Part shown: piece after piece, positions 1 to 64,000 of the stretch
Layout: each line of letters begins with the position of its first letter
Position numbering within the stretch: the stretch's first letter is position 1
NCBI GenBank assembly: GCA_963674755.2
Contig: CAXXVS010000003.1
Location: 1,504,001-1,568,000 of the forward strand
Reading direction: 5' to 3'
Source of the DNA: Desulfobacterales bacterium
GTDB taxonomy: Bacteria > Desulfobacterota > Desulfobacteria > Desulfobacterales > UBA5852
Length of the DNA stretch: 64,000 nucleotides
Made by a program: the position numbers and the translations under genes
Notes under the pieces: model-generated
What the model saw: the letters and a program-made list of their open reading frames with translations, nothing else
Databases searched by the model: none
Told to the model about the DNA's origin: nothing

Positions 1-265
1 GTTTGCCAAAGTGGCTCGCGAAGAGGGCTTCGATGCGATCGGCATGGTCATGGAAATGATTGCGGTGGCCGAGAAACAGCACGAAAAACGCTATGTCGAA
101 TTGGCCGGCAACCTGAAGGCCGACCGGGTCTTCAAGCGGGAACAGACCGCCAAGTGGCGTTGTTTGAACTGCGGTTACGTAACCGAGGGCGTCCAGGCGC
201 CTGAGATGTGCCCGGCCTGCGCCCACCCCCAGGCCTATTTCGAACTGCTGGGCGAGAACTGGTAG
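1..265 (+). CDS. rbr: Rubrerythrin, C-terminal part (5' end lies outside the window)
   Basis: AREEGF..I....., AEKQHEKRY diiron helix, and C-terminal rubredoxin domain WRCLNCGY...[12 protein letters not shown]. Confidence 0.93.
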
Positions 266-360
266 CCATCACCCACCGCCCCCTGCATCCCTGCCCGGCC
301 GGGGGGATGCGGGCGGCCCCAACGGGGTCGTCGAAGATCCCAAGCCATAAGGAGAGAAAA

Positions 361-735
361 ATGGCCGAACGCTATGAAATTTACAAGTGCGAACTTTGTG
401 GCAACATCGTCGAAGTCCTGCATGGCGGTGCCGGTGAGCTGGTTTGCTGCGGACAGCCCATGAAGTTGTTTACCGAAAATACGGTCGATGCCGCCAAAGA
501 AAAGCACGTGCCGGTGGTTGAAAAAGTCGACGGTGGCTTTAAGGTCAAGGTGGGCTCGGTGGCGCACCCCATGGAAGAGAAACATTACATTGAATTTATC
601 GAAATCATCGCCGACGGCAAGATTTACCGGCAGTATCTCAATCCGGGCGACGCCCCCGAGGCGGTGTTCAATATTGCGGCCAGCAACGTGACGGCCAGGG
701 AGTATTGCAATCTGCACGGGCTGTGGAAGGCCTAA
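361..735 (+). CDS. dfx: Desulfoferrodoxin (2Fe superoxide reductase)
   Basis: YKCELCGN...LVCCG desulforedoxin site; [14 protein letters not shown] and CNLHGLW SOR site; AAGGAG RBS before ATG 361. Confidence 0.95.
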
Positions 736-862
736 GCGCTCCGTCCGCAGCTACGTCTGCGTAAACGCCGGCGGGGTCGGCCCGATCAGGCGGGGCGCAC
801 TCCGGCATGGTCGGGTGGGTGCCGGATGCCCAGCCGACGACCCCGCAGCGGGGAGGTGGCTC

Positions 863-1018
863 ATGACCATATGGAAATGTTCCAACTGCGGCTATACCGT
901 CAAGCAGGAAAAACCCCCGGAACCGTGTCCGTCCTGCGGCGAGAAGTGCGAGTTTCTCAACGCCACGTGCTATACGCCCGACTGCCGCGACCAGGAGATC
1001 GACAAGCGGATCCGTTAA
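863..1018 (+). CDS. Small rubredoxin-like protein
   Basis: WKCSNCGY...PCPSCGEKC...CYTPDC; GGAGG RBS. Confidence 0.8.
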   Translation: MTIWKCSNCGYTVKQEKPPEPCPSCGEKCEFLNATCYTPDCRDQEIDKRIR

Positions 1019-1034
1019 GAAGGAGAATGATACC

Positions 1035-1469
1035 ATGGGCAGGGCATTGATCGTCTACACCACCCGTACGCAGGAAACCCGGCAGATCGCGGATCTGATC
1101 GCGGAGGGGATTCGTTTTTCCGGCCATGAGGCTGTTGTCCAGGATGTGAAGGACATCAAAAAGGAAGGGGACCTGGCAGGTTACGACGCCTATCTCTTCG
1201 GCTCGCCGACCTATCACGGGGAGATGATCCAGCCCATGAAGACCTTTCTTTTCCTGGCGGAAAAGGCGGATCTGGCCGACAAGGTGGGGGGGGCCTTCGG
1301 CGCTCACGGATGGAGCACGGAAGCCCAGGAACGGATCTACCAGACCATGAAAACAGTTTTCAAGATGGATATGGTCAGCGGCCCGCTCCTTTTGAAATCC
1401 GCCAGTCTCGGGGGCGGCCTCCAGATGGCCCAGGACTACGGGCGCGACATTGCCAAGAAGATGACCTGA
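1035..1469 (+). CDS. Flavodoxin-domain protein (resembles the FprA C-terminal domain)
   Basis: IVYTTRTQET, FGSPTYHG and AFGAHGWS motifs; AAGGAG RBS. Confidence 0.88.
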   Translation: MGRALIVYTTRTQETRQIADLIAEGIRFSGHEAVVQDVKDIKKEGDLAGYDAYLFGSPTYHGEMIQPMKTFLFLAEKADLADKVGGAFGAHGWSTEAQERIYQTMKTVFKMDMVSGPLLLKSASLGGGLQMAQDYGRDIAKKMT

Positions 1470-1536
1470 ACTTCTATTCCTGCACGGGCGGTGACGTCTT
1501 CCCGACCGGCAGACACCACGACCACAAGGAGGCATC

Positions 1537-1740
1537 ATGACAACACCTCAACATTGTCCAGGCTACGAAAACTTTCGCAATCTGAAATCCTTTACCTGCA
1601 AATGCTCCGAATGCGGCGCCGAGATTGAGATTTTTTCAGATGAATTTGACCGCAAGCACCAATGCAAAGGGTGTGGCAAACCGATCGATTTTACCCAGTG
1701 TGAACTGACCGGCGAGGCCCAAAGCCTGTCTCCCCGCTGA
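1537..1740 (+). CDS. Small Zn-ribbon/Cys-rich hypothetical protein
   Basis: HCPG, CSECG.EIEIFSDE, CKGCG; AAGGAGG RBS. Confidence 0.75.
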   Translation: MTTPQHCPGYENFRNLKSFTCKCSECGAEIEIFSDEFDRKHQCKGCGKPIDFTQCELTGEAQSLSPR

Positions 1741-1875
1741 CGCTGATCTATAGCCCGCCGTGAAGGCACTTTTTCCCGGCGGAGGATGCCCATGCTATCG
1801 CCCAACCGGCGGGTCGGAATACGGCCTGCATCCGGTACAGGGGATGTGTCACCCTGATTTACGGAGGAATTGTCA

Positions 1876-3186
1876 ATGGATGTGGTCACCCTATCGCGTT
1901 TGCAATTTTATGCAACATCGGCCTTTCACTTCCTTTTTGTCCCCCTGACATTAGGGCTGAGCTGGATCGTCGCCTATATGGAAACCAAGTACGTCCGCAC
2001 CGGCGATGAGACCTACCTGACCATGACCAAGTTCTGGGGAAAGATCTTTCTCATCAATTTTGCCGTAGGGGTTGTCACCGGCATTACCCTGGAATTTCAG
2101 TTCGGCACCAACTGGTCAGGCTATTCGGCCTATGTGGGCGATATTTTCGGCTCCCTGCTGGCCATCGAGGCCACGGCCGCCTTTTTCCTGGAATCCACTT
2201 TCATCGGGGTCTGGATCTTTGGCTGGCAGAAGCTGGCGCCCAAAACCCACGCCATCGTCGCCTGGTTGGTGGCCATCGGTTCCAATGTGTCGGCGGTCTG
2301 GATCCTGATCGCCAACTCCTGGATGCAGCACCCGGTGGGCTACACCATGCGCAACGGCCGGGCCGAACTGACCGACTTTCTGGCGGTGGTCACCCAGCCC
2401 TTCGCGGTCACGCAAATCGTTCACGTGTTGAGCAGCGCCCTCCTTCTGGCCGGCTTTCTCATCATGGGAATCAGTGCCTATCACCTTCTGAAAAAGCAGA
2501 ACATTGACTTTTTCACCCGCTCTTTCCGGATCGGCGTGGTGTGCGGCCTGGTGGGGTCCCTGGCGGTCGCCATTTTAGGCGATTTCCATGCCAAGGAAGT
2601 TACCGAAAAGCAGCCGGTCAAACTGGCCGCCATGGAATCGCTGTGGAAAACCACCCGGCAGGCACCGATTTATCTATTTGCGATTCCGGATGAGGAGAAC
2701 GGCCGCAATGCGGTGGAATTCCTGTCCATCCCGGGCGCGCTGAGTTTTCTGGGCTATGGCAACTTCAACGCCGAGGTCAAGGGGCTGAATGACTTCCCCC
2801 GGGATGAACGGCCGCCGGTTCTGCCCGTTTTTCTGGCGTTTCGGGGCATGGTGGCGCTGGGAACTTACTTTATTTTGATCACGATCGTGGCCTTTATCCG
2901 GCGCAACAAATTATTGGAAAGCCCGCTGCTGCTGAAGATCCTGCTGTTCTCGATCCCCCTGCCTTACCTGGCCACCCAATTGGGATGGGTGGTGACCGAA
3001 CTGGGGCGCCAGCCCTGGATCGTCTGGGGGATGCTGCGCACGAGTGCCGCGGGCTCACCGATCGCCGTCAGCCAGGTGGTCACAACCCTCGTGGGTTTCA
3101 GCCTGGTTTACACGTTGCTGGGCGTTGCCGGCTATTATCTGATTATTCAGCACGCCAAACGGGGGCCGGCGGCCACGGCGGCCTAG
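1876..3186 (+). CDS. cydA: Cytochrome bd ubiquinol oxidase subunit I
   Basis: LSRLQF, FHFLFVPLT, EFQFGTNW, QPVKLAAME and ELGRQPW motifs. Confidence 0.96.
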   Translation: MDVVTLSRLQFYATSAFHFLFVPLTLGLSWIVAYMETKYVRTGDETYLTMTKFWGKIFLINFAVGVVTGITLEFQFGTNWSGYSAYVGDIFGSLLAIEATAAFFLESTFIGVWIFGWQKLAPKTHAIVAWLVAIGSNVSAVWILIANSWMQHPVGYTMRNGRAELTDFLAVVTQPFAVTQIVHVLSSALLLAGFLIMGISAYHLLKKQNIDFFTRSFRIGVVCGLVGSLAVAILGDFHAKEVTEKQPVKLAAMESLWKTTRQAPIYLFAIPDEENGRNAVEFLSIPGALSFLGYGNFNAEVKGLNDFPRDERPPVLPVFLAFRGMVALGTYFILITIVAFIRRNKLLESPLLLKILLFSIPLPYLATQLGWVVTELGRQPWIVWGMLRTSAAGSPIAVSQVVTTLVGFSLVYTLLGVAGYYLIIQHAKRGPAATAA

Positions 3187-3250
3187 ACAGGCCAACGGCA
3201 TCGGTGTAGAGCTGCAAGTCATCTGAACTACTTTCGTTTGAGAGGGCGCA

Positions 3251-4279
3251 ATGGATCTACAGGCTATTTGGTTTTTTCTCTGGGGATTATTATGGGCGGT
3301 TTTTTTCATGACCGACGGATTCGATTTTGGTGTCGGCACCCTATACCCTTTTCTGGGCAAGACGGATGAAGAAAAGCATACCATGATCGCGGCCATCGGG
3401 CCCTTGTGGGATGGCAACGAGGTCTGGCTGATATCGGCCGGCGGCGTCACCTTTGCCGCCTTTCCCCTGGTCTATGCAGTCATGTTCTCCACACTCTATT
3501 CCGCCTTGATGCTGATTCTCTTCACCCTGATCCTGCGGGGGGTATCCTTCGAGTTTCGCAACCAGGTGGAAGATCCGCGTTGGAAGCGCATCTGGGATAC
3601 CTGCATTTTTATCGGTAGTGCCGGGCCGGCACTGCTTTTCGGGGTGGCTTTCGCCAATATTTTCCAAGGCATTCCCTTTGACGGCGCAGGCGTCTACCAT
3701 GGTTCCTTGTTTACCCTTTTAAATCCCTACGGCTTGTTGGGGGGCGTTCTTTTCCTGGTACTTTTTCTCCAGCACGGCGCATTGTGGCTGGGGATCAGAA
3801 CCGGCGGAGCCCTCCAGGTACGCGCAACACGACTGGCCGCCCTGCTGTGGCCCTTGGTGGTCGTGGTGGCGGTGGTCTTTCTGGTGGCCAGTTGGTTCAA
3901 AACCAATCTTTACGTCAACTACCTGGCCCATCCGGCCCTGTTTATCGTCATCGCCGTGACCGTATCGGCCCTCTTGGCCGTGAGGGTTTTCATCGCCCGC
4001 CAAGCCTGGTTTACGGCCTGGTTCGCTTCGGCCCTGACCATCGTCGGCGCCACCTTTTTCGGTGTCATCGGGTTGTTCCCGAATCTCTTTCCTTCCAGCC
4101 TGGACGCGGTCTTCAATCTGACGGCCCGCAATGCCAGCTCCAGCCCGTTGACCCTGAAGATCATGCTGGTGGTGGCCATTATCTTCGTTCCGATCGTCCT
4201 GGTTTATCAGGCCTGGTCTTACAATCTGTTCAAACACAGGGTATTGCCCGCCGACCTGGCACATGAGGAAACCTATTGA
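3251..4279 (+). CDS. cydB: Cytochrome bd ubiquinol oxidase subunit II
   Basis: DGFDFGVG, PLWDGNEVWL and LRGVSFEFR; follows cydA. Confidence 0.96.
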   Translation: MDLQAIWFFLWGLLWAVFFMTDGFDFGVGTLYPFLGKTDEEKHTMIAAIGPLWDGNEVWLISAGGVTFAAFPLVYAVMFSTLYSALMLILFTLILRGVSFEFRNQVEDPRWKRIWDTCIFIGSAGPALLFGVAFANIFQGIPFDGAGVYHGSLFTLLNPYGLLGGVLFLVLFLQHGALWLGIRTGGALQVRATRLAALLWPLVVVVAVVFLVASWFKTNLYVNYLAHPALFIVIAVTVSALLAVRVFIARQAWFTAWFASALTIVGATFFGVIGLFPNLFPSSLDAVFNLTARNASSSPLTLKIMLVVAIIFVPIVLVYQAWSYNLFKHRVLPADLAHEETY

Positions 4280-4317
4280 GCAGGGAAGGAACGCGGCTTT
4301 TCCAAAGGAGATGTGCC

Positions 4318-4674
4318 ATGCAAACGGTGAAAGTGCTTGTCGTGATGCTGGTGTTAATGGGGTTTGTCGGACTGGCGGGGGCTTACACCATCCAGACGGA
4401 AAACAAGGGGGAGGCCCGGATTACCCTGGACGGCGGCCGGAGCGGTCCGGTGCCCTTTCCCCACCGGGTCCACCAGACGGCCCTGGACGACTGCAAGGTT
4501 TGTCACGACCTCTTCCCGCAGCAGGCCGGCGCTATCGATACCCTGAAAGCCAGCGGCACGTTGAAAGCCAAGCAAATCATGAACAAAAGCTGTATCAAGT
4601 GCCATAAGGAATTGAAAAAAGAGGGCAAGAAAACGGGACCGACCACTTGCAAAACCTGCCACGCCAAAAAATGA
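4318..4674 (+). CDS. Periplasmic triheme class III cytochrome c (c3/c7-like)
   Basis: Signal peptide; VPFPHRVH; three CxxCH motifs (CKVCH, CIKCH, CKTCH); AAGGAG RBS. Confidence 0.88.
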   Translation: MQTVKVLVVMLVLMGFVGLAGAYTIQTENKGEARITLDGGRSGPVPFPHRVHQTALDDCKVCHDLFPQQAGAIDTLKASGTLKAKQIMNKSCIKCHKELKKEGKKTGPTTCKTCHAKK

Positions 4675-4712
4675 GGGTTTAGGGCCGGCGGATAGACAAA
4701 GGAGCATTGCGC

Positions 4713-5669
4713 ATGTTGGTTGTCGGATTACAGGGGAGCCCGCGACGCAAGGGCAACAGCCGCTATCTGCTGGAGAATTTCCTGCAGGCCGCGGCTTCGT
4801 TCGGCGCCCAGACGCGCATGATCGAGGTGGACCGCTGTGATATTCGCCCCTGTAAGGAATACACCGTATGCGAGAAGAAGGGCTACTGCCCCATCGAAGA
4901 TGACATGCTGCGGGAAGTCTACGGTCTGATTCGCCGGGCCGATCTGGTGGTGGCGGCCACGCCGGTGTTTTTTTATAATATGACGGCCCAGCTCAAGGCG
5001 CTTATCGACCGTTGCCAAACCTTCTGGGCGCGCAAGTATCGCCTGCGCTGGCGCGATCCCCGTCGCAAAATCAAGAAAGGGTATTTGCTTTCGGTGGCGG
5101 CCACCCGGGGCAATACGCTGTTTGACGCCATCCACTTGACCATGCAGTATTTTTATGATGCCATCGATGCCGAATATGCCGGCCATTTGACCTATCGCGG
5201 CATCGAAGGCCCCAAGGATATGGCCCACCACACCACGGTCCTCGACGATATTCAGCGCGCCGTGGCCGGCCTCATGGGGCCCCTGGCGGAGCGCAAGCGA
5301 CTGCTGATCCTGGGCCCCCGCGGCACCTGTGCCACGCAGTTGACGGCGGCCCTGGTGCGGGCCAGGGCCGCCGAGCGTTTCGACGTGCGCGTGGCCGGCC
5401 TGGAACCGGGTGCGGGGGTTGACGGCGACGCTGTACGGGTCATGGCGGTGCGCGGTTGGGACATCGAATATGAACACCCCCTTTCCGTCGATACCGCCCT
5501 CGACGGCTGGCGGCCCGACCTGACCCTGGCTTTGGGCGCCGATATGCCGGTATCCGGCAGGGGCGAGGTCATCCAGTGGGAGTTGCCCGCCGGGCGGCCG
5601 GAGGGTGCCGACCATCTGGGGGCCTTATGTGATCTGCTCGATGAACGAATTGCCGCCTTGATCCATTGA
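4713..5669 (+). CDS. Iron-sulfur flavoprotein / NADPH-dependent FMN reductase family fused to a degenerate ArsC/LMW-PTP-like domain
   Basis: GSPRRKGNS, PC...C...C and TPVFFY..TAQLKALIDR; C-terminal RLLILGPRGTCATQ...FDVRVAGLEPG resembles the ArsC fold. Confidence 0.8.
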   Translation: MLVVGLQGSPRRKGNSRYLLENFLQAAASFGAQTRMIEVDRCDIRPCKEYTVCEKKGYCPIEDDMLREVYGLIRRADLVVAATPVFFYNMTAQLKALIDRCQTFWARKYRLRWRDPRRKIKKGYLLSVAATRGNTLFDAIHLTMQYFYDAIDAEYAGHLTYRGIEGPKDMAHHTTVLDDIQRAVAGLMGPLAERKRLLILGPRGTCATQLTAALVRARAAERFDVRVAGLEPGAGVDGDAVRVMAVRGWDIEYEHPLSVDTALDGWRPDLTLALGADMPVSGRGEVIQWELPAGRPEGADHLGALCDLLDERIAALIH

Positions 5670-5735
5670 TCAAAGATCGGTATAACCTCGGAGACAAGTG
5701 TAACGATATCTTGAAGGCAAAGGAGGAAGCGTTCC

Positions 5736-5897
5736 ATGGACAAGTATGTGTGCACGATTTGCGGTTATGTCTACGACCCGGCCCAGGGTGATCCCGACAA
5801 CGATGTGGCTCCCGGTACCGCCTGGGAGGATGTGCCCGAAGACTGGGTCTGCCCGATTTGCGGGGCCGGCAAGGACGATTTCGAAAAAGAAGAGTAG
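5736..5897 (+). CDS. rd: Rubredoxin (not in the supplied ORF track, 53 aa)
   Basis: Manual translation [62 protein letters not shown]. Confidence 0.97.
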
Positions 5898-5928
5898 TCA
5901 CCGTCTATCCGCACCAGCGAAGCTTGTT

Positions 5929-5976
5929 TCAATGCCCTTTTCAACCGCCGCAGGATTGGAAAGGGCATTGATTTTG
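5929..5976 (+). terminator. Hairpin/intrinsic terminator after rubredoxin
   Basis: TCAATGCCCTTTTCAA...TTGGAAAGGGCATTGA followed by TTTT. Confidence 0.6.
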
Positions 5977-6217
5977 CTGCGCGGCGTCTTATCTTTTCAC
6001 TCTGGTTCGGGCAGGCGGTGGCTCACGCCGCAGCGTTGCCCAGCGATCCCCGAAGCGTCGTTGCCATTACCATGAACACCGGTAGCCAACCCGCCAACCG
6101 TAACCGGCGGCCTTGGCGGATGGCCTTCAACGTCCCAATATCCTCTTCCGCCGACAAATGCCCATTGGCATTAGGGGCGGGGAGCCAATAGCAACCACCA
6201 CTTTTTGAGGGAGTAAC

Positions 6218-7402
6218 ATGCGACCCATCGAAATTGCGGAAGGAATCTACGACGTCGGCGTGAAGGACTGGAACATCAGGGATTTTCACGGCTACAGCAC
6301 CCATCAGGGATCGACCTACAACGCCTTTCTGGTGATGGATGAAAAAATCGCCCTGATCGACGCGGTCAAAAAGGATTTTGCGGACCAGCTGCTGGATAAC
6401 ATTGCTCAGATCGTAGACCCCCGGAAGATCGATCTGGTGGTCAGCAACCATACCGAGATGGACCATTCCGGCGCCCTGCCGCGGGTCATGCACCGCATCG
6501 GCGAAGCCAAGCCCCTTTACTGTTCCCAAATGGGCGCCAAGAACCTCAAACAGCATTTCTTTCCCGCCTGGAACTACCAGCCGGTCGCAAACGGCGACGA
6601 GCTCAGCCTGGGGCGCCGCACCCTGACCTTCTTGGAAACGCGCATGCTGCATTGGCCGGACAGCATGTTTACCTATCTCAAGGAAGACCAGATCCTGTTT
6701 TCCAGCGACGCCTTCGGACAGCACTATGCCGGTCCCGAAAAATTTGACGACGAAATCGGCGACCGGATCATGCCCCATGCCAAAAAGTATTATGCCAACA
6801 TTCTCCTGCTCTATGCGGCCAAAACCCTCAAGCTGCTCGAAAAAGTGCAGGCGATGGGGCTTGCCTTCAAAATGATCTGCCCCGACCATGGCATCCTCTG
6901 GCGCAAGGACATCGACAAGATCCTGGGCGCCTACCAACGCTGGTCCAAGCAGGAGACCAAAAACAAGGCCCTGGTGGTCTATGACACCATGTGGCACAGC
7001 ACCCAGCTCATGGCCGAAGCCATCACCGCCGGGCTGGCGGAAGCCGGCGTCTACGCGGTTCCCATGGATCTGCGTCGCACCGACCGCAGCGACGTGATGA
7101 CCGAAGTGCTCGATGCCCGGGCCGTACTCGTGGGGTCGCCCACCCTCAACAACCAGATCTTTCCCACGGTCAGCGACTTTCTGACCTATATGAAGGGCCT
7201 CAAGCCGAAGAACCGCATCGGGGCGGCCTTCGGTTCCTACGGCTGGAGCGGGGAAGCCGTGCGGCAGATCACCGGCGAACTTGATGCCATGAAGTTCGAC
7301 CTGGTCGAACCGGGTCTGCGCATTCAGTACGTACCGGACAAGGAAGGCCTGGCCGCCTGCGAAGACTTCGGTCGCAAGGTGGCCGCTGCCATGCAGGCCT
7401 GA
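6218..7402 (+). CDS. fprA: Flavodiiron protein (rubredoxin:oxygen/NO oxidoreductase, FprA family)
   Basis: FHGY...GSTYNA, HTEMDHSG, LHWPDSM, SSDAFGQH and CPDHG; C-terminal flavodoxin domain. Confidence 0.95.
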   Translation: MRPIEIAEGIYDVGVKDWNIRDFHGYSTHQGSTYNAFLVMDEKIALIDAVKKDFADQLLDNIAQIVDPRKIDLVVSNHTEMDHSGALPRVMHRIGEAKPLYCSQMGAKNLKQHFFPAWNYQPVANGDELSLGRRTLTFLETRMLHWPDSMFTYLKEDQILFSSDAFGQHYAGPEKFDDEIGDRIMPHAKKYYANILLLYAAKTLKLLEKVQAMGLAFKMICPDHGILWRKDIDKILGAYQRWSKQETKNKALVVYDTMWHSTQLMAEAITAGLAEAGVYAVPMDLRRTDRSDVMTEVLDARAVLVGSPTLNNQIFPTVSDFLTYMKGLKPKNRIGAAFGSYGWSGEAVRQITGELDAMKFDLVEPGLRIQYVPDKEGLAACEDFGRKVAAAMQA

Positions 7403-7449
7403 TACCCGTCCCGGTCTTCCGGAGACCACCAGATTAAGGAGCGCAAGGG

Positions 7450-7641
7450 ATGAAAGTGCCGGTCATCGATATCAGCGATTGCACCTTGTGTGCCGGCTGC
7501 TATGACATGTATCCCGAGCTGTTCCGCCTGAACGATGCCGGTTTCGTGGAAGTGGTCGATAGGGAATGCTATCCGCAGGCGGAAGTGGACGATGCCATCA
7601 AGAACTGCCCCCAGGACTGTATCCACTGGGAGGATGTCTGA
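7450..7641 (+). CDS. Single-cluster ferredoxin
   Basis: CTLCAGC ... AIKNCPQDCI; AAGGAG upstream. Confidence 0.85.
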   Translation: MKVPVIDISDCTLCAGCYDMYPELFRLNDAGFVEVVDRECYPQAEVDDAIKNCPQDCIHWEDV

Positions 7642-7700
7642 TCCGCCGGCGCCGTGTTTTTGCTCACGTACCGCCTGTCACCCCAACGAGGAGATCAAGA

Positions 7701-8048
7701 ATGTCTAAAGTCGCCATGTTTGTCTTCAATGGCTCGCCCATGTGCTTCGTGCATGTCCTGCTGAACGCCCTGGACATGCACGGGCGCGGGGACGCGGTGC
7801 AAATCGTCATGGAAGGCGAAGCAACCAAGCTGGTGGGCGAACTGGCCAAGCCGGACAACTGGCTTCACGGCCTGTGGCAGAAAGCCCGCGGCACAAATCT
7901 GGTGGCCGGCGCCTGCAAGGCCTGCGCCCAGAAGCTGGGCGCCAAAGCCGGCATTGAAGCCGAGGAACTGCCGTTTCTGGACGATATGAACGGACACCCC
8001 GGCATGGCGGCCTTTCGCGACCGGGGCTATGAGATCATGACATTCTAA
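7701..8048 (+). CDS. DsrE-like cytoplasmic protein
   Basis: FNGSPMCFVHVLLNALD, IVMEGEAT, CKACA, MNGHP; GAGGAG RBS. Confidence 0.8.
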   Translation: MSKVAMFVFNGSPMCFVHVLLNALDMHGRGDAVQIVMEGEATKLVGELAKPDNWLHGLWQKARGTNLVAGACKACAQKLGAKAGIEAEELPFLDDMNGHPGMAAFRDRGYEIMTF

Positions 8049-8103
8049 TTTCCAAGCACCCGGCCGCACGTTTTTGTTGGTTTTTGGGGAAAAGGGGGAG
8101 CGC

Positions 8104-8799
8104 ATGCCGAATCAGGACGCATCCCATCGCGCACTTAAACGCCGCATGCACGACCTCCTGCTGGATGACGATTTCGGGCGGGCCATGGCCGAGCTGACGA
8201 CCTTGCCCCCGCGGCGGGCGGTGAATCCCCTGTTCGCCTTTTTTTGCAGCTTAACCCCGCTGTTGCGCTGGCGCGCCGTGAGCGGCATGGGGGTGGTGGT
8301 CAGCCGGCTGGCGGAGACCCGGATGGAATCCGCCCGGGTGGTGATGCGCCGCCTCATGTGGACCCTGAACGACGAATCCGGCGGCATCGGGTGGGGGGCC
8401 CCGGAGGCCATGGGCGAGATCACCGCCCGGCATGCCCGCCTGGCCGGGGAATTCGCTCATATCCTGGTGTCCTATATTCGCCCGGACGGCAATTTCCTGG
8501 AACACCCCACCCTTCAGCGCGGTCTGCTATGGGGCCTCGGACGCCTGGCCCACGCACGGCCTGAGGCAGCCGTTGAGGCGGAACCCCTTGTAAGGCCGTT
8601 CCTGACATCGACGGATGCCTGCCACCGGGGCCATGCCGCCTGGTTCGTGGGTGCCTTCACCAGCGGCACAGCCGATCCTGATCTCCGGCGTCTGGCGGGC
8701 GACGATGCCCTTTTCCCATTCTACCAGGCAGGTGCCTTGACAGAGGTCACGGTGGCGGATGCCGCCCATGGGAGACTCGCCCCCGCCACCAAGCAGTGA
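8104..8799 (+). CDS. DVU0298-family / HEAT-repeat-like protein
   Basis: MESARVVMRRLMWTLNDESGGIGWGAPEAMGEI signature. Confidence 0.8.
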   Translation: MPNQDASHRALKRRMHDLLLDDDFGRAMAELTTLPPRRAVNPLFAFFCSLTPLLRWRAVSGMGVVVSRLAETRMESARVVMRRLMWTLNDESGGIGWGAPEAMGEITARHARLAGEFAHILVSYIRPDGNFLEHPTLQRGLLWGLGRLAHARPEAAVEAEPLVRPFLTSTDACHRGHAAWFVGAFTSGTADPDLRRLAGDDALFPFYQAGALTEVTVADAAHGRLAPATKQ

Positions 8800-8827
8800 A
8801 AAGCGGGACCTGGAAGGAGCATTTGAC

Positions 8828-9328
8828 ATGACCAACACGATCACCCCCCAAAAAATCGCAACGGCGGATCTTTGTGACGCCCATGCCGATCAGCTTCAAA
8901 TCGCGCAACCCCTCTTTCGTTCCTACGGCGGCTGCCGGCAGTTCGGCGGACGGATTGCCACCGTCCAGGTGTTTAAGGACAATGTACTCGTGCGCCGCCA
9001 GCTGGAACAAACCGTCGCCGGGGCCGTTCTGGTGATCGACGGCGGAAGGTCCCTCGAATGCGCCCTGGTGGGCGACATCCTGGCGGGACTGGCCGTGGAA
9101 AACGGCTGGCAGGGCATCGTGGTCAACGGCTGCATCCGGGATGCGGCGGCCATGGCTGATTTGAAGATCGGTATCCGGGCTCTCAATACCCACCCCCTCA
9201 AAAGCGGGAAAAGGGGCACCGGTCAGGAAAACCTGCCAGTCACCTTCGCCGGAGTCACCTTTCGGCCGGGTGACTATCTTTACGCCGATGAGGACGGCAT
9301 GGTCACTTCCGCCACCCCATTGATCTGA
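8828..9328 (+). CDS. rraA: RraA family protein (RNase E regulator / HMG aldolase-like)
   Basis: TADLCDA, FKDNVLVR, VIDGGRS..CALVGD, GCIRD, YADEDG. Confidence 0.92.
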   Translation: MTNTITPQKIATADLCDAHADQLQIAQPLFRSYGGCRQFGGRIATVQVFKDNVLVRRQLEQTVAGAVLVIDGGRSLECALVGDILAGLAVENGWQGIVVNGCIRDAAAMADLKIGIRALNTHPLKSGKRGTGQENLPVTFAGVTFRPGDYLYADEDGMVTSATPLI

Positions 9329-9571
9329 GCGCCGCCGGACAGGACGTTTTTTCGACGGTTGGGGCCGCGCATCCACCGCTGTGGCGCCCGTCTCTCCTTA
9401 CGGGATGCTTGTCCGCTAGCCGCTTCGACGTCCCTTTGCCGTCCGGACGCCAGGCAGGCCCCCTAATCTTGTGTTAGATCAATGTCAAGTCGCACCGCAT
9501 GGGTTATCGTCGTCCATGATGAATCACCTGAAAAACATGGAAAATATGACCGGCGGAAGGGAGGTGCCGCT

Positions 9572-10396
9572 ATGAAATGGGCCCCCGAAGCGGAAAAGGC
9601 TATCAGAAAAGTCCCCTTTTTTGTACGTAAGCGCGTGCGGGCCAGAGTCGAGCGCGAAGCCGCGGCCGCGGGTAAGCCGGTGGTGACCCTGGCGGAGGTC
9701 CAGGCCACCCAGCGGTGCTACCTGAACACGATGGAAACGGAGATGCTCGGCTACCAGCTGGACAATTGTTTCGGACCCAGCGGATGCCCCAACCGCGCCG
9801 TCGAGAGCGATCAGCTTGTGCCGCGTATCCAGACCTTGCTGGAGGAGGCCGACCTGCTGGGATTCCTCAAGGACACCGTCCGCGGAAAACTGCGGTTTCA
9901 CCACGAGCTGCGGATTGCCGTGGCCGACTGTCCCAATGCCTGCTCACAACCCCAGATCAAGGATATCGGCGTCATCGGCGCCTGCCATCCAGGGGTGACC
10001 ACAAACGAATGCACCTGCTGCGGTGCCTGCGAGGCGGCCTGCCCCGAGGCGGCTGTCACGATCGATAACGCCGCGGCAGGGCCCTGCATTGCCGAACAAT
10101 GCATGGCCTGCGGCAAATGCGTGGCCGCCTGCCCCACCGGCACGCTGGCCGCCGGCTGTACCGGCTACCGCGTGCAATTGGGCGGCAAGTTGGGCCGCCA
10201 TCCGCGTTTGGCCGCCGAACTGCCGGGTATTTACGACGCTGATAGCGTGCTCGCCATCATCCGCGATTGCCTTGCCCTATACAAATCACGCAGCCGCAAC
10301 GGCCGGCGTTTCGCCGAACTGCTGACAGCGGCGGATATCGAGTGCTATGGACGCCACGGACGCTTCCCGGAGGAAGACGCCGTTAACCGATCCTGA
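9572..10396 (+). CDS. Sulfite-reductase-like 4Fe-4S protein with N-terminal PCP_red-like domain
   Basis: MKWAPEAEKAIRKVPFFVR N-terminus; CFGPSGCPN and DCPNACSQPQIKDIG; two ferredoxin CxxCxxCxxxCP motifs; GGKLGRHP. Confidence 0.8.
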   Translation: MKWAPEAEKAIRKVPFFVRKRVRARVEREAAAAGKPVVTLAEVQATQRCYLNTMETEMLGYQLDNCFGPSGCPNRAVESDQLVPRIQTLLEEADLLGFLKDTVRGKLRFHHELRIAVADCPNACSQPQIKDIGVIGACHPGVTTNECTCCGACEAACPEAAVTIDNAAAGPCIAEQCMACGKCVAACPTGTLAAGCTGYRVQLGGKLGRHPRLAAELPGIYDADSVLAIIRDCLALYKSRSRNGRRFAELLTAADIECYGRHGRFPEEDAVNRS

Positions 10397-10519
10397 ATTG
10401 ACTTGTCACGGCATGGCCTTATCCTGTGGGGCAGGGAACAGGCCCAACGCCTGCCATCAGGCCGGGAGGGCAGGGAACTGCCCCGGCCGGCAACAACCCT
10501 ATGGATCGGAGGAATCACC

Positions 10520-10690
10520 ATGAGAAATGTCGATAAACAAACCTTGAACTGCCTGAATTCGGAAAGGCAGCAATTGATCGATGAGGTCCGCCGCTGTGAT
10601 TTCTGCTCTGCGAACATGGAAGACCACAGCCGCTGTTACGAGGACGCGGCCCGCGAGAGCGGCGCACGTTCCAAGAGCTGTTTTATTTGA
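10520..10690 (+). CDS. Small Cys-containing hypothetical protein (56 aa)
   Basis: GGAGG RBS; upstream TTGACT-N16-TATCCT promoter-like site at 10398-10425. Confidence 0.6.
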   Translation: MRNVDKQTLNCLNSERQQLIDEVRRCDFCSANMEDHSRCYEDAARESGARSKSCFI

Positions 10691-10798
10691 GCCGTGGTTG
10701 CGTCTAACCAGGCCAGCGGGATTCACCATCGAAAGTCCGGCTATGCCGGACTTTCGATTTCCCAACGGGCCAGCGGACAGGGAAATCAGGAGGTCGCC

Positions 10799-11002
10799 AT
10801 GTCCAAACAAACATTTCATATCCCCAATATTTCCTGTGGTCATTGTGTCATGACCATCAAAAACGAATTAGGTGAACTGACGGGCGTCCAGTCGGTGGAC
10901 GGCACCCCGGATACCAAAACCGTGGTGGTCGAATGGGAGGCCCCGGCCTCGGAGGAGGCCATCCGCGACTGTCTGCGGGAAATCAATTACCCCGCCGAGT
11001 GA
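10799..11002 (+). CDS. Heavy-metal-associated (CopZ-like) chaperone
   Basis: PNISCGHCV HMA motif; AGGAGG RBS. Confidence 0.9.
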   Translation: MSKQTFHIPNISCGHCVMTIKNELGELTGVQSVDGTPDTKTVVVEWEAPASEEAIRDCLREINYPAE

Positions 11003-11437
11003 GTTCAAGCAGGGTCGTTGCGCCGTCCCCTGGCGGTATGGCCTCAGGCCAACGGTGCCATGAGTCCGGCGTGGTGGCTTGCGGCGACTGGAGCGGGGCG
11101 TTACCCCATTGCCCGCCGGGAGCCTGCCTACCTTACTGGATATGGGGCGGCGCCAGCGGCGTTTCATCCCGGTTTTTTTGGCCATGGTGTTCATCAGGAA
11201 TTTGGTATGGACGCCCCCGTCCCCCGCTTCCAATGTTTCGACGCCCATGATTAAATTCCCTGGCCGACCGGCGCAAACCCAAGCATGAAGGCCAGCGATG
11301 GGCAGGATTCGGTTGACTTGCCCGCGCATCTCTATTTATATGGTCCGCACCGGAAATGGATGCCCATCGATGCTGTCAGTCGTTTTGATGAGAAGCGCCC
11401 TGGCGTGTAGTCTGCGCCTTTCACGGATTGCCGACGA

Positions 11438-12820
11438 ATGCTATTCAACTCTTACGTTTTTATCGGCCTGTTTCTGCCGGCCTGCCTGATCGTTTACTAC
11501 CTTTTTTACCGGAAAAGAACCGAGCGGCTTCTCGTCCTCCTGGTGGCGAGCTTCATCTTCTATGGTTATTGGGACTACCGTCTTTTGCCCTTGTTTGCCG
11601 GTTCCATATTAGGCAACTGGCTCATCGCCAAATGGTATTACCGCACAGCCCACAAATTCGCTATTCCGTTGGGCGTCTTTTTCAACGTTCTGCTGATTGC
11701 CATTTTTAAGTATGCGGATTTCCTGGCGGATTCCTTCGCCTACGTCACCGGGGCCAACCGGACGCCATGGGAGATCATCCTCCCCCTGGGGATCAGTTTC
11801 TTCACCTTTCAGCAGATTTCCTACCTGGTCGACCTGAAAAGAGCACGAGAAAATTTTCGCCCGTTGCACGAATACGCCCTGTACGTATCGTTTTTTCCGC
11901 AACTAATTGCCGGCCCCATCGTGCGGTGTTCGGAAATTGTGACCCAGTACGATCTCAACCCCATGCGCTCCGGTCTGTACGAGCGTCTCTCCAAGGGCTC
12001 CATGCTGTTTATTATCGGCCTGATGAAAAAGGTCTTTATCGCTGATCCGTTGGCGAGCACCGTGACGCCTATTTTTAACCATACCGCGGTTTCCGGGGCG
12101 GTATCGATGGCCGATGCGTGGCTGGCCAGCATCAACTATATGGCACAACTTTATTTCGATTTCTCCGGGTATTCGGACATGGCCGTGGGGCTCGGCCTCC
12201 TCTTTGGGTTTCAATTGCCCTTTAATTTCAACATTCCCTACATTTCCAAGTCGATCAGCGAGTTCTGGCTACGATGGCATTTGACCCTGTCCCGGTTTTT
12301 GCGGGATTATCTGTATATTCCGCTGGGCGGCAGCCGTCACGGTCTGCAACGGCAGATGCTGGCCCTGTTTATCACGATGTTCCTGGCCGGTTTATGGCAC
12401 GGGGCCGGCTGGGTCTATGCCGTGTTCGGCATCCTTCACGGATTGGCGCTTTGTATCAATCATTTGTGGCGCAAGGCCGGGTTCCGGCTCCCGACATTGC
12501 TGGCGTGGCTTACATTCATGATTTTTTTCATTACGTCACTGGCCATCTTTCGCTCTGCCAATATCGCTACTTCGCTGGTAATGGTGAAATCCATGTTTGG
12601 CCTGGATGGGTTTTCCTTTGCAACCAAAGGCGATTATAATGAAGGGTTATTGATTGCGGGTATTCTCATATCCATGGTGGGACCCACCAGCCAGGATGTG
12701 GTCCTTCGCGATCTACGCCCCTCCCCTCTGCTGGCAATAGCGATGTCGGCGGCGATGATCTATACGGTTTTGACGATTGGGAACCATGGCTATTCGGAAT
12801 TTATTTACTTTCAGTTCTGA
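11438..12820 (+). CDS. MBOAT family O-acyltransferase (AlgI/DltB-like)
   Basis: MLFNS, LPLGISFFTFQ, FFPQLIAGPIVR, YFDFSGYSDMA, GLWHGAGW, FIYFQF. Confidence 0.93.
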   Translation: MLFNSYVFIGLFLPACLIVYYLFYRKRTERLLVLLVASFIFYGYWDYRLLPLFAGSILGNWLIAKWYYRTAHKFAIPLGVFFNVLLIAIFKYADFLADSFAYVTGANRTPWEIILPLGISFFTFQQISYLVDLKRARENFRPLHEYALYVSFFPQLIAGPIVRCSEIVTQYDLNPMRSGLYERLSKGSMLFIIGLMKKVFIADPLASTVTPIFNHTAVSGAVSMADAWLASINYMAQLYFDFSGYSDMAVGLGLLFGFQLPFNFNIPYISKSISEFWLRWHLTLSRFLRDYLYIPLGGSRHGLQRQMLALFITMFLAGLWHGAGWVYAVFGILHGLALCINHLWRKAGFRLPTLLAWLTFMIFFITSLAIFRSANIATSLVMVKSMFGLDGFSFATKGDYNEGLLIAGILISMVGPTSQDVVLRDLRPSPLLAIAMSAAMIYTVLTIGNHGYSEFIYFQF

Positions 12821-13949
12821 GGACGGCTGGAAGTCTTACTGGAAAACCTTTCTGCTGACCGGCCTAAGCGTCACCCTGCTGATTTACGGGTCGTTTTATA
12901 TTATCGATCCTTATGACTGCTACCCGTTTTCCATCGAGGGCGAAAGGGTGCCGGTATCCAGCGACGCACGCTATTTTCACACCCTGCTGGCCCGCAGCGA
13001 CCGTTTCGACAGCGCCATCATCGGTGCCTCTACCAGCCGTAACCTGCAACCCCATCAACTGAATCCCCTTTTTCAGTCGGCGTTTGTTAACCTGGCCTTT
13101 AATTCGGCATCGGCCTACGAGCAGGACCGGATGCTCGATCTTTTCATCCGTCACCATGCCAACGTCAAAACCATCATCTGGGGTTTGGACATGGTCTGGT
13201 ACACGACCCAGGATGAGTATCGCCGGTTCACTAGACCAGACGAAGATTTTCCGGAGTGGCTCTATCTACCGGATGCCGACCGCTGGAAGCAGCCCCTGGC
13301 GTTTAATCTGAAAAATATCGAACACAGTTTCAATCAACTCTTGTTCATGCTGGGCCTTAAACAGTTCGAATATGGGTTGGACGGTTTCACGCCTTATCAC
13401 AGGAGGAAACCAATGACATTGGAGCAAAAACGGATGAGGATCTATGGCTCAAAGTCGCCCAAGGTGAAAAAGGCTGTTTATCCTCCGACGGTGTTGTCAC
13501 CGGAAAAGCTGGCCAGCCTCGTTTTCCCGGCGGAGGTGATCCTGAAGGCCGGTCTGGACCGCCTCCCGGATCGAACGGAAAAAATCCTTTTTTTCCCGCC
13601 CTACCACTATTATCACCAACCTGCGGAGGGCAGCCGTGAGGCGCTCGTCCTGGCGGAATTTCAACGCCGGGTGGCCCGTTTGGCCGAGCGTTACCATAAT
13701 ATTTACGTCTTGGATTTTATGATCCGATCGCCTTTCACCACCAACGATGATTTATATTTCGATAATATCCACACCACCCCGAAAGGCGGCCTGGAACTGG
13801 GCGATCAATTGTTTCAAGCAACCCAGCACGACGACCGGCCGGATAGTCGTGTATTATACCGGGTGCACCCACCGAAAAGCGCCCCCAGCGATCATCAACT
13901 GAAAGCCAGCTTCCGCAAAAACGGCGCTCTTTCCCGGAAGTCCCCCTGA
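12786..13949 (+). CDS. Membrane-anchored SGNH-like partner of the MBOAT (AlgJ/DltD-like)
   Basis: N-terminal TM helix with IIDPY; IIGASTS; FDNIH (DxxH); overlaps the MBOAT 3' end. Confidence 0.7.
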   Translation: MAIRNLFTFSSEDGWKSYWKTFLLTGLSVTLLIYGSFYIIDPYDCYPFSIEGERVPVSSDARYFHTLLARSDRFDSAIIGASTSRNLQPHQLNPLFQSAFVNLAFNSASAYEQDRMLDLFIRHHANVKTIIWGLDMVWYTTQDEYRRFTRPDEDFPEWLYLPDADRWKQPLAFNLKNIEHSFNQLLFMLGLKQFEYGLDGFTPYHRRKPMTLEQKRMRIYGSKSPKVKKAVYPPTVLSPEKLASLVFPAEVILKAGLDRLPDRTEKILFFPPYHYYHQPAEGSREALVLAEFQRRVARLAERYHNIYVLDFMIRSPFTTNDDLYFDNIHTTPKGGLELGDQLFQATQHDDRPDSRVLYRVHPPKSAPSDHQLKASFRKNGALSRKSP

Positions 13950-14009
13950 CGCAACCGTTCCCGGATTCCATCTTCCCCTTCTGCCCGCGATGTCCCCATC
14001 GGGAAAATT

Positions 14010-14038
14010 TGTAACCAAAAAGGGCGATAGCGGTCTAT
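14010..14038 (+). promoter_or_regulatory. Putative ECF sigma promoter
   Basis: TGTAACC-N16-GTCTAT, matching the AAC(-35)/GTC(-10) ECF pattern, upstream of the ECF operon. Confidence 0.55.
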
Positions 14039-14206
14039 ATCCCTGTTATGGCAACATTCGTTTTATAGAGAAGGGCCTTTCCCATTCCTGGACATCCTGC
14101 ATCGGGCCGCCGTGAGGCTTTTTCTCCTGATGGGGTTCTGGGGCCTGGACACCAAAAAACGGTGGACAAAACTACGCCAAATCATTATGGATAAGGAGTT
14201 AATGCG

Positions 14207-14374
14207 ATGGGAGAATTATTGCTGCCGCTGATTGTGCTGGGCGTGTGGTTCGTGCTGCAAATCTATATCCTGCCCAAATTCGGCGTCTCGACGTGAATGC
14301 GCAATGCTTGTCAGTTGACAAGCAAGGATGAGCCGACAGGAGACCATGAAGGGGAAGACCACCGTACGGGATGA
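14207..14374 (+). CDS. Putative small membrane selenoprotein (55 aa, Sec at codon 30), not in the ORF track
   Basis: AAGGAG RBS; MGELLLPLIVLGVWFVLQIYILPKFGVST-UGA-MRNACQ...; hairpin TGCTTGTC-AGTT-GACAAGCA at 14305-14324 just after the UGA. Confidence 0.65.
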
Positions 14375-14960
14375 GGATTTCGAACTGGTCCAGGCCATCA
14401 ACAGCGGCCGGACCGAGCTGTTTTCAAAGCTGGTGGAGAAATACCAGCAAAAGCTCTACAATTTCGGTATGCGCATGTGTGGGGAACCCCGCGATGCGGA
14501 AGATCTCGTCCAGGAGACCTTTCTGACGGTCTATCGCTACTTGAGCGGGTTTCGCTATGAAACCAAATTCAAGAACTGGATGTACCGGGTCGCCACCACG
14601 ACGTGCATCAAAGCCAAACGCAAGCCCAAACATGCCCCGGATTACGAATTGTCGCTGGAGGATTATTTGCCTGGCGAGGGGGAGGATCTCCCCGACCAGG
14701 CTCCCGGCTGGGCCCAGCGCCCTCTGGACCAGCTTTTGAACGAAGAACTGGCCCGCCGCATCGAACAGGCGGTCTTAGAATTACCCAAAAAATACCGCAT
14801 GGTGGCGGTGTTAAGAGATCAGGAGGGCTTTTCCACCGAAGAAACCGCTCAGATACTCGACATCTCCGTAGCCAACACCAAGGTCCGTTTGCATCGGGCC
14901 CGCCTTTTCCTGCGGGAGAAACTCAAAGGATATTTCGATCATGAGCCAACACCGGCATGA
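14346..14960 (+). CDS. ECF sigma-70 family RNA polymerase sigma factor
   Basis: DAEDLVQETF region 2, FKNWMYRVA, and region 4 ETAQILDISVANTKVRLHRAR. Confidence 0.93.
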   Translation: MKGKTTVRDEDFELVQAINSGRTELFSKLVEKYQQKLYNFGMRMCGEPRDAEDLVQETFLTVYRYLSGFRYETKFKNWMYRVATTTCIKAKRKPKHAPDYELSLEDYLPGEGEDLPDQAPGWAQRPLDQLLNEELARRIEQAVLELPKKYRMVAVLRDQEGFSTEETAQILDISVANTKVRLHRARLFLREKLKGYFDHEPTPA

Positions 14961-15195
14961 CCATCACAATTGCATGGCGTTGTTCGAGAAGATGTCGGAG
15001 TATATCGATCGTGAACTGAGCGCTGAGGACCGGGCCCAGGTCGAAGCCCACATTCGGGCCTGCTGCCAGTGCCAGGCCTGCTACGAGACGCTGCAGCGCA
15101 CGGTGGACCTGTGCCGCTCGTCTACCCAGGATTACCCCATGCCCGACACCCTTACCGCCAAGCTGCGCGCGTTGATCGAAGCGGGTGGTCACTGA
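14941..15195 (+). CDS. Soluble zinc-finger (ZAS / zf-HC2) anti-sigma factor
   Basis: C...MSEYIDREL...EAHIRACCQC (HxxxCxxC); overlaps the sigma gene end; no TM helix. Confidence 0.88.
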   Translation: MSQHRHDHHNCMALFEKMSEYIDRELSAEDRAQVEAHIRACCQCQACYETLQRTVDLCRSSTQDYPMPDTLTAKLRALIEAGGH

Positions 15196-15317
15196 GGTCT
15201 ATGCGCCATCGGCAGGTTATCCCAAGCCCACCCCCTGGGATGTTTTTGGGGCCTGCTTTTCGCCACGGCCTTAAGGCCTCTTATCGATTGGTTCCGGGAT
15301 TGGCGGCTGAGAGGGAT

Positions 15318-16079
15318 TCAGGTCCCGGAGCGTTCCACCAGAATTTTCGCCGCTTCTTCGGTGCTGAGGGAGAGGCGGTAACCCCGCACCTTGATGTCGA
15401 TGGCACCGGTATCGGTGTCGGTCCGCAGGACTTCCACGATCCCGCCGGGCGTGATTTCCAGATCGGCCAGCTTTTTGCTGATTCCCCCCCGGCCCCTGAT
15501 TTTGACGATCTTGCCGCGTTGATGGCGGCGCAGGTCGTTCAGGGGGATGGTGTCCAGCTGGTCCCCCTCGATATCCTTCTGGCGTTGCCTTAGGTCTTCG
15601 AGACAGCGGGCCAGGGAATCCTGGCAGGTGACAGCGCCTTCCTGGCGGCAGTGATTGTTGAAGCCCTGGATCAGACTTTCACCGCCCCGGGGACAGATTT
15701 CGATAAATTCCACGAACCGGATGAGACGGTCCAGAATGGTGCGGGATACGGCATGCTCCATTTTGCATGCGGCCTCCGAAGCCTCGGCTTTGTCGACGCA
15801 GAGTACTTTGGTGAAGAAGTCCATCAGGGCTTCATGCCGTCGGACCACGTCTTCGGCGTGTTTGTGTCCCTTGGAAGTCAGGGTGATGACATCATAAGGG
15901 GCGTAATTGATGTAGCCCCTCTCGGAGAGGGTGCGCAGGGCTCCGGTGACCGATGAATTATTGACACGCAGCCGTTTGGCGATGTCTTTGGCACGGGCGG
16001 CTTGTTTGGCCATGACAATGTGGTAAATTGCCTCCAGGTAATCTTCCATGCTCGCGCTGAGTTCGTCCACCGGGCTCAT
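15318..16079 (-). CDS. DtxR/MntR family metal-dependent regulator with C-terminal FeoA domain
   Basis: SMEDYLEAIY, RRHE, ACKMEH; C-terminal FeoA-like SH3 domain (VRGYRLSL). Confidence 0.9.
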   Translation of the reverse strand: MSPVDELSASMEDYLEAIYHIVMAKQAARAKDIAKRLRVNNSSVTGALRTLSERGYINYAPYDVITLTSKGHKHAEDVVRRHEALMDFFTKVLCVDKAEASEAACKMEHAVSRTILDRLIRFVEFIEICPRGGESLIQGFNNHCRQEGAVTCQDSLARCLEDLRQRQKDIEGDQLDTIPLNDLRRHQRGKIVKIRGRGGISKKLADLEITPGGIVEVLRTDTDTGAIDIKVRGYRLSLSTEEAAKILVERSGT

Positions 16080-16360
16080 GGCTCTTTTCCTCTATAGGGG
16101 TAAAAAATTTTGGCATTCCGAAGGTTACTTGATCGGACGATGACCTGTCAAATCCTTTCTATGATAGCCATTTGCCCGCCTTTGGCCCCGATCGCTTTCC
16201 GAGCGACCCTTGGCAGGAGTGGCGTTTAGTGTTAATTTGATGACGGTAAATTTCCGCGTGCGTGTTGCCGCGGCCGCTTTCGGGGTAGCGAGGCGCCCGA
16301 AGGGCGGACCGGCGGTTTCGGAATTTCTCCCCATTTTTTTCAACCGGCAAGGAGGACAGG

Positions 16361-16933
16361 TTGCGCAAGACAGTGATGATGTTGATGGCAGGACTAATGC
16401 TGGCGGTGGCGGGCAGTGCCTGGGCGGCCAGCCCGCGGGTCAAATTGGAAACCAGTATGGGGGTCATCGTGCTGGAGCTGGCGCCCCATCGGGCACCCAA
16501 GACGGTGGACAATTTCCTGCAGTATGTCAAAGACGGGTTTTACGACGGCACGATTTTTCACCGGGTGATCAAGGGCTTCATGATACAGGGCGGCGGTCTG
16601 ACGGAAGCCATGGAGACCAAGCCGACCCGGGCGCCCATCCCGAATGAGGCCGACAACGGCCTCAAAAACCGGCGGGGCAGTATTGCCATGGCGCGCACCG
16701 GCGATCCCCAATCGGCTACGGCCCAGTTTTTTATCAACACCGTCGACAACCCTGCGCTGAATTTCCGGGACAAGACTGTTCAGGGGTGGGGTTATTGCGT
16801 TTTCGGGCGGGTGGTGCAGGGCATGGATGTGGTCGATGCCATCGCCGGGGTTCATACGGGCCGGCGCGCGGGCTACCAGGATGTGCCGCGGAAACCTGTG
16901 CTGATCCAAAAGGCCACGCTTGTCACACCGTGA
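16361..16933 (+). CDS. ppiA: Exported cyclophilin-type peptidyl-prolyl isomerase
   Basis: Signal peptide; FHRVIKGFMIQGGG, IAMART, QFFIN, GYCVFG. Confidence 0.92.
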   Translation: MRKTVMMLMAGLMLAVAGSAWAASPRVKLETSMGVIVLELAPHRAPKTVDNFLQYVKDGFYDGTIFHRVIKGFMIQGGGLTEAMETKPTRAPIPNEADNGLKNRRGSIAMARTGDPQSATAQFFINTVDNPALNFRDKTVQGWGYCVFGRVVQGMDVVDAIAGVHTGRRAGYQDVPRKPVLIQKATLVTP

Positions 16934-16994
16934 GATGCGGCGGCCGTTTTGACGGGATCGGACGATAGTTGGCCAGGAAAGCGACGGATGTTCC

Positions 16995-17894
16995 ATGATG
17001 ATGAAGCAGAAGAAGAGACAGGATAAAATCGGGCGCAACGACCCATGTCCCTGCGGGAGCGGGAAGAAATACAAAAATTGCTGCATGGACCGATCGGCGC
17101 CCTCCCCCGATGCCTTTAGACAGCTTTACCAGAAACGTTACAATATCCGGTTGAAGACCCCCGCCGACGTCGAAAAGATCCGGCAGGCCGGCCAACTGGT
17201 CATGGCGACGTTCAAAGAGGTGGAGGCGGTGCTGCGACCCGGCCTCGTCACCGACGAGATCAATACCATCGTGCACGACTTCACGATTCGCCACGGGGCG
17301 ACGCCGGCACCGTTGAACTACCGCGGTTTTCCCAAAAGCGTCTGCGTTTCCATCAACGAGGTGATCTGCCACGGCATTCCCGGCCCGCGGGAGCTCAAGG
17401 ACGGCGATATCGTCAATATCGATATCACCTCCATCCTGGACGGCTACTATGCGGATGCCAACCAGACCTATTTTATTGGCACCCCCGGGGAAGACGCGCT
17501 GAAAATCGTGCGGGTGGCGCGGATCTGCCTGAAAGAGGGCCTGGCCATGGTGCGTCCCGGCAACAGCATCGGCGATATCGGCTGGGCCATTCAGCAATAC
17601 GCCGAAAGTCAGGGCTGTTCCGTGGTGCGTGAATTCGTAGGCCACGGCGTGGGTTTCACTTTTCACGAAGCCCCCCAGGTGCCGCATTTCGGGCGCAGGA
17701 ACACCGGAGTACCCCTGGCCCCCGGCATGGTATTTACCGTGGAACCCATGATCAATCTGGGGGACCATCGGCTGCGTATCCTGGCGGATAAATGGACCGC
17801 GGTCACGGCCGACGGCGCTCTATCGGCCCAGTTCGAGCAGACGGTGCTGGTGACCGAGGACGGCTACGAAAGCCTGACCCCCTATGCGCTCTGA
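16995..17894 (+). CDS. map: Type I methionine aminopeptidase with N-terminal SEC-C motif
   Basis: GRNDPCPCGSGKKYKNCC; CVSINEVICHGIP, NIDIT, GHGVG..FHE, EPMIN, AQFEQT. Confidence 0.94.
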   Translation: MMMKQKKRQDKIGRNDPCPCGSGKKYKNCCMDRSAPSPDAFRQLYQKRYNIRLKTPADVEKIRQAGQLVMATFKEVEAVLRPGLVTDEINTIVHDFTIRHGATPAPLNYRGFPKSVCVSINEVICHGIPGPRELKDGDIVNIDITSILDGYYADANQTYFIGTPGEDALKIVRVARICLKEGLAMVRPGNSIGDIGWAIQQYAESQGCSVVREFVGHGVGFTFHEAPQVPHFGRRNTGVPLAPGMVFTVEPMINLGDHRLRILADKWTAVTADGALSAQFEQTVLVTEDGYESLTPYAL

Positions 17895-17996
17895 ACCCAT
17901 GGCGCGGGCTCTGATGGGTCAGACCCGCATCCCGTTGGATCATACCGAACGGCAGGTTACGGTTTTGCGCTGTAAAACCGCCCGGAAAGGAGCCCC

Positions 17997-18467
17997 ATGA
18001 TTCAGGTGGATATCCCCGGATACCGGGAGCTGCAACTGACACAGCTCGTTATGGACTACAACGGTACCCTGGCCGTGGACGGCCAGTTGGAACCCGGTGT
18101 CAAGGAGGCGCTTGCGGCCTTGACCCCCCACATCGCGATCCATGTGATCACGGCCGATACTTTCGGCCGGGCGGCCTCGCAACTCAAGGATACGCCCACC
18201 GAACTGTCGATCCTGCCGCCGGGCCACCAGGATGTGGCCAAACGCGATTTCGTCAACCGGCTGGGCTGTGCCGGAACCGTTGCCGTGGGCAACGGCCGCA
18301 ACGACCGGCTGATGCTGCAAACTGCGGAATTGGGCATCGCCGTGATCCTGCGGGAGGGGGCCGCCGCCGGAACCCTGGCCGCTGCCGATATCGTCTGCCA
18401 TGGCATCCTGCCGGCCCTGGAACTCCTGTTACACCCCCTGCGACTCACCGCGACGTTGCGTTCATGA
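17997..18467 (+). CDS. HAD-superfamily protein (soluble P-type ATPase-like)
   Basis: DYNGTLAVDG, TADTFG, GNGRND. Confidence 0.85.
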   Translation: MIQVDIPGYRELQLTQLVMDYNGTLAVDGQLEPGVKEALAALTPHIAIHVITADTFGRAASQLKDTPTELSILPPGHQDVAKRDFVNRLGCAGTVAVGNGRNDRLMLQTAELGIAVILREGAAAGTLAAADIVCHGILPALELLLHPLRLTATLRS

Positions 18468-18480
18468 GAAGGGAAATCCC

Positions 18481-19380
18481 GTGGCGATAATCGGTGCGGC
18501 TTTCCTGATGGTCGTTGGCCTGGTTTGCGGCGGGGTGGGGGTATACCGCTGGCTGCAATACCAGAGCGATCGGCGGCCGGCCAACGCACCGGAACGGACG
18601 GCGGCCCGGATCGATGTGGACGCGGCGCCTACGGTGGTGTGCATCGGCGACAGCCTCACCCACGGCCGGACCAGCAGCGACTATGTGGCCCTGCTGCAGA
18701 AGCGCTTCCGCCCCAAGGGCTACCGCTTTGTCAATGCCGGCTTGAATGGCGAGCTGGCCTACAACGTTCTGCAGCGGCTGGATGCCGTGATTGCCTGCCG
18801 GCCGTCTTGGATTACCCTCATGATCGGGACCAACGATGCCTATGCCGCCCTCAGCACGTCCAATGCCCATGAAACCATGGAGCAGATGGGGTTGCCGGAG
18901 CGGCCCACCCGGGATACCTTCCGGCGCTATTTGACGGAGATCTGCCTGCAGCTGCGCACGGCCACGGCCGCCCCCCTGGCGCTGCTCTCCCTGCCGCCGC
19001 TCGGGGAGGATCCGGCCCACCGGGCCTTCGAGCTGACTGCGGCTTACAGCTGCATCATTCAGTCCGTGGCCCACGAGACCGGCAATGCCTATCTGCCTGT
19101 CCATGAACGGATGTGCGCCTACCTCGATCGCCATGCCGGAAGTGTGCGGCGCTCGTTCGCGGCGTACCGGGACGGGATGGGGTTGGCGGTCAAGATACGG
19201 CGTTTTCTGCTGCACCAGTCGTTCGATGCCATATCCCAACGCAACGGATTCACCCTCTTGACGGATTTCTTCCACCTGAACGCCATTGGTGCGACCATTG
19301 TGGCCGATGCGGTGGCGGAATTCATTACCTCCGGAGGAGCCCATGATTCGATCGGCGCGTCGCGACGCCCCTGCCTATGA
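18481..19380 (+). CDS. SGNH/GDSL hydrolase with N-terminal membrane anchor
   Basis: CIGDSLTHG, NAGLNG, IGTND, DFFHLN; start codon uncertain. Confidence 0.85.
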   Translation: MAIIGAAFLMVVGLVCGGVGVYRWLQYQSDRRPANAPERTAARIDVDAAPTVVCIGDSLTHGRTSSDYVALLQKRFRPKGYRFVNAGLNGELAYNVLQRLDAVIACRPSWITLMIGTNDAYAALSTSNAHETMEQMGLPERPTRDTFRRYLTEICLQLRTATAAPLALLSLPPLGEDPAHRAFELTAAYSCIIQSVAHETGNAYLPVHERMCAYLDRHAGSVRRSFAAYRDGMGLAVKIRRFLLHQSFDAISQRNGFTLLTDFFHLNAIGATIVADAVAEFITSGGAHDSIGASRRPCL

Positions 19381-19708
19381 AACCCGCGACGGTTACCTGA
19401 TCCGGGAGTTGATGCATCCCGACGTGCACGGCAACCGTCGCCAGAGCCTGGCCGAGGCCACCCTCCGTTCGGGTCAGACGACCCTTACCCATCGCCACGC
19501 CCGCACAGAAGAGCTTTACTATGTTTTACAGGGCGAGGGCCTGATGACGGTGGATCAAGAGAAAAAGGCGGTTGGCCGGGGGGATGCCGTCCTCATCCCT
19601 CCGGGCAGTTGGCATTGCATCACGAACAGCGGTGACAGCGACCTGGTGTTTCTGTGCTGCTGTGCTCCGGCTTATCGTCACGAGGATACGCAATTGCAGC
19701 GGCCTTGA
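19343..19708 (+). CDS. Cupin domain protein
   Basis: HRH..TEELYY...G.G and IPPGSWHCI; GGAGG RBS. Confidence 0.88.
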   Translation: MIRSARRDAPAYETRDGYLIRELMHPDVHGNRRQSLAEATLRSGQTTLTHRHARTEELYYVLQGEGLMTVDQEKKAVGRGDAVLIPPGSWHCITNSGDSDLVFLCCCAPAYRHEDTQLQRP

Positions 19709-19770
19709 CGGGATGACGTGCCAAGGCGTTCCATACTGCAAACGCTTGATGGGAGACCGTCGAGGAATCG

Positions 19771-20424
19771 ATGATGAATCGTTATCGTTTCAGACAACTG
19801 TGGGCCACCCTTTTGTTGCTGCTGCTTTTCTTCCCCTTCATCAGATATTTCGAATTGACGGGACTGGAGATTGCGCTGAATGCCATCATCACCTTGATTC
19901 TGATCGCCAGCATCCATGCCGTCAGCGATAATCGCCGACACTTGTTGCTGGCCCTGGCCATGATCGCACCGGCGATTGTTTTGAGTTGGACGGATCAATT
20001 CTTCCCGTCGCAGATCTATCAACTGGTCGCTCCCATTTTCCTGGCGATGGCCTTCGGTTTCGTGGCCGTTCACATTCTGCGGTTTGCCTTGCAAACCGGA
20101 CGCGTCGATGCCGCCAAGGTGGATGCCGCCATATGCGTCTACCTGCTCATCGGCGTGATCTGGCAGTATTTTTTTATTCTCGTCAACAGCGTCATTCCGG
20201 GGTCCTTCGCGAACCCCCGGCTTGCTTATGGCGATTTTCTCTATTTCAGTTTTGTCACCCTCACGACCCTGGGCTATGGGGACATCACCCCGCTCAACGG
20301 ACCGGCCCAGGCCCTGGCCTATACGGAAGCCATCCTGGGGCAACTCTACCTCACGATCCTGGTGGCGCGGCTGGTGGGGCTCTACATCGCCTATACCAAT
20401 TTTGAGGGCCGGCAGGACGATTGA
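19771..20424 (+). CDS. Potassium-channel family (ion channel) membrane protein
   Basis: YFSFVTLTTLGYGDITP pore signature; multiple TM helices. Confidence 0.88.
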   Translation: MMNRYRFRQLWATLLLLLLFFPFIRYFELTGLEIALNAIITLILIASIHAVSDNRRHLLLALAMIAPAIVLSWTDQFFPSQIYQLVAPIFLAMAFGFVAVHILRFALQTGRVDAAKVDAAICVYLLIGVIWQYFFILVNSVIPGSFANPRLAYGDFLYFSFVTLTTLGYGDITPLNGPAQALAYTEAILGQLYLTILVARLVGLYIAYTNFEGRQDD

Positions 20425-20574
20425 AGCCGAACGGGATCCCGGGTGCTGCCCCATAGATTTGAAAATGCCTCTGAAAAAGAGTATGAACACCGATTGTAAA
20501 AGCCCGTACGGCATCGGACCGCCATACGGGCCGCCCATCTGTGAAGAACTCTGTGAGCATGAAAGGAACCGCGA

Positions 20575-21234
20575 ATGCTGAAGTTGGGAGAAAAGGGTAC
20601 TATTCTGCAGCGTGACAAGGAAACCTATGCCATTGCACCGCATATTCCCTGCGGTGTCATAACGCCGGCGCAGTTGCGCATCATTGCCGACGTGGCTGAA
20701 AAATACCATTGCCAGGCCTTGAAATTGACCAGCGCGGCCCGCATCGCCTTGGTGGGGCTTCGCGAGGAGGACGTGGACGCCGTGTGGGCCGAACTGGGGA
20801 TGTCGCCCGGTCACGCGGTGGGGCTTTGCGTGCGCAGTATCAAGGCCTGCCCCGGGATCCAGTTCTGCCGGCTGGCCCTGCAGGACAGCCTGGCCATGGG
20901 GATGAAGCTGGACGAAAAGTTCCACGGCTATCAACTGCCGGGCAAACTGAAAATGGGGGTCAGCGGGTGCACGAATACGTGTGCTGAAAACTGCATCAAA
21001 GACATATCCCTGCTGGGCAAGAAGAAGGGCTGGACGGTCATGGCCGGCGGCAACGGTGCCCGCAAACCCCGGCTGGCCGAAGTGGTGGCCGAGGATCTGG
21101 ATGATCAACAGGCCTTGAAGGTCATCGAAAAAATGGTGGACTACTACGCCCAAAACGGCCAGAAGAACGAACGCCTGGGGGCCATGATCGACCGCATCGG
21201 ACTGGAAACCCTGTGCACGGCCGTGGCGTGCTGA
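20575..21234 (+). CDS. Stand-alone nitrite/sulfite reductase siroheme-[4Fe-4S] domain protein
   Basis: LQRDKETYAIAP, KACPG..FC, KMGVSGCTNTC, ERLG. Confidence 0.85.
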   Translation: MLKLGEKGTILQRDKETYAIAPHIPCGVITPAQLRIIADVAEKYHCQALKLTSAARIALVGLREEDVDAVWAELGMSPGHAVGLCVRSIKACPGIQFCRLALQDSLAMGMKLDEKFHGYQLPGKLKMGVSGCTNTCAENCIKDISLLGKKKGWTVMAGGNGARKPRLAEVVAEDLDDQQALKVIEKMVDYYAQNGQKNERLGAMIDRIGLETLCTAVAC

Positions 21235-21296
21235 TATCTGCGGGCCAATTCGTACGCCGGGTTGTGATCGTGCCGGCCGGCTAAAGGAAGATCGCC

Positions 21297-21974
21297 ATGA
21301 GGCTTCTCCTGATCGAAGATGATGTCAAGATCGCCTCTTTCGTCATCAAGGGATTGAAGGCGGAGGGCTTTGCCGTAGACCACGCCTCGGAAGGTGAAAG
21401 CGGTCTGCACCTGGCGCTGACCGAGCCCTACGACCTGGCGATCGTCGACATCATGCTGCCCCAGATGGACGGCTTCGAGATTATCGCGGCGATCCGCCGG
21501 GATAAGATCCACCTGCCGGTGATCATCCTGAGTGCCCGGGGCGCCACGGAGGACAAGGTGAAGGGGCTGCAACTGGGCAGCGATGATTATCTGACCAAGC
21601 CCTTTGCCTTCTCCGAGCTGCTGGCCCGCATCCAGGCCCTCCTGCGCAGGAGCAGCGGCGCTGCCGAGCCCACCAAGCTGGAGCTGGGCGATCTGTCCAT
21701 GAATCTGATCACCCGCGAAGTGGTGCGTCGGGGCCGCAAGATAGACCTCCAGCCCCTTGAATTTTCCCTGCTGGAATACCTGTTGCGCAATGCCGGCAAG
21801 GTGGTGTCCAAGACCATGATCATGGAGCATGTCTGGGATTACCACTTCGACCCCCAGACCAATGTGGTGGAATCCCGGATTTACCATTTGCGGGAAAAAA
21901 TCGACAAAGGATTCGAGACTAAACTGATCCATACCGTGCGCGGGGTCGGCTATGTTCTTAAAACGATTGACTAG
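21297..21974 (+). CDS. OmpR-family response regulator (CusR-like)
   Basis: IEDD, DIMLP, DDYLTKPF; winged helix IHTVRGVGY. Confidence 0.94.
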   Translation: MRLLLIEDDVKIASFVIKGLKAEGFAVDHASEGESGLHLALTEPYDLAIVDIMLPQMDGFEIIAAIRRDKIHLPVIILSARGATEDKVKGLQLGSDDYLTKPFAFSELLARIQALLRRSSGAAEPTKLELGDLSMNLITREVVRRGRKIDLQPLEFSLLEYLLRNAGKVVSKTMIMEHVWDYHFDPQTNVVESRIYHLREKIDKGFETKLIHTVRGVGYVLKTID

Positions 21975-23385
21975 GCTGCGGCGTTCCCTGGCCTTTCGGC
22001 TGACCCTCTGGTATGCGGCGATCTTTTCCATCTCGGCCTTTCTGGCCTTCGTCTTTTTCTATTTTCAGATGATCGAGGTGCTGCGCAGCCAGGTGGATGA
22101 TGATCTGACCCGCCAAATGCGGGCCCTGGCCGGAATCATGCAGGTTGACGGGCTGACCGGGGTGCGCCAGGTGGCCTTGCAGGAAGCCCAGGCCGGCGGT
22201 GAAAAGGCGCGTTTCATCCGGCTGCTGTCCCGGTTCGGGACGGAGTTTTCGGTATCCGATCAGGCCCGCGGACGGGAAATCGGAGTAAACAGCGAAGCCA
22301 TTCGCCGGCTGCTGATGAACGGGCGCCCCGTGTTCGAAACCGTCGGTCTGCCCGGCGGCGGCGGCCTGCGCATCATCTACGGCTTTATCGGCCCCGGCAT
22401 CATCCTGCAGCTGGGCCAGCCCCTGGCCCTTCAAACCCGGCTGGTCCAGGCGTTCCAACGCCGTTTTACAACGACGATGCTGGTGGTGATGGGGCTGGCC
22501 GCCGTGATCGGCTGGTTTCTGGCCCGCCGCGCTCTTTCCGGGGTGGCGGGCATTGCCCATACCGCCCGGCGGATCACAAGCGGCGATCTGGCCGTCCGGG
22601 CGCCTGTCAGCCGCCGGGGTGACGAAATCGATCAACTGGCGGGCAACATCAACCAGATGCTGGATCGGATCCTGGATCTGATTACCGGCATCCGGGAGAT
22701 GAGCGACAATATCGCCCACGATTTGAAAAGCCCCATCACGCGGATCCGCGGCCTGGCGGAAGTCACCTTGACCACGGCGGCCCATCAGGACGACTATGAG
22801 GCCATGGCGGCCAGCACCATCGAAGAGTGCGACCGTCTGCTGGACATGATCAACACCATGCTGGTCATATCGCGAACCGAGGCGGGGGTTCTGGAGCTGG
22901 ACTGGCAGCCGGTGGACATGGCCGGCCTTGTGCGCGACGCGGGCCGCCTTTTCGAAACCACCGCCCGGGACAACGGTCTGCAGCTGGCCATTACGGCCGA
23001 GGGGGCCTTTACCATCAACGGGGATGCCCGCATGCTGCAGCGCATGATCGCCAACCTGCTGGACAATGCCATTCGGTATACCCGGTCCGGCGGGCATGTT
23101 GCGGTGGCCGTGCAGGGCCATCCCTCCAGGGAGGTGGAAGTGACCTTCCAGGACGACGGTATCGGCATCCGGCCGGATGATGTTCCGCGCATTTTTGAGC
23201 GCTTTTACCGCTGCGATCCGAGCCGTTCCCAGTCCGGCACCGGCCTGGGGCTCAGCCTGGCCCAGGCCGTGGCCCAGGCCCACGGCGGGAAGATTGCGGT
23301 TCGTAGCGCACCGAACGAGGGCAGTATCTTCAGGGTCGTCCTGCCGCGTAACGAAAATAAATTGGGGTCAGGTCGGCCCACTTGA
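21952..23385 (+). CDS. Sensor histidine kinase (HAMP-HisKA-HATPase)
   Basis: Two TM helices, HAMP domain, AHDLKSP, NLLDNA, DDGIG, GLGLS. Confidence 0.94.
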   Translation: MFLKRLTRLRRSLAFRLTLWYAAIFSISAFLAFVFFYFQMIEVLRSQVDDDLTRQMRALAGIMQVDGLTGVRQVALQEAQAGGEKARFIRLLSRFGTEFSVSDQARGREIGVNSEAIRRLLMNGRPVFETVGLPGGGGLRIIYGFIGPGIILQLGQPLALQTRLVQAFQRRFTTTMLVVMGLAAVIGWFLARRALSGVAGIAHTARRITSGDLAVRAPVSRRGDEIDQLAGNINQMLDRILDLITGIREMSDNIAHDLKSPITRIRGLAEVTLTTAAHQDDYEAMAASTIEECDRLLDMINTMLVISRTEAGVLELDWQPVDMAGLVRDAGRLFETTARDNGLQLAITAEGAFTINGDARMLQRMIANLLDNAIRYTRSGGHVAVAVQGHPSREVEVTFQDDGIGIRPDDVPRIFERFYRCDPSRSQSGTGLGLSLAQAVAQAHGGKIAVRSAPNEGSIFRVVLPRNENKLGSGRPT

Positions 23386-23418
23386 CTCCATACGGCATCA
23401 AAAGGGGGAAAGACCATT

Positions 23419-23844
23419 ATGACGCACACCTTGCAGGAAGGGTTGGAATTCGAATTCGGCTATACCGTTCCGCAGGACAAGACCGTCCCGCATCTTTTTC
23501 CGGAATTTCCCGAAGGCCGGGCGATGCCCGAGGTGTTCGCCACCGGTTATATGGTGGGGTTGTTCGAGTTTGCCTGCATTAAGGCCATCAATGCCCACAT
23601 CGACTGGCCCCGCCAGCAGACCGTAGGCATCCATATCAATGTCAGCCACACGGCGGCTACGCCGCCCGGATTCACGGTGACGGTGAAAGGCCGTCTGGAT
23701 AAAATCGACGGGCGCAAACTTTCCTTCACCCTGGAAGCCCATGACGGCGTGGATACCATCTCAAAGGGCAACCACGAGCGCTTCCTGATCGATGCCGACA
23801 AGTTCAACACCGCCGTGGCTGAAAAAACGGCCGCCGGCGGCTGA
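23419..23844 (+). CDS. Hotdog-fold thioesterase (FlK-like)
   Basis: VFATGYMVGLFE, TVG..INVSH.AATPPG, G.HER. Confidence 0.85.
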   Translation: MTHTLQEGLEFEFGYTVPQDKTVPHLFPEFPEGRAMPEVFATGYMVGLFEFACIKAINAHIDWPRQQTVGIHINVSHTAATPPGFTVTVKGRLDKIDGRKLSFTLEAHDGVDTISKGNHERFLIDADKFNTAVAEKTAAGG

Positions 23845-23846
23845 TC

Positions 23847-24998
23847 TCAGGAGGGGGAGGCCCCCGGCGCCGTATCGCGCCCGGGGAAAAAACGCCGGTA
23901 GAGTCCGTGGCCCGCCACGCCGATGCCGCCCCCCAGCGTATTGAGGATCAGATCGAGCATCTGCGAACTGCGGGACGGGATCCAGGCCTGAGCCAGTTCG
24001 ATGGTGAGGCTGATGGTCCCACAGGCCAGCATGACGAAAAGCAGCCGTTTGCGAAACGGCTGCTGCCAGTGCCCCAGCAGGGCGCTCAGCAAAAATCCCA
24101 TGGGGATAAAGCCGGTGATATTAATCACCATGTCCTGGAAAAGCGACAGATTGAATTCTTCGCCGGACAACGGCGCGGCCAGGAATTCCTTGGTAAGAAT
24201 GGCCATCCGGTGCGGCAGGTGCAGGTCGTTGCCGCCCGGGGCATGGTCGACCACCCTTGCCCCCCGGCCTTCGTCGAACAGATAGAGCCCGAGAGGAGTT
24301 TCCGTCCGGGCGAAGGCAAACGTCCGCTCGGCGGTCCATTGCCGGTAATGGGTTTTGATGGCTTGCCCGGTCAGTTGGCGATCGAAATAGGCCAGGCCGT
24401 AGATTTCCCCGGCCCAGGGGTGCCGCCCGTAGATGGAGTTCCCCAAAACGAGCCGTGTCGATCCATTTCCACGCGGAATGTGCAGGTGCAAATCGCTTCT
24501 GCGGCGGACCGGCTCCCCGTCCAGGAAGACTGCCGTACCGCCCGGACCGGAGGTGATCGTCAGAAAACGTTCCCCCGGGGGGGGGGAGGCGTTGACCGCG
24601 ATCCGGGCCCGCCGGCGTTTGGCATCGTAGTCGTCCCCGTGCATGACAACCAGCCAGGATTTCCACTGCCCGATCACCAGCTGGGTGTCATCGTCGTCGC
24701 CATGCAGCAGGAGAAGAAAGCGGAAATGGCCGTCGCCGGTCGCGCCGGGTTTCAAGGCGATTTCAATGGAGAGCGGTGCCTGATCCGGGGCCGTTTCAGC
24801 GGCGGGGACGGCCGCCTTCCCATAGGCGATCCCGTAGTTGCCGAAACGGAGGCCGGGGCGGGCATCGAGCCAGGCGACCTCGTTGGTGATGGCCGCCCCC
24901 TTGAAGCGCAGACCGGCATAGAGGATCAGCACCAGCATGGCGGCGGTTGATACCAGCAGCAGCCAGGGAAGGGGTTTATTTCGCGGGGTGATTCTCAC
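23847..24998 (-). CDS. VanZ-family membrane protein with a LamG/concanavalin-like extracytoplasmic domain
   Basis: C-terminal NITGFIPMG, IELAQAWIPSR, DLILNTLG; central beta-rich LGN...W.GEI domain; start uncertain. Confidence 0.75.
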   Translation of the reverse strand: MRITPRNKPLPWLLLVSTAAMLVLILYAGLRFKGAAITNEVAWLDARPGLRFGNYGIAYGKAAVPAAETAPDQAPLSIEIALKPGATGDGHFRFLLLLHGDDDDTQLVIGQWKSWLVVMHGDDYDAKRRRARIAVNASPPPGERFLTITSGPGGTAVFLDGEPVRRRSDLHLHIPRGNGSTRLVLGNSIYGRHPWAGEIYGLAYFDRQLTGQAIKTHYRQWTAERTFAFARTETPLGLYLFDEGRGARVVDHAPGGNDLHLPHRMAILTKEFLAAPLSGEEFNLSLFQDMVINITGFIPMGFLLSALLGHWQQPFRKRLLFVMLACGTISLTIELAQAWIPSRSSQMLDLILNTLGGGIGVAGHGLYRRFFPGRDTAPGASPS

Positions 24999-25247
24999 GG
25001 CGATGGGCGATCGTTTGGGCTGTTTGGCATGCGAAACGGCATGGGTCGTATTAGGGCGACTATAGTATTCCCGGCTGCCGGGGTAAAGCGCTAATTGAAT
25101 CCCCGCTGGGCGGTGGCTCCGGACGGGCCTTGCCGACCGACCCGGTCCGGGATGGTCCGGCACAAACATAACATTTTGATCATCTTCAGACCATCTTCCC
25201 GTGAACTTGGTGTCGTATCGTGTCCGTCAAGCATTAGCATTACTACC

Positions 25248-25484
25248 GTGCCCGTTCATAGATGACATCTTTTGGCCCCCGGCCCGCCGTCGGTGGATCA
25301 ATCCATCTTTGGCGGACAAGTCGGCGTTTTCGCCTCCTGTCGGTCCTCGGTGTCACCATGCTACGCCCGTGGGCGCCAGTCGGCTGCGCTTTGTTGAACA
25401 CCGATATGTTTAAAGACCAGACGTTGAAATCCCGCGCTGTGCGGCGGGACCAGGAGCCAACATCTACCATCTCTGGATGGGCAC
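25248..25484 (+). repeat. MITE-like repeat family 1, copy 1 (with nested insertions)
   Basis: Ends GTGCCCGTTCATAGATG / CATCTCTGGATGGGCAC; internal CGGCGTT, GCTACGCC and GGAGCCAA.ATCTACCA blocks shared with the other copies. Confidence 0.7.
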
Positions 25485-25533
25485 TATCTAACCTGCTTTT
25501 TATCGACATCCGAGGACACAAGGAGGACTTGCC

Positions 25534-27003
25534 ATGAACAACCGATTAGGACGTTGGATGATGACGGCCGCTATTGCCATGGGACTGTTAGTGGCCGGCA
25601 CCCTGCCGCTGCCGTCCGTACAAGCCGCCGGCCAGGGTTCGCTATCAAATGTCCTGGCACCGGCCGGCAATGCGGTCATGGTGCCGGTGAACTTTACCAA
25701 TCTGGCGGAGCACGCCAAACCCGGTGTCGTAAATATCCGCACCGTCAAGACGGTCAACGGCGGCGGGCCGGTATTCCGTCACTTTTTCGGGCGCACCCCC
25801 CGGGGACAGGAAGATCCCTTCCGTGATTTTTTCGGCATGGGACCCCAGCGGGAATTTAAGCAGCGCAGCCTGGGGTCGGGCTTCCTGATCGATAAGGACG
25901 GGTATATCGTCACCAACAACCATGTCGTGGAGGATGCCGATCAGATCAAAGTGCGTCTTTTCGATGAAAGCGAATTCGATGCCACCGTGATCGGACGCGA
26001 CCCCAAGACCGACATCGCGTTGATCAAAATCGACGCCGGTTCCACCAAACTGCAGCCCCTGAAACTGGGGGATTCCGACAATCTCAAGGTGGGCAGCTGG
26101 GTAGTGGCCATCGGCAGTCCCTTCGGTCTGGAACAGACGGTCACGGCGGGCATCGTCAGCGCCAAGGGCCGCATTATCGGCTCCGGCCCCTACGACGATT
26201 TCATCCAGACGGACGCTTCCATCAACCCCGGCAACAGCGGCGGTCCCCTGTTGAATCTCAATGGTGAAGTGGTGGGCATCAACACGGCCATCGTGGCCAG
26301 CGGTCAGGGTATCGGCTTCGCAATTCCCGTCAACATGGCCGACGGCATCATCAAGCAACTCAAGGACACCGGCGAAGTCTCCCGCGGCTGGCTGGGCGTG
26401 GGCATTCAGAATCTGACCCCCGAACTGGCGGAATACTACGGTATCAAAGCCCGCGAAGGCGTTCTGGTGACCCAGACCTATAAGGACGATCCGGCCGATA
26501 AAGCCGGCATCAAGGAGGGCGATATCATCATTGCCGTCGACGGCAAGCCCATCGCCACCAGCCACGAATTATCCCGTACCGTAGCGGAGGCCGGCGTGGG
26601 CAACAAGATGACCATCACCCTGTTGCGGGACGGCCGCGAAAAGGAGGTCCGCGTCAAACTGGCCAAGCGGCCTGACACCGAACCCACCATGGCCCGCTCA
26701 GAAGAAACCCGCTCGGATGATCTCGGCTTGCAGGTGCGCGCGATCAACCCGGAAATCGCCGATCGTCTGGGGCTGGACGAAAACACCCGGGGGGTCATCG
26801 TAACCGCGGTGGACCCGGGCAGCAAAGCCGCCGAGACGGATATCCGCCAGGGCGACCTGATCGTCGAGATCAATCGCAAGCCCATCGAGTCGATGGACGA
26901 CTACCGCAGCCAGATAGAACGCATTGAAAAGGGCGATACCGTCCAGATGCTGCTGCGGCGCGGCGGCAACGGCGGATTGCTGGCCGTAAAGTTCACCCGG
27001 TAA
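25534..27003 (+). CDS. degQ: DegQ/HtrA serine protease with two PDZ domains
   Basis: GSGF, TNNHVV, DIALIK, QTDASINPGNSGGPL; two PDZ domains. Confidence 0.93.
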   Translation: MNNRLGRWMMTAAIAMGLLVAGTLPLPSVQAAGQGSLSNVLAPAGNAVMVPVNFTNLAEHAKPGVVNIRTVKTVNGGGPVFRHFFGRTPRGQEDPFRDFFGMGPQREFKQRSLGSGFLIDKDGYIVTNNHVVEDADQIKVRLFDESEFDATVIGRDPKTDIALIKIDAGSTKLQPLKLGDSDNLKVGSWVVAIGSPFGLEQTVTAGIVSAKGRIIGSGPYDDFIQTDASINPGNSGGPLLNLNGEVVGINTAIVASGQGIGFAIPVNMADGIIKQLKDTGEVSRGWLGVGIQNLTPELAEYYGIKAREGVLVTQTYKDDPADKAGIKEGDIIIAVDGKPIATSHELSRTVAEAGVGNKMTITLLRDGREKEVRVKLAKRPDTEPTMARSEETRSDDLGLQVRAINPEIADRLGLDENTRGVIVTAVDPGSKAAETDIRQGDLIVEINRKPIESMDDYRSQIERIEKGDTVQMLLRRGGNGGLLAVKFTR

Positions 27004-27043
27004 TCGGCCGATCCGCTAAAACGGCGGCTTTGCCAGGCATCAC

Positions 27044-27090
27044 AACACCCGGAGTGGGGATCTCAAAGGTTCCACTCCGGGTGTTTTTAT
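27044..27090 (+). terminator. Intrinsic terminator between convergent degQ and sppA
   Basis: AACACCCGGAGTGG...CCACTCCGGGTGTT followed by TTTAT. Confidence 0.8.
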
Positions 27091-27158
27091 AGAAAACGGG
27101 GGTCGCAACATTTGACAATCTATCTTGTCAAATGTTGCGACCCCTCCATTACCCTTGG

Positions 27159-28148
27159 TTACATGCCGGTCGCCGGGGGCCAGATGTAGAAAAACCCGCT
27201 GCCCAACTCGTCCATCGACCCTACCAGATCGATATGGATCAGATCCGGCTGGCCGATCGCGCTTTTGGTGCCGACCTCATTGTAGACCGTGTCGTCCGGG
27301 AATTCCGCCCGGCGGTAGGTGACGATTTTGGCATCCGCCGGTAGGCCGGCCAGGGTTTTGGCGGATTGGATGGCATCCTCGACATAGCCGATCTGGTCCA
27401 CCAGGCCCACTTGGCGGGCCTCTTCCGCCAGGAAAATGCGCGCCGAGCGGACCTGAACCAGGGCCTCGGGGGAAATTTTCCGATGCTGGGTCACCAGATC
27501 GACGAAGCGCTTCCCCAGCTGGTCGGTCAGGTCTTGCAGCAGGCGGGTTTCCTCCGGTGTGCTGGCCCGGAAGGGGGAGCCCATATCCTTTTTGTCGCCG
27601 CTTTTGCTGACATTCACCCCCACCCCGATTTTTTCCATCAATCCCTCCACCTTGGGCTGCAGGAAAATGACACCCACCGAACCGGTGATGGTGGTGGGGT
27701 GGGCCACGATACGGTCGGCCGGCAGGGCGATATAGTAGCCGCCGGAGGCGGCCACGCCCATCAGGACGGCCACCAGCTTGTTGCCGGATTTTTCTTTATA
27801 GGCCGTCAGTTCGTGATAGAGGATGTCGCTGGCCGTGACGGTTCCGCCGGGTGAGTTGATTTTTAGGACGACCGCGCCGATCTCGTCATCCTTGGCGGCC
27901 AGCCTGAGTTGGGCCACGATATCGGGCACCATGCCGGGGCGGTCCCGTAAAAGACCCCTGGAAGGGCCCTCCTCGATGGTTCCATTGGCCTGGATAACCA
28001 GTACCTTGGGCGTCTGGGTCCCGCTCAGGGTATATTCCTTGTAAGGATCGGTGCTGTCGGTAAAGAGGTTGACTTTGGGGGCGGCGCAGCCTTGGGCGAT
28101 CACGAGCCCGGCGGCCAAGAGCAGCCATAGGGATTTCTTCATGGACAT
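27159..28148 (-). CDS. sppA: Signal peptide peptidase SppA (S49), putative lipoprotein
   Basis: INSPGG, AASGGYY, TGSVGV, KSG.KKD; lipobox-like IAQGC. Confidence 0.92.
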   Translation of the reverse strand: MSMKKSLWLLLAAGLVIAQGCAAPKVNLFTDSTDPYKEYTLSGTQTPKVLVIQANGTIEEGPSRGLLRDRPGMVPDIVAQLRLAAKDDEIGAVVLKINSPGGTVTASDILYHELTAYKEKSGNKLVAVLMGVAASGGYYIALPADRIVAHPTTITGSVGVIFLQPKVEGLMEKIGVGVNVSKSGDKKDMGSPFRASTPEETRLLQDLTDQLGKRFVDLVTQHRKISPEALVQVRSARIFLAEEARQVGLVDQIGYVEDAIQSAKTLAGLPADAKIVTYRRAEFPDDTVYNEVGTKSAIGQPDLIHIDLVGSMDELGSGFFYIWPPATGM

Positions 28149-28232
28149 ATCCTCCTGTGTGTGTGGATGGGGTAGCGGCGCTCAGCGCGTTGAAGGGCAG
28201 GGGCCGGTTTCATCGGCCTGCAAAATACTAAA

Positions 28233-28378
28233 TAGTGCCCATCCATAAATGGCATCTTTCGGCCCCGGTCGGCGTTCTCAGTCATTGGAAATCCTCGCCG
28301 TAGCCCAGTTAGGCCTGTGGTTTCCAATTCCCTGCGGCCTTGGCCGGAGCCAAAATCTACCACTTCTGGATAAACATT
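28233..28378 (+). repeat. MITE-like repeat family 1, copy 2
   Basis: TAGTGCCCATCCATAAATGG ... CCACTTCTGGATAAACATT; closely similar to 33957-34149. Confidence 0.8.
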
Positions 28379-28395
28379 TAATAAGGAGCGTCCTA

Positions 28396-30093
28396 TTGAA
28401 AGTCAAAACCAAAGCCGCTATTCAGGTTGTCGACAGCGATGCGGCGCCGGCCGCTTTTTCCGGCACGAGTCCCCCGAAGGCAAAGGACGCTAATGTGACG
28501 CCCCTGGCGTATTTCAGCCGCTCCCTTTTAGAGGCCGATCAGGATTTCGGCACGGCCTTCATGGTCGTCAACCGGATTCAGGAGCTCCTGAAGAAGGAGC
28601 GCCACGTGCCGGCGGACAGTGTTTTGCAGGCCTGTGAGCGGGTGTGGCAAACCCCGGCCTACCGGGACCAGAAACAGGCCTATTTTCTCTACCGCTCCGT
28701 GTCGGATACCGCGCAGCAGGTGATGATGGGCGCCCTTCACAAGGAAGAAGCCGTTGCGCGGCGGGTGCTCGATCTGCTTTTGTCCGGTCTGGCCTCTCCC
28801 CACGAAAGTCTCCGCCGGGCGGCCTGCGAAGGGCTGGGGATGCTGCCCCTGGCGGTTGACCGCCGCCTGCCGCCCGAACCGGAGACAAGGCCCTCCCTGC
28901 CGGCGGCGCTGCCGGTGCTCGACCAGGACTGGCTGGCCAGGCGCAACATCCGGACCATAAACGGCTGGTCCTGGGCGGGCCGCAGCCTGCGTGCGCCGAC
29001 CCGATCAGGGGCGATCCTGGTGGTCAAGTGCCTGCGCAAGGGTGAAGATCCCGCTGCACTGCAGCGGGAAGCCGCCTGGATGCAGCATCTGGCCGGTTGC
29101 GCACATCGGCTGAAGCGTCCCTTTCACATCCCCCAGCCTTTGGAACACAGGGACGGCTGGCTGGTGCGCACCCCCCGGTCCCTTGCCCGGGGCGGGACCG
29201 AAGCCTCCCTGCATCCCAAAGGGTATGCCCTGGCGTTTCTGGCCCCGTCCGATTATTTTAGCTATCCCAACGAAGCCTCGCCGGACCGCCGCCTGGGGGC
29301 GGCGGCGATTTGCGAAGTTTTGGGCCGCAATGCCTACCTCATGGGCCGGCTCACGGCCCTGGGCATCGCCCATACGGCGCCGATCCCCCTGTTTCACAAC
29401 CGGGCCCAGGGTCATCGGCGGGAAGATGAGGGGCACTATCGCTGGACCCACCGTGGACGGCTGGACCGCTGGCTGGCCTCCTGCCGCCACCCCAATTTCG
29501 GGGTGAGCGGTCTGCGGGATTTCGAACACTTCGCTGCCGTGGCGGGGCGCCGCCGCTACGAGGTCATCGGCAGCCACCTGATCAGCCTGCTCCTGGTGGC
29601 CGGCAGCTATTTCCGCCAGAAAGCGCCCCGGCGGGTGGGTTTCGATACCGCCGGCCGGCCGGTGGATGCCCGGGATCTCTTCGACCGCGGTCTTCTGAAG
29701 ACGATCGTCGCGGAAATCTGGCAGAGCTATGCCGAAGGCTTCAGCGGCGCGGCCCCGGCGGAGAGCCCCCCTCACATCCCCGCGAATCTCATCGATCGCA
29801 TGATCGACGAGATGGGCGTGGACCGGCACATGGAAGAGATTCTCAGAGTGGCGGACCAGGAGGCCATGAGCCGTCCCATGTTTTTATCCTTTCTCCAGTC
29901 CCGGGGCTTTTCCCTCGCCCAGTCCCAGGGGCTTACCCAGGGCCGGGCCGATATCCCACTGATGACCGGTCCCCACCTGGGGGGATTCAACCAGCCGATC
30001 TCACTGCCGGAACTGATCGATTTCGCTGCCGCCGGGGCGGCGCACTGCGTAGCGGAACGGTTTCGCAACGAGAACGTTCTGGCAAGCAGGTGA
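28396..30093 (+). CDS. SidJ-related pseudokinase
   Basis: GRSL, LVVK, PLFHNR...RREDEGHY, GRLDRW, PNFGVSGLRDFEH and HLGGFNQP, matching the Legionella SidJ motif order as I recall it; AAGGAG RBS before TTG 28396. Confidence 0.8.
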   Translation: MKVKTKAAIQVVDSDAAPAAFSGTSPPKAKDANVTPLAYFSRSLLEADQDFGTAFMVVNRIQELLKKERHVPADSVLQACERVWQTPAYRDQKQAYFLYRSVSDTAQQVMMGALHKEEAVARRVLDLLLSGLASPHESLRRAACEGLGMLPLAVDRRLPPEPETRPSLPAALPVLDQDWLARRNIRTINGWSWAGRSLRAPTRSGAILVVKCLRKGEDPAALQREAAWMQHLAGCAHRLKRPFHIPQPLEHRDGWLVRTPRSLARGGTEASLHPKGYALAFLAPSDYFSYPNEASPDRRLGAAAICEVLGRNAYLMGRLTALGIAHTAPIPLFHNRAQGHRREDEGHYRWTHRGRLDRWLASCRHPNFGVSGLRDFEHFAAVAGRRRYEVIGSHLISLLLVAGSYFRQKAPRRVGFDTAGRPVDARDLFDRGLLKTIVAEIWQSYAEGFSGAAPAESPPHIPANLIDRMIDEMGVDRHMEEILRVADQEAMSRPMFLSFLQSRGFSLAQSQGLTQGRADIPLMTGPHLGGFNQPISLPELIDFAAAGAAHCVAERFRNENVLASR

Positions 30094-30282
30094 CATCCAT
30101 TTCTTCCTTGCCCAAACCAAGGCGCGCTCAACCCGCTAATAGTATTTGACAGACAGAAAAGCGCCTTATAACGTTCAGGAAAACCATTTTGATCATCTTT
30201 TGATGCGCTTTGTTTTCACCGGAAAGACCGGCTGCCACGAGAAGAAACGCGACCTTGCCAACCGAAAAGATGTGAATACGTC

Positions 30283-31728
30283 ATGAAAAATTGTTCGCGA
30301 AACGCAAAGCGCGGCATCGGAACGCTTATAACAGCGGTGGTGGTGTTGATGGGCCTGACGGGCTGTACCCTGGGGCCGAATTTCGTCAAACCGGACATGA
30401 CCCCGCCGGAAGCCTATCGGACCGACATCATGCCCGCCACGTCGGCCGACGATTTGAAATGGTGGGAGCTGTTCGACGATCCGATGCTCTACGACCTGGT
30501 CACCACCGCCCTGGCCAACAACAAGGATATCGGGATCGCCGTCAGCCGGATGGAAGAGGCCCGGGCCTCCCTGGGGTTCACCCGCGCCGACCAGTTCCCC
30601 CAGCTGGATCTGCAGGGCGGCGCCAACCGCGGCACCTTTTCGGGAGGGGTGCGCAGCGAGGATACCAACTACTACGCCTATATCGCACCGGTTTTGAGCT
30701 GGGAGATCGATTTCTGGGGCAAATACCGGCGGGCCACCGAATCGGCCCGGGCGACCCTGCTCGCTTCGGAATATGCGGTCAAAACCGTGCAGCTGGCCCT
30801 GGTTTCCGAAGTGGCCTCGGCCTATTATATCCTGCTCGACTTTCACCAGCGGCTGGCCATTTCCAGGGCAACGCTGGAATCGCGTAAGGAGAGCCTGCGC
30901 ATCATCCGGCTGCGGTTTGAAAAGGGCACCGTGCCGGAAATCGACCTGAATCAGGCCCAGATTCAACTGGAGGTCGCCGTGGAGGCCATCCCCCTCTACG
31001 AACGCCAGATCGCCAATACGGAAAACGCGTTGAGCATCCTGCTGGGTCGGATGCCCGCCGCAGTCCCCACCGGAGCGAAGCTGCAGGATCAGGCCCTGCC
31101 GCCGGACATACCGGCCGGTATTCCTGCGGCGGTCTTGACCCGCCGGCCGGATATCGCCCAGGCCATGTATGCCCTGCAAGCCCAGAACGCCCGAATCGGG
31201 GTGGCCCAGGCCCTGCGCCTGCCGGCCGTCAGCCTGACCGGGCTGCTGGGGCTGGCCACCAGCGAGGTGTCCGGTATCCAGTCGGACGGGGGTGTCTGGG
31301 CGGTGGGGGGCAGCCTGCTGGGCCCCATCTACGACTTCGGCAAGAGCCGCAGCCGGGTGGACATCGAGAAGGCGCTTACGCAGCAGTCGCGCTATACCTA
31401 TGAAAAGGCCGTGCTGACGGCCTTTCGCGAAGTGGATGACGCCTTGACGGATATCGATTCCCTTAAACGGCAGACCGCCTCCATCGAGCGGCGTCTGAAG
31501 GCGGCCACCAACGCCAATTTTCTATCCAAGGCGCGCTATGACAGGGGGGTTACCAGCTACCTCGAGGTCCTGGACAGCGAGCGTGCCCTGTTTGAGGTGG
31601 AATTGGGAAATTCGGAGCGGCGCCGGCAGCTCTTTAACGCCTACGTGCAGCTCTACAAGGCGCTGGGCGGCGGTTGGCTGACGAAGGAGGCCATGACCGA
31701 GGCGGAAGCGGTGCCGGCCGGTCCCTAA
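30283..31728 (+). CDS. Efflux outer-membrane factor lipoprotein (NodT/OprM family)
   Basis: Lipobox LTGC; WWELFDDP, SWEIDFWGK, RRPDI, LYKALGGGW. Confidence 0.92.
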   Translation: MKNCSRNAKRGIGTLITAVVVLMGLTGCTLGPNFVKPDMTPPEAYRTDIMPATSADDLKWWELFDDPMLYDLVTTALANNKDIGIAVSRMEEARASLGFTRADQFPQLDLQGGANRGTFSGGVRSEDTNYYAYIAPVLSWEIDFWGKYRRATESARATLLASEYAVKTVQLALVSEVASAYYILLDFHQRLAISRATLESRKESLRIIRLRFEKGTVPEIDLNQAQIQLEVAVEAIPLYERQIANTENALSILLGRMPAAVPTGAKLQDQALPPDIPAGIPAAVLTRRPDIAQAMYALQAQNARIGVAQALRLPAVSLTGLLGLATSEVSGIQSDGGVWAVGGSLLGPIYDFGKSRSRVDIEKALTQQSRYTYEKAVLTAFREVDDALTDIDSLKRQTASIERRLKAATNANFLSKARYDRGVTSYLEVLDSERALFEVELGNSERRRQLFNAYVQLYKALGGGWLTKEAMTEAEAVPAGP

Positions 31729-31799
31729 AACCTAAAGCTTATTGACCATAGAAGTGTTGAGCGTAGCGGTCTGTTCGCTGGACAGGCCGCTGCTTTTGT

Positions 31800-33062
31800 T
31801 CAGGAGTACTGGAAGTTCTTCGAATTGAAAAGGGTCAGGCAGGCCTGCACCCCATGGGGGTCGTAGAGCCGGCCGCTGTTCTGGCGGATTTCCGCCAGGG
31901 CCACGTCGCGCCCGCGCCCCGGCCGGTAGGGCCGATGAGATTCGATGGTTTCCACCACATCCGCGATGCACAGGATGCGGGCCTCCAGCAGGATGTTCTC
32001 CCCGGCCAGGCCGTGGGGATAGCCGGAACCGTTGAGCCGCTCGTGGTGCTGCAGGACGATTTGATCCACTGCCCAGGGGAAGTCGAACTGCTTCAGGATG
32101 TCGTAGCCCACCTGGGGATGGCGCTGGATGAGCTGGAATTCGACATTGTTGAGGCCCCCGGGTTTGCTCAGGATCTCGGCCGGGATGGCGATCTTGCCCA
32201 TGTCGTGGATCAGGCCGGCCATGCGCAACCCCTTGCACTGGTGCTCGGAGAGTCCCATCTCCCGGCCTAACGCCACCGCCAGCTCGGTGGCCCGCCGTTG
32301 GTGGCCGGCGGTGTAGGGATCGCGTTCTTCGACGGTCAGGGACATGGCCCGCACCATCTCGTCCAGGTTGTTCTCCAACTGGTTGTAGCTCTGCTTGAGC
32401 TTGAATTCGGCCAGCTTGCGCTCCACGATTTCCTGCTTGAGCTGCTTGTTGAGCAGGGTCAGCTCGGAGGTCCGCTTGAGGACCATGGATTCCAGGTGAT
32501 CGTGGTGCCGCTTGAGTTCGTCCTCGGCCTCCATCTCCTTGGAGACCACGGTCAGCATGCCTAGGGAGAGGCTGATGCGGTCCCGGAAATGGAATTCGAT
32601 ATTGGCCTGGTCCTTGACCCAGACGACCCGGCCGTCCCGGGTGACGATCTTGTAGACCGCCTCGATGGCGCCTTCCTTTTTGCATTCCTCGCGCAATTCT
32701 TCCCGAACGTTGTCCAGTTCGGCCCGGCTCTGGACGTGTTTGTAAATGCCCGGATCCGTTTCGAGGGATTTATAGACACGGCGGTCCACCACGCAATCGC
32801 GAAAGACATTGGCCACTTCGGAGGGGGCGCAGCCCAGCAATTCCAGAAAGGTTTGGCTGACGTACTCGTACCAGAGCTCTGTTTCCTGGCTCTGCCAGGC
32901 GGAGATATAAAAAATACCGGCAATGCCGGTTTCTTCAAACGCCTGATAGCTGTCGATGGCTTCCACCAGCCGCCGTTTCAGTTCGACGCTGTAGTAGCCG
33001 TGGAGGATGCGTCCGCTGTAGTTGCGCGGCGTGTAGTAAAGGCCTTTGTTGGGGTCTCCCAT
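31800..33062 (-). CDS. HD-GYP c-di-GMP phosphodiesterase with PAS-like N-terminus
   Basis: RDPYTAGHQRR, HDMGK, HHERLNGSGYP, HRPYR. Confidence 0.92.
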   Translation of the reverse strand: MGDPNKGLYYTPRNYSGRILHGYYSVELKRRLVEAIDSYQAFEETGIAGIFYISAWQSQETELWYEYVSQTFLELLGCAPSEVANVFRDCVVDRRVYKSLETDPGIYKHVQSRAELDNVREELREECKKEGAIEAVYKIVTRDGRVVWVKDQANIEFHFRDRISLSLGMLTVVSKEMEAEDELKRHHDHLESMVLKRTSELTLLNKQLKQEIVERKLAEFKLKQSYNQLENNLDEMVRAMSLTVEERDPYTAGHQRRATELAVALGREMGLSEHQCKGLRMAGLIHDMGKIAIPAEILSKPGGLNNVEFQLIQRHPQVGYDILKQFDFPWAVDQIVLQHHERLNGSGYPHGLAGENILLEARILCIADVVETIESHRPYRPGRGRDVALAEIRQNSGRLYDPHGVQACLTLFNSKNFQYS

Positions 33063-33326
33063 AGGGGGGTCAATCCTCGTCCAGAAGTGTCGCCTGTATC
33101 CGCTTCAGATATGGTCCTTTCTGTCAGATGGTTTTGCCACTTTGCGGCGCAATGCGCAATAGCATTTTCGCGTCGGAGGAAATCGGGAGCTTCCACGGCA
33201 GGCCCCGCCGGAAAAAGGTTGCGTGCCGGCGGCGGCCCTGTTATGCGCTCAATCCGGGTTGGCTATTTCGGCACGGCCGCGGTGGGCGGCGCTATTTTCA
33301 TCGCATACGGCAAAGGGGCCTGATCC

Positions 33327-33959
33327 ATGGATCCCCAAATCTGGACCTATCTGATTCCCATTACGCTGCTAACTTTGACGCCGGGGGTGGACACCGTCCT
33401 GATCATCCGCAACACCACCCGGGGAGGCTGGTGGGACGGGGCCTTGAGCAGCCTGGGAATCTGTTGCGGGCTGTTCGTGCACGCCACGGTGTCGGCCGTG
33501 GGGATTTCCATGATTCTGCTGCAGTCCGCCTGGGCTTTCCAGGCCCTCAAACTGGCCGGGGCCGCCTATCTGGGATGGCTGGGGATCGCCAGCCTGCGCA
33601 ATGCGGCCCGCAAGGGGGAGATTCCTCAAATGAACGGCCGGACCGGACCGGTCCACCGCTTCAGCGTGCGCCGCTCCCTGATGGAGGGATTCCTTTCGAA
33701 CGTGCTGAACCCCAAGGCCGTGGTCTTCTACATGGCCTTTCTGCCCCAGTTCATCGATCCCTCGCGCTCGGCCCTCAAGCAGTCCCTCTTCCTGGCCGGG
33801 TTGCATTTTGCCATCGCCATGGTGTGGCAGTGCCTCCTGGCCTCCATCGTCGATCGGGCCAAGGCCTGGATGAAAAGCCAGAAGATCCGGCGCGGCATGG
33901 ACGGCCTGACCGGCTCGATCATGCTGTTCTTCGGAATCAAGCTGGCCCTGGATCGATAG
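33327..33959 (+). CDS. LysE/RhtB family translocator
   Basis: TPGVD, GAAYLGWLG, NVLNPKA..F. Confidence 0.92.
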   Translation: MDPQIWTYLIPITLLTLTPGVDTVLIIRNTTRGGWWDGALSSLGICCGLFVHATVSAVGISMILLQSAWAFQALKLAGAAYLGWLGIASLRNAARKGEIPQMNGRTGPVHRFSVRRSLMEGFLSNVLNPKAVVFYMAFLPQFIDPSRSALKQSLFLAGLHFAIAMVWQCLLASIVDRAKAWMKSQKIRRGMDGLTGSIMLFFGIKLALDR

Positions 33960-34149
33960 TGTCCGTCCAGAGGTGGCATCTTTCGATCCCGGCCGGCGTT
34001 CTCACTCATTGGAAATCCTCGCCGTAGCCCAGCTACGCCTCCGGTTTCCACCCCCAGCGGGGTTGAATCAGACGGGAAGTCCCGCCAAGCGGGACAAATC
34101 GCTGCGGCCTTGGCCGGAACCAAAATCTACCACCTCTGGACGGACAATA
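33957..34149 (+). repeat. MITE-like repeat family 1, copy 3 (perfect 17-bp TIR, nested insert)
   Basis: TGTCCGTCCAGAGGTGG (33960-33976) / CCACCTCTGGACGGACA (34130-34146); TA at both ends. Confidence 0.85.
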
Positions 34150-34417
34150 GATAGACCGGCCGCGCCGAAGGCACGGCTGCTCCCCGTCTTGCAAGGCAAC
34201 CGGTTTGGTACGAAAGCAGGCCGACCCCCTAATTACGAATAAAATTCAACACCTTAAATTGCGGACCCGGAGAAATTTTACCGATGCTGGGCGCGGGACA
34301 AAGGGGAACCTGAAAAGCAAAAGCTAAAAACCGGTTTCATGGCTCGTTTAGAGAGGGCTAACTGAAGCCTCCGGCTATACGAGAGAAGACTTACTGAATA
34401 AGGCCACTTAGCTCTTT

Positions 34418-36163
34418 TCAGGCTTGGGTTTTTGCCAGGCTTTCGATGGCGCTTGCGTAGGACGATACCAGCGCATCGAGGTAGTGGGGATCGGTTTTGC
34501 CCTTCCAGGTGGTGACCTCCAGATAGCGTTTGGGAATCTGTACCTGGGCGGGCTTGAATCCCGTCGCCAGGCGGAGCTGCCAACGTTTTTGCTGAATGCC
34601 GCGGGCCAGGCCGTCCAGATTGTCCGCCAGAGCGGTATACCCCAGGGTGGCGAGGCATTCCTGCAGCAATTCCGGCGTGTAGACCTTGCGGGCAAACAGG
34701 CAGGACACCATGGAGGTCAGCAGGACACGGGCCTGCTCGTCGGCCACCAGGAAGGCCACGGCCTGGTCCACGTCCTGTTCGTCATGCTTCTGGTCGTAGG
34801 CATAGCCGCCGGTGTCCAGGTGGGAGTGGCGAAAACCCAGGGACTGGGCCGTATAAAAGACTTCGCCGGTGGCGTAGCCGGCCATTTCCTGGCCCAGCAC
34901 GCAGGCAAAGTCTCCGCCGCCGTAATGCCCGGCGGCCGCCAGGGTGCCCCGGCCCAGCAGGCGGTAGAAGTCGTTGGCGGCCCGGCCCAGGTGGGCCATG
35001 GCCTGCCTGAAGCCCCCGGCGTCCCCGAAGGCCAGCGGCACGATGGTCTCCTTCTCCGAGATCAGCCCCTTTGCCGTGGCCTCGGTGGCCCAGGCCAGGG
35101 CCACCCCGGCGCTCATGACGTCCAGGCCCATCTTCTCCACCACGTCCATGATCCCCAGCACGGCAAAGGCATCGGTGACGCCCAGCATGGTGCCGGTGGC
35201 GAAGATGGGTTCGTAGTCATAGGCCACCTGGCGGTAGAGGTACTGATTTTCCGCCATGAATTTTTCCCGCAGAAAGCCCACGTGGATACAGCCCACCGGA
35301 CATCCGGCACAGGCCGCACTGCGCAGCAGGGTTTCGTCGGCAAACCGGTCGCCGGTCACGCCTGCGATGGCCGTATCGGAGGTCTGCTGGAGGTTGCGCC
35401 AGGGCAGGGATTTGAGGCCGTCCAGGGTTTCCAGGTTCGCGGCCGTTCCCAGGTTGTGATATTTGCTCATCATGTCGGTGGTGGTCAGCCGGCTGTAGAC
35501 GTCCTGGAACAGCTTGCGGTAGGCCTTGCCTTCGGGCAGGGGGAAGGCGGCATCCCCTTCGATCACGATGCCCTTGAGGTTTTTGGCGCCCATGACGGCG
35601 CCGGCCCCCAGCCGCCCGAAGTGCCGGTAGGTGTCCACATTGATGCCGGCCATGGCGGCCCGGTTTTCTCCGGCCGGGCCGATGCGCAGGATACTGCGGT
35701 GGCCGGCGCCCGGGTACATGCGGCGCAGCATCTTGCCGGCCTCGTCCACCTCCAGCCCCCACAGGTAGTGCACGTCCTGAAGGTCGATATGATGCCCCCC
35801 GACGGCCAGACAGGACGGGGCGGGCGCCTGCCCGGTGATCACCAGGGCATCCAGATCGGCAAAGCGCAGGGCCAGGGCCGAACGCCCGCCGGCATGGCTT
35901 TCGGCGTACTGGTCGTGGTAGGGCGACTTGAAGGCGCACACGGTTTTGCTCATGAGGGGGAAATAGCCGGTGAGGGGACCGATGGCCAGGATCAGGGGCT
36001 GGTCCGGATCGTCCCAGGGCTGGTCGGGCCGTCCGTAGGTCTCGAACAGCAGGGCCGCCAGCCCGCTGCCGCCGGCATAGTGGTCGCGCCCCTCCAGCGA
36101 GACGATCCGGCTTCGGTCGGTGGTCAGGTTGACGGTCATCACACGGAAAGCATCGCGGATCAT
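34418..36163 (-). CDS. aor: Aldehyde:ferredoxin oxidoreductase family (W/Mo) protein
   Basis: KSP...AESHAGG, IGPAGEN, GRLGAGAVMGAKNLK, CAGCPVGC, DYEP, MGLDVMSAG. Confidence 0.92.
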   Translation of the reverse strand: MIRDAFRVMTVNLTTDRSRIVSLEGRDHYAGGSGLAALLFETYGRPDQPWDDPDQPLILAIGPLTGYFPLMSKTVCAFKSPYHDQYAESHAGGRSALALRFADLDALVITGQAPAPSCLAVGGHHIDLQDVHYLWGLEVDEAGKMLRRMYPGAGHRSILRIGPAGENRAAMAGINVDTYRHFGRLGAGAVMGAKNLKGIVIEGDAAFPLPEGKAYRKLFQDVYSRLTTTDMMSKYHNLGTAANLETLDGLKSLPWRNLQQTSDTAIAGVTGDRFADETLLRSAACAGCPVGCIHVGFLREKFMAENQYLYRQVAYDYEPIFATGTMLGVTDAFAVLGIMDVVEKMGLDVMSAGVALAWATEATAKGLISEKETIVPLAFGDAGGFRQAMAHLGRAANDFYRLLGRGTLAAAGHYGGGDFACVLGQEMAGYATGEVFYTAQSLGFRHSHLDTGGYAYDQKHDEQDVDQAVAFLVADEQARVLLTSMVSCLFARKVYTPELLQECLATLGYTALADNLDGLARGIQQKRWQLRLATGFKPAQVQIPKRYLEVTTWKGKTDPHYLDALVSSYASAIESLAKTQA

Positions 36164-36597
36164 GGGGTGGCCTCCTTACCCGTTTCAGGGGCACCGCCGC
36201 CTGTCGCCGCCATCTCCAGACAGGCGTGGGGGCAGAAGGATACGCAGCGGCCGCAATGGATGCAGACAAAGGGTTCGCCGGTATTGTCCAGATAGATGGC
36301 GTCCACCGGGCAGGCCTCGGCGCAATCGCCGCAATGGATGCAGAGCGACTTTTTGACCGTCACGCCGCCCCCCCTGCGCTGGATAAGGGCCCCCGTGGGG
36401 CAGGCCGCCGCGCAAGGGGCCGGATCGCAGGCCATACAGTTGATGGCGGTGAAGCCGCTGGACAGGCCTCCCGAGGATTGGATGCGGATGCCGGCCGTCA
36501 GCCAGGACAGGTTTCCGTGCACCAGCCGGGCGCAGGCCAGGGAGCAGGAGTAGCACCCGATACAGCGTTCCATGTGGGGGGTGGTGAGGATTTTCAT
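36160..36597 (-). CDS. 4Fe-4S dicluster subunit of the AOR
   Basis: Four Cys-cluster motifs (CIGCYSC...C, CMAC...CP, CIHCGDC...CP, CIHCGRC...CP); overlaps the AOR start. Confidence 0.9.
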   Translation of the reverse strand: MKILTTPHMERCIGCYSCSLACARLVHGNLSWLTAGIRIQSSGGLSSGFTAINCMACDPAPCAAACPTGALIQRRGGGVTVKKSLCIHCGDCAEACPVDAIYLDNTGEPFVCIHCGRCVSFCPHACLEMAATGGGAPETGKEATP

Positions 36598-36660
36598 GCG
36601 CTATTTTCCCCAACGACAAAGCAAATTTTTTATGGTTCCTTCTTGCAGCAATATAGCCGG

Positions 36661-36803
36661 AATATCCAATTCAGAAATGTGGATTTTGGGCTCTGATCAA
36701 GGCCGCACAAGGGTTTATGGTGAGGCGTACTCTGGTACGCCGCAGCCTTAAACCCGCGGAGAACGCCGAGCAGGGCCCAAAAGACCATTTCTGGATGGAT
36801 ATT
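36661..36803 (-). repeat. MITE-like repeat family 1, copy 4 (diverged, inverted)
   Basis: Minus strand AATATCCATCCAGAAATGG..CGGCGTTCTC..GCGTA..TACGCC..GCGGCCTTG..CAAAAT..CATTTCTG; starts at the fba stop codon. Confidence 0.7.
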
Positions 36804-37782
36804 AGATTCGGTTGGCGCTGCCAAGCACCTTTTCGTTTTTATATTTGACCATTTCAATCAAAGCATCCCGGGCCGGGCCGAGATATTTGCGGGGGTCGAA
36901 TTCACCCGGATTTTCGGCCAGTACTTTGCGGATGGCGGCCGTCATGGCCAGGCGGCCGTCGCTGTCGATATTGATCTTGCACACCGCCGATTGGGCCGCC
37001 TGCCGGAGCTGGCTTTCAGGAATGCCCACGGCGTCGTCCATCCGGCCGCCGTACCGGTTGATTTGGGCCACGTATTCCGGCATGACCGAAGAGGCACCGT
37101 GCAGCACGATGGGAAACCCGGGCACCCGCCGGGCCACCGCATCCAGGATGTCGAAGCGCAGCGGCGGCGGTTCTTCGCCTGGTTTGACCTTGAACTTGTA
37201 AGCCCCGTGGGAGGTGCCGATGGAGATGGCCAGGCTGTCCACGCCGGTCTGCCCCACGAATTCTTCCACTTCTTCAGGTCGCGTGTAATGGGAGTGTTCG
37301 GAGGCCACCTCGTCCTCGATGCCGGCCAGCACTCCCAGTTCACCTTCCACCGTAACGTCGAAATCATGGGCGATGTCCACCACCCGGCGTGTGAGGTCCA
37401 TGTTTTCCTGAAAAGCCAGGTGGGAGCCGTCGATCATGACGGATGAGAAGCCGCTCTCGATGCAGTCCCGGCACAACTCGAACGAGCTGCCGTGGTCCAG
37501 GTGGAGCGCAATGGGGATGGGATGTCCCAGGGCTTCCGCCATGGCCACCGCGCCCACGGCCAGGTGGGGCAGCATGGCCGGATGGGCATATTGGCGGGCG
37601 CTGCCGGAAACCTGCAGGATTACCGGGGACTTGGTTGCCACACAGCCCGTAACGATGGCCTGGAGCTGTTCCATGTTGTTGAAATTGTAGGCCGGGACGG
37701 CAAACCCCTCGTCCATGGCCTGCTGGAACATCTCGGCCGTGTTTACCAGGCCCAGATCGGGATAGTAAAGTTTGTGGATCAT
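36802..37782 (-). CDS. fba: Class II fructose-1,6-bisphosphate aldolase
   Basis: LHLDHG, SVMIDGS, VEGELG, GTSHGAYK, VLHGASS, KINIDSD. Confidence 0.95.
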   Translation of the reverse strand: MIHKLYYPDLGLVNTAEMFQQAMDEGFAVPAYNFNNMEQLQAIVTGCVATKSPVILQVSGSARQYAHPAMLPHLAVGAVAMAEALGHPIPIALHLDHGSSFELCRDCIESGFSSVMIDGSHLAFQENMDLTRRVVDIAHDFDVTVEGELGVLAGIEDEVASEHSHYTRPEEVEEFVGQTGVDSLAISIGTSHGAYKFKVKPGEEPPPLRFDILDAVARRVPGFPIVLHGASSVMPEYVAQINRYGGRMDDAVGIPESQLRQAAQSAVCKINIDSDGRLAMTAAIRKVLAENPGEFDPRKYLGPARDALIEMVKYKNEKVLGSANRI

Positions 37783-38148
37783 GGTAGCGACTCCTGTGTC
37801 ATAGAAAATGGTGGTGTGCCCGGAACCTGCGACCGGGTGATTTGATTGCAGGCCAATTCGGTCATTGTGAGGCCGTATGCAACGGTTTCGGCTGGATTAT
37901 GGACGTGAGCGCTCTGGTTGATGACGACCGCGAACGGTGACTGGCTGTCTTGGGAATCGACCTTGCAAGCGTTTGGTGCCATATGCGGCGCCCATGGGTT
38001 TGACATGCCGCATCAGGCCAAAACTCATAACATAAAAAAATGCTACCGGCCGTCGCGAAAGTCAAATAGCAAATCCGGGGAATACATAATGCGCACCATG
38101 ATGAATAAAGGATAACGTTTCGCTGGGAATCTCATTGTTCTTTGAATA

Positions 38149-38252
38149 TGATGAATTCATAAATCGCCTCTGAGGGTGTTGTTTATGTCGTCCCCGCGCG
38201 CAGGGATTCAGCAACTTGCTGAAAGTCCTGGACTCCCGCGCAGGCGTGACAG
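38149..38252 (+). repeat. MITE/REP-like repeat family 2, decayed copy
   Basis: GATGAATTCATAAA...GTGTTGTTTATGTCGTCCCCGCGC...CTGGACTCCCGCGCAGGCGTGAC. Confidence 0.6.
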
Positions 38253-38342
38253 CCCAGGGGCGTTGAACGGTGCCCATCGGATATGGCCGGGGAAGCGGGA
38301 TGGCAGACAGGCCAAACACACCCCTCGACGGGAAGGGTTATA

Positions 38343-38370
38343 TTGACATTGCATTGGGTTATGGTAGCTT
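38343..38370 (+). promoter_or_regulatory. Sigma70-like promoter at the head of the accessory gene run
   Basis: TTGACA-N16-TAGCTT with extended TG. Confidence 0.5.
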
Positions 38371-38406
38371 GTGCAGAATTCCCAGGTGTCCTTTTTTATA
38401 ATATTG

Positions 38407-38539
38407 GATGAATTCGTAAAGAGTTTTTGAAAGTGTTGTTTTGTCATCCCCGCGCAGGCGGAGATCCAGTCATCGCAGTCCCTTTTGCCCCCCCGCTTCG
38501 TAGGTATGGCGACCTGTGAACTTTTTACGACCCCATCAA
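38407..38539 (+). repeat. MITE/REP-like repeat family 2
   Basis: Imperfect TIR GATGAATTCGTAAAGAGTT / AACTTTTTACGACCCCATC enclosing the REP-like GTCATCCCCGCGCAGGCGGAGATCCAG. Confidence 0.65.
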
Positions 38540-38621
38540 TTCTTCATGGCGTTGAACAGGAATTATGCGGTTTGGAAATACAGTCAATTGGAAGATGGAC
38601 AACCATAAAAAGGAATACACA

Positions 38622-39167
38622 TTGAAGATAAGACAATCGACAGAATCAGATCGGAAGGGAATACTGAAGATACATGACCGAGCATTCGGTAAAGATAAAG
38701 GGCCGGTCATCGCCAAACTCGTGAATGACCTGCTGAATGATGAAACAGCAATACCGATTTTGTCATTAGTCGCTGTTGTGGACGCAAAGCTCGTTGGCCA
38801 TATTCTGTTCACAAAAGCGGTCATTACAAAATCCGAGAATTCAATATCTGCTCAAATCCTGGCTCCCTTGGCCATACTGCCGGATGAGCAAAGAAAGGGC
38901 ATCGGTGAGAAGCTAATTAACGAAGGATTGAGGCTACTTAAAGAATCCGGGACAGAGTTGGTCTTTGTTCTTGGCCATCCCACCTATTACCCGCGTTGCG
39001 GCTTTATACCCGCTGGGGCGCAAGGTTTCGAAGCACCTTATCCTATACCGGAAGAACACGCAGAAGCGTGGATGGTTCAAGGGTTCAACGGTGATATCTT
39101 GAAAAATAACGCAGGAAAAATTCAATGTTCAAAAGTTCTAAATGAGCCTCAACACTGGAGAGAATAA
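38622..39167 (+). CDS. GNAT N-acetyltransferase (YhbS-like)
   Basis: VGHILF, LAPLAILP..QRKGIG, VLGHPTYYPRCGF; start uncertain (38565/38595/38622). Confidence 0.88.
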   Translation: MKIRQSTESDRKGILKIHDRAFGKDKGPVIAKLVNDLLNDETAIPILSLVAVVDAKLVGHILFTKAVITKSENSISAQILAPLAILPDEQRKGIGEKLINEGLRLLKESGTELVFVLGHPTYYPRCGFIPAGAQGFEAPYPIPEEHAEAWMVQGFNGDILKNNAGKIQCSKVLNEPQHWRE

Positions 39168-39347
39168 TTTCGCTAATGTATCGTTAGAATGGATAACCAG
39201 AGGCGGGCGAGTTTGACCACGCGCTTCGGAAACCCTCTGGGGTCAAGTTTCAGCTTTTTGCAAGTATCCTTTTTCAAACGTAGGGGGAGCTGTCAAAAGT
39301 TCAGACCTGAACCCGTATGTCCCATGCAACAATAAAAGGTGACCTGA

Positions 39348-39611
39348 ATGATTCCTTCCTTGGAAACACTGTTCGTCTTTTTGCTGACAAGCACAATTGC
39401 ATGCTTAGTTCCAGGGCCGGCAGTCATTTATGCAATTTTGCAGGCCAGCTCTAAAGGAATAAAAAGTGGGATGCATGCTGTTTGGGGGCTCCAAATCGGC
39501 TTTTTCCTCCAAGTGTTTGCCGCTGCCTGTGGTTTGTCGGTTTTGATACTTAACTCAGCGTTACTATTTGTCGGATTTGGTATGAAGCTGGCGTTTGCAG
39601 ACAAATCATAA
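39348..39611 (+). pseudogene. LysE family translocator with large in-frame internal deletion
   Basis: LysE N-terminus (PGPAV..GL.IG..GLS) joined directly to the C-terminal LFVGFGMKLA; only 87 aa. Confidence 0.75.
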
Positions 39612-39684
39612 TAATTGGTATAAGCAGACTAATTCAGACGGCGGAAAAACCGTGCAACTGCTTAGCAACGAAAGGTTCTAAAAG

Positions 39685-40323
39685 GTGTTTGATTATTCTC
39701 TTACGCATTGGGCAACTTTTTTTACGGCAGCCACTTTATTAAACCTGTCGCCCGGCCCGGACATGGCATTTATTCTCGGCCAAACAGCAAGAAGGGGGAT
39801 CCGATCCGGTTTTGCAGCCATGTTTGGCATCTGGTCCGGCGCCTTTGTTCATGTCATTTTTGCAGCGCTTGGCTTATCGGCTATTTTAGCCACGTCGGCA
39901 ATAGGCTTTTCGGTCGTCAAGTGGATTGGGGCCATATATCTCATCTGGCTTGGCATCCAAGCGTTGCGTTCACATGGCGCCATACTATCTGTGGATGGAC
40001 AAGTTTCCCAGAAAGGCTTGGCACACGTATTTCGGCAAGGTGTTCTGGTTGCCGTATTAAATCCCAAGGTTGCCGTATTCTTTTTGGCTTTTCTTCCCCA
40101 GTTCGCTGAAGCCGGCGCCGGCCCGATTAGTGCCCAGCTATTCCTCCACGGTTTTCTTATTATTGCGGCAGCGGCGTTTATCGAACCGCCTTTAATCCTT
40201 ATCGGCGGTAAGCTGACCGCTTATCTCAGTCATAGCAAAAAGCTATCGCGCTGGATGGACCGTGGACTCGGCGCATTATTTATTGGGCTCGGTGTTAAAT
40301 TGGCGACAACGGATCATGCATAG
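39685..40323 (+). CDS. LysE/RhtB family translocator
   Basis: SPGPDMA, GAIYLIWLG, LNPKVAVFFLAFLPQF. Confidence 0.92.
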   Translation: MFDYSLTHWATFFTAATLLNLSPGPDMAFILGQTARRGIRSGFAAMFGIWSGAFVHVIFAALGLSAILATSAIGFSVVKWIGAIYLIWLGIQALRSHGAILSVDGQVSQKGLAHVFRQGVLVAVLNPKVAVFFLAFLPQFAEAGAGPISAQLFLHGFLIIAAAAFIEPPLILIGGKLTAYLSHSKKLSRWMDRGLGALFIGLGVKLATTDHA

Positions 40324-40403
40324 AATGGATAGTCACTCGCCCCAAAGGGCGCTCTTATAGCTGCGTCCCCGTGCTCCCTGTTTGCCAACGTCAGGAATAA
40401 GAC

Positions 40404-41189
40404 ATGAAGATACCCATCTACCAGGTTGACGCGTTTGCCTCGGCTGTCTTTTCCGGCAACCCGGCAGCCGTTTGCATCCTCGATGCGTGGATCGATGACA
40501 GACGCCTGCAAGCCATAGCCGCGGAAAACAATTTATCTGAGACCGCTTTTCTCGTGTCTGACGAGGATGGATTCGAACTGCGATGGTTTACCCCGCGGAC
40601 AGAGGTTGCGCTCTGCGGCCATGCGACATTGGCAAGTGCTTTTGTTCAGTTCGCCTGTCTGAAATGGAACAAGGACACCATCCGGTTTCAGACCCGCAAG
40701 AGCGGCCAACTCACGGTTACAAGAAAGGGCGAAAGTCTTGAAATGGACTTTCCGGCCCGGCCTGCTTACCCTACGGACCCCCCCGACGGCCTCCGCCAGG
40801 CATTGGGGGTTGTACCCGAGAACGTATACGGCTCGGAAGAAGACTTGATGGTCGTGTTGGATAGCGAAAAGACGGTTGCGGAAGTCCAGCCGGATTTCGC
40901 CGCCTTGGAACGGGTCGATTGCCGCGGCATCATCATAACCGCGCGGGGCGATCATAGCGACTTCGTCTCACGGTTCTTTGCGCCGCGTGTCGGCATACCG
41001 GAGGACCCGGTCACGGGTTCGGCCCATTGTGTGTTGATACCTTACTGGGCAGCGGTTCTGGATAAGAAAGAGCTCTATGCCCGTCAGGTCTCGAAACGCG
41101 GCGGGGAGTTGTTTTGCGGGCTTGCCGGTGACCGCGTCAGGATCTCCGGCAAAGCGGCACTATACCTGGAAGGCACGATAACGATTTAG
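40404..41189 (+). CDS. PhzF family isomerase/epimerase
   Basis: QVDAF, GNPAAV, SETAF, EVALCGHAT, EDPVTGSAH. Confidence 0.93.
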   Translation: MKIPIYQVDAFASAVFSGNPAAVCILDAWIDDRRLQAIAAENNLSETAFLVSDEDGFELRWFTPRTEVALCGHATLASAFVQFACLKWNKDTIRFQTRKSGQLTVTRKGESLEMDFPARPAYPTDPPDGLRQALGVVPENVYGSEEDLMVVLDSEKTVAEVQPDFAALERVDCRGIIITARGDHSDFVSRFFAPRVGIPEDPVTGSAHCVLIPYWAAVLDKKELYARQVSKRGGELFCGLAGDRVRISGKAALYLEGTITI

Positions 41190-41369
41190 GAGCCATGATA
41201 GGGACGCTCCAAGCTTTTAAGCATGCCGATTGTTGACAAGGGGGAACCTATGAAGACCATAAAAGCGTTTCCCCGATGCTGTCCGCCCGTAACACATATC
41301 CTGCCGGGCATTTCGGTGTAGCTTAAGAAAATGGGGGGACGAATTGTATACCCCGAAGCGATACTGCAA

Positions 41370-41855
41370 ATGAATCCAAAATTAGAAATAAGGAAGGCGA
41401 CAGAAGGGGATTTGCCCGTCATCTATTCTTTGGTCAAAAGCCTCGCGGAACATGTCAATCTCTCCCATGAACTATTGGCAAGCGAGGAGGATCTCCAAAA
41501 GTACCTGTTTGGATCCAATGGCTTCGTCGAAGTTCTCATCGGCTACTATGAGTCGCAGCCCATCGCTATGATCATATTCTACCCAAGCTTCTCGACGTTT
41601 ATCGGTAAGCCTGCGCTGCATATCGAGGACTTCTATATAAAAGCGGAATTCAGGGGTATGGGGATTGGCAAAGCAATATTTACGCATCTGGCAGATTTGG
41701 CATTGAGCCGCGACTGTGGAAAAATTGAGTGGTACGCCGCCGAGTGGAACAAAAAGGCATTGGAGTTCTATGTAAAAATGGGGGCCGAAAAACTGGAACA
41801 GCGGAAATTATTCAGGCTCTCCGTTGCGGCCATGCAAAAATTGGTGGCGCAATAA
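41370..41855 (+). CDS. GNAT N-acetyltransferase (spermidine/spermine acetyltransferase-like)
   Basis: [29 protein letters not shown]. Confidence 0.88.
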
Positions 41856-41968
41856 TTATCGAAATTATTTTCCAGATGGCTCTTTATGCGGGTTTTCCGG
41901 CGACCTTAAACGGCTTGTTTGCCGTCAAAGAAATCTTCGATGAAAGATATTTGGATATCGGCCCATAA
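41856..41968 (+). pseudogene. 3' remnant of a carboxymuconolactone decarboxylase family gene
   Basis: [27 protein letters not shown] with no start codon or N-terminal part. Confidence 0.65.
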
Positions 41969-41993
41969 CGAAAAGAAATAGGATGGATGGCCC

Positions 41994-42719
41994 ATGGTTG
42001 ATAAGACAGAGCTTGTCGCAAAGTTACAGCAGTGGGGGGCCAGTATTGTCCGTGTGGCGGATACGGGCAGACTGTCCGGTATCGATACGGAACCGGAAGA
42101 TCTCCTGGACGGTTTTCCCCGGGCGGTGAGCATTGCCGTGCATCTTTCGGATGCGGTCATGGACATGATTGACAGGCAGCCCACCCCCCTATATTCATCC
42201 CATTACGGCCGGGTGAATGCGCTGCTCGACGATCTGGCCGTCCGCGCTACGAACCTATTGCAGAAAGAGGGCGCGCGCGCTGTTCCCATTCCGGCCAGCC
42301 AAACCCTCGATTCCGAAAAATGGACCTCGTATCTATCACACAAGGCCGTTGCCATCGCGGCGGGCATCGGCTGGCAGGGCAAAAGCCTTTTGGTGGTCAA
42401 TCCTGATTTCGGTCCCCGGATCAGGCTGACAACCGTTCTCACAGACGCCGATCTCGCACCGGATGCACCGATCAAGAACAGGTGCGGAAAATGCCATCAG
42501 TGTAAAGACCATTGCCCGGCGGGAGCCATCATCGGTGCCAGCACTGAGAGCCATTATGCCACCCGCTCGGAGGCCGTCGATCTCGCAAAATGCGTCTATC
42601 AGGTGCGTGACGTATTCGGTGAACTTCCGCATGTTACATCTTACATCTGTGGCATATGCATTAAGGTTTGCCCATGGGGCAATAAAGCGAAGCAAGCCCT
42701 TTCCTCAAGGGAAAGATAG
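41994..42719 (+). CDS. QueG/epoxyqueuosine-reductase-like Fe-S protein
   Basis: SHKAVA..AGIGWQGKS, FGPRIRL..VLT, CGKCHQCKDHCP, CGICIKVCP. Confidence 0.85.
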   Translation: MVDKTELVAKLQQWGASIVRVADTGRLSGIDTEPEDLLDGFPRAVSIAVHLSDAVMDMIDRQPTPLYSSHYGRVNALLDDLAVRATNLLQKEGARAVPIPASQTLDSEKWTSYLSHKAVAIAAGIGWQGKSLLVVNPDFGPRIRLTTVLTDADLAPDAPIKNRCGKCHQCKDHCPAGAIIGASTESHYATRSEAVDLAKCVYQVRDVFGELPHVTSYICGICIKVCPWGNKAKQALSSRER

Positions 42720-42913
42720 GCCATTAGTTTTGATTTAAACCCTCCCCCTCGGGTGGCGACCCCGTGGAGGTTCAACCGATCCGGGGAGAGTTTTTGTAAG
42801 CGGATTCTTCATTTTCTTGCACGTGCAAGAAAACGGAAGCAATCACGCCTCGGCGTGACAGGCTTCAAACGCCCGTGTTCCGCGCATAACCATTCGATAG
42901 AGGGTGAATCAAA

Positions 42914-43303
42914 TTGGATATAACGATTGAAAATGTAAAGAATGATCAGTTCGCTAAGCTGCTTGGGATCGAGATCGTGGAAGTCAGAATCGGTTATGCC
43001 TTGCTGAAACTCCAGGTTGAAGAAAAGCATCTAAATGGCATCGGCATGGTGCAGGGGGGCGCCATATTCACCTTGGCCGATTATGCGTTCGGTGTGGCGG
43101 CCAACGCCGACGGCAGCACGGTGGTGGGCATCAATGCCGGCATTTCCTATTTCAAACCACCCAAAGGGAAAACCATTTATGCCGAGGCCATGGAAGAAAA
43201 CAGCAATACTAAGATATGCGGGTACAAAGTGCTCGTAAAAGACGAAGATGGATCCTTGGTCGCATCCTTTTCAGGGCTGGGGTACAAGAAATATAAAAAA
43301 TGA
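42914..43303 (+). CDS. PaaI-family hotdog thioesterase
   Basis: FAKLLGI, HLNGIGMVQGGAIFTLAD. Confidence 0.88.
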   Translation: MDITIENVKNDQFAKLLGIEIVEVRIGYALLKLQVEEKHLNGIGMVQGGAIFTLADYAFGVAANADGSTVVGINAGISYFKPPKGKTIYAEAMEENSNTKICGYKVLVKDEDGSLVASFSGLGYKKYKK

Positions 43304-43842
43304 CCTATTCGATCGAACTTTATTTCGATCGCCGATTCGAAGAGAAGCTGCGATCGCTGTGGGATGAGCTTGAAAAGGCCGGCCTGCCGTCCGTATTCTC
43401 GAAAATGGGGAGCCGGCCCCATCTGACGCTTATCATCCTGGATCGTTGCGATGAAGATCATGTTGCCGGTTTGATTGATCGTCATGTGAAGGAGCATTTC
43501 AAGTTTTCTATAGCTTTTCCGGCCTTTTCAATAATACCCGGTGTCCGGAATTCCGTTTTCCTGACGCCTGTCATAAAGCCAGAATTAATTGATATCCAAA
43601 GGAGTCTGTATAATCTTATTGAAGAAAATAGCTATTCCATTCAAGAGCACTATGCACCTCATAACTGGCTTCCCCATTGTTCGATATCAAAAGAGCTGTC
43701 TCCTGTCGAGGCCTTGAAAACCCTTGAAGTTTGTCTATACTGTGGGCTCAAAGAGGACGCATTGGTTACGGAAATCGGGCTTATAGAATTCAGACCAAGA
43801 AAGATGATAAAAACAATTGGACTATCGGATCGCTATGATTAA
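43300..43842 (+). CDS. 2H phosphoesterase (2'-5' RNA ligase family)
   Basis: Two HxT/S motifs: RPHLTL and LPHCSI. Confidence 0.82.
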   Translation: MTYSIELYFDRRFEEKLRSLWDELEKAGLPSVFSKMGSRPHLTLIILDRCDEDHVAGLIDRHVKEHFKFSIAFPAFSIIPGVRNSVFLTPVIKPELIDIQRSLYNLIEENSYSIQEHYAPHNWLPHCSISKELSPVEALKTLEVCLYCGLKEDALVTEIGLIEFRPRKMIKTIGLSDRYD

Positions 43843-43929
43843 AACGCCTAAAACACGCAACTTCACAGAGGCAAGGTGACAAAAAGATCTCACCAGTGAT
43901 TGAGGGCGGTTTTTCGAGAAAGGATGATT

Positions 43930-44235
43930 ATGATTACCTGTCATCTGAGATATACGATTGATCCATACAAGCTCGAAGCCTTTGAGAAATATGCGAAGAT
44001 TTGGATACCTTTGGTCAATAAGTTCGGGGGGACCCATCATGGCTACTTTTTGCCCCATGAGGGCGCCAATAATGTTGCCGTAGCGTTGTTCAGCTTTCCT
44101 TCGCTTGCCGACTATGAAGTTTATCGCGGCAAGATCCGTAGTGATCCGGATTGTCTAAAGGCATTCAAGCATGCCGAAGACACACGGTGTGTCATCAGTT
44201 TCGAGCGCAGTTTTATGAAGCCTGTCCTTGAATAG
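43930..44235 (+). CDS. NIPSNAP family protein
   Basis: ITCHLRY.IDP, GGTHHGYFLP.EG, FPSLADYE.YR. Confidence 0.85.
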   Translation: MITCHLRYTIDPYKLEAFEKYAKIWIPLVNKFGGTHHGYFLPHEGANNVAVALFSFPSLADYEVYRGKIRSDPDCLKAFKHAEDTRCVISFERSFMKPVLE

Positions 44236-44270
44236 AAGGCTCGCCACTCTATTGATAATTGGAGGAGACA

Positions 44271-44786
44271 ATGGAGCTTACAGGAAAGAAAGTGATGATC
44301 CTGATCGAAAATATGTATAACGAATTCGAATACTGGTATCCCTACTACCGGCTGAAGGAAGCGGGGGCCGAGGTCGTCACGGTGGGTACCGGCAGTATGC
44401 AATACACCAGCAAATCAGGCTTGCCGGCCAAAGCGGATGCCGATGCGAAAAACCTGAAGGCGGCGGATTTCGACGGCATCGTCATTCCCGGCGGGTACGC
44501 ACCGGATCTGATGCGCCGCAATGCCGATATGGTGCGTCTGGTGAAGGAATCCTTTGACGCCGGCAAACTGGTGGCCGCCATTTGCCACGCCGGATGGATG
44601 CTGGCCTCGGCCAAGATCCTCGCCAACCGGCGCGTTACCTCCTTTTTTGCCATCAAGGACGATCTGATCCATGCCGGAGCGGACTGGACCGATGCGGAAG
44701 TCGTCGTGGACGGAAATCTGGTCACCAGCCGGACGCCGGACGATCTGCCGGTCTTCATGAAAGCGGTTATTGCCGTGTTGGCCTGA
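44271..44786 (+). CDS. PfpI/DJ-1 family (type 1 glutamine amidotransferase-like) protein
   Basis: E..E.WYP, IPGGYAPD, AICHAGW, SRTPDDL. Confidence 0.92.
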   Translation: MELTGKKVMILIENMYNEFEYWYPYYRLKEAGAEVVTVGTGSMQYTSKSGLPAKADADAKNLKAADFDGIVIPGGYAPDLMRRNADMVRLVKESFDAGKLVAAICHAGWMLASAKILANRRVTSFFAIKDDLIHAGADWTDAEVVVDGNLVTSRTPDDLPVFMKAVIAVLA

Positions 44787-44874
44787 TGGATAGGGTGTGA
44801 ATAGGCCTTGAGATCGCAGGGGGGGAGGCTTCGGGCCGCAACCGCCAACCGCCACATAGAACAGGGTATGGGCA

Positions 44875-45774
44875 GTGAAGATTTACCAGTATGACGCCTT
44901 TTCAACGGAACCCGACCGAGGAAATCCGGCCGGGGTCGTTCTCGATGCGGATCATCTCACGGAAGATGAAATGCAGGCGATCGCTACGGCGGTGGGATTC
45001 AACGAAACCGCGTTTATCTGCCGTTCCAAAATAGCCGATGTCAGAATTCGGTACTTTACACCGGGCCATGAAATGAACCTGTGCGGCCATGGCACGGTCG
45101 CATCCCTTATTGCGCTCTATCAGCAAAGGTCAAGGGTCGACATTCAAACGATCGAGACCAAAGCCGGTATTATCGAAGCCGCAATCCGAATCCGGGATGC
45201 TGAAGCAAGCGTCATTATGGAGCAGCTTCCCGCAAAATTCGTTCGTTTCGAAGGTGACGTTTCCAAATTGGCGTCGGCCTTGGGCATCAATGCGCGGGAT
45301 ATCGACCCAAGCCTTCCGATTGTCTATGGCAGTACCGGCATCTGGACCCTTTTGGTGCCGATCAAGAAACTGGCCTGTTTTAAAAAAATGACCCCCGCTA
45401 CCAAGGTATTCCCGGAGCTGTTGACCCAATTCCGGCACGCATCGATTCATCCCTTTTGTCTGGAAGTGGTCAACACGGGCGCCCACATGCATGGCCGCCA
45501 TTTTTCATCACCGTTTTCCGGAACAATTGAAGATCCGGTCACGGGAACGGCCTCGGGTGTCATGGGAGCCTACTACCTGAACTTCATCAGCCGGCGCAAA
45601 TCGGCTTCGATCGTCGTTGAGCAGGGTCAAGAGATCGGCCGCAATGGTTTTGTGACGGTCAACGTGGTGCCATCCAACGGGCAGATTAACGTGGCAATCG
45701 AAGGGACAGGCGTTTTTGTCAAAGAAATCGTGTTAAGGAACTCACGAGACGCGACTGCCGGATGCTCAGCATAG
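44875..45774 (+). CDS. PhzF family isomerase
   Basis: DAFS, GNPAGVV, NETAF, EMNLCGH, EDPVTGTASG, EQG.EIGR. Confidence 0.92.
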   Translation: MKIYQYDAFSTEPDRGNPAGVVLDADHLTEDEMQAIATAVGFNETAFICRSKIADVRIRYFTPGHEMNLCGHGTVASLIALYQQRSRVDIQTIETKAGIIEAAIRIRDAEASVIMEQLPAKFVRFEGDVSKLASALGINARDIDPSLPIVYGSTGIWTLLVPIKKLACFKKMTPATKVFPELLTQFRHASIHPFCLEVVNTGAHMHGRHFSSPFSGTIEDPVTGTASGVMGAYYLNFISRRKSASIVVEQGQEIGRNGFVTVNVVPSNGQINVAIEGTGVFVKEIVLRNSRDATAGCSA

Positions 45775-45789
45775 ATTGGCGTAGAGAAG

Positions 45790-45993
45790 ATGAATACAGC
45801 GACCTTGATGTGGGGCGTCCTGTTCGGATCGATAGGGTTCGGGTATTTCATGTACGGTCGGAAACAGAAAGCGGTTCTGCCCTTTCTAAGCGGCTTGGGC
45901 CTGATGGTTTGCCCCTATTTCATCACGAATACCATCCTTTTGGTATGTGCCGGCATTGTCCTGGTGGCCTTGCCTTTTGTGATCCGAAGATGA
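45790..45993 (+). CDS. Small membrane hypothetical protein
   Basis: LFGSIGFGYFMYGRKQ...PYFI; about three hydrophobic segments. Confidence 0.75.
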   Translation: MNTATLMWGVLFGSIGFGYFMYGRKQKAVLPFLSGLGLMVCPYFITNTILLVCAGIVLVALPFVIRR

Positions 45994-46121
45994 GGCTATG
46001 GCGCTGATCCATAAGCGCGCTGGCGCCAATCGTTTCAATCAAATCCGTTTTAGCGTCCCCTTCGAGGAGGCCACCGGAGGCCTGCCGCTATGCTGGAAAG
46101 AACGCAACGGGCCAACCTGAC

Positions 46122-46664
46122 ATGACATCAAACCGCCTAGAATTAAGGCTCTTGCGCCGGGAAGACGAGGTGTCTTTCAAGAAGGCGATTGCCGCTTTCG
46201 AGAGCGAGACGCCGCCCTTTGAATTCGCCTTCGATTTCGATGCCGCCATGCCTTTCGAAGCATACCTCAAGAAGCTCGAGGGATGGCCTTTGGGTAAAGA
46301 CCTGCCGGATAAATTCGTTCCGAATACGTTTCTGGTCGGGGTTGTCGGGGGGCAGATTGTCGGGCGGGTGTCGCTGCGGCACTGTTTAAACGATTTCCTC
46401 GCCAGCATTGGCGGCCACATCGGCTATGGCGTGATCCCCGCTTACCGGCGGAAGGGATACGCTACCGAGATGCTTCGGCAGACCCTCCCGATCTGTTCAT
46501 CACTTGGCATCGCCAAGGTGTTGATTACCTGCGATATTGGGAATCCGGGCTCAAGGAAAGTGATTGAGAACTGCGGCGGCGTCTTTGAAAATCTAACGGA
46601 CGCCCCCCAACTCGATGTTCAAAAAAGAAGGTACTGGATTGATTGTCCCCCTGTTGGTGATTAA
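46122..46664 (+). CDS. GNAT N-acetyltransferase
   Basis: VGRVSLRH.LN..L...GGHIGY, RRKGYA, N..SRKVIE.CGG. Confidence 0.88.
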   Translation: MTSNRLELRLLRREDEVSFKKAIAAFESETPPFEFAFDFDAAMPFEAYLKKLEGWPLGKDLPDKFVPNTFLVGVVGGQIVGRVSLRHCLNDFLASIGGHIGYGVIPAYRRKGYATEMLRQTLPICSSLGIAKVLITCDIGNPGSRKVIENCGGVFENLTDAPQLDVQKRRYWIDCPPVGD

Positions 46665-46699
46665 ACGATAAGGCCTGCCAAGCGCCGGCAGGAAAACAT

Positions 46700-46723
46700 C
46701 AGGCGCCGTCGTAACGGCGCCTG
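46700..46723. terminator. Perfect hairpin between convergent genes
   Basis: CAGGCGCCGT-CGTA-ACGGCGCCTG. Confidence 0.55.
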
Positions 46724-46772
46724 TATCAGCGTATCGTTTCCCAAAAGGGATGGCGTGGCTTCATCAGCGGTA

Positions 46773-47924
46773 TCAGGCCGCGGCATGCGCACTGGCGGCG
46801 CATTCGTTTTTGCCGATGTCCATGATCTCCTGCTGCTCTTCGTCCACGTCCACCAGCCCGGCGTTGATCTCACGAATCTTGGCGTATTCCTCGGGCTGGG
46901 GCCTCATGTTCGCCTCGATGAAGGCGAAGAAGGTCTTCTCATCGTCAATGGCGTATATGCTGGCGTTGTCGGTTTTGATTTTGGCCATGGGGGCGGCGAA
47001 GATCAGGTTCTCATCGGCCTCTTCCCAATCCATATAATGGCCCGGCAGGATCACCGTGTTGTCATCCAGATTCAGCAGGATCTCGGTCATGGTCTTGAAC
47101 AGCATGTCTGACCAGGCTTTCGCCATGCCGCCCAGATCGGGACGGCCGATGGATTTGATGAAAACCGTATCGCCGGAAATCAGGTACTTCCCGTCCACCC
47201 GGTAGCAGGTGCTGCCGGGGGTATGGCCGGGGGTATGAATAATCTCCACCTGGGGGCCGCCGTTGCGGAAGCTGTGGCGATCCCCGTCCCGGGCCGGTGT
47301 ATAGGGGAACTTGGCCCCTTTGAAGTCGTCGTCGGGCGCCACGATTTCCGCGCCGGTCGTCTGGCGCAGCATGTTGCTGCCGGAAATGTAATCGGCTTGG
47401 CGGTGGGTTTCGAAGGTTTTGGTGATGGTGCAGCCCTTCTCTTTGGCGAAGTCCAGATAAAAAGGGACATTTTTGGCCGGGTCGAAGACCATCATTTCAT
47501 TGCCGCTGATCAAGCCGTAGCTGCAGGAGGCTTTGCCGGGCCGCCGGAACTGGTAAAGCTCATACCCGTCGCCGTCGGCGATGAGGGCCGGTTCCAGCAG
47601 GTTGCCCCAGGCTTTGATGCCCACTTTCATATGGGCCACGTCCTCATACCCGTGATTGGCCAGGATTTCACCGACGAATTTGGACGAGCCCTCCTTGGCG
47701 CACACGATGCGCACCTTCCTGCCTTGGGGCACACGGGCGATGCTTTCCGCCTCCCATTCGATGAATTCCATATAGGGCACATTGATCATATCGATCGGAT
47801 AAGGTCCTTCCACCTTGAAACGCGCAAATTCGGCATCGTTGCGCACGTCCAGCAGCAGGAAGTCCTCCTTGCGGGTCAGCCAATTAAAAAGATCGTGGGC
47901 GCTAAAGGCTTGCACTTCCATCAT
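46773..47924 (-). CDS. Rhodanese-MBL fold fusion (persulfide dioxygenase/sulfurtransferase-like)
   Basis: N-terminal LLDVRN...VCAKEGSS rhodanese; MBL motifs ETHRQADYISG, TPGHTPGS, SGDT, GRPDL, LPGH; C-terminal NECAAS. Confidence 0.88.
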   Translation of the reverse strand: MMEVQAFSAHDLFNWLTRKEDFLLLDVRNDAEFARFKVEGPYPIDMINVPYMEFIEWEAESIARVPQGRKVRIVCAKEGSSKFVGEILANHGYEDVAHMKVGIKAWGNLLEPALIADGDGYELYQFRRPGKASCSYGLISGNEMMVFDPAKNVPFYLDFAKEKGCTITKTFETHRQADYISGSNMLRQTTGAEIVAPDDDFKGAKFPYTPARDGDRHSFRNGGPQVEIIHTPGHTPGSTCYRVDGKYLISGDTVFIKSIGRPDLGGMAKAWSDMLFKTMTEILLNLDDNTVILPGHYMDWEEADENLIFAAPMAKIKTDNASIYAIDDEKTFFAFIEANMRPQPEEYAKIREINAGLVDVDEEQQEIMDIGKNECAASAHAAA

Positions 47925-48122
47925 CGTTCCTCCCGTGGGCTCATGGGTTCAGGACAAAGATACGCTACCCGCCGACCCTGTCAAGAGGGTGTCGGACGGG
48001 TATGACATTTCCCCAAACAGTCTATGGGATACAAACAGTAAGCGGATCAGGGATGGTGTAGGCGCCCGGACCCCCACCTCATACCTTTATGAGTCGCCAT
48101 TTCCCCAGGCGTTACACGTGAC

Positions 48123-48158
48123 GAACAACAAGCGCCGGGGGGATGACCCCCCGGCGCT
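48123..48158 (-). terminator. Intrinsic terminator after the FadL-like gene
   Basis: AGCGCCGGGGGG-loop-CCCCCCGGCGCT followed by TGTTGTT on the minus strand. Confidence 0.7.
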
Positions 48159-48196
48159 GCTATCGTTGGGAACCGCAAACAGAGGCTCTGTCGCGG

Positions 48197-49477
48197 CTAG
48201 AACCGCCAGGTGAAACCGAAATCGACGGCCTGCTCGCTCAGGTTCGATTTGATTTGCACCGCGCGTCCTTGCGGATCCGTCCCGTTTTCGGTGATGTCGT
48301 TGGAGAAACCATACATATACCCGACGTTGAGTTCCACCGTCGGGGTGATCTGGTAGCCAACCCCGAGGGTCACATGCTGCTCCACCACGGCCGGGAAGCC
48401 GATCGTGCGGAAGGATTCATAGTAGTAGGTGGGGATGAGATTGCCCTGCACGTTGGTGACGCTGTTGGGCATGCCGAGCAGGTTGAAGCTGCCGTCCCAG
48501 CCGTTGTGCTGGTCGACCGGACTTTCCGCATAGTTGTAGCCGGCCCGCAGGAACAACCCCTGGATGGGCTGCCACTGGGCACCGATGGCGAAAACCCATT
48601 GGTCATTCCAGTCGAAGTCGTCGTAGCCTTTGGCGTCGGACCAGTTGATCCATTTCGTATCCGCCTCCACCAGCAGTTCAATACCGGGGAAAAAGTAGGC
48701 GGCACCGAAACCCAACTGCTGGGGGGCCTCCAGGTCGAGGTCGTCGCGGAAGCCGTTCTGGTCGAAGTCGGTCACGTGGTCGAAGGTGGCTTTCTGGGCG
48801 GAGATATAGGTCAACCCCAGGGACAGGTTGTCGATGGGTTTGTAGATGATGCCCGGCTGAAAGCCGAAGGCGTAGGCGGTGGAGCCGCCGTCGCCCAGAT
48901 CGAGGGTTTCATAGTCCACATGGACGGCCAGCCCCAGGGACAGATTGGGCAGGAGCTGGAAGGCAAGGGACGGGGCGAATTTCATGATCTGCAATTCGGT
49001 ATAGGTCCCGGAGGCCAACGGCGCCCCGCTGGGAGAATAGGTCGCGAAGTCGAGGGACGTGTCCCTGTAATCCACTCCCATACCGCTTACGCCATAGGCT
49101 GCCAGCCCGAAACGCCAGTTCTGGGGCGAATCCGAAATGGGAAGCGAAAGACCAATGGCCGGAATGGCATAGACATTGTCTTGGCTGTCGGACTTGACGA
49201 CCCCGTCGGCGGTGGTGATCTTGGCATCGACTTTCGGCATGAACAGGGTTCCGGCGAAATTCACCTCGGTGGACGGACAATAGGGGCCGAAACACATGGC
49301 GGCCGGGTTGGAGAAAACGGCGCTGATCGCATCCTGGGGAGCCGCAATACCGGTTCCCCCCATCGCCCGGGAAATGGGGCCGATGGCGATCAGGTTGGTG
49401 CCGTTGGTGGCCAGGGCCGCCGGTGCCAGCATCAGCGAACAGGCCAGGATTGCCATCAATAAATAAAACTTCCTCAT
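48197..49477 (-). CDS. FadL/OmpP1/TodX family outer-membrane channel
   Basis: Signal peptide; ATNG...G..SRAMGG hatch, NPAAM motif; beta-barrel pattern; C-terminal TWRF. Confidence 0.88.
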   Translation of the reverse strand: MRKFYLLMAILACSLMLAPAALATNGTNLIAIGPISRAMGGTGIAAPQDAISAVFSNPAAMCFGPYCPSTEVNFAGTLFMPKVDAKITTADGVVKSDSQDNVYAIPAIGLSLPISDSPQNWRFGLAAYGVSGMGVDYRDTSLDFATYSPSGAPLASGTYTELQIMKFAPSLAFQLLPNLSLGLAVHVDYETLDLGDGGSTAYAFGFQPGIIYKPIDNLSLGLTYISAQKATFDHVTDFDQNGFRDDLDLEAPQQLGFGAAYFFPGIELLVEADTKWINWSDAKGYDDFDWNDQWVFAIGAQWQPIQGLFLRAGYNYAESPVDQHNGWDGSFNLLGMPNSVTNVQGNLIPTYYYESFRTIGFPAVVEQHVTLGVGYQITPTVELNVGYMYGFSNDITENGTDPQGRAVQIKSNLSEQAVDFGFTWRF

Positions 49478-49627
49478 GGTTGCTTACCTCCATACTCACA
49501 TCGTTAAATCCGGTCCCCGTCCTTTGTGCGGGGACTGTTGCCCGAGATAGACGACCATGGGCCGTGCCATACGGCTCACGATCATGGCTAAACAGCGGCT
49601 CGGCGCGCGGGTCGAAACCGATCGGTT

Positions 49628-50884
49628 TCAGGCGGGAACCAGAGCGTCGGCCACCATTGAAGACAAGAAGGTCACATCCACCTCCATTTTATAATGTTTG
49701 TTGAGGTCGCTCAGCTGGGCGTGGCAGTTTTCACAGGCTGTGGTGAGGATCTTGGCCCCTGTCCCTTGGACCTGATCCACCTTGACCCGGGCGGATTTCA
49801 TGCGGAAATCATGGGTCTCATCCCCCAGGGCCACCAGGCCGCCGCCCCCGCCGCAGCACCAGTTGTAGGCCGGCTCCGGGGACAATTCCCGGTAATCGTC
49901 GGTCAGGTGCTGCAGAATGTAGCGCGGCGGATCGATCACGCCGCCGTTGCGGGCAATTTGGCAGGGGTCGTGGTAGGTGATCGGGACATTGAATTTGGAC
50001 TTGTCCAACCGGATGCGGCCCTCCTTAAGATAGCGGGCGTGCACATCGGTGATGGACGACACCGTGAAGGGCTGCTTGCCGGAGAGCTGCTTCATGACCC
50101 GATAGGCTGTGCCGCACTCGCAGATGCAAACTTCCTTGACCTTGAGCCGCTTGGCTTCGTTGACGATGCGCTCCAGGATCAGTTTGGTCTTGGTGGGATC
50201 CCCCACAAAGGCGCCGAAATTGACGGCTTCAAAGAAACTCAGGGTCCATTTTTCTCCGGCGGCATTGAAAACGGCCGCGGCCGGGATGATCGAATGGGCG
50301 CCGGCCAGGGCCACATAGAGCAGGTCGGCCCCTTCCACATCCACCGGGATAACGGCTTCGCCCGCTTCCATCTGCCACTTGGCGACGACTTCCTCTTCCA
50401 GGCGCTTGAGTCCCTGGATGAAGCCCTCCTTGAACATTTCGATGGACTTGCCTTTTTCAATGGACATATCCGCCAGCATGGTCAGGGTTTCCGGCTCCGT
50501 GTGGGCGCCGATCAACAGCAGCTTGGCGATGGACATGAGCATCTGGGTGTCGATGCTGAAAGGGCAGTAGAGCATGCAGCGCCGGCAGCCGGTGCAGGAG
50601 TAGGCGGCATCGAAGAGCTCCTCCAATGCCATTTCGGTCAGTTCTTTGGACTCGCCCACCGAAGGCCAGACCTTGCCCCGGGCCTTGAAGTATTTTTTAT
50701 AGAGCCGCCGGATGATTTCATGCCGGTAGGCGGCGATGTAGCGTACCTGCCCCATGGAGGCATAAACGTGGCAGGCCTCCGTACAGGTCCCGCAGCGGGT
50801 GCAGGTTTCGAGATAGAAGCGCATGGCTTCGTTGAGTTTGCTCTGGAAAAGACCCAGCAGGTCGTCCCGTGTCTTGGCATCCAT
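49628..50884 (-). CDS. DsrK/HdrD-like Fe-S protein with CCG domain
   Basis: CTRCGTCTEAC, CTGCRRCMLYCP, CECG, YHDPCQ, CCGGGGG, ACENC. Confidence 0.88.
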   Translation of the reverse strand: MDAKTRDDLLGLFQSKLNEAMRFYLETCTRCGTCTEACHVYASMGQVRYIAAYRHEIIRRLYKKYFKARGKVWPSVGESKELTEMALEELFDAAYSCTGCRRCMLYCPFSIDTQMLMSIAKLLLIGAHTEPETLTMLADMSIEKGKSIEMFKEGFIQGLKRLEEEVVAKWQMEAGEAVIPVDVEGADLLYVALAGAHSIIPAAAVFNAAGEKWTLSFFEAVNFGAFVGDPTKTKLILERIVNEAKRLKVKEVCICECGTAYRVMKQLSGKQPFTVSSITDVHARYLKEGRIRLDKSKFNVPITYHDPCQIARNGGVIDPPRYILQHLTDDYRELSPEPAYNWCCGGGGGLVALGDETHDFRMKSARVKVDQVQGTGAKILTTACENCHAQLSDLNKHYKMEVDVTFLSSMVADALVPA

Positions 50885-50887
50885 GGG

Positions 50888-51598
50888 TTAGCCCCTCCGG
50901 AGTTTGTTCATGGGTAGTGATAAAAAGGCGTGCATGGCCTGGCTGAAAGGGAAGAAGATCAGAAACAGGTTGGCCAGGAAGACATGCAGGAGCAGCATGA
51001 AGGAATGTCCGCTTTCCGTCACGCTGGCAGGCAGATAGGGCTCGAAAGCGATCAGGCTGCCGAGATAGGTGCGATAGTCGTCCACCGTCATGCCATCGTA
51101 GTAGTACCAGTTGCGGGCCCAGTCCATCTGGCTGCCGAAGAGCACCACCAGGAAGAGCAGGATCAGCAGATAGTAGTCTTCCGGGACCGACAGCTCGCGC
51201 ACCGGCGAACGGAAGCGCCGAAAGAGGAAATACAGCAGGGACAGGGCCGTCAGCAGCCCCACCATTCCTTTGCCGAGGAAAATTTCATGCGGGATGATCT
51301 GCAGGATGGGGTAGTCCCCGAAAAGCTCCAGGTGACCGATGATCAGCAGCAGCAGGCAGGCATGAAAGATGATGAGGAACACCCACAAAAGCGGCTTATG
51401 GCGCCGGACGGTTGGGAAGAGAAAGGTGTCGTGCAGGGCCCACAGCCAGGCAGGCTTTTTGGCCGGATAGATCTGCAAGGTGGTCGGGTGTTTGGGTGCC
51501 TTGAAGATGTTGACCAGACGCACCGTCGTGCCGATCACAAAGACGGCGGCTGCCAGATAAACCATGGGCACGAGAATGATATAGGATAGTGTTTCCAC
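50888..51598 (-). CDS. DsrM/NarI-like membrane b-type cytochrome
   Basis: About five TM helices with His pairs FH...GH and LH...MH; adjacent to the DsrK-like gene. Confidence 0.85.
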   Translation of the reverse strand: METLSYIILVPMVYLAAAVFVIGTTVRLVNIFKAPKHPTTLQIYPAKKPAWLWALHDTFLFPTVRRHKPLLWVFLIIFHACLLLLIIGHLELFGDYPILQIIPHEIFLGKGMVGLLTALSLLYFLFRRFRSPVRELSVPEDYYLLILLFLVVLFGSQMDWARNWYYYDGMTVDDYRTYLGSLIAFEPYLPASVTESGHSFMLLLHVFLANLFLIFFPFSQAMHAFLSLPMNKLRRG

Positions 51599-51666
51599 GA
51601 AGCCCTCCCTAGGATGCCGAAGCGGGCGGGCCCCCACCGCCCCTGGCGGTGAGAAGCCCGTGCGGT

Positions 51667-51909
51667 TTACGCGTTGCGCTTGATAAGAAACCGGATCTCT
51701 TTACCGTCCTGATCGGTTTTGAGGATCTCGTTGCCGCTGGTACGCGCCCAGGCCGGGATATCCGTCAGGGAGCCGGGGTCCGTGGAAATGGCTTCGATCA
51801 CTTCGCCCACGGCGACGTCCTTGATGCCCTTGCTGACTTTGACGACCGGCATGGGACAGGCCAGACCTTTCAAATCAAATGTTTTGCTGATTGCGATGTC
51901 GTTGCTCAT
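51667..51909 (-). CDS. tusA: Sulfurtransferase TusA family
   Basis: DLKGLACPMP, TDPGS..DIPAW. Confidence 0.9.
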   Translation of the reverse strand: MSNDIAISKTFDLKGLACPMPVVKVSKGIKDVAVGEVIEAISTDPGSLTDIPAWARTSGNEILKTDQDGKEIRFLIKRNA

Positions 51910-51935
51910 TGTCGTTCTCCTCTCATTATGTTGGT

Positions 51936-52481
51936 TTAGATAAACAACTGAATTTTGCTGTCCATGGCTTCTTCCAGAAACTTGGCCACACCGCAGTATT
52001 CCAGGCCTTCGTACTGGATCATCTCCTCGTGCTTGAAGCCCATGAGGTCCATGGACATTTCGCAGATAAAAATGCGCACGCCGAGTTCCTCGGCCATGGC
52101 GATCATCTGGTCGAGGGAGGCCACATTTTTCTGCTTCATGAGGGATTTCATCATAGTGGTGCCCATGCCCCCCATGTTCATCTTGGAGAGCTTGACCTTG
52201 TCGGCCCCCTTGGGCAGCATTTTCCCGAACATGGTTCCCATCATGTCCTTGCCGCCGACGTTTTTGTCCTTGGCGCGCAGCACCGGGGTGCCCCAGAAGG
52301 TGAAGAACATGACCACATCCATCCCCATGGCGACCGCGCCGGTGGCAATGATGAACGATGCCAGGGCCTTGTCCAGATCGCCGCTGAAGCAGATCATGGA
52401 GAGCTTGTTCTCCGGGCTTTTTTTCTGAAGTGCATCCAGTTGGGCTTTCATTTCGGCCAGCTGGGTTTCGAGTTGCTCCAT
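51936..52481 (-). CDS. DsrE2 (DsrE/DsrF/DrsH-like) sulfur-carrier protein
   Basis: FSGDLDKA, FFTFWG, MGGMG, ICEMSMDLMG. Confidence 0.88.
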   Translation of the reverse strand: MEQLETQLAEMKAQLDALQKKSPENKLSMICFSGDLDKALASFIIATGAVAMGMDVVMFFTFWGTPVLRAKDKNVGGKDMMGTMFGKMLPKGADKVKLSKMNMGGMGTTMMKSLMKQKNVASLDQMIAMAEELGVRIFICEMSMDLMGFKHEEMIQYEGLEYCGVAKFLEEAMDSKIQLFI

Positions 52482-52560
52482 GGTGTCCTCCTAATAAGTT
52501 AATGCTATAAACATAAAAAACGGAATGAAATAAGTAAGATAAAAAATAAGGCGTTCTAAA

Positions 52561-52579
52561 TTGTATATAGTATGTACAA
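52561..52579. promoter_or_regulatory. Putative MarR operator palindrome
   Basis: TTGTATAT-AGT-ATGTACAA in the AT-rich region upstream of dsrE2. Confidence 0.55.
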
Positions 52580-52637
52580 TATATCCAAAAAAATCGCCCC
52601 CTTGTGCGGCTAAGAGAGCGTATTGCAGTCCTGCGGG

Positions 52638-53117
52638 TTACACCATCAGTTCTTTGACGGCCTCCATGGAAGCCTTGAGCAGTTCCAGATTGGTCAGCAT
52701 GGCTTTGCGCTGTTCAGGTGCCAGATGGGAGAGTACCTCCAGGTGTATGGCTTCCAAAAACGCGTTGATTTCGTTTAGCTTGTCCTGCCCCTTGGGGGTC
52801 AGGCTGAGCAGCGTGATGCGCGAATCCTCCGGATCCTTAATCCGCTGGATCAGCTTGCGGCGCACCATACCGTCGATAATACGGGTTACCCGGCTTTTAA
52901 CCACATTCATTTTGTGGGCGATGCCCTTGGGCGTCAGGTAGCGCTCATTGGCAAAGAGCTGCAGGCAGCGCAGCTCGGCATCCGGCAGCGCGAAGCGGTC
53001 GCTCTGGTACTGCATGCGTTCCTGGCAGCATTGAAAGAGCTTGGCGATCAACTCCTGAAACTGGACCACCTGGTAGGCGGAGATGGCATTAGCCGGGTTG
53101 CGTTGATTATTATACAT
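52638..53117 (-). CDS. MarR family transcriptional regulator
   Basis: LTPKGIA..MNVVKSRVTRII, R..DPEDSR...LTPKG. Confidence 0.9.
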   Translation of the reverse strand: MYNNQRNPANAISAYQVVQFQELIAKLFQCCQERMQYQSDRFALPDAELRCLQLFANERYLTPKGIAHKMNVVKSRVTRIIDGMVRRKLIQRIKDPEDSRITLLSLTPKGQDKLNEINAFLEAIHLEVLSHLAPEQRKAMLTNLELLKASMEAVKELMV

Positions 53118-53124
53118 GGTGTGA

Positions 53125-53152
53125 ACTATAGCAGGATTTCAAAAGGCGTCAA
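53125..53152 (-). promoter_or_regulatory. Sigma70 promoter of marR (probably leaderless)
   Basis: TTGACG-N16-TATAGT ending 7 nt before the ATG; no RBS. Confidence 0.6.
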
Positions 53153-53330
53153 GCATTTTTTCCCCAGACGATCAAAGCGCTTCAAATTTGGCGCCCAAAT
53201 GATGAAAAGACAAATTATAATGACATATTATGGGGTAACTTGCCATTCAGGCGAGTCACGAGGGGGAACGATTGGTGACCCTGCGAACCAATAACGGCTC
53301 AGGAGGGTAACGGATTCGTCATCCTTTCCA

Positions 53331-54164
<834 letters not shown>

Positions 54165-54326
54165 ATCGCTTCCCACGGTCAGTTCCTCTGTCTTGGCTCG
54201 GGCATCCATTAGTAGCATAGTTATATCTGATGTTGGTTGTCCAAGGGGCAGGCCATCCGGTGACAGCCTAACAATTCGGCAGGCCGGCGTCAATCGGTGC
54301 TCGGCCTGCCGAAGATTTCAGCCTGT

Positions 54327-55379
54327 TTACTTCATCGTGAGCGGTTTGAGGGTCTTGGCGGCATTGTGGTACGCTTCACGTTCTTTGTCGGGCATGGGAA
54401 TCAAGCCCTTTTCCGCCAGGTAGCCGTCCGGCCCCCAGGCCTTCTCGGAGGAGAATTCATTCAAATATTCCTGAATTCCGGGAATGACCCCCACGTGGGC
54501 TTTCTTGACATAGAAGAAAAGCGGACGGGATACCGGATAGGAGCCGTCGGCAATGGCCTCGAAGGTGGGCTGCACGCCGTCCACAAAGGAGCCTTGAATG
54601 ACATCGGTGTTCTGGTCGAGGAAGCTGAAGCCGAAGATGCCCAAGGCGTCGGGGTTGGCGCCCAGCTTCTGCACGATCAGGTTGTCGTTCTCACCGGCTT
54701 CGATATAGGCGCCGTCTTCACGGATGGTGTGGGCGGCTGCCTTGAACGCTTTCTTATCCTTTTTGCGCAGGGCCTTGAGCCAGTCGTATTCCTTAGCCCC
54801 GTCTTCCATAACGAGTTCCAGGAAGGCATCCCGGGTACCGGAGGTGGGGGGCGGGCCCAATACTTCGATCTTGGTGGCCGGCAGACTCCCATTGACGTCT
54901 TTCCAGGTTTGGTAGGGGTTGGGAACCAGCTTTTCCGCACCCGACGGATCCGGTACGTCCTTGGCCAGGGCCAGGTAGAGGTCCTTGCGGGTCAACTTCA
55001 AGGGTGCCGCTTTCTTGGAATTGGCCACCACGATACCGTCATAGCCGATCTTGATTTCGACGATGTCCTTGACACCGTTGGCCTGGCACTTTTCGTATTC
55101 CGATTTTTTAATGGCCCGGGACGCATTGGTGATGTCCGGGGTTTCGACGCCGACACCCTCGCAGAACAGCTTGAACCCGCCGCCCGAGCCGGTGGATTCG
55201 ATTTTGGGCGTATTGAAACTGGTGGTTTTCCCGAACTGCTCGGCAACGACCGTGGCGAAGGGATAGACCGTTGAAGATCCGACGATGCTGATGGTGTCGC
55301 GGGCCGAGGCCGCATAAACGGTTCCGGCGGTTGCCATAAAGGCCAGAGCGGTAGCAATGACAAGCGATTTCCTGATCAT
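54327..55379 (-). CDS. pstS: Phosphate ABC transporter substrate-binding protein
   Basis: Signal peptide; VGSSTVYP, STGSGGG, NASR, SGTRD, YPVSRPLF. Confidence 0.94.
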   Translation of the reverse strand: MIRKSLVIATALAFMATAGTVYAASARDTISIVGSSTVYPFATVVAEQFGKTTSFNTPKIESTGSGGGFKLFCEGVGVETPDITNASRAIKKSEYEKCQANGVKDIVEIKIGYDGIVVANSKKAAPLKLTRKDLYLALAKDVPDPSGAEKLVPNPYQTWKDVNGSLPATKIEVLGPPPTSGTRDAFLELVMEDGAKEYDWLKALRKKDKKAFKAAAHTIREDGAYIEAGENDNLIVQKLGANPDALGIFGFSFLDQNTDVIQGSFVDGVQPTFEAIADGSYPVSRPLFFYVKKAHVGVIPGIQEYLNEFSSEKAWGPDGYLAEKGLIPMPDKEREAYHNAAKTLKPLTMK

Positions 55380-55471
55380 ACGTTTCCTCCTGAAAGTAAA
55401 ATGGAAAGACATCAATACCCGTTGTTTACGATTGTGCGCCTATGCAAGCGCGCCCTATATACAACCCCTGT

Positions 55472-55487
55472 TTTAGGGTTTTGTTAG
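55472..55487 (-). promoter_or_regulatory. Pho-box-like repeats upstream of pstS
   Basis: Minus strand CTAAC / CTAAA with 11-bp period. Confidence 0.5.
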
Positions 55488-55534
55488 CACCTGCAAAAAA
55501 CTGCTGCGGCACCCCAAAAAGTTCTTCGAAATCC

Positions 55535-56833
55535 CTACCAGCGGCGTTCGAATTTCTTCCGAAGGACCACGGCCGTGGCATTCATGATGATCAGGAAGGC
55601 CAGCAGCACGATGGTGGCGGCTGAGGTCCGTTCCACAAAGGCCCGTTCCGGGCTGTCCGCCCACAGATAGATCTGAACCGGCAGCACGGTGGCCGCATCG
55701 GTCAGGCCGTGGGGCACATCGACGATAAAGGCCACCATGCCGATCATGAGCAGTGGGGCGGATTCCCCCAGAGCCCGGGCCATGCCGATGATGGTGCCCG
55801 TCATAATTCCCGGCATGGCCAGGGGCAGCACGTGGTGCATGACCATTTGCATCTTGGAGGCGCCAACCCCCAACGCCGCTTCGCGGATAGAAGGAGGTAC
55901 GGATTGCAGCGAGGCCCGTCCGGCGATGATGATCGTCGGCAGGGTCATCAAGGTCAGCACCAGGCCCCCCACCAGCGGGGCCGAGCGGGGCAGGCCGAAA
56001 AAGTTCAGGAACACGGCCAGGCCCAAAAGGCCGAAAACAATGGAGGGCACGGCCGCCAGATTGTTGATGTTGACTTCGATGAAATCCGTCCAGCGGTTCT
56101 TGGGGGCGAACTCTTCAAGATAGACCGCCGAGGCGATGCCGATGGGAAACGAGAGCGCCAGGGTGACCAGCAGGGTGTAGACGGACCCCATCACCGCTCC
56201 CAGAATACCGGCCAGCTCGGGTTCGCGCGAGTCGCCGGCGGTAAAGAAAGTCCGGTTGAAGCGCTTTTCGATCCGGTTCTCGGATTTCAGACGATCGACC
56301 CAGGCCAGTTGGATATCCTTGATGCGCCGCTCGCTCTCGGGGACGTTCAGATCAAAATGGCCCTTCAGCAGCATGTCGATATCATCGTCCGCCGGAACCC
56401 AGACCGGCACGGTCTTGCCGATCATCTCCGGCGAATTGAGCACCATCTTGCGAATCTGGAAGGCGGCCCCGCTGCTGACGAGTTTGTAGAGCATGCGCTT
56501 GTCTTTACGGGAGCTGACCTCCGGGAACATGCGCCGCAGGGACGCTTTGATGATGCCGGAATAATCGGCCGTGGCCAGGGCCTCCTGGCTCAGGAGGGTC
56601 GGATCGAAGAAGACATCCAGCCGCACAAAGGTTTGCTCGAAAGCCGAATACCCCTTGCTGATGATGCTGCCGAAAAGGATCGAGAGGAACAGCAGGCTGG
56701 CCAGGATGGCGCCGATGCCGTAGAAGCGGAAGCGGCGCTCCCGACGGTAGCGACGGCCCAGTCCGGCGTTGACGATATCGATGGCACGGCGTTGGGAGGC
56801 CCGGCCACCTGTTTTGAATCCGGTCTTATTCAT
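55535..56833 (-). CDS. pstA: Phosphate ABC transporter permease
   Basis: YLEEFA, NINNLAAVPSIVFGLLG, IREAALGVGA, RALGESAP. Confidence 0.94.
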   Translation of the reverse strand: MNKTGFKTGGRASQRRAIDIVNAGLGRRYRRERRFRFYGIGAILASLLFLSILFGSIISKGYSAFEQTFVRLDVFFDPTLLSQEALATADYSGIIKASLRRMFPEVSSRKDKRMLYKLVSSGAAFQIRKMVLNSPEMIGKTVPVWVPADDDIDMLLKGHFDLNVPESERRIKDIQLAWVDRLKSENRIEKRFNRTFFTAGDSREPELAGILGAVMGSVYTLLVTLALSFPIGIASAVYLEEFAPKNRWTDFIEVNINNLAAVPSIVFGLLGLAVFLNFFGLPRSAPLVGGLVLTLMTLPTIIIAGRASLQSVPPSIREAALGVGASKMQMVMHHVLPLAMPGIMTGTIIGMARALGESAPLLMIGMVAFIVDVPHGLTDAATVLPVQIYLWADSPERAFVERTSAATIVLLAFLIIMNATAVVLRKKFERRW

Positions 56834-58217
56834 ACTGCTCCCGGTATTTGCGCACCACATGCAGGGCGACGATGTTGAGCATCAAGGTGGCGATAAACAG
56901 CACCAACCCCAGGGCGAAGGCCGCCAGGGTCTTGGGGCTGTCGAATTCCTGGTCCCCCACCAGCAGGGTAACGATCTGCACGGTGACCGTGGTGACGGTT
57001 TTAAGAGGGTTGGCGGTCAGATTGGCCGCCAGTCCGGCCGCCATGACGACAATCATGGTTTCGCCGATGGCCCGGGATATGGCCAGGAGGACCCCGCCTA
57101 CGATGCCGGGCAGGGCCGCCGGCAGCACCACCTGTTTGATGGTTTCGGATTGGGTCGCTCCCAGTCCGTAGGCCCCGTCCCGCATGGCTTGGGGCACGGC
57201 ATTGATGACGTCGTCGGACAGGGAGGACACGAAGGGGATGATCATGATGCCCATGACCAGTCCGGCGGCCAGGGCGCTTTCCGAGGAGACATCGAGTCCC
57301 AGCGTCATACCGGCATCGCGGATGAAAGGGGCCACTGTCAGGGCGGCGAAAAACCCGTAAACCACGGTGGGGATGCCGGCCAGGATTTCCATGAGCGGCT
57401 TGGCAATGGCGCGAAAGCGGCGGTTGGCGTATTCGGAGAGATAGATGGCCGCCATGAGACCGATGGGCACGGCCACCGCCATGGCAATGGCGGAAATCAT
57501 CAATGTGCCGGCGAAGACCGGAATTGCGCCGAACGCGCCGGAGGAGCCCACCTGGTCGGCCCGGATGGCCATCTGGGGGCTCCACTTCAGGCCGAAGAGA
57601 AATTCCGTCAGCGGGATTTTGTCAAAGAAGCGGATGGCTTCGAAGAGCACCGAGAGCAGGATGCCGATGGTGGTGAAGATCGCGATGGTGGAGCAGGCGA
57701 TCAGGAGCCAGTTAATGATGCGCTCCACATGGTTGCGGGCCCGCAGCCTGGGCGAGATGAGGCGCAGGGACAAGGCAATGGCGGCCATGATCAGGGCCAG
57801 GACCACCACGGCCAGGGCCGCGGTGCTGACATGTTGAAGCTGATGGTAATGCTGGGCCGCAGCCTGCATGGTGGGGTCGATGTCCCCTGAGACGATGTTG
57901 CCGCTGACCAGGTTGCGGATATCGTTGACGATCAGATTCAGACGGGCCGGCGGCAGGCTGCGAACCGCATCGGGCAGATCGGCCACGACCAGCTGCGTAA
58001 TGACCGCCGGTTCGAGAAAGGACCAGACGGCGAAGATCAGCAGGGCCGGCAGACCGCACCACAGCGCCGTCAACAGTCCGTAGTAGGCCGGGCGGGAATG
58101 CATCCGCAGCAGGCCGGCCCGGTCGCCGGCCACGGCAAAAGCGCGCTTTCTTCCCAGGACGTAGGCGGCCGAGGTCAGCAGCAAAATGGCACTCAGGATG
58201 GTCACAGGTGACAACAT
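56826..58217 (-). CDS. pstC: Phosphate ABC transporter permease
   Basis: AIYLSEY, ILAGIPTVVYG, GAYGLGAT, RAIGETM. Confidence 0.94.
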   Translation of the reverse strand: MLSPVTILSAILLLTSAAYVLGRKRAFAVAGDRAGLLRMHSRPAYYGLLTALWCGLPALLIFAVWSFLEPAVITQLVVADLPDAVRSLPPARLNLIVNDIRNLVSGNIVSGDIDPTMQAAAQHYHQLQHVSTAALAVVVLALIMAAIALSLRLISPRLRARNHVERIINWLLIACSTIAIFTTIGILLSVLFEAIRFFDKIPLTEFLFGLKWSPQMAIRADQVGSSGAFGAIPVFAGTLMISAIAMAVAVPIGLMAAIYLSEYANRRFRAIAKPLMEILAGIPTVVYGFFAALTVAPFIRDAGMTLGLDVSSESALAAGLVMGIMIIPFVSSLSDDVINAVPQAMRDGAYGLGATQSETIKQVVLPAALPGIVGGVLLAISRAIGETMIVVMAAGLAANLTANPLKTVTTVTVQIVTLLVGDQEFDSPKTLAAFALGLVLFIATLMLNIVALHVVRKYREQYE

Positions 58218-58304
58218 AAGCCTCTATTGGCATGGTGGTTCCGGACCGCTTCAGGATCAATTCCGACGGTCCGTCAATTGCTGGGAAATAGGTAAAGGGG
58301 CCGC

Positions 58305-58331
58305 GTTAGGAATGTGTTAAGGAAGGGTTAC
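58305..58331 (-). promoter_or_regulatory. Pho-box-like repeats upstream of pstC
   Basis: Minus strand GTAAC, TTAAC, CTAAC at exact 11-bp period. Confidence 0.7.
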
Positions 58332-58659
58332 AATAGCGCTAGTATTGCAATAGAATCGCGTGAAGACGCTGGGGCGCTAATAATTGATAAGGAGGGGCGG
58401 CCGGCGCAGGCCGTTGATCGTTGCGGGGCACAGGCGTGTCTTGGGCCAGAACGCGGCAGCGGCGCGCGCTATGCTCAGGCGCTGTGCATTAAGGGGAAAG
58501 CTGCCGCAGGGGGCCGTCCTGGGATATCCAAAAGCGGCGGCCGGAATTGCCCGAAGCGGCCCCGGGCAGGGGCCGCCGGCGGGTCAAGCGGATTGGCAAG
58601 GGCTGGAAAGGGGCTGACCATCAGAGGGGGTAAGGGGGCGCCTTCCCGGACCTGCCGCC

Positions 58660-59316
58660 TTAATAGTCGGCATGCCGCACGATCTCGCCTTCGATCAGAT
58701 AGATCACCTCTTCGGCAATATTGGTGGCATGGTCGCCAATGCGTTCCAGATGGCGTGATATCAGGTAGAAATTGATCAGGAAGGGCATCTGGTCGGGATG
58801 GTGGGCCATTTCATCCCGGATGAGCTGGTAGGCTCGGCGATGGGTGCCGTCCACCTCGTCATCCATGGTCACCACCCGAAAAGCCGTATCCACGTCCATA
58901 TTGACGAGGGCATCCAGACTCAGCTGCAGCATTTTTTCCACCTGCGCCGCCATGGGTTCGTAGTCGAAGGCAAAGCGGGGCGGCTGGTATTTGGCCATGG
59001 TCTGGATGCGTTGGGCGATATTGACGGCCTCGTCGGCAATCCGTTCCAGATCGTTGTTGATTTTGATGACCGCCACCAGAAAGCGTAAATCAATGGCCAC
59101 CGGTTGATGCAGGGCCATGATTTTGAGGCATTCCTCCTCGATTTCCACTTCTTTTTCATCGACTTCAAAATCCGATCGGACGATTTCGTCGGCCACGGCG
59201 GCGTCCCGGTCGGTAATGACGGAGGTGATGCGCCGCACGCGTTCCTCCACCATCGCCCCGAGGGAAAGGATCATTTTTTTGATTTTTTCGAGTTCTTTGT
59301 GAAAATGTCTGGCCAT
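58660..59316 (-). CDS. phoU: Phosphate signalling protein PhoU
   Basis: ALHQPVAIDLR, DLERIAD, DDEVD, LERIGDHATNIAE. Confidence 0.96.
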   Translation of the reverse strand: MARHFHKELEKIKKMILSLGAMVEERVRRITSVITDRDAAVADEIVRSDFEVDEKEVEIEEECLKIMALHQPVAIDLRFLVAVIKINNDLERIADEAVNIAQRIQTMAKYQPPRFAFDYEPMAAQVEKMLQLSLDALVNMDVDTAFRVVTMDDEVDGTHRRAYQLIRDEMAHHPDQMPFLINFYLISRHLERIGDHATNIAEEVIYLIEGEIVRHADY

Positions 59317-59409
59317 GGGGTATTCCTCTTCGCTTGGACGGGCCGTCAGGCGACCGCCCGTCATGTCAGTTGATGCCCATTTACAATCATCTCATTTAGG
59401 GTGAGCCGC

Positions 59410-59436
59410 GTTAGGCCTATGCTAGCATTCCGTTAG
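59410..59436 (-). promoter_or_regulatory. Pho-box-like repeats upstream of phoU
   Basis: Minus strand CTAAC, CTAGC, CTAAC at 11-bp period; shares GCCGCGTTAGG with the pstC site. Confidence 0.65.
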
Positions 59437-59518
59437 GGTTTCGATAATGGTTCGATTTTGCACCACTTTATCCGGCGTGCCATCCCAGGGCCGCCCACAC
59501 CGAAAATCATCGCGTCGT

Positions 59519-59556
59519 CTCATGAACTCCTAAAGAGGGTCTCATGCGAAATTAAC
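59519..59556 (+). promoter_or_regulatory. Pho-box-like repeats upstream of the PHP-glycosyltransferase
   Basis: CTCAT, CTAAA, CTCAT, TTAAC at 59519/59530/59541/59552. Confidence 0.5.
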
Positions 59557-59633
59557 ACCGGTCGGCGAAATATCCTCCAATGGATTCTGAATCGGACGTC
59601 TCACTCGAAGCAACCTCACACAAGGAACTGAAG

Positions 59634-62102
59634 ATGCGTGTTGATTGCCATGTGCATTCCAAACATTCCAAACGCCCCTCGACCTGGGTTCTGAAAAAGA
59701 TCGGTTGTCCGGAAAGCTATACGGAGCCGCTCGATATCTACCGCATCGCCCGTGAGCGCGGTATGACCCACGTCACCATTTCGGACCACAACCGGATCGA
59801 GGGCGCCCTGGAAATCGCCCATCTGCCGGATACCTTCATCAGCGAGGAGATTACCACCTATTTCCCCGAGGATGGCTGCAAACTGCACGTCCTGGTGTTG
59901 GATATCGACGAGCGCCAGCATGCCGACATCCAGCAATGCCGGGATAACGTCTTTTATCTGGTGGACTACCTGCAGGCCCAGTGCCTTGTCCATGTTGTGG
60001 CCCATCCCTTGTACGGTGTCAATGACCGTTTGCGCATCGAGCACTTCGAAAAAATGCTCCTGCTTTTTAAGAATTTCGAGATGAACGGTGCCCGCAACGA
60101 CGCCGCCAACGACGGATTGGCCCAGATCCTGAACGCTCTGACACCGGCGATGATCGACGCCCTGGCCGACTACCACGGCATCGAGCCGGCCTTTCCCGAA
60201 CCCTGGAAGAAGAACATCACCGGCGGGTCCGACGACCACAGCGCCCTCAACATCGCCCGCACCTACACCGAGGTGCCCGATGTGCAAACCCTGGCGGAGG
60301 GCCTGGCCGGCATCCAAGCGGGACGCAGCCGGGCCGTGCGCCGGCCCTCCCAGCCGGAAACCATGGCGCACAACCTGTATGGTATCGCCTACCAGTACTA
60401 CCGGAACAAATTCAACCTGGAGCGCTTCCAGGGCAAGGATCTGCTGGTGAAGTTTCTGGATCGTGCCCTGCGTCCCCCGGCACCACCGGAAAGCCCCGGC
60501 AGTGGTTTGATGGACAAGGTCTATCTGTTTCTTAACGCCCGGCGGCGGCGCAGCCGGATCGCCACCCCTTCCGACGATCTGTTCGCCCAGCTGCGGCACA
60601 CCATCACCTGTTTGTTGCAGGACGACACCCGGTTCCGATCAGCGGCCCCCCGGGACGACGGTGGGGACGGGCCGGTCGCGGAGGCCGACTGGTTCGCCTT
60701 CGTCAATCAGGTGGCCAACCAGACCCTGATCCAATTCGCCAACCACGCCATGAACCATCTGGTGGGCGGAAACGTTTTCAACATTTTCCATACCATCGGC
60801 TCGGCCGGTGGTCTTTACGGGCTGCTGGGACCCTATTTTATCGCCTTCTCCCTGTTTGCCAAGGACCGCGCCTTCACGCGTGCCGTCCAGGCCCATTTCG
60901 GGGTTCCGTCTCCCAACGGCGCCGCTGAAGCCGACCCGGTGCGTATCGGGCACTTCACGGACACCTTCTACGATACCAACGGGGTGGCCCTGACCATCCA
61001 GCAGCAGGTGGAAGTGGCCCTGCGCACCGGTAAAGCGATGCAGGTGATTACCTGCAACGAAGATCCGGCGGCTTCCCCGCCGGGGGTCAAGACCTTCAAA
61101 CCCGTGGGTACCTATGAATTGCCTGAATACCGCTCCCAGAAACTCTTCTATCCGCCCCTGCTGGAAATGCTGCGCTACAGCTACGAGCAGGGTTTTACCC
61201 GCATCCATTCCGCCACGCCCGGCCCGATCGGACTGGCGGCCCTGGCGATCGCCCGCATCCTCAAAGTGCCCTTCTGCGGCACCTACCATACCCAGCTGCC
61301 CCAGTACGCCCAGTTTTTGACCGGCGACACCGCCATGGAAGAACTCACCTGGAAGTTCGTCGTCTGGTACTACGATCAGATGGACATCATCTATGCCCCG
61401 TCGGAGAGCACCCGCCAGGAACTCATCGACCGGGGCATCCGGCCTTCCAAGGTGGTTCTGTACCCGCGCGGCGTGGACGTCCGCCGTTTCTCGCCCCGGG
61501 CGCGCAACGGGTTCTACCGAAAGCGTTTCGGTGTGAGCGCCGACCTCAAGCTTTTGTACGTGGGGCGCATTTCCGAGGAGAAGAATCTGGATGTGCTGGC
61601 CGAGGCCTATGACCGGATCCACGAACGCCATCCCGGGGTTCACCTGGTGATCGTGGGTGACGGGCCCTATCTGGCCGAGATGCGCACCCGGTTGCGCCGG
61701 CAGCCCTGTACATTCACCGGCGCGCTGGCGGGGGAGGACCTCGTGCGGGCCTATGCCTCGGCCGATCTCTTCGTTTTCCCCAGTACCACGGACACCTTCG
61801 GCAATGTGATTCTGGAGGCCCAGGCCTGCGGCCTGCCGGTGGTGGTGACGGATCAGGGCGGCCCACGGGAAAACATGCGGCCCGGCAAGACCGGCCTGGT
61901 GGCGAGCGGCAACGACAGCCAGGCTTTGGCAGAGGCGATCGAATACCTCATCGATCATCCCCAGGAGCGGAATGCCATGGGACAGGAGGCCCGGCGCACC
62001 ATGGAGGCCCGCTCCTTCGATGCCGCCTTCCTGCAGACCTGGGAATCCTACAAAACCCTTCCGACCGGTGACGAATCGTTACGTCAAGTGGCCGGGTTTT
62101 AA
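59634..62102 (+). CDS. PHP phosphoesterase - GT4 glycosyltransferase fusion
   Basis: N-terminal DCHVHS, ISDHN, AHP, GGSDDH (PHP); C-terminal FTDT...NGV, YHT, RGVD, YVGRISEEKN, DTFGNVILEAQACG (GT4); start may be 59580. Confidence 0.9.
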   Translation: MRVDCHVHSKHSKRPSTWVLKKIGCPESYTEPLDIYRIARERGMTHVTISDHNRIEGALEIAHLPDTFISEEITTYFPEDGCKLHVLVLDIDERQHADIQQCRDNVFYLVDYLQAQCLVHVVAHPLYGVNDRLRIEHFEKMLLLFKNFEMNGARNDAANDGLAQILNALTPAMIDALADYHGIEPAFPEPWKKNITGGSDDHSALNIARTYTEVPDVQTLAEGLAGIQAGRSRAVRRPSQPETMAHNLYGIAYQYYRNKFNLERFQGKDLLVKFLDRALRPPAPPESPGSGLMDKVYLFLNARRRRSRIATPSDDLFAQLRHTITCLLQDDTRFRSAAPRDDGGDGPVAEADWFAFVNQVANQTLIQFANHAMNHLVGGNVFNIFHTIGSAGGLYGLLGPYFIAFSLFAKDRAFTRAVQAHFGVPSPNGAAEADPVRIGHFTDTFYDTNGVALTIQQQVEVALRTGKAMQVITCNEDPAASPPGVKTFKPVGTYELPEYRSQKLFYPPLLEMLRYSYEQGFTRIHSATPGPIGLAALAIARILKVPFCGTYHTQLPQYAQFLTGDTAMEELTWKFVVWYYDQMDIIYAPSESTRQELIDRGIRPSKVVLYPRGVDVRRFSPRARNGFYRKRFGVSADLKLLYVGRISEEKNLDVLAEAYDRIHERHPGVHLVIVGDGPYLAEMRTRLRRQPCTFTGALAGEDLVRAYASADLFVFPSTTDTFGNVILEAQACGLPVVVTDQGGPRENMRPGKTGLVASGNDSQALAEAIEYLIDHPQERNAMGQEARRTMEARSFDAAFLQTWESYKTLPTGDESLRQVAGF

Positions 62103-62132
62103 GGTGCGGCCCAAGGTCGTCAGCGGTATTTT

Positions 62133-63491
62133 ATGGAGGGCATGCGTACGGTGGCCCTGAGATCTTATATCCGCATGCTGCGGCAAGGCCGTTTGCCGGG
62201 GCAGCTGATCATCCAGCTGACGGACCGCTGCAACGCGGCCTGCCCCCAATGCGGTATGAATAGCCGCCAGCGGTTTCCACGGCGCACGCTTCCCCTGGAC
62301 AAGGTCCGGCGCATGATCGATGCCGCCGCGCAAGAAGGCTGCGCGGCCGTATCCTTTACCGGCGGCGAACCGCTGATGATGCTGGAAGAGCTGGTCGCTT
62401 TGATCAAACACGCCGGGGCGGCCGGCATGGCCTATATCCGCACCGGCACCAACGGTTTTTGGTTCCGGTCCCCCGAAAAACCCGATTTCGAAGAGCGTGT
62501 GCACCGCCTGGCCAAAGCCCTGGCGGGGACTCCCCTCAGAAACTTCTGGATCAGCATCGATTCCGCCGACCCGACCACCCATGAAGCCATGCGCGGCTTT
62601 AAAGGCGTCCTGCGCGGCATTGAACGAGCGCTGCCGATTTTGCATGCCCACGGCATCTATCCCACGGCCAACCTGGGCATCAACCGCAATATGGGCGGCC
62701 CCGGCAGCATCCCCTTTCTGACTGACGGTGGCAAGCACTCCCGGGGGGTGGCGGCCGCTGAATTCCGGCGGTGTCTGCATGGCGGTCTGGGCGGGTTTTT
62801 CCGCTCGGTGGCGGATATGGGCTTTTCCATGGCCAACGTATGCTATCCCATGAGCATCGAAGACGATGGCGGCGGCGCGGATTTGCAGGCGGTCTACGGT
62901 GCAACCGCTACCGCGGCGATCGTGTCGTTCACGCCCCGGGAAAAAGCGCATCTGTTTAACGTGCTGGCCCAGGTGGTGGCCGAAAACCGCTCCCGTCTCC
63001 GGATCTTCACCCCGCTGTGCGCCCTGTATGCCTTAGCGCGGCAGTTTCGCACCGGCCGGAGGGGGTATGCCTGCCGTGGCGGCCGGGATTTCTTTTTCGT
63101 GGATGCCCGCAAGGGGCATGCGTTTCCCTGCGGCTACCGCGGCGACGAGGATTTGGGTCCTTTTGAAGACCGGGCGGATTTGACGGCGTCATGCCATGCG
63201 GACTGCTACGCCTGTGAATGGGAGTGCTTTCGCGATCCTTCCGAACTGGGAGGCCCTTTGCGGTCCCTTTTTCACGATCCGATGGAAAATGTCCGCCATT
63301 GGCGGCGGGACCCGGCATTCTTCAAATGCTGGGCAGCGGATCTGCGCTACTATCGTGATTGCGATTTCTTCAACGGCCGGCGACCATCCCGGCCGGAGCG
63401 GTTGAAACGCCATAGGCCGGCACCGCAAGGTTATCGATCACCCACGAGGCCGGGATTACCCATTTCTAACGGTGCCTTAACGCCGTTTTAA
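62133..63491 (+). CDS. Radical SAM protein with C-terminal Twitch/SPASM-like Cys domain
   Basis: TDRCNAACPQC, FTGGEP, TNG, ISID; CRGG...PCGYR...CYACEWEC. Confidence 0.9.
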   Translation: MEGMRTVALRSYIRMLRQGRLPGQLIIQLTDRCNAACPQCGMNSRQRFPRRTLPLDKVRRMIDAAAQEGCAAVSFTGGEPLMMLEELVALIKHAGAAGMAYIRTGTNGFWFRSPEKPDFEERVHRLAKALAGTPLRNFWISIDSADPTTHEAMRGFKGVLRGIERALPILHAHGIYPTANLGINRNMGGPGSIPFLTDGGKHSRGVAAAEFRRCLHGGLGGFFRSVADMGFSMANVCYPMSIEDDGGGADLQAVYGATATAAIVSFTPREKAHLFNVLAQVVAENRSRLRIFTPLCALYALARQFRTGRRGYACRGGRDFFFVDARKGHAFPCGYRGDEDLGPFEDRADLTASCHADCYACEWECFRDPSELGGPLRSLFHDPMENVRHWRRDPAFFKCWAADLRYYRDCDFFNGRRPSRPERLKRHRPAPQGYRSPTRPGLPISNGALTPF

Positions 63492-63492
63492 T
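63466..63492 (+). promoter_or_regulatory. Pho-box-like repeats upstream of the small Cys-rich gene
   Basis: CTAAC, TTAAC, TTAAT at 63466/63477/63488. Confidence 0.6.
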
Positions 63493-63627
63493 GCCGGTGG
63501 GATCTACTGCCCCAACAAGATCCGCGGCAAACTGCTGAAGAGACCCTCCAGCGAAAGCCTTTCCCGATATGCCGATGAACGCTCTGTCTGCCGCGGCCAT
63601 TTCGGAAACCTCACCAAGGAGTTGACC

Positions 63628-63810
63628 ATGAATCGGATGAACCCCTGCCGGCAATGCCAGCGTGGCGACCAGGATAAGAATACGACCCAGTGCCGTGTCT
63701 GTACCAAGCGTGTCGCCTATCTGCGGCGTCTGGCCTGCGAGCTGGAATATAGCGCCACCCTGGCGGTGGATAACGGCTACCCGCTGCATCTGCCGGCCCG
63801 GCACGCCTAA
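63628..63810 (+). CDS. Small 2xCxxC hypothetical protein
   Basis: NPCRQC...DKN...CRVCTKRVAY; AAGGAG RBS. Confidence 0.7.
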   Translation: MNRMNPCRQCQRGDQDKNTTQCRVCTKRVAYLRRLACELEYSATLAVDNGYPLHLPARHA

Positions 63811-63822
63811 AGGAAATGTTAG

Positions 63823-64000
63823 ATGACCGAAAAGTATTTGCAGTTGAACAACGAGGTTTTTATCTTTCATCCCGACAGTTACGAAGTGTTGCGTGTCGCA
63901 TTCCCGTGTTTTGAACGGATCGAGCGCGCCGATCTGATGCGCTCCCTGCGCCTGCAGGCGATGGAAATTACCCGCCGGCAGGCCGAACAGGCGGTTCCGG
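63823..64000 (+). CDS. Hypothetical protein, runs off the window end
   Basis: AAGGA upstream; open frame MTEKYLQLNNEVFIFHPDSYEV... to the window end. Confidence 0.55.
   Translation, partial: MTEKYLQLNNEVFIFHPDSYEVLRVAFPCFERIERADLMRSLRLQAMEITRRQAEQAVP

Follow-up and report, generated by a model that had tools for sequence, protein, structure and literature searches.

A MarR-linked sulfur-carrier locus with a FadL-family channel and a possible role in the uptake and reduction of zero-valent sulfur

Gene content and predicted operators

The outer-membrane crossing of insoluble sulfur is described as unidentified, or is guessed at, in the available portions of three sources (PMC13490349, PMC12142623, 10.1101/172254). 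The locus analysed here raises the question whether a FadL-family channel, two sulfur carriers and a quinone-linked enzyme pair could serve this end as one regulated unit. Seven co-oriented minus-strand ORFs, defined from an ORF list and profile searches, span 46773-53152 of the window, which is the whole stretch of 64,000 nt analysed. The features are given from high to low coordinates.

53125-53152, minus strand: sigma70-like marR promoter, TTGACG-16-TG-TATAGT (10/12 matches, a consensus match only)
53109-53129, unstranded: operator-like palindrome over the -10 box and the marR start codon (13.6 bits, genome rank 6)
52638-53117, minus strand: marR, MarR-family repressor (PF01047)
52595-52620, minus strand: weak terminator-like hairpin 3' of marR (folding z -0.5, no better than shuffles)
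52560-52580, unstranded: operator-like palindrome 5' of dsrE2, overlapping a promoter-like site at 52560-52587 (13.8 bits, genome rank 4)
52495-52515, unstranded: second operator-like palindrome, directly 5' of the dsrE2 ribosome-binding site (15.5 bits, genome rank 1)
51936-52481, minus strand: dsrE2, DsrE2-type sulfur carrier (PF13686, 181 bits; Cys140)
51667-51909, minus strand: tusA, TusA sulfur carrier (PF01206; CPMP motif, Cys18)
50888-51598, minus strand: M-like, NarI/DsrM-like membrane cytochrome b (PF02665)
49628-50884, minus strand: K-like, DsrK/HdrD-like Fe-S/CCG protein (PF13183, PF02754)
48197-49477, minus strand: fadL, FadL/TodX-family outer-membrane channel (PF03349, 98.9 bits, cut-off 29.7)
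48131-48158, minus strand: strong hairpin, probable terminator after fadL (z -5.9, 0/200 shuffles as stable)
47957-47984, minus strand: sigma70-like promoter of the rhodanese-MBL gene (10/12 matches)
46773-47924, minus strand: accessory rhodanese-MBL fusion of persulfide-dioxygenase-like type, Rho-PDO (PF00581 and PF00753)
46700-46723, minus strand: terminator-like hairpin closing the locus (folding z -3.35 against shuffles)

All seven genes are real, and the co-oriented set of marR, dsrE2, tusA, M-like, K-like, fadL and rhodanese/MBL read earlier from the sequence is confirmed in its span and families. The M-like and K-like genes lie 3 bp apart, and the likely M-like start is the GTG at 51598 behind a ribosome-binding site. 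No dsrJOP, dsrC, YeeE or small DsrE-like genes were found within the seven-gene span, and no inner-membrane sulfur transporter in the locus; YeeE genes, a canonical DsrK (729 bits, cut-off 400) and three DsrC-family genes are present elsewhere in the genome. A repeat search of the locus gave chance-level families only.

Among the 57 related loci whose upstream flank is 3 kb or longer, 56-57 show the order marR-dsrE2-tusA-M-like-K-like, which is far from chance; kinship and partial redundancy among the loci make the counts overstate independence. One genome (G444), a probable duplicate of another listed genome, was excluded from these counts. The conserved core consists of these five genes; fadL is optional, and the rhodanese-MBL gene is only loosely attached. 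The operon, including fadL, is carried by the cultured Desulfacinum infernum (L005). Contigs from RNA runs (X19, X20) overlap parts of the locus, mostly at 90-95% likeness, and are uninformative on expression, strand and co-transcription.

The earlier note had proposed MarR control of the locus, and a putative operator conserved 5' of both marR and dsrE2, the palindrome GTTCA-N5-TRAAC, bears this out. An equivalent operator-like site above the shuffled 95th percentile was seen in 58/59 marR upstream regions. The motif replaced a guess made from the window alone, ATTGTA-N9-TACAAT, which occurred in 0/67 loci at one mismatch. Scanning of the 6.7-Mb genome gave 25 sites above 11 bits; the other high-scoring sites formed no clear regulon, most of the seven inspected lying inside ORFs or beside unrelated genes. 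The placement of the operator over the marR start suggests a predicted autoregulation. Where fadL lies behind marR, an operator-like site precedes it in 7 of 10 loci (0.4% in shuffles); where it lies behind the K-like gene, in 0/61. Among 86 MarR sequences, Cys30 is present in 85, Cys31 in 86 and Cys51 in 84. Cysteine-based sensing of sulfane sulfur by MarR proteins is described in PMC11211675; that the cysteines also respond to oxidants, by the same account, counts against sulfane sulfur as the inducer.

The M-like and K-like pair and its carriers

The M-like protein has five hydrophobic segments and four histidines (His79, His89, His205, His223) that are invariant in 106/106 sequences and would be the ligands of two haems b. 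It scores below the cut-offs for DsrM, TmcC, NarI and HmcE. The K-like protein carries two cubane motifs and one complete five-Cys CCG motif (C308, C343, C344, C384 and C387 in 113/113); against the two CCG sites of HdrD/HdrB, it gave one CCG match, the N-terminal site being degenerate. Where DsrK has T/GECGH, it has CECGT in 112/112, with the Cys kept and the His lost. One may speculate that the additional invariant Cys255 of CECGT takes the part of the second cysteine, present in DsrC and absent from TusA. Profile scores were low for NF038037 (39.3 bits, cut-off 300) and for TmcB and HmcF (217 and 212 bits; cut-offs 735 and 750).

In the tree, the K-like clade of the module (100/99) is separate from the DsrK-containing clade (100/99), a deeper relation not being resolved, and lies outside the TmcB/HmcF clade. 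By sequence the K-like protein is thus a clade of its own, not DsrK, TmcB or HmcF. This phylogeny had been suggested as a check in the earlier note; with the lack of dsrJOP and dsrC in the span and a canonical DsrK elsewhere, it upholds the separateness from dsrMKJOP claimed there. No solved structure close to the K-like protein was found, the single match having E 4e-8, and a plasmid search gave one 29% match, in a hydrogenase cluster.

In the carriers, Cys140 of DsrE2 (96/96) and Cys18 of TusA (91/91) are invariant. DsrE2 matches PDB 3pnx (E 1e-30) and lies below the NF047629 cut-off. Transfer of persulfide from DsrE to TusA has been demonstrated for related carriers (PMC11094781, as far as its accessible text goes). 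The invariance of all carrier, haem and cluster ligands counts for relay and reduction; two loci with an M-K pair and no adjacent carriers (L122, L123) count against uptake and reduction.

In a sample of 400 genomes, 23 carried the K-like gene; dsrA was present in 17 of these and was not found in 6. Neither DsrAB nor DsrC turned up in G445, G439, G441, G300, G254 and G368, most of which are incomplete assemblies; searches for dsrA, dsrB, DsrC and an above-cut-off DsrK gave none in G445, G439, G441, G300 and G368. G445 is one 3.18-Mb contig with the core intact. K-like genomes without DsrAB, DsrC or AprA still keep the core. Since five K-like genomes gave no dsrA, dsrB, DsrC or above-cut-off DsrK, DsrC is an unlikely substrate of the M-K pair. 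Members of the K-like family go under the names Fe-S oxidoreductase or DsrK-like, but their presence should not be read as a sign of sulfite reduction.

The channel and the rhodanese-MBL gene

The channel belongs to the FadL/OmpP1/TodX family by its PF03349 score, barrel fold and NPA motif, behind which lies a Cys pair (Cys62, Cys67). It scored 18.1 bits on the FadL-proper profile NF007988 (cut-off 585) and so falls outside the fatty-acid transporters. By profile it is closer to TodX, CymD and TbuX (E 1e-40 to 1e-38) than to FadL (1e-16), and this nearness to aromatic-hydrocarbon channels counts against a sulfur cargo. Distant FadLs alone were returned by the plasmid searches.

The earlier note had treated an absence of synteny elsewhere as evidence against a role for fadL in the locus; the neighbourhood survey instead found fadL in 26/67 module loci, and 66 of 80 fadL-anchored loci near K-like (38) or other sulfur-carrier genes (28). 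These 28 contexts contain different DsrE2 paralogues, TusA, YeeE and DsrC-like genes, and 17 of them lack a K-like gene with an upstream flank of 1 kb or more. Only 2/80 loci had 1-kb flanks on both sides and showed no such gene. The survey found no fatty-acid context for this clade. Two loci with the clade and no sulfur genes seen (L164, L170) count against a sulfur channel. As controls, six distant plasmid FadLs had no sulfur-carrier gene among their annotated neighbours, and the other FadL of the genome sits between MscS genes. Two sequences placed in the clade by a quick tree on a very long branch (L248, L251) have no Cys pair and have GMC-oxidoreductase neighbours; their placement was taken as a putative artefact.

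The membership of fadL therefore holds as synteny with sulfur carriers and not as a fixed part, the close FadL clade being held by 11/23 K-like genomes. With fadL missing from 41/67 loci, and no copy detected in any of the six Dsr-free core genomes tested, channel import is not needed for the core.

In Rho-PDO, Cys75, His174, His230, His234 and His296 are kept in 15/15 sequences. The window protein has HRQADY, in keeping with the HXQADY of Desulfobulbales Rho-PDO described in PMC13047784; of the canonical persulfide dioxygenase metal-binding motif only the first His is kept. The strong hairpin after fadL is followed by a promoter-like site without an operator-like site (best -7.2 bits), so that the gene is probably a separate transcription unit. 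It adjoins the operon here, as first described, and is not part of the core (12/59 module loci).

Proposed function and comparison with known systems

This analysis supports the gene set, the conservation of reactive residues, the operator, independence from DsrABC and the sulfur context of the FadL clade. With confidence about evenly divided, we propose a sulfane-sulfur-inducible unit for FadL-channel sulfur uptake, DsrE2/TusA relay and quinol-linked reduction to sulfide by the M-K pair. A dedicated channel of the FadL clade would let zero-valent sulfur (S8, neutral polysulfanes, organic polysulfides) through the outer membrane, and a step across the inner membrane would follow. Cytoplasmic sulfur would be bound as persulfide on DsrE2 and TusA, which would replace DsrC as partners of the M-K pair. 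With TusA as its presumed substrate, the pair may act as a two-subunit quinol:persulfide oxidoreductase (di-haem b and non-cubane Fe-S) from which sulfur leaves as sulfide. The Cys-bearing MarR would repress itself and the operon through the palindromic operator until sulfane sulfur releases it. The unit may serve to clear reactive sulfur, whether or not energy is gained. No evidence was found for disproportionation, an option in the earlier note. Polysulfide lies at about -260 mV. Menaquinol at about -70 mV (PMC10861901) is therefore a weak donor, and the reduction is uphill at standard state. The same source describes for DsrK a single CCG site, an extra catalytic Cys and a menadiol-driven trisulfide reduction with sulfide release; that the K-like protein retains the site and the Cys supports a reductive direction.

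It is rather unlikely that the M-K pair is instead a cytoplasm-facing sulfide:quinone oxidoreductase (SQR) that loads TusA/DsrE2, with sulfur passing on to DsrC, a DsrEFH-like set, Rho-PDO or FadL export. This direction would be downhill with menaquinone, and DsrE2 and TusA are best known from oxidation pathways. A sister FadL lineage (L249) lies directly 5' of a true type III SQR (596 bits, cut-off 525), dsrC-like and dsrE2 genes, a linkage that fits oxidation and export just as well. Small DsrE-like genes trail the module in 8/59 loci, and in G401 Rho-PDO stands right behind tusA, in direct continuation of the operators and carriers. However, the core persists in genomes with no DsrAB, DsrC or AprA and no evident onward sink, none of the 11 Rho-PDO carriers in the 400-genome sample is among the 23 K-like carriers, and DsrK and HdrD work as reductases.

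Oxidant or disulfide-stress defence, or use of organic di-/polysulfides, is improbable; carriers and M-K pair would repair mixed disulfides while the channel passes small hydrophobic organosulfur. The TodX-, CymD- and TbuX-like channel and the HdrD kinship of the K-like protein fit such a role, as do near-identical DNA in rhizosphere, marsh and marine-sediment sequencing runs and the patchy presence in the genus (3/12 other genomes), but most loci inspected have genes for persulfide carriers, YeeE and SQR as neighbours rather than genes for thioredoxins or methyl-sulfur enzymes.

A back-up DsrMK reducing DsrC-trisulfide, accompanied by carriers and a channel that have nothing to do with it, is very unlikely. 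DsrK is the best NCBIfam match of the K-like protein (NF045796, 254.5 bits, cut-off 400), dsrA occurs in most carriers, the module has sat and qmo-like genes beside it in 8-9/80 loci, and cases of a second dsrMK lacking dsrJOP are known from Deltaproteobacteria and Archaeoglobus; against this stand the clade outside DsrK, the uniform replacement of GECGH, the fixed dsrE2/tusA carriers and the carrier genomes in which DsrC was not found. Selenium handling or biosynthetic sulfur/selenium supply, with a TusA/YedF-type relay and Se0 or organoselenides entering through the channel, is just as hard to credit: TusA scores slightly better on the YedF than on the TusA profile (55.7 and 50.9 bits, both below cut-off) and the L249 SQR is of a subtype named selenoprotein, but the nameable neighbour families scanned include no recurrent gene for selenium handling or cofactor synthesis. 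Import of fatty acids or hydrocarbons by fadL, with M-K as an ETF-linked quinone oxidoreductase of beta-oxidation, is the least credible, for the database name 'long-chain fatty acid transport protein', the K-like structure model (pLDDT 92.7; fold matches to EtfD, the top one, 9ojn, TM 0.68, and to HdrB), an acyl-CoA dehydrogenase near M-K (L122) and an acyl-CoA hydrolase near fadL (L164) are outweighed by the FadL equivalog score, the sulfur context and the predicted operator shared by fadL with dsrE2.

For the uptake and reduction of zero-valent sulfur, the locus offers a candidate channel clade, and its operator and its enzyme pair can both be recognised by a sequence signature; these make outer-membrane sulfur passage testable in a cultured carrier. 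It is a tentative and still doubtful suggestion that anaerobes would here have their first channel clade dedicated to the passage of zero-valent sulfur through the outer membrane, with the Cys pair at the hatch as its mark, coupled to a DsrC-independent quinol:TusA-persulfide reductase, and thus a sulfur respiration without Psr/DsrAB that is spread among uncultured sediment Desulfobacterota. No published description of this gene unit was found in the literature searched, and the available portions of PMC13490349, PMC12998232, PMC12142623, PMC6378623 and PMC13293266 do not mention such a unit with regard to disproportionation.

With DsrMK of DsrMKJOP, the menaquinol:DsrC-trisulfide oxidoreductase as described in PMC10861901, the pair shares the di-haem b membrane subunit and, in the Fe-S subunit, a pair of cubanes, the single non-cubane CCG site and one more conserved Cys. 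It differs in its separate clade, CECGT, sub-cut-off HMM scores, dsrE2/tusA linkage under its own MarR, and its occurrence in genomes where dsrAB and dsrC were not found. A basal dsrMK-only clade is described in PMC10504309. EMO/EtfD, to which the fold match 9ojn points, is a fusion of membrane and CCG parts linked to etfAB; here M and K are two genes, and no ETF gene was recognised among the recurring neighbours scanned. As in the TusA/DsrE relays that feed sHdr or rDsr in sulfur oxidisers (PMC11094781, in its available text), carriers are encoded beside a heterodisulfide-reductase-like enzyme; here the partner is a two-subunit quinone-linked M-K pair, in anaerobes, and no sHdrA/B/C or LbpA genes were seen in the locus. 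The YTD cluster (PMC13293266 and PMC12998232, as excerpted) likewise combines TusA with DsrE-type carriers in Desulfobacterota, but it has YeeE and a DsrEFH type II trimer feeding DsrC, whereas the window locus has PF13686 DsrE2, M-K and FadL, and does not hold yeeE, tusA and dsrEFH type II together. The Rho-PDO of cable bacteria and Desulfobulbales, by the account in PMC13047784, is likewise uncharacterised; here it trails the operon. A FadL route for hydrophobic sulfur chains has already been proposed for CT2230 of Chlorobaculum tepidum, a FadL-family protein in a sulfur regulon; that proposal, compared here by description only, concerns a gene co-regulated with sox and dsrC and not a window-type operon (10.1101/172254, in part). 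The channel shares its fold (TM 0.6-0.69) and the NPA hatch motif with TodX, CymD, TbuX and FadL, and is set apart from them by 16-20% identity, the Cys pair after NPA and its sulfur-gene context.

Gene content of the locus and its host

The seven genes lie on the minus strand at the positions given by the earlier note, and domain matches confirmed the families named there: MarR, DsrE2 (PF13686), TusA, a nitrate-reductase-gamma-like cytochrome b (M-like), a 4Fe-4S dicluster and CCG protein (K-like), a PF03349 channel and a rhodanese-MBL protein. None of the seven reached an NCBIfam equivalog cut-off.

Features of the locus and its surroundings in the window
46773-53152, minus strand: marR, dsrE2, tusA, M-like, K-like, fadL, rhodanese-MBL
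50888-51598, minus strand: M-like gene
49628-50884, minus strand: K-like gene
48197-49477, minus strand: fadL
53109-53129: operator-like site before marR
52560-52580 and 52495-52515: operator-like sites before dsrE2
53331-59364, minus strand: phosphate ABC transporter and phoU genes, adjoining marR upstream; also beside the module in genomes G404 and G410
38000-46000: lower GC (47-54% vs about 60%), small accessory genes
46122-46664: GNAT gene, in the lower-GC stretch
42720-42890: intergenic element some 170 bp long, with similar copies by the dozen in same-genus genomes

Successive gaps between the genes are 156, 26, 68, 3, 150 and 272 bp. Promoter-like sites were seen upstream of marR, of dsrE2 and of the last gene. 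Downstream of marR there is a weak hairpin, with further hairpins behind fadL (z -5.9) and behind the last gene (z -3.35). The last gene, of the rhodanese-persulfide-dioxygenase-like (Rho-PDO) type described in an excerpt of PMC13047784, seems to be transcribed separately. Away from the locus, the 6.7-Mb genome of the host (97% complete) holds dsrA and aprA, together with a canonical DsrK gene and three genes of the DsrC family; the host is thus a sulfate reducer, in which the M-K pair is an extra.

Conservation of the core and its putative operator

The K-like protein scan matched 217 stretches, representing 167 relatives, and the survey went on with the best 80 (77-91% identity); these loci are kin, and a few share one assembly. 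Among these best 80 of 167, the 57 loci with at least 3 kb upstream carry M-like (57/57), dsrE2 (57/57), tusA (56/57) and marR (56/57). fadL is present in 26 of 67 loci with 2 kb downstream, and the rhodanese-MBL gene in 12 of 59 with 3.5 kb downstream. The likely functional residues are retained: MarR Cys30, Cys31 and Cys51 (85/86, 86/86 and 84/86), DsrE2 Cys140 (96/96), TusA Cys18 (91/91), the four His of the M-like cytochrome (106/106) and all cluster Cys of the K-like protein (113/113). The locus is real and conserved. The K-like gene occurs in 23 of 400 genomes drawn evenly across the phylum and, within the host genus, in 3 of 12 other genomes; its distribution is widespread but patchy. 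Genes for sat and HdrA/QmoC-like proteins were seen near the module in 8-9 of the 80 loci (e.g. L042:10755-12029, L070:1641-3860, L071:3947-5143). One locus, L074, has the core duplicated in tandem with fadL and Rho-PDO frameshifted, and may be an assembly artefact. M-K pairs of the module clade stand without adjacent carriers at L122:7199-9186 and L123:4995-8743, the latter with a TauE gene upstream.

A palindrome, GTTCA-N5-TRAAC, was defined by eye from dsrE2 upstream regions, and the marR upstream set, in which the right half overlaps the start codon, served as its independent test. With at most one mismatch it was found in 41 of 67 dsrE2 and 53 of 59 marR upstream regions (shuffles, 2-3%), and the three sites of the window rank 1, 4 and 6 of 25 in the host genome. 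Loci with fadL behind marR have such a site before fadL in 7 of 10 cases, those with fadL behind the K-like gene in 0 of 61; before the rhodanese-MBL gene the count is 2 of 16. By analogy with the MarR family (PMC11211675, abstract), the adjacent MarR would bind this palindrome and respond to sulfane sulfur. Operator-like matches also lie near other CCG-protein genes of the host, at C2:1391762 and C3:2318487; the latter falls within an ORF that belongs to an ETF-like cluster, and is therefore probably due to chance.

Rho-PDO was found in 11 of the 400 genomes, none of them among the 23 K-like carriers. In G401, of the host genus, both operators and marR-dsrE2-tusA are followed directly by Rho-PDO (L266:11504-14079); M, K and fadL are absent at that locus. 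In certain lineages Rho-PDO seems to have entered the regulon, as an alternative sink for sulfur held by the carriers.

Genomic settings of the FadL-type channel

The structure model of the channel is a FadL/TodX barrel, and its profile is nearer TodX, CymD and TbuX than FadL. A clade of 61 rows carries NPAAMCFGPYCP, a Cys-pair motif present in 92 of 104 FadL sequences, a count partly selected because one of the six fadL search patterns held the motif; the pair is also present in 19 of 21 rows drawn from K-like-anchored loci. By homology it would sit between the hatch and the first strand, and it may be a plain structural disulfide.

The synteny of fadL with sulfur genes claimed earlier was borne out by a neighbourhood survey. 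Among the best 80 of 141 fadL relatives, 38 have the K-like gene within 3 kb and 28 have another sulfur-carrier gene nearby; some matches among these 28 are weak or partial, or the K-like gene may lie beyond the locus edge, but in 17 of them an upstream stretch of 1 kb or more lacks it. The rest comprise two with marR only, ten with none and a flank below 1 kb, and two with none and both flanks of 1 kb. Other settings are dsrE2-tusA-fadL-yeeE, dsrC-like-dsrE2-fadL and marR-fadL-dsrE2, in which dsrE2 is a different paralogue (27-29% identity). The last was seen without M-K at L135, L136, L174, L186, L187, L207 and L209, mostly with an operator before fadL.

Fifteen further loci from the phylum sample include fadL-dsrE2 (G095, G284, G228), ArsR-fadL-SQR-dsrC-like-dsrE2 (G249), ArsR-fadL-FAD/CCG oxidase (G076, G341, G168) and four with no sulfur carrier (G169, G077, G196, G198). 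At L249:3985-8499, in G249, ArsR and a sister-lineage FadL are followed by type III SQR, dsrC-like, dsrE2 and ygaP-like genes; L246, L247 and L250 group with it, a 1020-aa FAD/CCG oxidase being the alternative downstream gene. Six distant plasmid FadLs (6 of 43 records) are mostly in aromatic-catabolism settings, with no sulfur-carrier genes beside them. The nearest Atlas clusters, a lead only, occur most often in Verrucomicrobiota, Thermodesulfobacteriota, Aquificota, Pseudomonadota and Campylobacterota.

Probable substrate and direction of the M-K unit

The CCG-protein phylogeny suggested in the earlier note was run with 44 or 26 of 150 HMM-labelled library representatives picked for near full length. 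The K-like proteins fall in a clade of their own (100/99), separate from DsrK sequences above the cut-off, the host's own included, and from TmcB/HmcF; the trees do not fix branching among groups. The branch of P0127, which with P0135 resembles an M-K fusion (660-670 aa), adjoins this clade. Like DsrK, the K-like protein has one complete CCG site. Its motif is CECGT in 112 of 112 sequences, as against T/GECGH in DsrK (PMC10861901, in excerpt), and CECGT occurs in only 4 of the 150 representatives, three of them short fragments and the fourth a full-length close relative. The structure model (pLDDT 92.7) matches EtfD and HdrB.

Most K-like carriers (17 of 23) have dsrA. The search for DsrC and dsrB covered 16 genomes, picked partly for absence of dsrA; DsrC, dsrB and dsrA were not found in G254, G300, G368, G439, G441 and G445, most of them incomplete. 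Among these six, no DsrK-family match other than the module's own was found in five tested, and no aprA in four tested. G445 is a single 3.18-Mb contig with the five-gene core intact. DsrC is unlikely to be the substrate, because dsrA, dsrB and DsrC were not found in these carriers, that contig included. The co-encoded DsrE2 and TusA would be the natural candidates.

The unit very probably handles sulfane sulfur of some kind. In a full reductive scheme, which we hold to be evenly balanced between right and wrong, sulfane sulfur would release MarR, the channel would ease hydrophobic sulfur species across, and DsrE2 and TusA would carry the sulfur as persulfide, a transfer shown in relatives of these carriers (PMC11094781, in excerpt). 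M would then oxidise quinol and K free sulfide, on the model of DsrMK with DsrC-trisulfide, for which an excerpt of PMC10861901 gives quinol oxidation and sulfide release. Four points count against this scheme: the channel is optional in K-like loci, the locus holds no inner-membrane sulfur transporter, the polysulfide potential gives a weak driving force, and the sister FadL lineage is linked to SQR, which suits oxidation with export. A second host tusA and two YeeE-family loci elsewhere (G000:C1:648014, C1:774212-775183, C1:1133321-1134378) could supply the inner-membrane step.

No description of the M-K/carrier/FadL unit was found in a search of open-access papers; supplementary proteome and synteny tables, outside that search, may list the genes. 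Extra dsrMK-only copies in Deltaproteobacteria are reported in an excerpt of PMC10504309. The M-K unit is not a DsrMK member, though proposed by analogy to work like one. It is a variant of the DsrMK/HdrDE type, and the sulfur-associated FadL clade is its most striking accessory.
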